Below are positions 1 to 64,000 of a stretch of 64,000 nt of DNA, piece after piece. Positions within the stretch are counted from its first letter, which is position 1; every line of letters starts with the position of its first letter. The stretch spans positions 19,582 through 83,581 of the forward strand of contig CAZATW010000001.1 of NCBI GenBank assembly GCA_964488185.1, in the 5' to 3' direction. The notes below the pieces were generated by a model, which was given only the letters and a program-made list of their open reading frames with translations, was not told the origin of the DNA and made no database searches. Origin of the DNA: an uncultured Coprococcus sp. GTDB taxonomy: Bacteria; Bacillota; Clostridia; Lachnospirales; Lachnospiraceae. The position numbers were made by a program, and so were the translations under genes.

Positions 1-9833: not shown

Positions 9834-10628
9834 TTATGCACTCTTCATCTTGTTATCCAATCTTATTTTGTCTGCAATCAGAGCAATAAACTCAGAATTT
9901 GTTGGTTTTCCCTTTCCGGCATTTACCGTATACCCAAACAACTCATTTATTGTATCCATTCTGCCTCTGCCCCACGCTACCTCTATAGCATGTCTGATTG
10001 CCCTCTCTACTCTTGAGGAGGTTGTATTATATGTCTCTGCTATGGTTGGATATAATTGTTTTGTAATGGAGTTAAGTATGTCCATATCATTGACTGCTAT
10101 AACAATAGCACTTCTTAAGTATTGATAGCCTTTTATATGTGCAGGCACACCTATCTCGTGAATAATACTTGTTACCGTTCCCTCAAGCTCTGTATTGTCT
10201 CCGTCATTTTCTGCTAATTCAAGATAATTATCATTTTTCCTGCCTCTACAGGTTTCATCAATAATATCCTTAAACTTTTTCTCTTCATATGGCGTGTCCA
10301 TTATTCGGAATATAACCCTGTTATCAATACAGTCATACAGAAACTTTAAATATTCCACATGATTTTTGGATGCGCACATAATAAATCTTACATTCTTAAG
10401 ATTTTTGTACTTTACAACCTCATCTACTATTTCCAGTACGTCTTTTTCCGGCAGAACCTCGTCCATAATCACGATATCAGGTGATTTTTTTATGATTGAT
10501 TCCATTCCAGCCTGTCCTCCTGCACAAACGCCAAGTAATTCATAAGCGGGAGTATTCTCAATGATATTTTCTAACTGCTCTATTTCTCTTTTGTCACGCT
10601 TCACTATCAATATCTTTACATGATTCAT
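9834..10628 (-). CDS. spo0A: Spo0A paralog 1 (syntenic copy after spoIVB; atypical receiver, intact DNA-binding domain)
   Basis: C-domain '[17 protein letters not shown]...[31 protein letters not shown]...[16 protein letters not shown]'. Receiver reads 'ILIVKR', 'DIVIMD', 'MCASK', 'IMDTPY'. Start moved to MNHVK (10628), which has an AAGGAG RBS. Confidence 0.9.
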
Positions 10629-10700
10629 GTCATATCTCCTTCCCCTTTTACTGCCATAATTATTATATAATTCCACAACTTTAATGGGAATACCCTTCAC

Positions 10701-10757
10701 TTCGCAAGTTGCGACAATAACAACCTCTCATATACTTTACAAATATTAATTTCGACT
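10701..10757 (-). promoter_or_regulatory. Cluster of three 6/7 0A-box matches upstream of spo0A-1
   Basis: Minus strand TTGCGAA (10707-10701), TGTCGCA (10716-10710), AGTCGAA (10757-10751). Confidence 0.4.
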
Positions 10758-10808
10758 TTAATAATAATTCATCGTCCCTTCTCGTCTCATAATGACAGCA
10801 AAATACAA

Positions 10809-10835
10809 AAGCTGTCACTTAAAATCTGACAGCTT
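10809..10835 (-). terminator. Terminator after spoIVB
   Basis: AAGCTGTCA-9 nt-TGACAGCTT inverted repeat, with TTTT following on the minus strand. Confidence 0.75.
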
Positions 10836-10850
10836 ATATGTTTTATATCT

Positions 10851-11918
10851 TTAATTTTTCAACATCTCCTCTATAAACACGCCATATCCTTTTGTCGGAT
10901 CATCGACAAATACATGTGTCACAGCGCCTATTATTTTGTCATTTTGTATAATCGGAGAGCCGCTCATTCCCTGTACCACTCCGCCAGTCATATCAATAAG
11001 TCTCTGGTCGGTTACGGTAAATTCTATGTTCTTATTATATGTCTCATAATTCACTTCATCTATGTGAATCTCATATTTCACAGGCTCACCTGTCAGTCTG
11101 GAATATATATATGCTTTCCCCGTAGAAACCTCTTCTCCCTTTGCAATAAACAGGGCATCCTTTTCATCATAATTTTCCTTTACATACTCCTCGTCAAGAT
11201 AACCCATAATCCCATTTTCGGTATTCTGGTTTATAATGCCGATTAAATCTCTGGTATATACGATACTGCCCTGTAATTGTCCCGGCATTGCCGTATAAGA
11301 CTTATTGATATTCGTAATATCAGTTGTATACATTCCACCTGTAGCGCACCTTATCATAAGACCTGTATCGTTGTCCGAAACACTATGTCCAAGAGCCATA
11401 AAGCTGTTCCCATATACAAAGGTTACCGTTCCTATCCCAGCTATATCATCCTTTACCCATAACCCCAGCTTATACTCCCCTTCCTCAGAGCATTCCGGTG
11501 TTATGTTAACTTCATTTTCTTTTTCATCTCTTATATAAGTAATTTTCAACGTCTCTCCATTTGATTCCTGTATACATTCCAGAAGCTCACTTTTATTTTC
11601 CACCACTTTGTCATCTACCTTTGTAATATAATCTCCTGCCCTTAATGTATTCTGAGAGGGACAAACCACATGTCCCTCATCATTTATAATATCTCCTGTA
11701 TCAACTACCATAACGCCATCGGTTTTCATATAAATTCCCATCGGCTCTCCGGAAGGAATAACTTTTTTATCCGATAAATCTTCAAATACAAACTTTGCAT
11801 TTTCATATTGAAGCCTGCTGTTTCCCTCCTTAAAAGAAAAATAGAAAGCAAACAGAAATATAATAAATGCTATATCTACCAACAGCAGAATAACAAGAGA
11901 TTTCCTATACCGCTCCAT
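10851..11918 (-). CDS. spoIVB: SpoIVB serine peptidase (S55) with PDZ domain
   Basis: N-terminal TM, 'LRAGDYITKVD' PDZ, 'GLWVKD..AGIGTVTF', 'ALGH', catalytic 'GGVVQGMSGSPIIQ', 'GAVTHVFVDDPT.GYG'. Lies upstream of spo0A. Confidence 0.95.
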   Translation of the reverse strand: MERYRKSLVILLLVDIAFIIFLFAFYFSFKEGNSRLQYENAKFVFEDLSDKKVIPSGEPMGIYMKTDGVMVVDTGDIINDEGHVVCPSQNTLRAGDYITKVDDKVVENKSELLECIQESNGETLKITYIRDEKENEVNITPECSEEGEYKLGLWVKDDIAGIGTVTFVYGNSFMALGHSVSDNDTGLMIRCATGGMYTTDITNINKSYTAMPGQLQGSIVYTRDLIGIINQNTENGIMGYLDEEYVKENYDEKDALFIAKGEEVSTGKAYIYSRLTGEPVKYEIHIDEVNYETYNKNIEFTVTDQRLIDMTGGVVQGMSGSPIIQNDKIIGAVTHVFVDDPTKGYGVFIEEMLKN

Positions 11919-11979
11919 TTTCCCATACCTCCTTGCTAAAATTATTTTCTATCAAAACATAGTTCCTTATAAAGAAAAA

Positions 11980-12007
11980 AAGAGTAACGGTTTTTACCGT
12001 CACTCTT
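11980..12007 (-). terminator. Terminator after recN
   Basis: Minus strand AAGAGTGACGGT-AAAA-ACCGTTACTCTT followed by a T-run. Confidence 0.8.
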
Positions 12008-12019
12008 AGTATGGTTTTA

Positions 12020-13720
12020 TTAAAATATTTCATTATGGTTGATTTTTGTTTGCTCTGCCATATCTTTCATTTCTCTGGCATTATTAATGGTATTTTCTGT
12101 AATCTCCGCACCTCCAAGAAGTCTTGCAATCTCCATAATCGATGCCTTTTCATCAAGCTTTGTTATGCTGGTTACTGTTTTATTATTTATGGCATTTTTT
12201 TCAATCAGATAATGATTATCCGCCATAGCCGCTATCTGCGGCAAATGTGTGATACTGATTACTTGATGCACTTTGGCAATCAGTGCAAGCTTTTCTGCCA
12301 CCTTCTGTGCAGCTCTTCCACTTATTCCAACATCAATTTCATCAAAGATCAGCGTATCAATATTGTCTTCACTTGCCATACAGGATTTTACTGCCAGCAT
12401 GATTCTTGACAATTCACCGCCTGATGCCACCTCATATAAAGGTCTTACCTTCTCGCCTACATTTGTAGAAATAACAAAATAACAGTCATCGATTCCGTCT
12501 GAGGTACATCTGTCCAATTTGTCAAAAGCCATATCAAATTTGACTTCCATGAAACTCAATTCTCTTAAAGCCTCACGTATCTGACCGCATAAGCCTGATG
12601 CCTGTTTTTTTCTAACGGATGTAAGCTCTGCGGCATAACCAAGCATTTTTTCTTCAGCCGCTCTCAATTTTATAGTAAGCTTTGCGACATATTCATCATA
12701 TTCTGCCAGCTTTTCAAACTCCATTTTACTTTTTTCCAGATATGAAAATACATCCTCTATCGTTTTTCCATATTTGCCCTTAAGGTTATTGATGATATCC
12801 AGCCTGCTCTCAATCTCTTGAAACTGCGTCTCATCAAATTTCATCCCCTGCATGTAATCCTTTAAGCCCACATTAAAGTCATTGAGCAATGCATCTATAT
12901 TTTCTAGCTGTGCATAAATATCCAAAAGCTCATCATCCAGCTCTTTCACACCCTTTAGACTAAGCAGGGCACGTCCAATCTCATTTCCGGAAGAATTACT
13001 GTTACTATACCCCGTAATACTGTATACCTCAGAAGCCGCTTTCACAATATCCCGTGCATGATTCATCCTGCGATACTGCTTCTCCAGTTCATCATCCTCG
13101 CCTAATTTTAATTTTGCTGCTTCAATCTCATTGATCTCATATTTAATAAACTCAGCACGTCTTACTCTTTCGCTGTCATCCATAGAAAGCGCATTTATTT
13201 CAAAAAGAATTTTATTATAGTCATTATAAGCTTCTCTCACTTTAGCTTTAATTGGCTCAATCACTCTTCTGCCATATTGGTCCAATATTTTCAAATGCTC
13301 TGCTTTTTTCAATAATGTCTGCTGTTCATGCTGGGCATGCATATCAACAAGTAACGCAGCTACATCTTTCAACTTTGACGCAGTTACAATCTCATCATTT
13401 ATAGTATTGATCGTCCTGCCATTTAATATTCTTCTTGTAATGATAAGCTCGCTATCTTCCGGCTTTTCTATACCCATTTTGACAAATGTATTCCATAGCT
13501 GTTCATCCTCTACGGAAAACACAAGCTGACACAGCGCTTCTTTGTCAGGGTCTCTTGGAAGGTCTTTCGACAGCTTGGCACCCATACCAATCTTAAGTGC
13601 CCCAATAATAATCGATTTACCTGCACCTGTTTCACCTGTAAGTATATTCAGATTATCACTGAAACTCACACTGACATCATCTATCAACGCCAGATTTTTT
13701 ATATGTACATTTAAAAGCAT
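12020..13720 (-). CDS. recN: DNA repair protein RecN
   Basis: Walker A 'GETGAGKS', signature 'ASGGELSRI', Walker B 'IFDEID', 'THLPQIAA'. Start moved to MLLNV (13720), which has an AGGAGG RBS. Confidence 0.96.
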   Translation of the reverse strand: MLLNVHIKNLALIDDVSVSFSDNLNILTGETGAGKSIIIGALKIGMGAKLSKDLPRDPDKEALCQLVFSVEDEQLWNTFVKMGIEKPEDSELIITRRILNGRTINTINDEIVTASKLKDVAALLVDMHAQHEQQTLLKKAEHLKILDQYGRRVIEPIKAKVREAYNDYNKILFEINALSMDDSERVRRAEFIKYEINEIEAAKLKLGEDDELEKQYRRMNHARDIVKAASEVYSITGYSNSNSSGNEIGRALLSLKGVKELDDELLDIYAQLENIDALLNDFNVGLKDYMQGMKFDETQFQEIESRLDIINNLKGKYGKTIEDVFSYLEKSKMEFEKLAEYDEYVAKLTIKLRAAEEKMLGYAAELTSVRKKQASGLCGQIREALRELSFMEVKFDMAFDKLDRCTSDGIDDCYFVISTNVGEKVRPLYEVASGGELSRIMLAVKSCMASEDNIDTLIFDEIDVGISGRAAQKVAEKLALIAKVHQVISITHLPQIAAMADNHYLIEKNAINNKTVTSITKLDEKASIMEIARLLGGAEITENTINNAREMKDMAEQTKINHNEIF

Positions 13721-13728
13721 TATTCCTC

Positions 13729-14187
13729 CTATCGTTTCGCAGTGCATCTGTTATCGATTGCATCCATAACAGATTTTGTAAGTTCCTTTGAACGTACAGC
13801 AAGAAAAATTGTATCATCTCCTGCTATACTTCCAACAAGTCCGTCTAATTCCATATTGTCAAGAGCTGCTGCCACTGCCATTGCAACTCCCGATACCGTT
13901 TTTACGACAATTATATTTTCTGCTGCTTCCATGGATATGATACCTGCACTCAGCACCTGTCTGTATGACTCCATGGATTCGTGATTCGTCACTTTTCCAA
14001 GAACATATTTCTGTTTTCCTGAAGGAGCCGCAATTTTTGTAAGATTAATTTCTCTGATATCTCTCGATATCGTTGCCTGTGTAGTCTGAAAACCCTCTTT
14101 AAGCAGCATCAAAAGCAGTTCATCCTGAGTCTCTATATCATTTTTTTCAATTATCTCAATGATTTTTGCCTGTCTCTTTTGCTTCAT
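13729..14187 (-). CDS. argR: Arginine repressor
   Basis: 'TQDELL...TQATISRDIRE', 'GSIAGDDTIF'. Lies upstream of recN. Confidence 0.96.
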   Translation of the reverse strand: MKQKRQAKIIEIIEKNDIETQDELLLMLLKEGFQTTQATISRDIREINLTKIAAPSGKQKYVLGKVTNHESMESYRQVLSAGIISMEAAENIIVVKTVSGVAMAVAAALDNMELDGLVGSIAGDDTIFLAVRSKELTKSVMDAIDNRCTAKR

Positions 14188-15041
14188 TTCTGACTACCTC
14201 CCAGCTTATTTCTAAGAATTTTATAAAAGTTGATATCATTTGCCTTAATCAGCTTTGTAATCCTGTTTGAACGGTATATATTGACAACATCACCCGCAGA
14301 AAGCTCCACATCATTTCCTCCATCAAAGGAAACGATTGCCTCTGTTTCCTGTGTTTTTCGCTTCTTTGCGATTTCTATTGAAATTTTTTCGTCAGCTGAA
14401 AGCACTATACTTTTGGATGTAAGGGAATGCGGCGATACAGGGGTAATAACCATAAGACTTGCCGTCGGACTTACGATAGGTCCTCCTGCCGAAAGATTAT
14501 ATCCCGTAGAGCCTGTAGGCGTAGCTACTACAACACCATCTGCCTCATAGGCATCCAGCAGACTTCCTCCCACATATACATTAAGACCAATTAAACGTGA
14601 AAAACCGGCACGGCTGATTACAATATCATTTAAAGACCTTTTTCTATATTCACTACCGTCCGTTTTCTTCACCACACCCTTAATCATCATTCTTTCTTCT
14701 ATCGAAAAATCATCTGACAGTAATCTGTCAAGTATGGTGCTTAAACCGGACACCTCACCTTCCGTAAGAAAGCCTACGGTTCCAAGATTGATTCCATAAA
14801 GCGGAATATCGATATCCTCAATCTCACCGGCAACCTTAAGAAGCGTGCCGTCACCTCCCAATACAAGTATACATTCAGCATCTCCGGTCTGTTCTCTTGT
14901 TATACAGGTTTCACTGCAAAAATCAAAGCCATCTACGATATGGCATTCTCCACCTTTGCCGATTATGTAATCTCTCGCTCTATTTGTAATATTTAAATCG
15001 ATGTCCTTTTCCGGATTTACAACAATGAGATATTTTTTCAT
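14184..15041 (-). CDS. nadK: NAD(+) kinase
   Basis: 'LGGDGT', 'GINLGTVGFL', 'DGVVVATPTGSTGYNLSAGGP'. Confidence 0.95.
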   Translation of the reverse strand: MKKYLIVVNPEKDIDLNITNRARDYIIGKGGECHIVDGFDFCSETCITREQTGDAECILVLGGDGTLLKVAGEIEDIDIPLYGINLGTVGFLTEGEVSGLSTILDRLLSDDFSIEERMMIKGVVKKTDGSEYRKRSLNDIVISRAGFSRLIGLNVYVGGSLLDAYEADGVVVATPTGSTGYNLSAGGPIVSPTASLMVITPVSPHSLTSKSIVLSADEKISIEIAKKRKTQETEAIVSFDGGNDVELSAGDVVNIYRSNRITKLIKANDINFYKILRNKLGGSQK

Positions 15042-15044
15042 GTG

Positions 15045-15851
15045 TTATTGCTCCCTGTCTAAGCTTATATGTGATTGCTCAACCAAAGACTTTATATCAA
15101 ATTCAACATTTTCTTTATTGCTGTCCTTTGTTATATAAAGCAGATATTCAATATTTCCCTCAGGTCCCTTAATCGGTGAAAATGACAGAGCAAGCGTCTT
15201 AAAGCCTATAGACCTTGCATAGCTTACAATCCTGTCTATCACCTCTTCATGTACCTTTTTATCACGAACGACACCCTTCTTGCCTACCTTTTCTCTTCCT
15301 GCCTCAAACTGCGGCTTAATCAGACAAACAAGCTCTCCGTCCTCTGTAAGCAGCTCTTTCACAGGCGGAAGCACCTTTGTCAGGGATATAAAGGATACAT
15401 CTATCGATGCAAATTCAATTTTATCAGCTATATCATCAGGTGTCACATATCTGATATTTGTCTTCTCCATACAGATAACACGCACATCGTTTCTCAGCTT
15501 CCACGCAAGCTGTCCATGACCTACATCAACTGCATATACACGAACTGCACCGTTTTGCAGCATACAATCCGTAAAGCCGCCTGTGGAAGCGCCTACATCC
15601 ATGGCAATCTTATCCGTAAGCGTTACACCAAACTGATTCATTGCCTTTTCAAGCTTCAGTCCACCACGACTGACGTATTTTAGTGTATTACCTCTTACCT
15701 CTATATTTGCATTTACATCAAATGTAGAACCTGCCTTATCCTCTTTATTGTTATCCACATAAACGATTCCTGACATAATAATGGCTTTCGCTTTCTCACG
15801 AGATGCAGCCAATCCTTTATTTACCAGGAGTACATCTAATCTTTCCTTCAT
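15045..15851 (-). CDS. tlyA: TlyA-family rRNA 2'-O-methyltransferase
   Basis: S4 domain 'RLDVLLV', 'YVSRGGLKL', 'DVGASTGGFTD', 'LIKPQFEAG'. Confidence 0.95.
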   Translation of the reverse strand: MKERLDVLLVNKGLAASREKAKAIIMSGIVYVDNNKEDKAGSTFDVNANIEVRGNTLKYVSRGGLKLEKAMNQFGVTLTDKIAMDVGASTGGFTDCMLQNGAVRVYAVDVGHGQLAWKLRNDVRVICMEKTNIRYVTPDDIADKIEFASIDVSFISLTKVLPPVKELLTEDGELVCLIKPQFEAGREKVGKKGVVRDKKVHEEVIDRIVSYARSIGFKTLALSFSPIKGPEGNIEYLLYITKDSNKENVEFDIKSLVEQSHISLDREQ

Positions 15852-15860
15852 TTCTCTTCC

Positions 15861-17735
15861 CTACTTATCTGTCTGTTTCAGCATATCACAAAGCTTCTCA
15901 TAAACCGAATCGGAATCCAGCTTAAGAAGCTTCATAAGCTCATTTACTTTACCATGCTGAACAAAGGTATCATGAATGGCTGCTGTATATACGTTGATAT
16001 CATACCTCTTTTCAGCTATATATGCCTCCACCATTGCACCATATCCACCATGCTTAATTCCATCTTCCATGATAATCAAAATTTTGTGGGTATGCGCCAA
16101 TTCATCTATCAAATCTGTATCAATCGGCTTAACAAATCTGGCATTTACAAATGTAATCTCTCTATGGTCATCAATACATCTGTTATACAGCTTCTCTGCC
16201 TCAGCAACCATATCACCTACAGCAATTACAGCTACCTCACTGCCCTTACATATGATCTCACTCTTTCCGACTTCAAAAGAGGTCTGAATCCCCCTTAATC
16301 CATAATAGGCTTCCCCTCTTGAATATTTTATGGCTACCGGTCCATCATAATGTACTGCCCATTCCATAGCTTTCGTCAGTTCATATCTGTTCTTCGGTGC
16401 TATAACCACCAAATTCGGTATATGAGACAAATATGCCGTATCAAATATTCCCTGATGGGTATCTCCGTCTGCTCCAACCAACCCCGACCTGTCTATGGCA
16501 AATATAACATGCAGCTTCTGAAGACATACATCATGCAAAATCTGGTCATAGGCTCTCTGAAGAAATGAGGAATATATCGCAACAACCGGTGTAAGACCTA
16601 CTGACGCAAGTCCCGCTGCAAATGTAACAGCATGCTCTTCGGCAATGCCCACATCATATGCCCTGTCCGGAAACTCCTTTGCAAAGGCGGATACACCTGT
16701 TCCCTTGCCCATTGCTGCCGTTATTGCAACAATATTCGGATTTTCCCTTCCCAGCTCTACCAGCTTTCTTGCAAAAACGCCTGTATATGACAATCCTTTC
16801 TTTTTTGTAAGTACCTTTCCTGACGATACATCAAATGCATCAATTCCATGGAAATAGCTTGGATATTTTTCCGAATAACGATATCCTTTTCCCTTTATTG
16901 TTTTTACATGAACAAGGATTGGTCTGTCTAATTGCAGCGCTTTTCTAAAAGTAGCTTCCATTAAATCAATATCATGTCCATCCACAGGACCTATATATGT
17001 CACTCCCAATTCTTCAAAAAACATACCGGGTACAAGCATCTGCTTAATAGAATCCTTTGAACGCTTAATTCCCTTTGCAAGCTTTTCACCCACAACCGGA
17101 ATATGCAGAAGAGTCTTCTCCACATGTCCTTTAAAATCATTATATTGCTGCCCCACTCTGAGATTATTCAGATATTTGGACATTCCGCCTACATTCTGGT
17201 CGATGGACATCTCATTATCATTTAATATAACAAGGCAGCCCGTTTTTATGACAGCCATATTATTGATGGCCTCATACACCATTCCTCCCGTAAATGCTCC
17301 ATCTCCAATAACAGCCGCTATTTTCTCATCTGTTCCCCTCACACTTCTGGCACATGCCATACCAAGCGCTGCCGATATAGATGTAGAGCTGTGACCTGTA
17401 TTGAATACATCGCATGGACTTTCAGAGGTTTTTGGAAATCCACTCATACCGCCAAGCTGTCTAAGATTTTTCATCTCTTCCTTTCGGCCTGTAAGTATCT
17501 TATGAACATAGGACTGGTGCCCTACATCCCATACAATTTTGTCCTTGGGCAAATCCATGACTCTGTGAAGTGCCATTGTAAGCTCCACACAACCCAGATT
17601 GGATGCAAGATGCCCTCCTGTTTTACTTACGCTTTCAATAAGAAATTCCCGTATCTCTTCCGCAAGAACAGGCAGCTCATTTTTTCCGATATTCTTTATA
17701 TCATTCGGTTTATTGATCCTATCAAGTATACTCAT
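15861..17735 (-). CDS. dxs: 1-deoxy-D-xylulose-5-phosphate synthase
   Basis: 'GGHLASNLG', 'WDVGHQ', ThDP motif 'GDGA...NDN', 'DVGIAEEHAV', 'DRSGLVGADGDTHQG'. Confidence 0.97.
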   Translation of the reverse strand: MSILDRINKPNDIKNIGKNELPVLAEEIREFLIESVSKTGGHLASNLGCVELTMALHRVMDLPKDKIVWDVGHQSYVHKILTGRKEEMKNLRQLGGMSGFPKTSESPCDVFNTGHSSTSISAALGMACARSVRGTDEKIAAVIGDGAFTGGMVYEAINNMAVIKTGCLVILNDNEMSIDQNVGGMSKYLNNLRVGQQYNDFKGHVEKTLLHIPVVGEKLAKGIKRSKDSIKQMLVPGMFFEELGVTYIGPVDGHDIDLMEATFRKALQLDRPILVHVKTIKGKGYRYSEKYPSYFHGIDAFDVSSGKVLTKKKGLSYTGVFARKLVELGRENPNIVAITAAMGKGTGVSAFAKEFPDRAYDVGIAEEHAVTFAAGLASVGLTPVVAIYSSFLQRAYDQILHDVCLQKLHVIFAIDRSGLVGADGDTHQGIFDTAYLSHIPNLVVIAPKNRYELTKAMEWAVHYDGPVAIKYSRGEAYYGLRGIQTSFEVGKSEIICKGSEVAVIAVGDMVAEAEKLYNRCIDDHREITFVNARFVKPIDTDLIDELAHTHKILIIMEDGIKHGGYGAMVEAYIAEKRYDINVYTAAIHDTFVQHGKVNELMKLLKLDSDSVYEKLCDMLKQTDK

Positions 17736-17744
17736 AAGTCTCTC

Positions 17745-18629
17745 CTAGTTTTTGCGGGTTACAAGAGAAATAATCAGCTCTTTTAAAAACTCATTTTCAT
17801 AATTGAATGACATAAGCCTGCTTACGGCACGTTCAGACAGAATTCGCACATCCTCCTGCGCCTTATCAATGCCATGAACCGTTACATATGTAACCTTCCC
17901 ATTATTCTCATCACTTAATGTAGGCTTTCCAATTACATGACTGTCACCCAGTATATCCAGCAAATCATCCTGTATCTGAAATGCATGTCCCACATCCGAA
18001 GCAATACTGCAAATGACATCGATATCCTCATCCGATGCGCCTGCCAGAATTGCGCCTATCATCATAGCCGCCTCTATTAATGCACCGGTTTTATTCTCAT
18101 AAACAAAATAAAGCTGGTCTTTATCCATCGCCTGTCCTGTCATTAAAACATCCAGCACCTGACCACCTATCATGCCGTATATTCCCGGCTTTGCCGCCAG
18201 AACCTTAAGTGCCTTGGCAACCTTCATCGTATCATCACACATATCAAACGCCTTACATGCGGTTTCATATGCATAATTTAGAAGGCCGTCGCCTGCCAAT
18301 ATAGCCATAGCCTCACCATATACCACATGAGATGTCTTTCTGCCTCTTCTATAATCATCATTATCAAGGGCAGGCAAATCATCATGTATCAAAGAATACG
18401 TGTGAATCATCTCTATGGCTGCCATAAAAGGCTCAATGACCTCATCTTTCCCACCGAACAATCTATATGTTTCCAGCATTAATACGGGCCGAAGTCTCTT
18501 TCCGCCCGCAGTCATGGAATAATTCATCGCTTCAAATACCTTCTTCTGAAATCCCTCTTGGGCCGGAAGATATTTATATACTATCTCTTCAGCTTCCTTA
18601 GCATGAAGCTTTATTCTATCCTCAATCAC
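17745..18629 (-). CDS. ispA: Farnesyl/geranyl diphosphate synthase
   Basis: 'GGKRLRP', first and second DDxxD motifs ('HDDLPALD', 'QDDLLD'). Confidence 0.93.
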   Translation of the reverse strand: MIEDRIKLHAKEAEEIVYKYLPAQEGFQKKVFEAMNYSMTAGGKRLRPVLMLETYRLFGGKDEVIEPFMAAIEMIHTYSLIHDDLPALDNDDYRRGRKTSHVVYGEAMAILAGDGLLNYAYETACKAFDMCDDTMKVAKALKVLAAKPGIYGMIGGQVLDVLMTGQAMDKDQLYFVYENKTGALIEAAMMIGAILAGASDEDIDVICSIASDVGHAFQIQDDLLDILGDSHVIGKPTLSDENNGKVTYVTVHGIDKAQEDVRILSERAVSRLMSFNYENEFLKELIISLVTRKN

Positions 18630-18837
18630 CGTTTTCTCCTTTTTCAGTGAGAATAATCATCTCTTTTTCAACATCACACAGATTTTTCTTACAGGCATCA
18701 ATCAGCTTTACACCTTCTGAATATACTTCAAGAGAAGCTTTCAATGTTGTATCAGGATTTTCAAGTATCTGTGCTATTTCTTCAAGTCGCTCCATAGACT
18801 TCTCTATAGAAAACTCCTTGTCCTTATTTTCTGACAT
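18622..18837 (-). CDS. xseB: Exodeoxyribonuclease VII small subunit
   Basis: 71 aa, 'IEKSMERLEEI..LE...L..SLEVYSEG'. Lies between xseA and ispA. Confidence 0.93.
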   Translation of the reverse strand: MSENKDKEFSIEKSMERLEEIAQILENPDTTLKASLEVYSEGVKLIDACKKNLCDVEKEMIILTEKGENGD

Positions 18838-18874
18838 CTATACCTCCAGTCTGCAAACCGTTATCATCTGCCTG

Positions 18875-20083
18875 TTATTTTTTTTCTGTATCAAAGCCTG
18901 TTACTTTGGCATTGATAACACCATCATGCATTGTTATATTGATATCATCCCCTGCCTGAAGCTGATTTACCGAATGTACGGCTTCACCATCCTTTTCCGT
19001 ATAACCGAAACCATTCACCAGCTTTGCGGTAGGTGACATACCATTAATACGCGATGAAAGAAGCTGAAATCTATGAAGTTTACTGTCATACTGCTGCCTC
19101 ATCAGCCTTTTTAATCTGTCATACTGTTCATCAATATACTGCTGCTGTCCCAGCAGTTTCTGTTTCGGATTGAGCAGCCGCATCTGCCTCTCATAGGTCT
19201 GAATTCTACTCCGTATACTGTCTATACGATTTCCAAGAAGTCTTCCCATATGCGCCTCAATACTATCAATTTGGCATATAGCAGTCATAATATCAGGTAT
19301 GGCAAGCTCACATGCAGCGGATGGGGTCGGTGCACGCAAATCAGCCGCATAATCAGCTATGGTATTATCAATCTCATGCCCCGTTCCGGATATAATAGGC
19401 GTTTTCGCATTGTATATAGCCCATGCAACAACCTCTTCATTAAATGCCCATAAATCCTCAATGGAGCCACCGCCACGTCCTATGATAATCGTATCAAGAT
19501 TCATTTTATCAAGCGTCTTTATCCCCTGCGCAATATCGCCTGCAGCTCCCTCACCCTGTACTCTGGCAGGGTACAATATGAGCTGGACAAATGGATTCCG
19601 CCTTTTCGCAATATTCATGATATCCTGTATGGCAGCTCCCGTTTTTGCCGTTACAATACCTACTCGTTTAGGGTACTCCGGAATCTTCTTTTTAATATCA
19701 AATTCAAACAATCCCTGCTCATACAGCTTTTGCTTTAAACGCTCATACTCCTCGTACAAATTTCCGGTACCATCCAGCTTGATACTATTTACATATAACT
19801 GATACCTTCCGTCTCTTTCATATACATTTACATTTCCACGGGCAACCACAAGCTGTCCGTTTGTAAGCTTAAAATGCAAACCGCTATTTGCACTGCTCCT
19901 GAACATAACGGCAGCTATGGAGCCTGTTTCATCCTTTAATGTAAAATAGATATGTCCGGAGCTGTGGTATTTGCAATTCGATACCTCACCCTTGATATAG
20001 ATATCCCCAAGAAGATAATCACTGGCTATTAAATTTTTTATATATCCGTTTATTTGAGAAACAGTATAGCTTTTCACAGCCAT
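18875..20083 (-). CDS. xseA: Exodeoxyribonuclease VII large subunit
   Basis: 'GEVSN', 'SGHIYFTLKD', 'IIGRGGGSIEDLWAFN', 'GHEID', 'APTPSAA'. Confidence 0.96.
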   Translation of the reverse strand: MAVKSYTVSQINGYIKNLIASDYLLGDIYIKGEVSNCKYHSSGHIYFTLKDETGSIAAVMFRSSANSGLHFKLTNGQLVVARGNVNVYERDGRYQLYVNSIKLDGTGNLYEEYERLKQKLYEQGLFEFDIKKKIPEYPKRVGIVTAKTGAAIQDIMNIAKRRNPFVQLILYPARVQGEGAAGDIAQGIKTLDKMNLDTIIIGRGGGSIEDLWAFNEEVVAWAIYNAKTPIISGTGHEIDNTIADYAADLRAPTPSAACELAIPDIMTAICQIDSIEAHMGRLLGNRIDSIRSRIQTYERQMRLLNPKQKLLGQQQYIDEQYDRLKRLMRQQYDSKLHRFQLLSSRINGMSPTAKLVNGFGYTEKDGEAVHSVNQLQAGDDINITMHDGVINAKVTGFDTEKK

Positions 20084-20085
20084 AT

Positions 20086-30116: not shown

Positions 30117-30145
30117 AAAAAGAGGCAGGTATCACTACCTGCCTC
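30117..30145 (-). terminator. Terminator of the pilus minor-pilin/adhesin operon
   Basis: GAGGCAGGTA-GTGA-TACCTGCCTC followed by TTTTT on the minus strand. Confidence 0.85.
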
Positions 30146-30168
30146 CTAAAATTATGTTTTCATTTGTT

Positions 30169-33100
30169 TTATGCCTGATTCAGTTTTTTCTCAGCTAATG
30201 CATCTATAGCCGGAATAACTTCATCGTTCTGAGTTAATTCAAACAATGGATCAGATGCTTTAATCTTAATCATTGCATAGGCAGGTGTTGTCTTACCTTC
30301 ATAGTAAACTTCTATTACTATGTATGTGTAATTACCACCATACGGCTGGAAGTATGAATCCTGAAGCTTGAGATTAGGATCCGTTCCACTTCTAAGCATA
30401 TCGGTTAGCTCTTTTTCAATCTCACTAATATCCTTTCCACCCTTAGATGTATATGACTTAATCAGAACATGTTCATCATTATCAATATATGACGGTCTGT
30501 TCTTATAACTTGAATCATCATAATCAAGATCATAATAAATATTAACTTTTGTAAGCTTTGTACCCTCAGGTATTGATACCTTCATATCAAATTCAGGAAT
30601 ATCTGTCTTATTGTCAACAGTTGTCTCATATACTGTCTGACCTTCAGCCACTGCTTCCTCATCCTTCTCAAGCTCGTCATCAGAAGTAAACGTACCTGTT
30701 GGCTCGTAAACCTTGATTGACGGTGTAGGAGGTACTGCTAAAGCACTATTTACAATAACATTGATAAACAGCTTTCTTTCATCATTGTTTCTTGTCGTCT
30801 TACCTGTAACTGATGAATGTCCGGCACCACAGTATGTAACTGCTCCGCTTCCGTATGAGGTTGTATAGATAAAGTAACCTTCCATTCCATCATATGGAGA
30901 AGCAGCATACTTGGAGGATCTGGTCTTTGCATCGGATGAATTATTTGAACCTGCAAGTGTATACCAAACGGTAATCTTATCACTTTCAAGATCAAGTGCA
31001 TATGTCTGCTGATGTGTACCTGCTATATTCAGCGATTCACCAATACTATATGGATAAAGTGTAATCAAACCTTCGTTAAGCCTGCTTGCTTTTACCGTCT
31101 CCGAACAAGCTGACTGGTCTGCATTTGCAGCTCCCGACCATGCTGTAGCCTGTGTAAATGATTCCTGTGCATATACATATGGAAGTGCTGTTGATTTACC
31201 GCCCTGATTACCATTATAATATAATGCCGTCATCGCAAGGCCACTGACATATAATGTAACGTCATTGCCCATTTTATTATAACTTGGATTTGTTGCACTT
31301 ACATTGGCATTAAAGCTGTTAATAATACCGCTACCCGCCTTCGTATTAAATGCATATGGTGTCATATAATATAAGCTTTCATCTGATGACTTAAACTCTA
31401 CATCTGTATATGAAGTACCATTATAAATTGGATTACCACCCGGATCAGCTTCTTTCCAAATGTATCCGGAAGTTCCTGCTGATGCAGCTCTTTTCGCAAC
31501 CCAAACTTCTCGACCCTGCTCTACTACATACAATTCCTCACAATTTTTGCTCGGATCATTCCACCAAATCAGGTCATAAACATATCCATCCTCTGCCAAG
31601 GTTCCCTGTACAAGTCCTGCCGGTGTAGCTGAAGTCACACTGCTTGCATAATCATTATTGGAAACCTTATAGCTATTTGCATTATTGGTCAGGTCAACAT
31701 GGAATCTATTCATTCCAACAACATCAAGCAATGACTTGGTAAGATTTACACTACCTGCATCCGCAAACGGTGTCATCGCATCATGGAAGAAGAACAAATC
31801 ACCGCCGGCTGACACATAATCAAGAATATAATTACATGTTGTCTGGTTAAAGTCTACCTTAAAGCCTCCAAATGAATCGGATGGTCCCAAAATCAGAATA
31901 GAATACATCTTCTTCATAAAGTCCTTACCGTAAGACCTTCTGAGATACTTATTGTACTCATCTCTTGCAAGAATTTCCTTATCCTTAACCTTTACATAAT
32001 CTGCATATAAATCTGCAAATTTCTGACCGTACATTGTAGGAATTTTCTTATTATTCCAATCAAATCCTGAGTTGTTACTATAAACAGGCCAGAATAACAG
32101 GTAATACTCATTGGTATCAATTACAAACTGAAGTATTTCTTTCTTCGTAGCATCAGATACACCACCCTTAAATCCACTGAAGAATCCTGAGTAGTTTACT
32201 GTTCCACTATATGTGCCATTCAATGAATCAAGTGCACCCTGAACATATTTCTGAATAGCCGTACGAGCAGGATCCACCTGTGCTGCAGCTGCAGAATATG
32301 CGGTAAGCTTTACAGGTACCTGTGCTGCATACTCAGCCTGAGTCAAACCGTCAACCTTACCACCGGCTTTCAGAGTCTCTGCCTCTGCTACCCAAGTGTC
32401 AAGGCAATCATAAACTGAGTCAACACCATCTTCCGTTTTAAATTTAGCCTGATTTGCTGATGCAACTACCATATCAAGATTAATATCATAATCATCTGCT
32501 ATCTCATCTGCAAGATTTGATAAATAGTCATCATTGCCTTCTCCAATATCATATTCAACAATACCGAATCTGTTTTCATGAAGACCAAGTGTAGCATACT
32601 GCGCAGCTGATACAGTATCAAGCTCAGTCTGATTTGCATAAGTATTATACTTTGCAATCTTATGAGCTGTCTGCGATGTTATATCAAAATATAACGTATC
32701 TGTAGCTGTCCATGATGTAGCACCCTGTCCCTCAGCCATAGTCTGAACCTGAAGAACATTGATTTCACTCTTTGAAACATTATTGTTAATGATTTTACTA
32801 AGACCTGTCTGTTCAGCTACTACTGTCTTTCCGGTAGCATCCTTAATAACAAGATACCATGAAGCAGCGCCGAAGAAATCCTGATCTACATTTAAACTTA
32901 CTGACTTCTCAACACCCGATGATACAATACCACTTGTATTATAATCATCAGAATTAAATGCCGTATTCTTATCCTTATCTACATAAAGCTCATACTTATA
33001 TTTAGAATCTGAACCGGTTACAGTAAATGTAAATGCCAAATTATTTGTCTTAATATATGTACTTGTTATTCCTTGTACATATTTTGTAGGCTTACTTGTG

Positions 33101-36100
33101 ATAGTAAGTCTTGTTCTGGTATTGGAATTGTTGACCAGATTATTAAGTGTATTGCTATAATCATTATTTAAGACTACAGCATATTTTTTAATTACATCAA
33201 TCTCTGAACCTGTAGTATACCAGTCATAACCCTGAGCATCTTCATCAAGATAACTCTTGTTTTCCTTTCGGTAATATGTGTAGTTTGTTTTTCCATACTC
33301 CTCAGACGTATTATCAATCATCTTTGTAGATGCCGGATCAAATCCCCACCAGACATTCGAACCATTTTTTCCTGTATATCTAGAATAGATATCTCCTATC
33401 AGTGTATACATCCTTGATGAAGGGTCAAGATACAGGTTGCCACGTTCAAGCTTACCGTTATTGTACCAGAAGCCCTGAAGCAGCTCCGTCTTTGACAATT
33501 TGTCTCCACTGGCATTTGTTCCCTGCATATTCTCATATACGGAAGAAAGCTCATTGCTTACTATTACCGGTCTGCCTGAACTAATATAATTTACCAATTC
33601 ATCATATTTGGTCTTCGTTAAGTCATTTCCGGCTTCTGCAATATAGGTATCCGTATAATATGTACCGCCAATATAAGGCGATGCCAACAACTTCGTACCT
33701 GTCACGGAACGGTCCATCTTATAGGTGCCTGCACCTTGCATCTTATTTATGAGTCCTGTATGATAGTACATCAAAAACGTAGGTAAACCTAAATAGGTAT
33801 AGCCAAATATGCTGCTGATTTGCAGCTGTCCGCCATACATCTCAGCCGGATTTCTGTCTAACGCACTGATATCACCACCAATATAAACCAAATCATATGT
33901 AGCAGCAATATCTTCCTTCATTCCGATAAGCGCCTCTGTAGAAACCTGCGTCAACTCGATATCACCATAATTAAGACCGTCGATTGCATATGCAATTTTT
34001 GCCTTTGTCAAATCAAACGCATAATATTCTGTCGATGCGGATGGAAGCTCCTCTTTTGCTTTTCCACTTTCAACATCGGACGGAACCGTATAATAATTAC
34101 CGGTTATCTTTGTCTTTCCATCACTCTTTGTTGTCCATGCAGTAGAAACTGATGGAAGGCTGCTCGCAACTTCTTCATCAATTGGATAATCAGGCTGAAT
34201 TTCAAGTACCTTGAACTTATTATCCGAGCCATCACGATATACACCTGCATTAATGATGTCTGCAATAGCCTTTGCAGATGGACTGTTTACAATGATTGTT
34301 GTACTTCCTGAACTACCAGTACTATTACCTGAGCCTTTTCCGTCACCGGCAGCAGAACTTACGATAACATATACGCCCTTTTCTACCGCATCACATAATG
34401 CATCATATGCAGTCTGACCGATCTCAGTAGAATAGCTACCTTTATCAATAAATATAAAATCATATTGTGTAAGATCTAATGGCTCAAAGCCCTGCTTTAA
34501 AGCCACCTGCTCTGTCGAATACACACTATAAAGGCTTTTTACATAATTAAAAACATCTGTGCTATTATCAAATTTCATATACTGATATAAAAAGTTATCC
34601 ATATAGTTATCCGGTTCATCAGTTACTTTATTTGAATAATCCTCATCAGTATTTACAGTAGTATAAAGATAGTTCTGCTGTTCTTCTGTTTCCTCACCAT
34701 TCTCATCAACAGCATTATCGACAACGAAATTATTATCACTTCTGCCGATTTTATAAGCAGTATACTTTTCATCAGAAGAAGATACCAACACAACATCATA
34801 TGTATAATCAGCATTTAATTTTGTAAACTCATACTTATAGGTGCATGTTCCATCTGAATTCTCTTCATAGTATTTACTATCACTATTTAACGCAAACTCA
34901 TAATGTGTTGAATCATCAAGACCAACATAATGATATACACCATTTTCATCCTTCGCTATAAGATATAGTTTCCAACCATCAAGACTGATTGTATTATCAC
35001 TATCTAGGGCCGGAATCACATATATACTTCCTGATATACTAGTTGTTTCTACATCTTTATAGTAGGAAGAAGCTAAACATATATCATCAAATGATGAGCC
35101 TGATGTAATAGCATTCATAAACTTTCCTGAATCTAATAAATAAAGATTAGCACCACTAGGAACATACGTTGCGCCATCATCATACATTAGTTCCGTGAGG
35201 ACACTATTTGATGCAGTATTAACAGCTTCCCATTTATTATTTTTATTATTAAATGAATAATCTGAAGCGGAAAACAATTCATTACTATTCATACTGCTCA
35301 TTGTATTAAACATTGCACTTGTTGTACCTTCAGAAATAATAAGGATATTGGCATTATCAAACTCCCATTCCTTTCTATCTCCTGTAATACCTTCTGCACT
35401 ACCTACCTTAGCATAATATGAATCTTCTGTTTCGCTAGTAACATTTTTATTCAAAAAGTCCTGAATAGACATGTCGTCATACCATTTATAATATGTATTA
35501 CGCTGTATGTATTCTTTTCCACCTTGATTTACGCCACGCTCAGCAGTAAGTATAAAGTCTGATATCGTCTTTGTCGTGTCAGGCATATCAGGAGTTTTTG
35601 TTCCTTGTTCTGCTTCTTCATAAAGGGTTTTAAAGAAATCCTCTTCTGTAACCAAGACATTGTCATATCTCGCCATCAGATTTTTTGTAATAAGCTTATA
35701 TGCCAGAGCACCCATTCGATAGGTATCATTATTACCTGAAATCGTAGTCGGGTCATCTGTACATAACGCTTTTCTACATATTGCGATTGGATGTCTGTCT
35801 GTAGTAGCATAAACATCCAACCAATTATATAACTCTTCACTAAGGTCTGCTCCGGACGCACCATAGTCCAATGAATTTGATGAAAAAATATAAATCATAT
35901 CAGCTCTGCCCAAAATCTCCTGAGCTGAAGTATTCATTGAATTAAGCTCACTTACCGTAACAGATGTAAGCTGTACAGCTCCCTCTGCCATTTCGGCATT
36001 TGTTATCGTCTTATATCCATTAAATACTGCTAATCTGAAATATTCATCACCATATATATATCTCCAAAGATATGATGTATTGCCCCAGTCACTTTCTGAT

Positions 36101-36426
36101 GTAACCTTTCCACTATAGTTAGCTGCTGTAACCTTTGCAGTAAGTGCTGTATCTGTTGCAGCTACTGATGACAATCCATCAGGAAGAATCTGTACTACGC
36201 GAAACTTATCGTCTCCTGTCGCTTTAAGACCTGCGTCATTAGAATTAATGACTGCAAGATCTATATTTGAATATCCGGTCAAGCTAGAACCAGAACTCGA
36301 ACCAGCATTCCCATTTGCTGTAGGAGAGCCTGAATTAGCCAAAGTGAAATTTACAAAAATAGAGCAAACTACAAGTGTAAATACAATAGCTATTGATGAT
36401 AAAATAACCTTTTTATTCTTAAACAC
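30169..36426 (-). CDS. 2085-aa secreted protein of the type IV pilus locus (DUF5057-like; putative PilY1-equivalent tip adhesin)
   Basis: N-terminal signal/TM, GTG start with GGAGGG RBS, 'FKVLEIQP' motif that I recall from DUF5057 proteins (not HMM-verified). Last gene of the minor pilin operon. Confidence 0.7.
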   Translation of the reverse strand: MFKNKKVILSSIAIVFTLVVCSIFVNFTLANSGSPTANGNAGSSSGSSLTGYSNIDLAVINSNDAGLKATGDDKFRVVQILPDGLSSVAATDTALTAKVTAANYSGKVTSESDWGNTSYLWRYIYGDEYFRLAVFNGYKTITNAEMAEGAVQLTSVTVSELNSMNTSAQEILGRADMIYIFSSNSLDYGASGADLSEELYNWLDVYATTDRHPIAICRKALCTDDPTTISGNNDTYRMGALAYKLITKNLMARYDNVLVTEEDFFKTLYEEAEQGTKTPDMPDTTKTISDFILTAERGVNQGGKEYIQRNTYYKWYDDMSIQDFLNKNVTSETEDSYYAKVGSAEGITGDRKEWEFDNANILIISEGTTSAMFNTMSSMNSNELFSASDYSFNNKNNKWEAVNTASNSVLTELMYDDGATYVPSGANLYLLDSGKFMNAITSGSSFDDICLASSYYKDVETTSISGSIYVIPALDSDNTISLDGWKLYLIAKDENGVYHYVGLDDSTHYEFALNSDSKYYEENSDGTCTYKYEFTKLNADYTYDVVLVSSSDEKYTAYKIGRSDNNFVVDNAVDENGEETEEQQNYLYTTVNTDEDYSNKVTDEPDNYMDNFLYQYMKFDNSTDVFNYVKSLYSVYSTEQVALKQGFEPLDLTQYDFIFIDKGSYSTEIGQTAYDALCDAVEKGVYVIVSSAAGDGKGSGNSTGSSGSTTIIVNSPSAKAIADIINAGVYRDGSDNKFKVLEIQPDYPIDEEVASSLPSVSTAWTTKSDGKTKITGNYYTVPSDVESGKAKEELPSASTEYYAFDLTKAKIAYAIDGLNYGDIELTQVSTEALIGMKEDIAATYDLVYIGGDISALDRNPAEMYGGQLQISSIFGYTYLGLPTFLMYYHTGLINKMQGAGTYKMDRSVTGTKLLASPYIGGTYYTDTYIAEAGNDLTKTKYDELVNYISSGRPVIVSNELSSVYENMQGTNASGDKLSKTELLQGFWYNNGKLERGNLYLDPSSRMYTLIGDIYSRYTGKNGSNVWWGFDPASTKMIDNTSEEYGKTNYTYYRKENKSYLDEDAQGYDWYTTGSEIDVIKKYAVVLNNDYSNTLNNLVNNSNTRTRLTITSKPTKYVQGITSTYIKTNNLAFTFTVTGSDSKYKYELYVDKDKNTAFNSDDYNTSGIVSSGVEKSVSLNVDQDFFGAASWYLVIKDATGKTVVAEQTGLSKIINNNVSKSEINVLQVQTMAEGQGATSWTATDTLYFDITSQTAHKIAKYNTYANQTELDTVSAAQYATLGLHENRFGIVEYDIGEGNDDYLSNLADEIADDYDINLDMVVASANQAKFKTEDGVDSVYDCLDTWVAEAETLKAGGKVDGLTQAEYAAQVPVKLTAYSAAAAQVDPARTAIQKYVQGALDSLNGTYSGTVNYSGFFSGFKGGVSDATKKEILQFVIDTNEYYLLFWPVYSNNSGFDWNNKKIPTMYGQKFADLYADYVKVKDKEILARDEYNKYLRRSYGKDFMKKMYSILILGPSDSFGGFKVDFNQTTCNYILDYVSAGGDLFFFHDAMTPFADAGSVNLTKSLLDVVGMNRFHVDLTNNANSYKVSNNDYASSVTSATPAGLVQGTLAEDGYVYDLIWWNDPSKNCEELYVVEQGREVWVAKRAASAGTSGYIWKEADPGGNPIYNGTSYTDVEFKSSDESLYYMTPYAFNTKAGSGIINSFNANVSATNPSYNKMGNDVTLYVSGLAMTALYYNGNQGGKSTALPYVYAQESFTQATAWSGAANADQSACSETVKASRLNEGLITLYPYSIGESLNIAGTHQQTYALDLESDKITVWYTLAGSNNSSDAKTRSSKYAASPYDGMEGYFIYTTSYGSGAVTYCGAGHSSVTGKTTRNNDERKLFINVIVNSALAVPPTPSIKVYEPTGTFTSDDELEKDEEAVAEGQTVYETTVDNKTDIPEFDMKVSIPEGTKLTKVNIYYDLDYDDSSYKNRPSYIDNDEHVLIKSYTSKGGKDISEIEKELTDMLRSGTDPNLKLQDSYFQPYGGNYTYIVIEVYYEGKTTPAYAMIKIKASDPLFELTQNDEVIPAIDALAEKKLNQA

Positions 36427-36444
36427 CAGTCTGTCCCTCCTTCA

Positions 36445-37305
36445 TTAATTCCATTCATGACTCTTAAGTACGAATGAATTTCTAAGACTCACTACCCCAT
36501 TTATATCATATGATGTACCTGCTTTAGGGTCGCTAAATTCCATAATAATTGCAAAAGTTCCTGTCTCAGGATTTACCTGTAATTGGAATTTGTCTACATT
36601 CTTACATAGGATATTTCCTTCTTCTGAACTATAATCCAAATAATATCTGGAATATTGTTCATTGAATGACACCTCATCTGATGAATATCTATATACATAT
36701 ATATTTCTGTCAGTTTCATCATACTTCAATGTGCAGTAGGTATAAATATTATCCTTCGTTGTTTCATCTATACCCGAAGCATATTTCATTGAAATATACT
36801 TTACGTCTATACACGTCTGTTCATCTGATGATGGTGTAGATGACTCCAAAAACGGTTTGATATCTGCAATATCATAACATTCCGACACATCTGGAACTGA
36901 ACCCGGGCCGGCAGCGCTCTGCTCTCTTTTTACAAGACTGCCTTTTTTCACAAGAACACCGTCTCCATCTTTCATATCCTCAATTCCTGTTCCGTCATAG
37001 CTTCCCGGAATAACAAAGTTTGCATCTTTTTTACTGTATGACGTTACTCCGGATGTAGTCACGCCTACCCATGCCTGACCCCGTATTCTTACATCAGTTG
37101 CACCCATCAGCATATCTGCTATCGCATCATACGTTTCTGTTGCCTGAGTCTGTAATTTTTTTCTTGATTTTACCTTACTATTGGAGGCCACCGTTGAACC
37201 TATCAGTGTCACCACAGCTACCATAAAAATACTTAAGATACCTATGTAAAGGATAAGCTCAATGAATGTGAAACCCCTGTTATCAGATTTTTTCAACATC
37301 CACAC
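36445..37305 (-). CDS. Minor pilin (PilW-like), class III signal peptide
   Basis: 'DNRG|FTFIELILYIGILSIFMVAV' with G|F cleavage and E5. Confidence 0.85.
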   Translation of the reverse strand: MWMLKKSDNRGFTFIELILYIGILSIFMVAVVTLIGSTVASNSKVKSRKKLQTQATETYDAIADMLMGATDVRIRGQAWVGVTTSGVTSYSKKDANFVIPGSYDGTGIEDMKDGDGVLVKKGSLVKREQSAAGPGSVPDVSECYDIADIKPFLESSTPSSDEQTCIDVKYISMKYASGIDETTKDNIYTYCTLKYDETDRNIYVYRYSSDEVSFNEQYSRYYLDYSSEEGNILCKNVDKFQLQVNPETGTFAIIMEFSDPKAGTSYDINGVVSLRNSFVLKSHEWN

Positions 37306-37308
37306 CTC

Positions 37309-37821
37309 CTATTTACCAAAGTAATGGCTTCCAGTAGATTCGTTAAGTGTAACTCTTCCAACAGCACCAGAACCACTCTTTCGGAACTCATATACTCCTG
37401 CTCCACTAACTACTGAACCATCCGCTTTTTTTAATTTGATTATCTGATTTCCTTCAAGCTTTATTGCACTCGTTTCACCCGTCTTGGTATAGTAAATATC
37501 TACTCTATCCATTTTGAGTTCTGCTGATGTTGAAGTCTGTGTCCATTTAGTCTCTGTTCCGTCAGAGCTTGTGCCAAAATAGACTTCATAACCATCGTCT
37601 ACTCTTTTTATCATCATTGCAGTATCTGCATCCTGTGCTCTCGTCCTAGTCGATAATACTGAAATTGTCGTATCAAAATTCTCTAATGCCGCACTAGCCT
37701 TTGCAGAGTTTATAGAGCTTATTGTCAACATCGCTATACCCGAAAGGATTGCAATAATTGCTATTACTATAATCAGTTCTACCAGGGAGTATCCATTATC
37801 ATTTTTTAATCTTTTTTTCAT
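37309..37821 (-). CDS. Minor pilin (FimU/PilH-like)
   Basis: 'NDNG|YSLVELIIVIAIIAILSGIA' with E5. Tyr rather than Phe at +1. Confidence 0.85.
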   Translation of the reverse strand: MKKRLKNDNGYSLVELIIVIAIIAILSGIAMLTISSINSAKASAALENFDTTISVLSTRTRAQDADTAMMIKRVDDGYEVYFGTSSDGTETKWTQTSTSAELKMDRVDIYYTKTGETSAIKLEGNQIIKLKKADGSVVSGAGVYEFRKSGSGAVGRVTLNESTGSHYFGK

Positions 37822-37833
37822 GCTCTATCCTCC

Positions 37834-40659
37834 CTATTCCACATTCTTCTTCCAATTTTCAAAAGCAAGAATGTCCTGATAAGAGATATCCGAAATAGAT
37901 GCTCCTGTAACTGATGAGCTGCTTCCCTCTGTCGATGCCTTATACTGGAGTAATATCTCTTTTGTTATAAGATTAACATCCTCATCTGTGCTCTCTGCAC
38001 ATGACTGCAACAGATTTGCAACATATGTCGCATCGGCTGATAGCGATATATCATAATTGCACTTAAGCTTAGAACCAGTTATAATTAGCCCCCTAAAGGA
38101 TTTTACAGATTTATCAAACGTAACATTTCCTGTAGCTATAATAATACCCTGAAGCTCTCCTTCTTCATTACTTGCACTAAGTGTTACGTCTCCTTTATTA
38201 ATAATTACTTTGCTATCACCAACGTCCGCATCAATGCTGACATTATGAGTGAATATATATGGGTAATTTACATAATTATGAAGTGGCGTAATACTATAAT
38301 CATATGAATAACTGTCATTATTCTTATTATAGTTATATGTATATTTTCCGCCACTCTGCTCTGTATATCCTGCAATTTCCCATGCAGAAATATTAAGCTT
38401 TGTCGCTTCATCAATCTTATCTGTTACGTCAAGATGATCCTTCATATTGATATACATATAAGTAAGGAAATTACTGATACGCTGCTCTGATGTATATGCA
38501 GTTCTGTTACTTGTGCTGTTCAGATTTGGATTGGTTGCCAATTCAGCAGATGCATCTTTCAAAGCTTCATATGTAAGATTATTTGCTCCCTGACTCTTAT
38601 TTCCAAGCAACATTGTAAATGTCTTTGATGCAGAAGCATTTTTTAGTGCCGTCTCAACATTTAGTGTCGTATCCGCAGAAGACTTATAGAACAATGAATC
38701 ATCTGCCTTCTGATATGTTACTGCCCCATTTGCATTTACTAGGCTTGTGTCTATATCCACATTTCCGGAAGACGGCAGAACAAGCTTTACCTCAAACTCT
38801 TCATAATTTGCTACATTATAAAGCTTTCCGGTAATTGCGTCTCCATATCCGCTGTTAAACATATCATAATACTTCTCGGCAAACTCTTCTGCGTTACTAA
38901 TGCCATCGTCATCATCATCACCTGCAGCAATATACAGATAATAATAGTCATGACCTGATACAGTCTGTTTAATCGCTGTTAGCTGATCACTTGAATCAAG
39001 GAAATCCTGATAAAGACTTCTCATCGTTGTATCAGCAGCAAATGTAGCAGGGAACCTCAGCTTAATCGTTGTAATTCCCGTATCAGCATCTGTATTTTCA
39101 CTGTTCGCAACAGGCTCCCACTGTGTAAGGAAAATTAACTGGTTAGATTTTACATCAAGTGACTGACCTGTCGAATAATCTTTCAGGGATGTAAATGCAA
39201 AATCCGCATTTTCATCTACCGTTATGCTTGTATCAGCAGGATTTACAGTTGATGCCGCTAACTTTGAAAACTCAATATATGACTTGCCTGCAATATAAAG
39301 TGAATCAAGGTTTTTTAAATTGAGTGTCGAGCCTTTACCGTTTACGATAACGGCACTGTCACTAAAGTGTGACTTAAGCTCATAGCCTGTTGCCAAATAA
39401 CCGGCTGTACGAAGAAGATTAACACTTCTTATATCATCTGCCGTATAGCTGTAACCAAAATATCTTCCTTTTGTAAATATCAGACTGGACTGTTCCGCAT
39501 TAAGCTCTGTATCATCATAAATATATGCGTTTGCCGCTGCGGTAATATTACCGCCCTTCGTACCCGCTATAATAATATTGTCTGCCCAAAGCTCTGACAA
39601 AAGTGAAGAACGACCAGAAAGACTTATTTCCGAGCCATTAAATGCAGAAAGTGCTCCCGGACAAACAATTATATCAGAAAGCATGGTAAGTCTTGCATTT
39701 TCACCATCAACATAAATTCCTGAATATACACTACTGTTTGTAGAGCCCCATGTGGTAGTCTTCTTCTTGTCATACTCCTCAGTAACCTTTGTGCTCGCCT
39801 TAGCATTATAGTCTTTATTATAATAATCGGAGGCTGCATAAATGTTACCTTTGATAGTTACATCCGTTCCCGTTGTAGCATCAATAACCTCTATACCCAT
39901 ATCTGCAAGTATTGCATAATTATATAGGCTATCCGATGCCGCATTAGCCATGTCAAATGAAACATTATATTCAGGCTCGACAAGAACAAGATCCGTTGTT
40001 ATAGACTGTTCATATGTTCCATAGGTTGCTCCTGCATCCGTCGGATCCATATTAATACTTCTCTTTACGCTTATATTCTTGAATGTTATTTTATTAACTG
40101 AGTCAAAATCAAAGCCGCTTTCCTTTATATCAGGTGCTATTTTATCATTTGCATAGAAGCCTCTCTTTAGTGTTTTTCCATTAGTGTCATGGAATACAAT
40201 CTGCAAATTAGTAGCATCCAAAGTTACGTTGTCATCCGATATAAACGACATCAAAGTACTCTTTAGCTTTCCTATATTCGTATAATTTTCATCTGAAATA
40301 ATACCCCTTATAAATAGTTTCTTAAACAATTTATTTGCTTCATCATTATCCAGATTCTTATACTCTTTGTTTTCATCATCATAAACAACAACTAATTCTG
40401 CCGTTGTTGTATATGCCTGATATAAGTACTCATTTGTAGTAGCACCTATACCTGCATATATTTCATCCATAGCCTTCTCAACACTATAAAAGTTATTCAA
40501 GGAATTCACTTTATAAAACTTTAGCTTATATGCCATCATTGCGCCAAGCAATAATGCTGAAACTAATATGCTCAGAAAGGTTGTAGAAACAATAACGAGA
40601 ACAAAGCTAGAACCATGATTATTCATTTTGCGAAGTCTATGTTTTATCTTCTTAATCAT
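37834..40659 (-). CDS. Giant (941 aa) PilX/GspK-like minor pilin
   Basis: 'NNHG|SSFVLVIVSTTFLSILV' lacks E5, as PilX/K-class pilins do. 'NFYSVEKAMDEI' follows the TM. Confidence 0.75.
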   Translation of the reverse strand: MIKKIKHRLRKMNNHGSSFVLVIVSTTFLSILVSALLLGAMMAYKLKFYKVNSLNNFYSVEKAMDEIYAGIGATTNEYLYQAYTTTAELVVVYDDENKEYKNLDNDEANKLFKKLFIRGIISDENYTNIGKLKSTLMSFISDDNVTLDATNLQIVFHDTNGKTLKRGFYANDKIAPDIKESGFDFDSVNKITFKNISVKRSINMDPTDAGATYGTYEQSITTDLVLVEPEYNVSFDMANAASDSLYNYAILADMGIEVIDATTGTDVTIKGNIYAASDYYNKDYNAKASTKVTEEYDKKKTTTWGSTNSSVYSGIYVDGENARLTMLSDIIVCPGALSAFNGSEISLSGRSSLLSELWADNIIIAGTKGGNITAAANAYIYDDTELNAEQSSLIFTKGRYFGYSYTADDIRSVNLLRTAGYLATGYELKSHFSDSAVIVNGKGSTLNLKNLDSLYIAGKSYIEFSKLAASTVNPADTSITVDENADFAFTSLKDYSTGQSLDVKSNQLIFLTQWEPVANSENTDADTGITTIKLRFPATFAADTTMRSLYQDFLDSSDQLTAIKQTVSGHDYYYLYIAAGDDDDDGISNAEEFAEKYYDMFNSGYGDAITGKLYNVANYEEFEVKLVLPSSGNVDIDTSLVNANGAVTYQKADDSLFYKSSADTTLNVETALKNASASKTFTMLLGNKSQGANNLTYEALKDASAELATNPNLNSTSNRTAYTSEQRISNFLTYMYINMKDHLDVTDKIDEATKLNISAWEIAGYTEQSGGKYTYNYNKNNDSYSYDYSITPLHNYVNYPYIFTHNVSIDADVGDSKVIINKGDVTLSASNEEGELQGIIIATGNVTFDKSVKSFRGLIITGSKLKCNYDISLSADATYVANLLQSCAESTDEDVNLITKEILLQYKASTEGSSSSVTGASISDISYQDILAFENWKKNVE

Positions 40660-41999
40660 TATTCCTTCCCCCTTGTTCCTGATATTTTAGTTTCGTGTCC
40701 TTCACTATCAGTAATCGTAACATTTATATCATATAAATATATTGAATCATTCTCGTCCTGTGATACATCCATAACATTTATATCTGAGTTAAGATTATCT
40801 GTAACAAAATTCGAATATACTTTGAGCTTATTAGTATCTCCTGCTTCCAAATTTACTCTTACTTTTACATTCTTCTGAGTAACTTTATGTTCACTGTTTC
40901 TATATACCAATTGTTCTATATCCGTAACTCCAAACTGTTGGCATATTATATCTTCGTAATCCTTATCTATATTAGATGCCGTTTCGAAAATATATATTTT
41001 CGGAGTAACATTGTCTCCTACAAGAGAAGAATTGTCTATGGTAATATAATCCTCAGAACAATATTTGCCATTATATATAGCAGGTTCATATAAAAGATAA
41101 ATAGGTGGAATCTCATCAAACTCCTGTCTGTATACTACTCCATTGCCATATGCTCCATCTGGTTTAAAAATATTTTTTGAGTTGCTGGTATAATCTGCAG
41201 CTATCACAGCTATCTTTGTCTGATCTTCATATCTTACCTCACATTCGATAACATATTTAGAGCCAGATTTTGATATTCTTATCGTAGTATACTTATTAAA
41301 AGAATCAGATGAAAAGATATTATCCCCTGAAAGATATTGATTATAATAAACAGTATAGTTTTTAATCAAATCAAGCTTAACATCTTTAAAATGCTCATAT
41401 GCCTGATTATCCAAATTATTTTCACTTACACCACTATTCTGGCCTGTATAAGTCGCACCCGTAATAATAGCAACCTGTTTATTATCCAAATTTCTAATAG
41501 TACCCGTAGCTGGCCTTGTTTCTATTGCATTGCCCTCGCCATCAATTTTATATGACTGTGTCTTGCTGTCATATACATACCCCTTTGAAGATACTGCATA
41601 AGGGGCACTGCTTACCGTGACCACACATGTGTATTTCTCAAAATCCGTTCCTATAGCCACATCATTACATGTGTATGTGTCAACCGTATATGATACGGTA
41701 GATGAATCCGGAAGCGTTATTGAGTTGATTTCTGATGTTGCATTTTTATTGAATACATACTCACTTGAAGATGATGCATCCCCATCTGAAATCGTTATAG
41801 TATCATTAAGGTCACACACCTTAAAATTTTCCATTAACTCCTCAGCCATCTCTGCTGCATACTGATTTTTGGTTGTCTCTTTGTTAGTACTTATAGCAGA
41901 TATCAGCTGAGTAGTAAGTGGAATAATTAAAATCGCAAATACAGCAATGGCAACAATCACTTCTACCAAGCTAAAGCCTTTATTATTTATTTTTGCCAT
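40659..41999 (-). CDS. Large (446 aa) PilV-like minor pilin
   Basis: 'NNKG|FSLVEVIVAIAVFAILII' with G|F and E5, followed by a long C-terminal extension. Confidence 0.82.
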   Translation of the reverse strand: MAKINNKGFSLVEVIVAIAVFAILIIPLTTQLISAISTNKETTKNQYAAEMAEELMENFKVCDLNDTITISDGDASSSSEYVFNKNATSEINSITLPDSSTVSYTVDTYTCNDVAIGTDFEKYTCVVTVSSAPYAVSSKGYVYDSKTQSYKIDGEGNAIETRPATGTIRNLDNKQVAIITGATYTGQNSGVSENNLDNQAYEHFKDVKLDLIKNYTVYYNQYLSGDNIFSSDSFNKYTTIRISKSGSKYVIECEVRYEDQTKIAVIAADYTSNSKNIFKPDGAYGNGVVYRQEFDEIPPIYLLYEPAIYNGKYCSEDYITIDNSSLVGDNVTPKIYIFETASNIDKDYEDIICQQFGVTDIEQLVYRNSEHKVTQKNVKVRVNLEAGDTNKLKVYSNFVTDNLNSDINVMDVSQDENDSIYLYDINVTITDSEGHETKISGTRGKE

Positions 42000-42022
42000 T
42001 TATTTTTCACTCCGTTCAAAGA

Positions 42023-42781
42023 TTACTCTGCAGTTGTATCTCCGGTTGTTACTGTTTGTTTTACTGTCGGATTGCCAAATATATTATTTGTACCTGTCTG
42101 GACATTTACATCCGCATGGTCTGTAGTTCTGTCACCACCATTAACCGCATATGACGTAAATACAAGGTTTCCTTCATAATACCCCTCGTTATCATTAAAA
42201 GATATACTGATTTCATCAAGAGTCATTCTGAAATCACCGTCCTTGATATAATCAATAACAGACTTAATATCATTATAATCGCCTGTATAGGTCACAGGAA
42301 ACGTAGCTGAATAACAGTTATAACCATTTGCCGTAGCAACCATCTCGCCGTTTTCCGAGGTTTCTTCATTTTCAGCAGGTTCTGTATCAAGTGACACATC
42401 TCCAACGGCACCGGAGCCAAGTGTGTAGAACAATGTCTCCTCACCCATGGTTACACTTGGGAAATCCAATTTGTATTCATCCTTTATTCCCTGAAGATAC
42501 ATAATTGTATTATCCTGATATATCTCAGCAGGAAATTGTTTTAACAATTCCTCGTATTCAGCCTTATAGAAGGCTGTATCATCTATATACTGCTGTCTGT
42601 TATTGTCCTTTGCCTTTAAATCATTATAATATGTCTGACGTTCAGCTTTTTCGCTATCAATATTCTTCTTATCATCAAAATTTCCCATTGCAAGGAATCT
42701 GATAGGTAAGAAAATAATAGCTATACCTAATATAAATAAAAGTAAATTTCTTTGTCCCTTAGTAACTGTACTCATGTTCAT
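42023..42781 (-). CDS. pilO: PilO-like alignment protein
   Basis: N-terminal TM, coiled-coil region, ferredoxin-like C-terminus 'YTGDYNDIKSVIDYI'. Follows pilMN. Confidence 0.65.
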   Translation of the reverse strand: MNMSTVTKGQRNLLLFILGIAIIFLPIRFLAMGNFDDKKNIDSEKAERQTYYNDLKAKDNNRQQYIDDTAFYKAEYEELLKQFPAEIYQDNTIMYLQGIKDEYKLDFPSVTMGEETLFYTLGSGAVGDVSLDTEPAENEETSENGEMVATANGYNCYSATFPVTYTGDYNDIKSVIDYIKDGDFRMTLDEISISFNDNEGYYEGNLVFTSYAVNGGDRTTDHADVNVQTGTNNIFGNPTVKQTVTTGDTTAE

Positions 42782-42789
42782 GCCCTCCT

Positions 42790-44415
42790 CTACTCTATTG
42801 TTACAGCATTCTCATCAGCTGCAAGCTCATCTAAAAGAGCAGCTGTAGGATCTACATATATGCATGATACTGTAAAATCATATGTAACGCTATTTGTCTG
42901 TTCATCAACAACCTCATTTATAGAACCTATAAAAGTATTGTCAATACATTCAATATCCTTAAGATTGATTGCAAATGCTGCAATATCCTCATACTTTGGT
43001 GTCGTACCAGTTATACTAATACCTGTCGAATCTGAATTGAATGCTGTTATACTAATACCCTTTGGCATCTTGTCTTCAAGTTCTGTTATAAGTGTTCCAA
43101 CATACTCATTAAGGTTCTCTGTATAGCTATACATACTCATAGCATCAACATAAACACTCTCCGCTGCTTCATAATCCTGCACCACAATTTCAATATCTCT
43201 TATAGCCTCAATATCTTTGTTTACCTTATCAAGCTCATCCTGCGCCTTGTTCTTTGCTATGTAAGAATAAGCTGTAACGCCTCCGGCAACAATAATAGCT
43301 AATATCAGAAAAACTATAACAAGTGGCGTGGTATCAAATCCATTTCCGCTTCCGCTCTTTGCGCCTGTTTCTGTAAGAGCAAAGCCCATAGGTGCAAAAG
43401 CAGCGCCGATAGGAACCATGAGATATACAGGATTATAAATCTTTAAGTCAATTTTAGGGTCAAATTTTATATTGTACAGACTGTCCATAACTCTTGTAGA
43501 TACGTTCAGCTGTACCTTGAATAAGCCGTCTATTCCTTTAATAAGGGCGCCATCGCCTGTAAGGAATACATCATCTATTGGCTTATCCGGATTCTTGGAT
43601 GTGAAGAAATCCATCACACGACCAATGTTGTTTATAAGATATCTGAAAGCGCCTGTTATAGCATTATCATCAAAATCTACTGTAAGAAGTCTCTCATTCT
43701 GGAGCAGGGTCATGGCTGTCGTAGCATCTACACCCTTCGCATCCATAACTTCATTCACTACAACATTTGTACCATATGGTACTGTTCTCTGTAAGAGCAG
43801 TGTGTCTCCCTTCACAATGTTAAGTACTGTTGATTCACTACCTAACTGAATAACCATAGTAGTCATATTCTCGCTGGTCTGAGTCTTGATCAGCTGAAGC
43901 ATACTGTTACCAATGTAGTCAAGTGCAACCACCTTAAGACCTGCCATGGCAGCTACATCATAGTAAGAACGTACCATGTTCTCCGGAGCCGCAACAGCAA
44001 GCACTCTTAACTGTTTATTGTTTTCTTCATCAGTAACTGTTTCTAATACAGAATGTGATACTACGTAATCTTCTATATTAACAGGGAAATACTCTGATGA
44101 GTTCGCATTAATAATTCCTTTAATTTTGTTTTCTTTAACGAAAGGCACAACGACCTCTCTGTTAACGATTTTTGTAGAGGTAAGAACGAATATAGCGTTC
44201 TTATTTGATATTCCGTTTGCACTAAGCTGTCCTTTGATAGCTTCTGCTATCCTTTCCTTGTCTCTGATAACACCATCTTCGTATGAATCCTCCGGAGTCT
44301 CGAAGATAATGGCATTATGTACTGTCGATTGTTTCTTGTTTGAAGCCGTAGCTTCAACAATTGTAATACTTTCATTTGTAATGTCGATTGTTAAAACTTT
44401 GTTATTACTCGCCAT
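42790..44415 (-). CDS. pilM: PilM-PilN fusion
   Basis: Actin-like PilM ('LTIDI', 'YFPVNIEDYV', 'RTVPYG', 'VFLTGDGA.IKGI'), then a TM and a PilN-like domain ('MPKGISITAF', 'GISITG'). Confidence 0.85.
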   Translation of the reverse strand: MASNNKVLTIDITNESITIVEATASNKKQSTVHNAIIFETPEDSYEDGVIRDKERIAEAIKGQLSANGISNKNAIFVLTSTKIVNREVVVPFVKENKIKGIINANSSEYFPVNIEDYVVSHSVLETVTDEENNKQLRVLAVAAPENMVRSYYDVAAMAGLKVVALDYIGNSMLQLIKTQTSENMTTMVIQLGSESTVLNIVKGDTLLLQRTVPYGTNVVVNEVMDAKGVDATTAMTLLQNERLLTVDFDDNAITGAFRYLINNIGRVMDFFTSKNPDKPIDDVFLTGDGALIKGIDGLFKVQLNVSTRVMDSLYNIKFDPKIDLKIYNPVYLMVPIGAAFAPMGFALTETGAKSGSGNGFDTTPLVIVFLILAIIVAGGVTAYSYIAKNKAQDELDKVNKDIEAIRDIEIVVQDYEAAESVYVDAMSMYSYTENLNEYVGTLITELEDKMPKGISITAFNSDSTGISITGTTPKYEDIAAFAINLKDIECIDNTFIGSINEVVDEQTNSVTYDFTVSCIYVDPTAALLDELAADENAVTIE

Positions 44416-44854
44416 TTTAAATAGCCTCCCTCGCTAATCAGTAGTTTTTTTGAAGATAAAATCTTCTAATTGCCTGAGTACCAGCTTACCGCTGTTCACC
44501 CTATGTTATTATTATCTGTCCACATCTATGCGGACAAAAAGGTCAACACTATTCTGTCACCCTTTTTAAAAGTATGCACTTTCCACAAATACATCGACTC
44601 ATATGCATAAAGCAGAAAATGCCACTACTAAATAAAGTACCAGCCTAATAGTAAGCCAGCTGCCGCCATAAGTTTGTTGTCGATTGCTAAATCGCATATA
44701 CTTCATGCGGATTTGCAAGCAAGAAAACCGCTGACTGCAAAAGAGCGAGTATGAATAAAAAGCAATGCCTTCCACTTCATAATCAACTCAAAAACCATAC
44801 AGTAAGCCATCTCATCATCTTTCCGGCCACTATATTGATAAAAAGTATAATATT

Positions 44855-44921
44855 AGCATGGAACGGTAATAATATGTACAAAACTACGAGGAATGTAATA
44901 TACACAATTACCGTTCATGCT
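44855..44921. repeat. Long inverted repeat downstream of the major pilin
   Basis: AGCATGGAACGGTAAT (44855-44870) and ATTACCGTTCATGCT (44907-44921), with one bulge. Confidence 0.8.
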
Positions 44922-44987
44922 TCACCTATGCATTTTTTCTATCCCTATAGAATAGATTTGCGATTTTCACAAGCAAATCAACTTTTC

Positions 44988-45407
44988 TTACTTGTAAGCA
45001 GCATCTACATCAGGATATAACTCTGAGCTATTTACAGATACTGTAAATGTCTTTAAGTCAGATGAAAGCTGAATTACAAATTTTTGGCCTTTGTCATACT
45101 TTGGCTTAAATGAGCTCGTTCCAAGCTGGTCAGAAACTTCTGATGTGAATGCGTCACTCGAACCAAGCTGAGTACCATCATCATTTACTGTGTATGTTGC
45201 GCCAGCGGTTGCAGCGTCATAAGCATCTTCTACTGAAAGTGCATTTGTTACAGCTGTTGCAATTGTCTGTGCATTTGAAACATCTGTTGATCTTCTTGAC
45301 TTTGCAATGTACTTAATGAGTGCCGGTGCAAGAGCGCCTGCAAGAATTGCCATAATAGCAATTACGATAATTAACTCTACCAATGAGAAACCTTTGTTGT
45401 TCTTCAT
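44988..45407 (-). CDS. pilA: Major type IV pilin
   Basis: 'MKNNKG|FSLVELIIVIAIMAILAGALAPALIKY', 139 aa, own intergenic leader, AAGGAG RBS. Confidence 0.9.
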   Translation of the reverse strand: MKNNKGFSLVELIIVIAIMAILAGALAPALIKYIAKSRRSTDVSNAQTIATAVTNALSVEDAYDAATAGATYTVNDDGTQLGSSDAFTSEVSDQLGTSSFKPKYDKGQKFVIQLSSDLKTFTVSVNSSELYPDVDAAYK

Positions 45408-45590
45408 AATTATTCTCTCCTTTTCTTAAATAAATATCATCGTTTACATATGTTTATACATAAACTTATTTATTATTAAAACCGTCATCCTCGCACTGAC
45501 GAATTTAACCATTTGTTTACTATATTATTATATGATTATTATGTCGAGTCTTACATAAAAAATCTTCTTTGTATACTATGTATATACTAT

Positions 45591-46799
45591 TTACACCTGA
45601 TCGAGAGCACTGTACATACTCATAATCGGTCCGTATACGGCTGCTACGATCATACCTACAACGCAGGCAAGAAGAACCATAATCATAGGCTCCATCGCTG
45701 CTGTAAGTGCATTTGTTGCATTCTCCACTTCTTCATCATAGTAGTCCGCAACCTTGCTAAGCATTTCTTCGATATCACCTGTTTCCTCACCTATCTTTGT
45801 CATAGCTGATAACATATTCGGAAGCATCTCCATATCCTTGAGAGGCTTCGAAAGAGGAATACCCTTTGCAACCTGAGTCTTTGCATCCATAAGGCCATCT
45901 CTTATGATTTTATTATCCATCATCTTGGCAACCTGTTCTACGGAATCAATCATGGAAATACCGGATGCCATCAGGGTACTCATTGTTCTTGCAAATCTTG
46001 CACAAGCTGTCTTAATGTTCAGATTTCCAAAGATAGGCGCCTTGAGTCCTATATTTGCAAAAAGCTGTTCTCCAAAAGGAGTCTTTTTGAAAATCTTAAT
46101 TCCAAATACAATCGCTGCAACGATTATAATAAGAAGCCACCATTTGTATTTCACAAAGTCAGCTGCCGCCACCATTATACGGGTAGCAAGCGGAAGCTCT
46201 GTTCCCATTTCTTCAAACATACTTGAAAAGTTAGGAATAACTGCAACAAGCACTACTATAATGACGATAACCATAACGATAAGTACCACTATTGGATATG
46301 TCATCGCGCCCTTAATCTTGGAAGTAAGAGCATTATCTTTCTCAAAGTGCTCTACCAATCTGTCCAGACATATTTCAAGGTTACCTGACATTTCGCCAGC
46401 CGCTACCATGTTTATCATGATAGGAGGGAACACGTCCGGATTTACTCTTAACGCATCTGCAAGAGTTCCTCCCTTTTCTACATATGTTCTGGCATCTGCT
46501 ATAGCCTTCTTTAATGTTTTGTTCTCTATCTGATCCCCCATCAACTCAAGTGCCGCTATAATAGTAACACCCGCTTTGATTACGGCAGAGAACTGTTTGC
46601 AGAATACAGCCAAATCCCTTGATTTAACCTTCTTCTTAAATCCTACTCCAGCCAAAGGACTGCTTTGTTCTGTCAGACTCATAATTGAATAGCCTTCCGA
46701 CTTCAATTTTTTCTCTGCACCGTCCCTGTTTGGAGCCTCGATGGTACCTTTTTTATTCTTACCATCTCTGTCAACAACCTTGTAATTAAATACTGCCAT
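45591..46799 (-). CDS. pilC: Type IV pilus platform protein PilC (GspF family)
   Basis: 'FCKQFSAVIKAGV', 'AAGEMSGNL', 'GAMTYP', 'IGEETG', 'MEPMI'. Start moved to MAVFNY (46799), which has a GGAGG RBS. Confidence 0.95.
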   Translation of the reverse strand: MAVFNYKVVDRDGKNKKGTIEAPNRDGAEKKLKSEGYSIMSLTEQSSPLAGVGFKKKVKSRDLAVFCKQFSAVIKAGVTIIAALELMGDQIENKTLKKAIADARTYVEKGGTLADALRVNPDVFPPIMINMVAAGEMSGNLEICLDRLVEHFEKDNALTSKIKGAMTYPIVVLIVMVIVIIVVLVAVIPNFSSMFEEMGTELPLATRIMVAAADFVKYKWWLLIIIVAAIVFGIKIFKKTPFGEQLFANIGLKAPIFGNLNIKTACARFARTMSTLMASGISMIDSVEQVAKMMDNKIIRDGLMDAKTQVAKGIPLSKPLKDMEMLPNMLSAMTKIGEETGDIEEMLSKVADYYDEEVENATNALTAAMEPMIMVLLACVVGMIVAAVYGPIMSMYSALDQV

Positions 46800-46892
46800 T
46801 GTTTTTCCTCCGACCCAATCAATATTCTTATGTTGCGTATATTTACATAAAAACAACGCAAATATACAATCTACATGTAATTATATAAGTTT

Positions 46893-46924
46893 ATAATACT
46901 ATAACATGTTGATATAATCAACAT
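46893..46924 (-). promoter_or_regulatory. Candidate internal pilC promoter with a palindromic operator over the -35
   Basis: TTGATT (46921-46916), 17 nt, TATTAT (46898-46893). Perfect palindrome ATGTTGAT-ATA-ATCAACAT at 46906-46924. Confidence 0.45.
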
Positions 46925-46989
46925 TTAATTATTTTTAATATTTTTTTGTGTAAACTGCACAAACCATATTGTAATCTCCGCATTACATC

Positions 46990-48051
46990 CTATTGACCAT
47001 TTATCTTCTTTCTCAGATATTGCTGATCCTGTGAGTATGTCATTGCCATTTCTCTTGTTATGGTTCCCGCCGAGTACAAATCATACAGCGCATCATCCAT
47101 CGTTATCATACCGAGCTGACGGCTGGTCTGAATAGTTGATTGAATCTGATGTGTCTTTGCTTCACGAATCAGGCTTCGGATAGCAGGTGATGCAAGCATT
47201 ACCTCAAAAGCTGCAACTCGTCCGTTTCCGTTTGCCATTGGAAGCAGGGACTGTGATATAACACCCTCAAGAACCATGGCAAGCTGCACTCTAACCTGCT
47301 GTTGCTGATTCGTAGGGAAAATATCTATAATTCTATCGATTGTACTTGCTGCACCGATTGTATGAAGTGTCGAGAAAACCAAATGTCCTGTTTCAGCAGC
47401 TGTTATCGCTGTTGAAATCGTTTCAAGATCTCTCATCTCTCCTACCAGAATAATATCCGGATCTTCTCGAAGAGCAGCTCTAAGTGCATTTGCATAACTG
47501 AGTGTATCCATACCGACCTCACGTTGGTTTACAATAGCCTTATTGTGATGGTGGATATACTCTATCGGATCCTCAAGGGTTATAATATGGTCTGTCAAAT
47601 TCTCATTTGCTTTATTTAATATAGAAGCAAGTGTGGTTGACTTACCGGAACCTGTAGGTCCTGTTACAAGTACCAGACCTCTTTTTCTCTTGTAAAGGTC
47701 TACAACCTCCCTCGGAATGCCAAGCTGATCCGGTCTTGGAATCTGAGTTTCAACTCGTCTGTAAGCTGCAGCCATATTTCCTTTGTCCATAAATACGTTT
47801 ACACGGAAACGTCCTGTTTCCGGTGAATCAAAGGAGAAATCCACCTCTCCTCTGTCCTTAAGTATAGCGACATGTCTGTCCTTCATGGTTGAGCCAATAG
47901 CTTCCGCTGCATCAGCCGCAGTAAGGGGCGGAACTTCAACCTCTGTAAGCTTACCATTAATTCTAAGCTTTGGCGGTATGCCAACAGCGATATGTACATC
48001 TGATGCTTTTGCTTCAACTGAGAAAGCAAGCAATTCCTTCATATCTAACAT
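46990..48051 (-). CDS. pilT: Pilus retraction ATPase PilT
   Basis: 'ASDVHI', Walker A 'GPTGSGKST', 'TLEDPIE', 'LREDPDIILVGEMRD', 'STLHT', 'AIRSLIRE' (AIRNLIRE-type motif). Confidence 0.96.
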   Translation of the reverse strand: MLDMKELLAFSVEAKASDVHIAVGIPPKLRINGKLTEVEVPPLTAADAAEAIGSTMKDRHVAILKDRGEVDFSFDSPETGRFRVNVFMDKGNMAAAYRRVETQIPRPDQLGIPREVVDLYKRKRGLVLVTGPTGSGKSTTLASILNKANENLTDHIITLEDPIEYIHHHNKAIVNQREVGMDTLSYANALRAALREDPDIILVGEMRDLETISTAITAAETGHLVFSTLHTIGAASTIDRIIDIFPTNQQQQVRVQLAMVLEGVISQSLLPMANGNGRVAAFEVMLASPAIRSLIREAKTHQIQSTIQTSRQLGMITMDDALYDLYSAGTITREMAMTYSQDQQYLRKKINGQ

Positions 48052-48143
48052 AGCTTACGTCCATCCTTTCGTTTTTCATTAATAATTTCAATTTATTTCT
48101 TCGGATTTAGGCTTTTCATTCTAATCCGCAAGATACTTTTTTA

Positions 48144-49880
48144 CTAGCTCATATCCACATCTTCAGCAACCGTCACTGTACTGTGAACAATCTTCTTCAT
48201 CTCTGAAATAGAAGTAATACCATTTAACACATGCTTTGCAGCACCCATCTTCAGTGTAAGCATACCTTCTTTAAGAGCTTGTTTTTCAATCACATCCGCC
48301 GTAGCACCCGATGCAATAATTGCCTGAAGTGACCTCGATACCGGCATCATTTCATATACACCGATTCGTCCTGAATATCCTGTATCATTACAAAGCGGGC
48401 ATCCTGCCGGTTCATAGATGATTACATCCTCTTCATCTTCAGGTACTCCAAGCTGGGCTCTTTCGTCATCTTCTATAAGTCTTGGCTGCTTACATGTTGT
48501 GCAAAGTCTTCGGACAAGTCTCTGCGCTATAACGCCGACAACCGCATCACCCGCTATATAAGATTCGACTCCCATATCAATCAAACGGGTAATTGTCGAA
48601 GCAGCCGAGTTCGTATGGAGCGTAGATACAACAAGATGTCCTGTTATAGCCGCCTGAACAGCGATACCAGCCGTCTCGCTATCTCGAATCTCTCCTATCA
48701 TAATAATATCCGGATCCTGACGAAGAATCGAACGGAGAGCGGCAGCGAACGTCATTTCCGCCTTGTTATTAACCTGCACCTGATTAATACCAAGGATATT
48801 GGCCTCTACAGGATCCTCAACCGTAATAATATTAACATCTTCCTTATTCAATTCACTAAGCGAGGTATACAGCGTTGTAGATTTACCCGAACCTGTAGGT
48901 CCCGTAACCAAAATAATTCCATGAGGATTGCTAAGGATACCGTCAAATACTTTTTCCTGCTCCGCATCAAAACCAAGTGCACTCTTTGGCTTTGTAAGTC
49001 CATCCTTTGAGGTAAGTCGCATAACCGTCTTTTCTCCGAACACCGTAGGAAGAATAGATACACGGACATCAAATTCTCTACGATCAACCATTATGGTGAT
49101 ACGACCATCCTGAGGTTTTCTTTTTTCTGCTATATCCATACCACCGATAATCTTGATACGAGCTGTTATACCTGCCAATATACTAAGGTCATATGACATA
49201 ACCTGCTTCAAGGCACCGTCTATTCTATATCTTACACGAACACCAGTCTCAAGCGCTTCTATATGTATATCAGATGCTCTCTGTCTTACACCGCCTTCGA
49301 TAATCTGCTTAACAAGAAGAACGATAGGTGAATTATCGATCTCATCATTTGCCACATCTTCTTCATCTCCGCCAAGAGCATTTACCTGTTCCTGACGATA
49401 CATCTCCGCAGCCTCCATAGCCTGCGCACTTCCGTAATATTTGCCTATAGCCTCTCCTATCTGCTCCTCTGTAGCAAGCATAGGTTCGACCTGAAGATTT
49501 GTTACAAGTCCAATATCATCAATAGCATTGATATCCATAGGATCTTCCATCGCAAGTTTCAAAATATTTGGATTGTCAGGATCTATCTCAACCGGAATAA
49601 CCTTATATTTTGTTACCATTGATTCCGGCACCATATGAAGAACCTTATCTTCAATCTTGGCACCCTTAAGCTCTATGTATTCAATATCTAACTGCTTTGT
49701 CAGGAGCGTAATAAGCATCTCCTGACTGATAAAGCCAAGCTCAACTAATGTATTTCCGAGTTTTCCACCGGTTTCTTTCTGATGAGCAAGAGCTTCTTGC
49801 AACTGTTCATCAGTAATGGCTCCAGCCGCAATAAGGACATCACCTATCCTTATCTTTTTACGTCCCATTCCTAATCGCAT
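48144..49880 (-). CDS. pilB: Pilus assembly ATPase PilB (GspE family) with N-terminal MshEN domain
   Basis: 'ASDIHIE', 'GPTGSGKST', 'LRQDPDIIMIGEIRD', Zn motif 'CTTC...CPLC'. Start moved to MRLG (49880), which has an AGGAGG RBS. Confidence 0.96.
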   Translation of the reverse strand: MRLGMGRKKIRIGDVLIAAGAITDEQLQEALAHQKETGGKLGNTLVELGFISQEMLITLLTKQLDIEYIELKGAKIEDKVLHMVPESMVTKYKVIPVEIDPDNPNILKLAMEDPMDINAIDDIGLVTNLQVEPMLATEEQIGEAIGKYYGSAQAMEAAEMYRQEQVNALGGDEEDVANDEIDNSPIVLLVKQIIEGGVRQRASDIHIEALETGVRVRYRIDGALKQVMSYDLSILAGITARIKIIGGMDIAEKRKPQDGRITIMVDRREFDVRVSILPTVFGEKTVMRLTSKDGLTKPKSALGFDAEQEKVFDGILSNPHGIILVTGPTGSGKSTTLYTSLSELNKEDVNIITVEDPVEANILGINQVQVNNKAEMTFAAALRSILRQDPDIIMIGEIRDSETAGIAVQAAITGHLVVSTLHTNSAASTITRLIDMGVESYIAGDAVVGVIAQRLVRRLCTTCKQPRLIEDDERAQLGVPEDEEDVIIYEPAGCPLCNDTGYSGRIGVYEMMPVSRSLQAIIASGATADVIEKQALKEGMLTLKMGAAKHVLNGITSISEMKKIVHSTVTVAEDVDMS

Positions 49881-49930
49881 ATCGGCAAATCTCCTCCTAA
49901 ATATAAAAATATACAAATATCTATTGAGGT

Positions 49931-49939
49931 ATTATATCA
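49931..49939 (-). promoter_or_regulatory. Extended -10 promoter candidate for pilB
   Basis: TG-A-TATAAT about 50 nt upstream of the pilB start. The -35 is poor. Confidence 0.5.
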
Positions 49940-50030
49940 CAAGCTTTCAGAAATTTAAACATTTTGAACATATTTTGGAATATTTTTTTTGCGTTTTACA
50001 AAATTTCTCCCATTTTTTCGAGTTGGATAT

Positions 50031-50059
50031 GCACTATTTTCACATAAAACTCATAAAAT
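50031..50059 (+). promoter_or_regulatory. SigK/SigE-type promoter candidate for sigK
   Basis: GCACT, 16 nt, CATAAAAT. Resembles the sigma-K consensus (mACm-N16-CATAnnnT). Confidence 0.45.
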
Positions 50060-50086
50060 ATTACAAATCCAGGGAGCCTGACAGAT

Positions 50087-64000: not shown

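What the first reader, a model, noticed from the sequence alone, without database searches (positions are those of the whole stretch)
30169..36426. 2085-aa pilus-associated secreted protein with repeated alpha/beta modules
Seen: a signal peptide and no LPXTG, SLH or dockerin motif that I can recognise. A strand motif recurs three times (FRVVQILP, FKVLEIQP, INVLQVQ), each later followed by a YDxhhh-type strand (ADMIYI, YDFIFID, YDLVYIG, YSILILG). It also has a DxDxN loop (DKDKN) and an Ig-like C-terminus. Established: T4aP loci end in a large PilY1/PilC adhesin that is held by minor pilins. Inference: a non-PilY1 tip adhesin built from non-catalytic GATase/flavodoxin-like repeats, possibly binding glycans or host surfaces in the gut.
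Basis: partly seen in the sequence, partly recalled or inferred. Interest (0 to 1): 0.72.

Follow-up and report, generated by a model that had tools for sequence, protein, structure and literature searches.

The report
Giant pilus-operon protein of gut Lachnospiraceae
A real 2085-residue secreted protein of unknown function (DUF5057 family) is always encoded right after the four minor pilins of the type IV pilus operon in gut Lachnospiraceae, which makes it the best candidate for a Gram-positive counterpart of the PilY1 pilus-tip protein, although it is unrelated to PilY1.

Summary
ORF 30169..36426 (-) is a real, transcribed gene for a 2085-aa acidic protein. It has one N-terminal hydrophobic segment with a conserved signal-peptidase-I site and no wall anchor. 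All cited motifs are at the stated places.

It is the last gene of a tightly packed type IV pilus operon (pilB-pilT-pilC-pilA-pilMN-pilO, four minor pilins, this gene, terminator). The organism is a Coprococcus.

Its family (Pfam DUF5057) has at least 740 clusters at 50% identity. Homologues 26-39% identical sit directly behind the same minor-pilin set in all 61 further Lachnospiraceae loci with upstream DNA, while the downstream genes differ.

There is no PilY1 propeller and no vWA domain. The protein has three or four related alpha/beta modules and three beta-sandwich domains. The repeat signal is clearly above controls. Support for a GATase1/ThuA/GldG-like fold is only sub-threshold.

The N-terminal third is hypervariable. 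The C-terminal part and both extreme termini are conserved, and 72 of 123 relatives end exactly at ...LFDLT.

Best reading (about 0.55): a non-pilin protein associated with the pilus tip and priming complex, analogous to PilY1/MshQ. Tip location, adhesion and glycan binding are untested. Verdict: a new variant of a known kind.

The parts
30169..36426 (-). Gene for the 2085-aa DUF5057-family protein ('BIG'). The mature form is about 2055 aa, 227 kDa, pI 4.4.
   Evidence: ORF and translation. RBS. Pfam DUF5057 at 36.4 bits, above the 27.9 cut-off. Full-length homologues. Contigs of RNA runs. Properties.
36337..36426 (-). Signal peptide, aa 1-30 (KNKK, a 22-residue hydrophobic core, then NFTLA|NS). 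This is the predicted signal peptidase I site.
   Evidence: It is the only Kyte-Doolittle peak in the protein. The -1 Ala is conserved in 108 of 123 relatives and -3 is Ser/Thr. Conservation collapses after the site.
36238..36270 (-). Conserved N-terminal peptide, aa 53-63 (S-N-I-D-L-A-V-I-N-S-N; family consensus T-N-I-D-x-I-I-x-N-S), set between variable linkers.
   Evidence: I55 in 114 of 123 and D56 in 121 of 123 relatives. Modelled at pLDDT below 50.
35392..36246 (-). Alpha/beta module M1, aa 61-345 (first strand FRVVQILP, YD-type strand ADMIYI). It is variable between genera.
   Evidence: AlphaFold DSSP shows alternating strands and helices at pLDDT 60-85. Collinear hhalign matches to M3 and M4 are above controls. 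Variability.
34231..35391 (-). Degenerate module M2, aa 346-732, with an inserted beta-sandwich (aa ~455-575) and the YDFIFID / VYVIVSS elements. This is the most variable part of the protein.
   Evidence: Beta-sandwich modelled at pLDDT 67-87. Identity to distant relatives is 4-7%, with 55-69% gaps. The hhalign match to M3 is only marginal (19.8 against 16.7 for the reversed control).
33127..34230 (-). Alpha/beta module M3, aa 733-1100 (FKVLEIQPDYP, YDLVYIGG, NGNDLT...YISSGRPVIV). Highly conserved.
   Evidence: L741, E742, P745, P748, D845 and G850 are invariant in 123 relatives. Its C-terminal part matches positions 1-126 of the DUF5057 profile.
32779..33126 (-). Beta-sandwich domain Ig1, aa 1101-1216, with the DKDKN loop (aa 1150-1154, nt 32965-32979). 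Family form: D-x-D-G-N-S/T-x-F.
   Evidence: pLDDT about 80. Foldseek returns only beta-sandwich hits, including Calx-CBD1, CARDB, GbpA and RbmA. D1150 is invariant.
30712..32778 (-). Module M4, aa 1217-1905. It contains the first strand INVLQVQ, a helical insert (aa ~1340-1510), YSILILG...GGDLFFFHD, a variable insert (aa ~1586-1675) and the most conserved block of the family (THQQ...YCGAGHS...NNDERKLFINVIVNS).
   Evidence: Helical insert modelled at pLDDT 72-92. Identity to distant relatives is 49-54% at aa 1800-1900. N1784, N1880, E1883 and R1884 are invariant. Sub-threshold ABC_transp_aux and ThuA hits.
30253..30711 (-). C-terminal beta-sandwich, aa 1906-2058.
   Evidence: pLDDT 70-88, all-beta by DSSP. 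Conserved across the family.
30172..30252 (-). C-terminal tail, aa 2059-2085. It holds the conserved DPLFELT motif followed by a clade-specific 20-residue extension that ends in AEKKLNQA.
   Evidence: L2061 and L2064 in 118 of 123 relatives; 72 of 123 end exactly at the Thr of LFDLT. The tail is modelled at pLDDT below 50.
30120..30147 (-). Intrinsic-terminator-like hairpin (12-bp stem, then a T run) starting 22 nt after the stop codon. It marks the end of the pilus operon.
36445..37305 (-). Minor pilin, 286 aa (PilW/GspJ position). Its stop codon lies 18 nt before the BIG start.
   Evidence: Pfam N_methyl. Conserved neighbour in all related loci.
37309..37821 (-). Minor pilin, 170 aa (GspH/FimU-like).
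   Evidence: Pfam N_methyl; NCBIfam GspH E 1e-7, below the cut-off.
37834..40659 (-). 941-aa pilin-like protein with the leader ...NNHG|SSFVLVIV and no Glu5 (a GspK/PilX-like trait). Its C-terminus ...NWKKNVE is conserved.
   Evidence: Sequence. No Pfam or NCBIfam family. Conserved neighbour and C-terminus.
40659..41999 (-). Minor pilin, 446 aa (PilV/GspI-like N-terminus).
   Evidence: Pfam N_methyl; NCBIfam PilV E 1.7e-7, below the cut-off.
42023..44415 (-). PilO-like gene (42023-42781) and the pilM-pilN fusion gene (42790-44415).
   Evidence: Pfam PilM_2 E 4e-31 and PilN E 3e-8. NCBIfam pilM above its cut-off.
44988..49916 (-). pilA major pilin (44988-45407), pilC (45591-46856), pilT (46990-48051) and pilB (48144-49916).
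   Evidence: Translations. pilA N_methyl. pilB, pilT and pilC were named by eye from their sequences. pilC is 82-96% identical in the Coprococcus-clade loci.

Best explanation
The protein is the non-pilin accessory subunit of the Lachnospiraceae type IVa pilus. It would be a functional analogue of PilY1/PilC (and of MshQ in MSHA pili) but is not a homologue of them.

Proposed mechanism:
1. Sec exports it and signal peptidase I cleaves after Ala30 (inferred from sequence).
2. Having no membrane or wall anchor, it is retained by binding the four-minor-pilin initiation complex encoded just upstream (446-aa PilV-like, 941-aa GspK/PilX-like without Glu5, 170-aa GspH-like, 286-aa PilW-like).
3. Binding goes through its conserved C-terminal third (module 4 core, C-terminal beta-sandwich, ...LFxLT terminus) and/or the conserved N-terminal T-N-I-D peptide (inferred).
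4. The complex primes fibre assembly and ends up at the pilus tip. There the hypervariable N-terminal modules (aa ~100-650), which carry lineage-specific Ig-like inserts, act as the contact or adhesion surface in the gut (inferred by analogy).

Shown here: the gene is real and transcribed; it is the last, tightly packed gene of the pilus operon; the linkage to the minor pilins is conserved across the family; the protein diverges as fast as the minor pilins; it has the conserved-C / variable-N polarity.

Not shown: physical association with pili, tip location, any ligand.
For: - Operon structure: gaps between consecutive genes from pilMN to this gene are at most 23 nt (one pair overlaps by 1 nt), and a strong terminator follows its stop codon.
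- Conserved linkage: all Coprococcus genome loci with upstream DNA keep the order minor pilins-BIG. All 61 loci L019-L083 that retain upstream DNA (nearly all outside Coprococcus; 25-47% identity) have the gene directly after pilMN-pilO-pilin-GspK-like-pilin-pilin. Downstream genes vary: aroEK/pepP/efp in some loci, efp inverted or absent in others.
- Rate of change: mean pairwise distance is 0.66, like the minor pilins (0.61-0.70) and unlike PilMN (0.35). Its distance matrix correlates best with the 446-aa and 941-aa pilins (r 0.91; partial r 0.64-0.65 after controlling for PilMN).
- Polarity like PilY1: aa 100-650 is hypervariable, while aa 700-850 and 1800-1900 are 42-54% identical to relatives that are otherwise about 27% identical. 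Some relatives carry extra Big_1, MG4, CarboxypepD_reg or mucin-binding-like inserts.
- Export without an anchor: one cleavable-looking signal peptide, no other hydrophobic segment, no LPxTG and no wall-binding domain.
- Conserved termini that are modelled as disordered in the monomer: the N-terminal motif, and ...RIKIxLxxxLFDLT, at which 72 of 123 relatives end.
- Precedent: the last ~10 residues of PilC/PilY1, and by modelling those of the unrelated 1200-aa MshQ, dock on the PilK-type minor pilin (PMC13533445).
- Transcription: contigs of RNA runs from close relatives cover the gene and span its junction with the upstream pilin gene. Contig depth is 0.5-9 here against about 140 for pilA, as expected for a minor component.
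Against: - There is no direct evidence of association with pili.
- A 227-kDa globular protein at the tip would have to cross a Gram-positive wall.
- The 941-aa GspK-like pilin has its own strongly conserved C-terminus (...NWKKNVE). On the published model this could mean that it supplies the last strand itself and needs no partner.
- In this clade the tail beyond LFELT is modelled, at low confidence, as helix rather than strand.
- The mirror-tree correlation can be inflated because fast-evolving proteins saturate alike.
- The dense set of invariant polar residues in module 4 would fit an enzyme or metal site as well as an interface.
Confidence: 0.55

Rival explanations
1. An envelope-level part of the Gram-positive pilus machine rather than a fibre component. 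The exported protein would stay at the membrane or wall and help the fibre start or pass the peptidoglycan, as a collar, a wall-remodelling factor or a chaperone for the bulky minor pilins.
For: - The operon linkage is equally conserved under this reading.
- Gram-positive T4P lack a secretin, so an extra envelope factor is plausible (established knowledge).
- The C-terminal third evolves at the rate of PilO (0.57 against 0.58).
- Its 22-residue hydrophobic core could act as an uncleaved signal anchor.
- The conserved polar cluster in module 4 could be an active site.
Against: - The conserved Ala at -1 and Ser/Thr at -3 argue for cleavage.
- There is no wall-binding or peptidoglycan-hydrolase domain.
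- A hypervariable N-terminal third with lineage-specific Ig-like and mucin-binding-like inserts is typical of exposed adhesins, not of machine parts.
Confidence: 0.2
2. A surface or secreted enzyme, or glycan-binding protein, that is co-expressed with the pilus and perhaps delivered by it, in the way T2SS substrates or TcpF are. It would act on host or dietary glycans.
For: - Near-invariant H1283, H1548/D1549, H1576, T1804/H1805/Q1807, D1812/E1814, C1866/H1870 and N1880-R1884 in module 4.
- Sub-threshold likeness to ThuA and GldG-type families.
- 98 of 123 relatives carry a CxxC+His trio suggestive of a metal site.
Against: - No match to any catalytic family or solved enzyme.
- This clade has lost the CxxC+His trio.
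- Strict placement behind the minor pilins, rather than near carbohydrate-use genes, in all loci.
- A Gram-positive cell has no outer membrane, so a Sec substrate needs no pilus to be released (established knowledge).
Confidence: 0.1
3. A free-standing cell-surface adhesin that only shares the promoter of the pilus operon and has no physical or assembly link to pili.
For: Its size, acidic pI, Ig-like domains and variability are those of many Gram-positive adhesins.
Against: - It has no anchor of any known type.
- The position directly after the last minor pilin is kept down to 25-30% identity while downstream genes change.
- Both termini are conserved as short motifs.
Confidence: 0.1

Closest known systems
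PilY1 / PilC (tip-associated adhesin and priming factor of Gram-negative T4aP)
   Same: - A large non-pilin protein with a Sec signal peptide.
- Encoded with the core minor pilins, at the end of that gene set.
- Variable N-terminal part and conserved C-terminal part.
- A conserved extreme C-terminus.
- A conserved Asp-rich loop that could bind calcium. PilY1's calcium site is recalled from memory and was not tested here.
   Different: - No PilY1/PilC beta-propeller and no vWA domain.
- No sequence or fold relation was found.
- Twice the size, and built of alpha/beta modules plus beta-sandwiches.
- The host is Gram-positive and has no secretin.
MshQ of the Vibrio cholerae MSHA pilus
   Same: A large non-PilY1 protein encoded directly after the GspI/J/K-type minor pilins. 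It is proposed, from synteny and modelling only, to be a functional PilY1 analogue that docks by its C-terminus (PMC13533445). The present case rests on the same logic.
   Different: Unrelated in sequence: no MshQ-type family was hit. MshQ is about 1200 aa and from a Gram-negative host. No complex model could be made here.
CpaL/TadG of Tad pili and the modular pilins PilB/PilC of Streptococcus sanguinis
   Same: Bulky modules displayed at the pilus tip to give the fibre its adhesive function (PMC13533445, PMC8179133).
   Different: Those proteins carry a pilin or pilin-like N-terminal domain and are polymerised as subunits. This protein has an ordinary signal peptide and no prepilin motif.
ThuA / GldG (ABC_transp_aux, 'GIFT') type class-I-glutamine-amidotransferase-like domains
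   Same: The element 'YDxhhhG ... helix ... GGxhhhhHD', with a later 'GAGH' and a final '...LFxNxIxN' helix, resembles these families by eye. The module 4 consensus hits both families at this element (E 0.011 and 0.075).
   Different: The hits are below the curated cut-offs. The fold was not confirmed by structure. There are large helical and beta inserts. No catalytic triad can be assigned.

Membership tests
PilY1/PilC family | C-terminal PilY1/PilC beta-propeller domain (Pfam PilY1/Neisseria_PilC model) | tested here: not met
   There is no such hit for the protein at E up to 0.1, nor at E up to 10 for it and 22 relatives (the output lists the 25 families matched by most members). Foldseek finds only beta-sandwich matches, although the models are poor over much of the alpha/beta parts.
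PilY1/PilC family | Encoded with, and downstream of, the core minor pilin genes of a T4aP locus | tested here: met
   The start lies 18 nt after the last minor pilin gene. This position is conserved in every related locus with upstream DNA.
PilY1/PilC family | Non-pilin protein exported by a type I signal peptide | tested here: met
   No prepilin motif. There is a single N-terminal hydrophobic segment with a conserved S/T-x-A site. No dedicated predictor was run.
PilY1/PilC family | Extreme C-terminal strand that completes the sheet of the PilK/PilX-type minor pilin | not testable with these tools
   A conserved C-terminal motif exists, but no complex model could be made. The monomer model is of low confidence there.
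PilY1/PilC family | Located at the pilus tip and needed for piliation or adhesion | not testable with these tools
   This needs genetics, sheared-pilus proteomics or immunogold labelling.
DUF5057 (Pfam PF16480) | Score above the Pfam gathering threshold | tested here: met
   36.4 bits against 27.9, E 5.3e-9. 20 of 23 diverse relatives match, best E 1.5e-29. The model is composite: it spans the end of module 3, the Ig1 domain and parts of module 4.
Class I glutamine amidotransferase-like fold (ThuA / GldG type) | Significant profile or structural match to a member family | tested here: inconclusive
   The insert-deleted module 4 consensus gives ABC_transp_aux E 0.011 (15.5 bits, cut-off 34.7) and ThuA E 0.075 (13.7 bits, cut-off 33.4). 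One relative each hits ThuA and GATase_3 at E 0.08. There is no PDB sequence hit. The models were too poor for a fold search.
Class I glutamine amidotransferase-like fold (ThuA / GldG type) | Cys-His-Glu catalytic triad of true amidotransferases | tested here: inconclusive
   The strand that should end in the nucleophile elbow reads DLFFFHD, with no Cys. A conserved C1866-x3-H1870 lies elsewhere. Residues cannot be placed in space without a reliable structure.
Sortase- or S-layer-anchored Gram-positive adhesins | LPxTG-type sorting signal, or an SLH, LysM, choline-binding or other wall-binding domain | tested here: not met
   No LPxTG. There is no C-terminal hydrophobic segment and no such Pfam domain.

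The most novel reading that the evidence does not exclude
DUF5057 giants are a new class of type IV pilus tip and priming protein, specific to Gram-positive bacteria and evolved independently of PilY1/PilC. They would dock on the minor-pilin initiation complex through a short conserved terminal peptide (...LFDLT-COOH and/or the N-terminal T-N-I-D motif). They would present a hypervariable head built of GATase1-like modules that decides what abundant gut Lachnospiraceae stick to. In most of the family, module 4 also carries a metal-dependent (CxxC+His) site, so the tip may sense or process a ligand rather than merely bind it.
Probability: 0.4. Interest if true: 0.78.

Novelty: new variant of a known kind. 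Interest (0 to 1): 0.62.

Why it matters
Type IV pili are near-universal in Clostridia, but no counterpart of the PilY1/PilC tip protein has been described for Gram-positive T4aP. How these pili are primed, and what they bind, is open.

This analysis ties a large family of unknown function to the minor-pilin module of the pilus operon in Lachnospiraceae, a dominant group of butyrate producers in human and animal guts. The family has at least 740 clusters at 50% identity, and no paper in the searched library mentions it.

That gives a concrete, testable candidate for the tip or priming subunit and for the determinant of adhesion specificity. It also offers a second independent test of the recently proposed terminal-peptide docking rule for tip complexes, and a functional label for DUF5057. 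If the protein is exposed and hypervariable, it is also a likely target of host IgA and of pilus-specific phages.

Tried and rejected
- Self-BLASTP and 15-sequence hhalign found no internal repeat. The signal appeared only with 123-sequence profiles and was then checked against reversed and shuffled controls.
- Sequence searches of the PDB found nothing credible. They used the whole protein, a 23-sequence family profile and the module consensus sequences. A Peptidase C51 chain at E 0.052 and a Peptidase_C39_2 Pfam hit at E 0.024-0.27 were dismissed as noise.
- The two AlphaFold jobs (aa 36-1215 and 1100-2085, 15-sequence alignments) gave mean pLDDT 60 and 54. The beta-sandwiches, the helical insert and modules 1-2 were usable; modules 3 and 4 were not.
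- The first representatives search failed because the profile exceeded 1200 positions. It was rerun on aa 1000-2085.
- NCBIfam has no model for the protein.
- The whole-protein homology search was saturated by Coprococcus sequences.
- The PilY1, vWA, sortase-substrate and S-layer readings were rejected.
- A prepilin-type N-terminus was rejected: there is no Gly at -1 and no Glu5.
- I looked for a link between the type of C-terminal tail and features of the minor pilins. The tail types track clades, and partly track the C-terminal extension of the 286-aa-type pilin. This cannot be separated from shared ancestry.
- Literature searches for DUF5057, or for Lachnospiraceae/Coprococcus pilus tip proteins, found nothing relevant.

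Full report
**Observation.** The window holds an ORF at 30169..36426 on the minus strand. It is 2085 codons long and starts at GTG, with AGGAGG 9 nt upstream. There is no LPxTG. The only hydrophobic segment is aa 5-30. The mature protein would be about 227 kDa with pI 4.4. Pfam gives one family above threshold, DUF5057 (PF16480; E 5.3e-9; 36.4 bits against a cut-off of 27.9). It gives no PilY1, vWA, SLH, dockerin or other anchor domain. NCBIfam has nothing, and no PDB chain matches by sequence.

**Surroundings.** The gene is the last of a minus-strand type IV pilus operon:
- pilB 48144-49916, pilT 46990-48051, pilC 45591-46856, pilA 44988-45407
- a pilM-pilN fusion 42790-44415 and a PilO-like gene 42023-42781
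- four pilin-like genes: 446 aa (PilV/GspI-like), 941 aa, 170 aa (GspH-like) and 286 aa

Three of the four pilin-like proteins have the N-methylation motif. The 941-aa protein has a leader ending ...NNHG|SSFVLVIV without Glu5, which is the hallmark of GspK/PilX-type minor pilins (sequence; the assignment is an inference). From pilMN onward, the gaps between consecutive genes are at most 23 nt, and one pair overlaps by 1 nt. A 12-bp-stem terminator begins 22 nt after the stop codon of the large gene. The flanks are housekeeping genes: U32 peptidase, an O-methyltransferase and RNase J upstream; a putative aroE-aroK fusion, pepP, efp and the spoIIIA operon downstream.

**Family and linkage.**
- The closest relatives are 'DUF5057 domain-containing proteins' of Coprococcus (78% and 52% identity), so the window is from a Coprococcus.
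- In Coprococcus genomes the order pilC-pilA-pilMN-pilO, four pilins, large gene is kept. aroEK, pepP and efp follow in most of these loci.
- A profile of aa 1000-2085, searched against 1.84 billion representative proteins, finds 740 clusters at E up to 1e-3 and 187 at E up to 1e-30. Most are 1700-2200 aa proteins whose match runs to their C-terminus.
- These relatives align over the full length at 23-31% identity. 20 of 23 hit DUF5057, and some carry extra Big_1, MG4, CarboxypepD_reg or mucin-binding-like domains.
- Two genome scans brought 65 further loci, nearly all from other Lachnospiraceae (Wujia, 'Clostridium sp. CAG', Eubacterium sp. MSJ-21, many MAGs). In all 61 that retain upstream DNA, the gene lies directly behind pilMN, pilO, a ~500-aa pilin, a ~950-aa GspK-like protein, a ~190-aa pilin and a ~310-aa pilin. 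What lies downstream differs.

Linkage that survives to 25-30% identity, while the other flank changes, is strong evidence of a functional tie to the minor pilins.

**Architecture.** AlphaFold on two overlapping halves with 15-sequence alignments gave only moderate models (mean pLDDT 60 and 54).
- Usable parts:
  - an alpha/beta region with alternating strands and helices (aa 75-450)
  - a beta-sandwich inserted at aa ~455-575
  - a beta-sandwich at aa 1100-1215 that holds the DKDKN loop
  - a long helical insert at aa ~1340-1510
  - a C-terminal beta-sandwich at aa ~1905-2058
- Foldseek against the PDB returned only generic beta-sandwich matches (GbpA domain, Calx-CBD1, CARDB, RbmA, SpaC, carbohydrate-binding modules). 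It returned nothing for the alpha/beta parts and no propeller.
- The repeat claim was tested with profiles. With 123 family members, modules M1 (aa 61-345), M3 (733-1100) and M4 (1217-1905) match one another in two or three collinear pieces: the first strand, the YD strand, and a helix plus Gly-rich strand. Scores are 17.7-31 on the native alignments. Reversed controls reach at most 16 and column-shuffled controls at most 17.
- A fourth module, M2 (346-732), is degenerate.
- For the fold, a family consensus of M4 with its inserts removed hits ABC_transp_aux (GldG type, E 0.011) and ThuA (E 0.075) at the 'YDxVVLG...GGSLLLFHD' element. Both are class I glutamine-amidotransferase-like families (their clan membership is from memory). 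Both hits are below the cut-offs, so the fold assignment stays a lead.
- The DUF5057 Pfam model is not a structural domain. It covers the end of M3, the Ig1 domain and two pieces of M4.

**Conservation pattern.**
- Against distant relatives, aa 100-650 is hypervariable (2-24% identity per 50-residue window, many gaps). Identity reaches 42-49% at aa 700-750 and 800-850, and 49-54% at aa 1800-1900.
- Near-invariant polar residues crowd M4: H1283, N1304, D1525, H1548/D1549, N1784, T1804/H1805/Q1807, D1812/E1814, D1846, C1866/H1870 and N1880-R1884.
- The signal peptide ends in a conserved S/T-F/Y-S/T-x-Ala motif, after which conservation collapses.
- Both ends of the mature protein carry short conserved motifs that the monomer models leave disordered. 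The N-terminal motif is T-N-I-D-x-I-I-x-N-S (I55 in 114 of 123; D56 in 121 of 123). The C-terminal motif is R-I-K-I-x-L-x3-L-F-D-L-T (L2061 and L2064 in 118 of 123).
- 72 of 123 relatives end exactly at that Thr. The rest add 6-29 residues; many of these end in ...D(I/M)TD(K/R)xKFNI or, in the Coprococcus clade, in ...DxIAEKKxxxA.
- Over 46 loci the protein diverges like the minor pilins (mean distance 0.66 against 0.61-0.70) and not like PilMN (0.35). Its distance matrix follows those of the 446-aa and 941-aa pilins best (r 0.91; partial r 0.64-0.65 with PilMN controlled). This test can be inflated by shared saturation.

**Expression.** The runs that hold near-identical words are gut metagenomes of sheep, rat and rabbit. 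Contigs of two RNA-type runs, 90-99% alike (most 90-95%), cover parts of the gene. They span its junction with the upstream pilin gene (36030-36560 and 35826-36636). Contig depth is 0.5-9, against about 140 for pilA in the same run. These are assemblies of close relatives, and DNA carry-over cannot be excluded. They support transcription and co-transcription but do not prove them.

**Mechanism.** The best-supported reading is that this is the non-pilin partner of the minor-pilin initiation complex, analogous to PilY1/PilC. It would be exported by Sec, cleaved after Ala30 and held only by protein-protein contact, since it has no anchor. It would be carried to the tip when the complex primes the fibre. 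The conserved C-terminal third and terminal peptides would form the docking side, and the hypervariable N-terminal modules the exposed side.

The published precedent is that the last ~10 residues of PilC/PilY1 add a strand to the PilK-type pilin. By modelling, the unrelated MshQ, also encoded just after its minor pilins, does the same (PMC13533445). I put this reading at about 0.55.

Three points weigh against it:
- The size of the cargo, which would have to cross a Gram-positive wall.
- The 941-aa pilin's own conserved C-terminus (...NWKKNVE).
- The absence of any direct evidence.

The rivals are an envelope-level assembly factor (0.2), a co-expressed enzyme or glycan-binding cargo (0.1) and an unrelated adhesin that merely shares the promoter (0.1).

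**Comparison and novelty.** The protein works, on this reading, like PilY1/PilC or MshQ, but it is not a member of those families. The defining propeller was tested for and not found. It is a member of DUF5057. Membership of the GATase1-like fold class is inconclusive. No paper in the searched library mentions DUF5057, and none describes a tip protein for Lachnospiraceae or other Gram-positive T4aP. I therefore rate it a new variant of a known kind. Its interpretation is partly supported: the pilus linkage, the non-PilY1 nature, the repeats and the Ig-like end hold. The fold claim is weak, and the tip-adhesin, glycan-binding and non-catalytic claims are untested.

Noticed in passing
window 32665-32685 and 32572-32574 (aa 1248-1254 and 1285 of the large protein), compared with P0122-P0268: 98 of 123 family members have Cys-x-x-Cys at aa 1248/1251 (LYFCTECQQA) together with His at 1285 (HEH). 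23 members, including this protein (D1248, S1251, N1285), lack all three, and only 2 are mixed. This all-or-none pattern suggests a metal (Zn?) site that the Coprococcus clade has lost. C1866 is kept here.
   Followed up: partly
window 37834-40659 (-): The 941-aa pilin-like protein matches no Pfam or NCBIfam family. It has a prepilin-like leader (…NNHG|SSF…) without Glu5. Its extreme C-terminus, (Y/F)xD(I/V)(L/V)xFxNW(K/M)KNV(E/D), is strongly conserved in most related loci. It is probably the GspK/PilX-type subunit and is unusually large.
   Followed up: partly
L020-L083 and window 36445-37305 / 30172-30252: The type of C-terminal tail of the large protein tracks clades. It largely goes together with the form of the C-terminus of the 286-aa-type minor pilin: tails that end at LFDLT go with ...RNSYVLKxK, and tails extended to ...DITDKxKFNI go with a longer ...TVRPQKLYKK... 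or Gly/Ser/Thr/Pro-rich end. L020 is an exception. This could be co-adaptation or just shared ancestry.
   Followed up: partly
window 42790-44415 (-): pilM and pilN are fused into one 541-aa gene (Pfam PilM_2 plus PilN). The fusion is kept in all related loci.
   Followed up: no
window 44416-44987 and 44639-44660 (-): A 570-nt non-coding gap with a terminator-like hairpin separates pilA from pilMN. Contig depth in an RNA run is about 140 on pilA and 0.5-9 on the downstream genes. This fits partial termination after the major pilin gene.
   Followed up: no
window 28467-29837 (-): The gene after the terminator looks like a fusion of shikimate dehydrogenase (aroE) and shikimate kinase (aroK; Walker motif GFMGCGKST). 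This was judged by eye from the translation and not scanned.
   Followed up: no
L040, L067, L076, L078: Four MAGs labelled 'Bacteroides sp.' carry this Lachnospiraceae-type Gram-positive pilus locus (PilMN 60-67% identical to the window's). They are most likely mis-binned or mislabelled contigs.
   Followed up: no
Pfam PF16480 against aa 934-1549 of the large protein: The DUF5057 model is a composite. Profile positions 1-126 fall on the end of module 3, 140-246 on the Ig1 beta-sandwich and 251-378 on two separated pieces of module 4. It does not describe one structural domain.
   Followed up: yes
window 20500-26480 (-): A spoIIIA sporulation operon (AA, AB, AE, AH found by Pfam) lies downstream of efp. 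The organism is or was a spore former.
   Followed up: no
window 1-2000: G+C is 0.30, against 0.36-0.46 in the rest of the window. This was not examined.
   Followed up: no
window 29781-30149 (+): A 122-aa ORF lies on the opposite strand across the intergenic region and the terminator. Its product is rich in Arg, Ser, Cys and His and is probably not a gene.
   Followed up: no

What the first reader, a model, noticed from the sequence alone, without database searches (positions are those of the whole stretch)
36445..41999. Complete V-X-U-W-like minor-pilin set in which two pilins are giant modular proteins
Seen: four class III signal peptides, in proteins of 446, 941, 170 and 286 aa. The 941-aa one lacks E5 and contains a DDDDG acidic loop and a C-terminal 'GIIIATGNVTF...GLIITG' repeat suggestive of a beta-helix. 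The module is AT-richer than the motor genes (spot counts 18/60 at 41221 and 17/60 at 35281, versus 28/60 at 48661). Established: modular pilins with grafted adhesin domains are known in Streptococcus sanguinis and Clostridioides difficile, but typical minor pilins are about 150-250 aa. Inference: an exchangeable tip cassette carrying several hundred residues of uncharacterised domains.
Basis: partly seen in the sequence, partly recalled or inferred. Interest (0 to 1): 0.65.

Follow-up and report, generated by a model that had tools for sequence, protein, structure and literature searches.

The report
Giant minor pilins of Lachnospiraceae pili
Four genes after the type IV pilus motor of a Coprococcus-like gut bacterium encode the minor-pilin set that probably starts and caps the pilus; the two oversized members are a fixed feature of this operon in about 80 related genomes, match no known fold, and vary between strains by recombination.

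Summary
The minus strand carries pilB-pilT-pilC-pilA-pilMN-pilO, then ORFs of 446, 941, 170 and 286 (probably 284) aa, then a 2085-aa DUF5057 protein. Three ORFs have canonical prepilin leaders with Glu5. The 941-aa ORF has a Gly-ended leader and a hydrophobic helix but no Glu5.

The set is not strain-specific. All eleven genes keep the same order and similar sizes in about 80 species-level Lachnospiraceae genomes. The 941-aa protein belongs to an unannotated family of 713-1275 aa (1044 cluster representatives) that almost never has Glu5 and keeps a C-terminal NWKKNVE strand. I read it as the GspK/PilX-class cap subunit.

AlphaFold models are confident (pLDDT 86 and 79), but Foldseek and profile searches find no relative for either large protein. 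The proposed beta-helix is unconfirmed and the DDDDDG loop is not conserved.

Motors are 88-100% identical to relatives and tip proteins 41-85%. Against a conspecific strain, synonymous divergence rises from 0.02-0.03 (pilB/T) to 0.45-0.84 (minor pilins). The pattern is a patchwork running from pilC to the giant gene, so alleles are exchanged by recombination rather than as one cassette. Low GC is shared by all relatives and does not indicate foreign origin.

Tip location and adhesive function are inferred.

The parts
40659..41999 (-). 446-aa minor pilin with Glu5. It has a pilin module (helix 11-61 and five strands to about residue 130), a flexible linker (about 160-195), and a C-terminal alpha/beta module (196-446) of unknown fold.
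   Evidence: N_methyl 31 bits. Sub-threshold PilV TIGR02523 hit, E 1.7e-7. AF2 pLDDT 78.6. Foldseek PDB finds nothing below E 0.28. The family is 399-687 aa in about 77 orthologs.
37834..40659 (-). 941-aa pilin-like protein without Glu5 (GspK/PilX class by its features). It has a 72-residue N-terminal helix, a strand-rich and highly conserved centre (about 248-470), a helical region (589-742), strands 809-874 that hold the GIIIATGNVTF and GLIITG motifs, a disordered linker, and a conserved terminal strand (931-940, ...FENWKKNVE). Its start overlaps the stop of the 446-aa gene (TAATG).
   Evidence: No Pfam or NCBIfam family. AF2 pLDDT 86.3, pTM 0.74. Foldseek PDB and BFVD find nothing below E 0.17. 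No ortholog or full-length representative with a readable leader has Glu at +5, apart from one representative. C-terminal motif conserved.
37309..37821 (-). 170-aa minor pilin with Glu5; weakly GspH/FimU-like.
   Evidence: N_methyl 31.8 bits. TIGR01708 gspH E 1.1e-7, below its cut-off. A profile search against the PDB matches only the N-terminal helix.
36445..37305 (-). 286-aa minor pilin with Glu5 (284 aa if it starts at ATG 37299). It is GspJ/PilW-like only by elimination.
   Evidence: N_methyl 24.9 bits. A profile search against the PDB matches only the N-terminal helix. Start codon.
42023..49880 (-). Upstream genes of the same operon: pilB 48144-49880, pilT 46990-48051, pilC 45591-46799, major pilin pilA 44988-45407, pilMN fusion 42790-44415, pilO-like 42023-42781.
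30169..36426 (-). 2085-aa secreted DUF5057 protein, starting 18 nt after the fourth minor pilin. It is the candidate non-pilin partner of the tip complex. The motif ...RIKIKxxxxLF[DEN]LT lies near its C-terminus.
   Evidence: DUF5057 36.4 bits. Found directly after the fourth pilin in most loci. C-terminal motif.
30120..30147 (-). The only strong terminator-like hairpin on this strand (12 pairs). It closes the transcription unit after the giant gene.

Best explanation
The four genes encode the core minor-pilin set of a retractile type IV pilus (PilB, PilT, PilC, PilMN, PilO) that is vertically inherited in Lachnospiraceae. By analogy with GspH-I-J-K and FimU-PilV-PilW-PilX, the set would assemble in the membrane as the complex that primes polymerisation, and it would then ride at the pilus tip.

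Proposed roles:
- The 941-aa protein is the K-class cap. It has a prepilin-like leader ending in Gly and no Glu5. It is the largest subunit, and its conserved terminal beta-strand probably completes its own pilin sheet.
- The 170-aa protein is the H-class adaptor to the major pilin.
- The 446- and 286-aa proteins take the I/J positions.
- The 446-aa protein carries an extra module of about 250 residues on a flexible linker.

Together the two large subunits would expose about 1000 residues of folds with no known relative at the tip, probably as a binding head, alongside the downstream 2085-aa DUF5057 protein.

Because these parts face outwards they diverge much faster than the motor. Conspecific strains carry old, divergent alleles that homologous recombination shuffles in patches.

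Shown here: the anatomy, the family-wide conservation, the absence of Glu5, the lack of known folds, and the mosaic divergence.
Inferred: cleavage by the prepilin peptidase, tip location, the priming role, and ligand binding.
For: - Leaders and Glu5: three canonical prepilin leaders with Glu5, plus one leader without Glu5.
- Absence of Glu5 is family-wide: among 77 orthologs the +5 residue is M, L or V in 72 and never E. Among 113 full-length cluster representatives, 112 have the N-terminal hydrophobic helix and only 1 has Glu at +5. The leader Gly is nearly invariant.
- Weak class signals: GspH for the 170-aa protein and PilV for the 446-aa protein.
- Operon structure: the genes are translationally coupled, with a TAATG overlap and gaps of 3-18 nt, and the only strong terminator lies after the giant gene.
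- Synteny: the same eleven genes occur in the same order in about 80 species-level genomes.
- Models: the 446-aa model shows a pilin module, a low-confidence linker and a second module. The 941-aa model is confident and ends in a strand at 931-940. The tail D[IV][LV]xFxNW[KM]KNV[ED] is the most conserved part of that protein outside its N-terminal helix.
- Published parallel: K-class subunits such as GspK and CpaL supply a terminal strand in cis, around large and partly dispensable middle regions (PMC13533445).
- Divergence: identity gradient. dS is 0.02-0.03 in pilB/T and 0.45-0.84 in the minor pilins against a conspecific strain, with dN/dS 0.12-0.33. Mosaic identity profile.
Against: - No sequence or fold match links any of the four globular parts to GspH/I/J/K, PilX or any solved minor pilin.
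- The H/I/J assignments rest on sub-threshold hits that cover mainly the N-terminal helix.
- Model coordinates could not be read, so which sheet the terminal strand joins is unknown.
- No prepilin peptidase gene is in the window, and the rest of the genome could not be searched.
- No expression data were found.
- The centre of the 941-aa protein is its best conserved part. This fits a conserved partner or enzymatic role at least as well as a variable adhesin.
Confidence: 0.7

Rival explanations
1. The 941-aa protein is not a filament subunit. It is an uncleaved bitopic membrane protein, anchored by its N-terminal helix, that acts at the base of the machine. It might guide the pilus through the thick Gram-positive wall or remodel peptidoglycan with its conserved central domain.
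For: - It has no Glu5 and no N_methyl signature.
- Its strand-rich centre, with invariant Asp, His, Ser, Asn and Gln residues, is the most conserved region after the N-terminal helix and the C-terminal tail.
- There are faint hints of a pectate-lyase-like fold: Foldseek rank 2 is Pel3 at E 0.3, and one family member hits Pectate_lyase_5 at E 0.14.
- How monoderm pili cross the wall is an open question (PMC6916266).
Against: - A Gly is nearly invariant at the end of the leader, and a Gly-ended leader was readable in 104 of 113 representatives. A plain signal anchor would have no need for it.
- Absence of Glu5 is exactly the GspK/PilX signature.
- The gene sits inside a translationally coupled block of three true pilins.
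- The lyase-like hints are all far below significance.
Confidence: 0.12
2. The machine is mainly a secretion or display device, a pseudopilus in the manner of type II secretion. Its job would be to export or present the 2085-aa DUF5057 protein, and the four minor pilins would form the piston tip rather than an adhesive pilus tip.
For: - The giant gene follows the fourth pilin by 18 nt in one transcription unit, and it does so in most loci.
- The minor-pilin set is of the H-I-J-K type shared with type II secretion.
Against: - A pilT retraction ATPase and a separate major pilin gene with highly variable alleles are present. Both are typical of true surface pili.
- The giant protein has an ordinary Sec-type signal peptide and does not need a pseudopilus to cross a single membrane.
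Confidence: 0.08
3. The divergence of the tip genes is only relaxed constraint on poorly functional or decaying genes. It does not reflect maintained allelic diversity of a working tip.
For: - Low identity to relatives.
- In one metagenomic contig (L086) the 170-aa ortholog and the giant gene are each split in two.
Against: - dN/dS is 0.10-0.33 in every comparison, which indicates purifying selection.
- Reading frames, lengths and order are kept in about 80 species.
- The jump in synonymous divergence from 0.02 to 0.45-0.84 cannot arise from relaxed protein constraint.
Confidence: 0.03

Closest known systems
GspH-GspI-GspJ-GspK of type II secretion, and FimU-PilV-PilW-PilX (PilH-I-J-K) of Gram-negative type IVa pili
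   Same: - Four co-transcribed minor pilins.
- Exactly one of them lacks Glu5 and is the largest.
- In the pilus versions they are followed by a large non-pilin protein (PilY1/PilC).
- They are proposed to prime assembly and cap the fibre.
   Different: - There is no detectable sequence or fold relation outside the N-terminal helix.
- The gene order here is [446]-[K-like]-[H-like]-[286].
- The K-class member is 941 aa (family range 713-1275 aa), which from my own knowledge is roughly three to five times the size of GspK or PilX.
- The downstream giant is a DUF5057 protein, not a PilY1 beta-propeller.
- The host is a monoderm and has no secretin.
CpaL/TadG of Tad pili (about 600 aa), ComZ of Thermus (beta-solenoid insert) and CofB of ETEC: large tip-located pilin-like subunits
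   Same: - A large domain carried by a pilin-like subunit at the tip.
- For CpaL, an N-terminal pilin-like domain, a long middle region and an extreme C-terminal strand needed for assembly (PMC13533445).
- ComZ, CofB and GspK are cited as tip adhesins (PMC9556784, PMC8179133).
   Different: - No homology was detected. ComZ and CofB did not appear among the Foldseek matches.
- The protein here is larger.
- It is conserved along its whole length rather than in a pilin core alone.
Modular pilins PilB (vWA) and PilC (lectin) of Streptococcus sanguinis
   Same: - Monoderm type IVa pilus.
- Minor pilins of about 450-490 aa.
- For the 446-aa protein, a small pilin module joined by a linker to a bulky second module.
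   Different: - The S. sanguinis modules are recognisable domains that are shared with many other proteins.
- The module here has no Pfam or PDB relative and occurs only in this pilin family.
- S. sanguinis has three minor pilins rather than four.
PilV-PilU-PilK of the primary Clostridioides difficile pilus operon
   Same: A clostridial operon of the form pilA-pilB-pilC-pilMN-pilO followed by minor pilins that are proposed to form a tip complex (PMC9556784).
   Different: - C. difficile has three genes, not four.
- No DUF5057 giant is reported there.

Membership tests
Type IV pilin (class III signal peptide, PF07963/TIGR02532) | Short basic leader ending in Gly, hydrophobic N-terminal helix, and Glu at +5 | tested here: met
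   The 446-, 170- and 286-aa proteins score 31.0, 31.8 and 24.9 bits against a cut-off of 21.2. Their mature N-termini read FSLVE, YSLVE and FTFIE.
Type IV pilin (class III signal peptide, PF07963/TIGR02532) | The same signature in the 941-aa protein | tested here: not met
   No N_methyl hit, and Leu at +5. The family profile matches a pilin N-terminus only at E 0.16.
Type IV pilin fold | Long N-terminal helix packed on an antiparallel beta-sheet | tested here: inconclusive
   The secondary structure of the 446-aa model fits: helix 11-61 followed by five strands. Coordinates could not be inspected, and Foldseek returned no pilin. The 170- and 286-aa proteins were not modelled.
GspK/PilX (K-class) minor pilin | Prepilin-like leader with Gly at -1 but no Glu5 | tested here: met
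   Gly16 is nearly invariant. The +5 residue is M, L or V in 72 of 77 orthologs and never E. Only 1 of 113 full-length representatives has Glu at +5.
GspK/PilX (K-class) minor pilin | Encoded together with three Glu5-bearing minor pilins | tested here: met
GspK/PilX (K-class) minor pilin | Sequence membership in T2SSK (PF03934) or PilX_N (PF14341) | tested here: not met
   No such hit even at E 0.1. The only recurrent hit is DUF2572, below threshold, in 8 of 21 C-terminal pieces.
GspK/PilX (K-class) minor pilin | A domain inserted in the pilin sheet, with a C-terminal strand that completes the sheet | tested here: inconclusive
   A terminal strand at 931-940 is predicted and strongly conserved. 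Its pairing partner could not be read.
GspK/PilX (K-class) minor pilin | Forms the tip complex with the I- and J-class pilins | not testable with these tools
   No multimer prediction tool was available.
Modular pilin (pilin module plus grafted functional module) | Pilin module joined by a linker to a separate module | tested here: met
   In the 446-aa model, pLDDT is below 50 at residues 163-171 and 185-193, between two confident parts.
Modular pilin (pilin module plus grafted functional module) | The extra module is a domain also found outside pilins | tested here: not met
   No Pfam family and no PDB fold. A search restricted to residues 196-446 returns only members of the same pilin family.
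Beta-helix / beta-solenoid domain (as in ComZ) | Fold match or internal repeats | tested here: inconclusive
   There are many short strands at 248-470 and 809-874. The best Foldseek beta-helix match is Pel3 at E 0.3 and TM 0.19. The motif region shows no significant similarity to the strand-rich centre (z 0.2). Only scattered single weak hits to solenoid families were seen.

The most novel reading that the evidence does not exclude
Lachnospiraceae pili carry a five-protein tip of about 3900 residues: the four minor pilins plus the DUF5057 giant. Its K-class subunit would represent a new family of the largest pilin-like proteins known (713-1275 aa). The conserved, solenoid-like centre of that subunit, with invariant acidic, aromatic and His residues, would be a glycan-binding or glycan-cutting head. 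Such a head could let the pilus pass the thick wall, or seize dietary or host polysaccharide. Strain-specific mosaic alleles would tune the outer surface.
Probability: 0.2. Interest if true: 0.75.

Novelty: new variant of a known kind. Interest (0 to 1): 0.5.

Why it matters
Lachnospiraceae are among the most abundant human gut commensals, yet I found no study of their type IV pili in the searchable literature.

This work defines a conserved operon whose tip subunits have no annotation, no Pfam or NCBIfam model and no structural relative. NCBI labels the 941-aa family 'hypothetical protein'. The family exceeds the largest modular pilin (860 aa) counted in the 2021 InterPro census (PMC8179133).

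The operon offers three things:
- A monoderm test case for the H-I-J-K priming model and for the terminal-strand licensing model (PMC13533445).
- Candidates for gut adhesion or wall-crossing functions.
- An example of within-species allele shuffling of pilus surface parts in a commensal.

It does not reveal a new principle, because large tip pilins and variable pilin loci are already known.

Tried and rejected
- **Foldseek.** Both models against the PDB, and the 941-aa model against BFVD, gave nothing below E 0.17.
- **Profile searches.** All four family profiles against PDB sequences matched only the N-terminal helix.
- **Pfam and NCBIfam on excised pieces.** The centre (residues 240-520) gave no consistent family. 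The C-terminal region gave only sub-threshold DUF2572 hits in 8 of 21 members. I could not establish what DUF2572 is, and no searchable paper mentions it.
- **Internal repeat test.** Comparing the GIIIATG/GLIITG region with the strand-rich centre was not significant.
- **Calcium-binding reading of DDDDDG.** Rejected, because the loop varies even among close relatives.
- **Foreign origin from low GC.** Rejected, because the same GC gradient occurs in four relatives with full synteny.
- **Positive selection at gene level.** Not seen; dN/dS is 0.10-0.33.
- **Sequencing runs.** None were listed for expression or strain data.
- **Model coordinates.** Not readable, so no domain parsing or contact analysis was possible.
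- **Other calls.** The first alignment was too divergent for the search for related loci. One Pfam call exceeded the residue limit.
Full report
**1.

The minus strand carries a tight gene row:
- pilB 48144-49880
- pilT 46990-48051
- pilC 45591-46799
- a 139-aa major pilin, 44988-45407
- a pilM-pilN fusion, 42790-44415
- a pilO-like gene, 42023-42781
- ORFs of 446 aa (40659-41999), 941 aa (37834-40659), 170 aa (37309-37821) and 286 aa (36445-37305)
- a 2085-aa gene, 30169-36426

The 446-, 170- and 286-aa products pass Pfam's N_methyl threshold. After the leader Gly they read FSLVE, YSLVE and FTFIE.

The 941-aa product reads KMNNHG|SSFVLVIV. It has a leader and a hydrophobic helix, with Leu at +5 and no N_methyl hit.

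The fourth gene most likely starts at ATG 37299, giving 284 aa.

The 446- and 941-aa genes overlap in TAATG, and the other gaps are 3-18 nt. The only strong terminator-like hairpin on this strand follows the 2085-aa gene, at 30120-30147. The four genes are therefore the middle of one transcription unit.

**2. The set is ancestral in Lachnospiraceae**

The 941-aa protein has hundreds of full-length relatives of 935-974 aa. The few that carry names come from Coprococcus and are labelled 'hypothetical protein'.

Four related contigs show the identical eleven-gene order between the same neighbours, sigK on one side and aroE/aroK on the other.

A scan of one genome per species found 183 genomes that encode a relative, almost all of them Lachnospiraceae. 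In the 80 loci fetched, every gene of the operon recurs in the same order. Size ranges are:

| Gene | Ortholog size (aa) |
|---|---|
| 446-aa pilin | 399-687 |
| 941-aa protein | 842-1073 |
| 170-aa pilin | 163-243 |
| 286-aa pilin | 258-427 |
| 2085-aa giant | 1685-2416 |

An exhaustive HMMER search of a library clustered at 50% identity gave 1044 representatives at E<=1e-3 and 390 at E<=1e-10. Of the 113 full-length ones among the best 150 (713-1275 aa, median 976), 112 have the N-terminal hydrophobic helix and only one has Glu at +5.

Giant size is thus a fixed property of a large, unannotated family. It is not a graft peculiar to one strain.

**3. What the four proteins are**

The 941-aa protein has the defining features of the GspK/PilX class:
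- A Gly-ended leader; the Gly is nearly invariant.
- No Glu5. Among 77 orthologs the +5 residue is M, L or V in 72 and never E.
- It is the largest of four co-encoded minor pilins.

It is not a sequence member of T2SSK or PilX_N.

The 170-aa protein gives a sub-threshold GspH hit (E 1.1e-7) and the 446-aa protein a sub-threshold PilV hit (E 1.7e-7). The 286-aa protein is J/W-like only by elimination. Profiles of all four families match solved structures only in the N-terminal helix.

**4. Structure**

*The 446-aa model.* With 64 sequences it reaches pLDDT 78.6. It shows:
- a helix at 11-61 and five strands up to about residue 130, which is a pilin module;
- a low-confidence linker, with pLDDT below 50 at 163-171 and 185-193;
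- a confident alpha/beta module at 196-446.

*The 941-aa model.* With 80 sequences it reaches pLDDT 86.3 and pTM 0.74. It shows:
- a 72-residue helix at 17-88;
- a region of many short strands at 248-470;
- a helical region at 589-742;
- strands at 809-874, which contain GIIIATGNVTF and GLIITG;
- a disordered Ser-rich linker;
- a final strand at 931-940.

Foldseek finds nothing significant for either model in the PDB, or for the larger one in BFVD. The best E-values are 0.28, 0.28 and 0.17.

A pectate lyase beta-helix ranks second for the 941-aa model, at E 0.3 and TM 0.19. That is no more than a hint. The motif region shows no significant sequence similarity to the strand-rich centre. Excised pieces give no consistent Pfam family apart from sub-threshold DUF2572 hits in 8 of 21 C-terminal pieces. 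The beta-helix idea stays open.

The DDDDDG loop varies even among close relatives.

**5. Conservation along the 941-aa protein**

The protein is conserved over its whole length, with only a few indel-rich stretches at 151-200, 676-725 and 751-775.

The best conserved parts are the N-terminal helix, the centre at 326-475 and the last 16 residues. The tail D[IV][LV]xFxNW[KM]KNV[ED] is kept even in orthologs of 25-30% overall identity.

A recent study shows that K-class subunits (GspK, CpaL) use an extreme C-terminal strand to complete their pilin sheet and license assembly, around large and partly dispensable middle regions (PMC13533445). The tail here fits that picture, but I could not read the model's contacts.

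The 2085-aa protein also keeps a motif near its C-terminus...RIK[IV]xLxxxLF[DNE]LT, and about half of its orthologs end exactly there. This is a lead for attachment in the manner of PilY1.

The module of the 446-aa protein (residues 196-446) was found only in this pilin family. 'Grafted domain' is therefore not shown.

**6. Conserved motor, variable tip, and how exchange happens**

Amino-acid identity to four relatives:

| Protein | Identity (%) |
|---|---|
| PilB / PilT / PilC | 88-100 |
| PilMN | 86-95 |
| PilO | 73-87 |
| Four minor pilins | 42-85 |
| 2085-aa giant | 55-86 |

BLAST on the same loci puts the lowest minor-pilin value at 41%.

The closest strain, L001, is conspecific, with 99% nucleotide identity across sigK, pilB and pilT. 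Synonymous divergence (dS) against that strain differs sharply along the operon:

| Gene(s) | dS vs L001 |
|---|---|
| pilB, pilT | 0.02-0.03 |
| pilC | 0.42 |
| pilA | 1.29 |
| pilO | 0.74 |
| Minor pilins | 0.45-0.84 |
| 2085-aa giant | 0.32 |

A sliding-window profile shows a patchwork:
- Blocks of 98-99% identity: the PilM part of pilMN, the first 400 nt of the giant gene, and 32000-33200.
- These alternate with blocks of 55-91% identity.

One divergent tract runs without a break from the PilN part of pilMN through pilO and all four minor pilins.

The tip alleles of the conspecific strain are as far from the window's alleles as those of a sister species, L006. Further alleles exist in L086 and L087.

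dN/dS is 0.10-0.33 throughout, so selection is purifying.

Old, divergent alleles of the outward-facing parts are therefore shuffled by homologous recombination in several tracts. No discrete cassette carrying different domains is swapped.

The lower GC of these genes (0.33-0.38 against 0.41-0.43) recurs in every relative. It says nothing about recent import.

**7. Mechanism and rivals**

I hold at about 0.7 that the four proteins form the priming and tip complex of a retractile pilus. In this reading the 941-aa protein is the cap and the 446-aa protein a second display subunit. I confirmed its synteny claim.

The less likely readings are:
- The 941-aa protein is an uncleaved membrane or wall-crossing factor (0.12).
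- The machine is a secretion or display pseudopilus for the giant protein (0.08).
- The tip genes are simply decaying (0.03). This is contradicted by the dN/dS values and by the conserved reading frames.

Tip location, leader cleavage and ligand binding are all inferences.

**8. Novelty**

The kind of system is known: H-I-J-K-type minor pilins, large tip pilins such as GspK, ComZ, CofB and CpaL, modular pilins, and variable pilin loci (PMC8179133, PMC9556784, PMC13533445).

What is new:
- A clade-wide variant in which the K-class subunit is about 940 aa (up to 1275 aa in the family).
- A second subunit that is bimodular.
- No recognisable folds in either large subunit.
- No literature or annotation for the family.

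I score it as a new variant of a known kind, of moderate interest.

Noticed in passing
window 44988-45407 (pilA): The major pilin is 80% identical to that of a distant Coprococcus species (L004/L007) but only 56% identical to that of the conspecific strain L001. pilA alleles therefore appear to be shared across species. L004 also carries two tandem pilA genes (138 and 141 aa).
   Followed up: partly
window 30169-36426 (2085-aa DUF5057 gene), last about 60 codons: The motif YTYIVI...RIK[IV]xLxxxLF[DNE]LT near the C-terminus is conserved in about 70 orthologs. About half of them end exactly at ...LT. It is a candidate terminal strand for docking onto the K-class pilin, as in PilY1/PilC.
   Followed up: partly
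window 43600-44415 (PilM part of pilMN) against L006: This segment is 96-98% identical in nucleotides to the sister species L006, whose backbone identity is only 82-93%. This suggests recombination between species.
   Followed up: no
L086:5615-6128 and L086:7002-13488: In one metagenomic contig the 170-aa ortholog is split into ORFs of 49 and 115 aa, and the giant gene into ORFs of 1041 and 1134 aa. These could be real frameshifts or assembly errors.
   Followed up: no
whole window: A crude motif scan found no prepilin peptidase (PilD) signature and no further pilin-like N-terminus.
   Followed up: partly
window 37834-38150 (C-terminal 100 residues of the 941-aa protein): C-terminal pieces of the family give recurrent sub-threshold hits to Pfam DUF2572 (8 of 21 members, best E 4.5e-4). 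From memory, which I could not verify here, DUF2572 is a Pasteurellaceae family that may belong to the comNOPQ minor-pilin operon. There are also scattered single hits to beta-solenoid families (FapA, ice-binding, FwdC, CatB).
   Followed up: partly
window 44416-44987: An unusually long non-coding gap of about 570 nt lies between pilA and pilMN. It contains only a weak terminator-like hairpin at 44639-44660. Identity to the conspecific strain L001 is also low across this stretch (about 69% in the 500-nt bin at 44500, which also covers the last bases of pilA).
   Followed up: no
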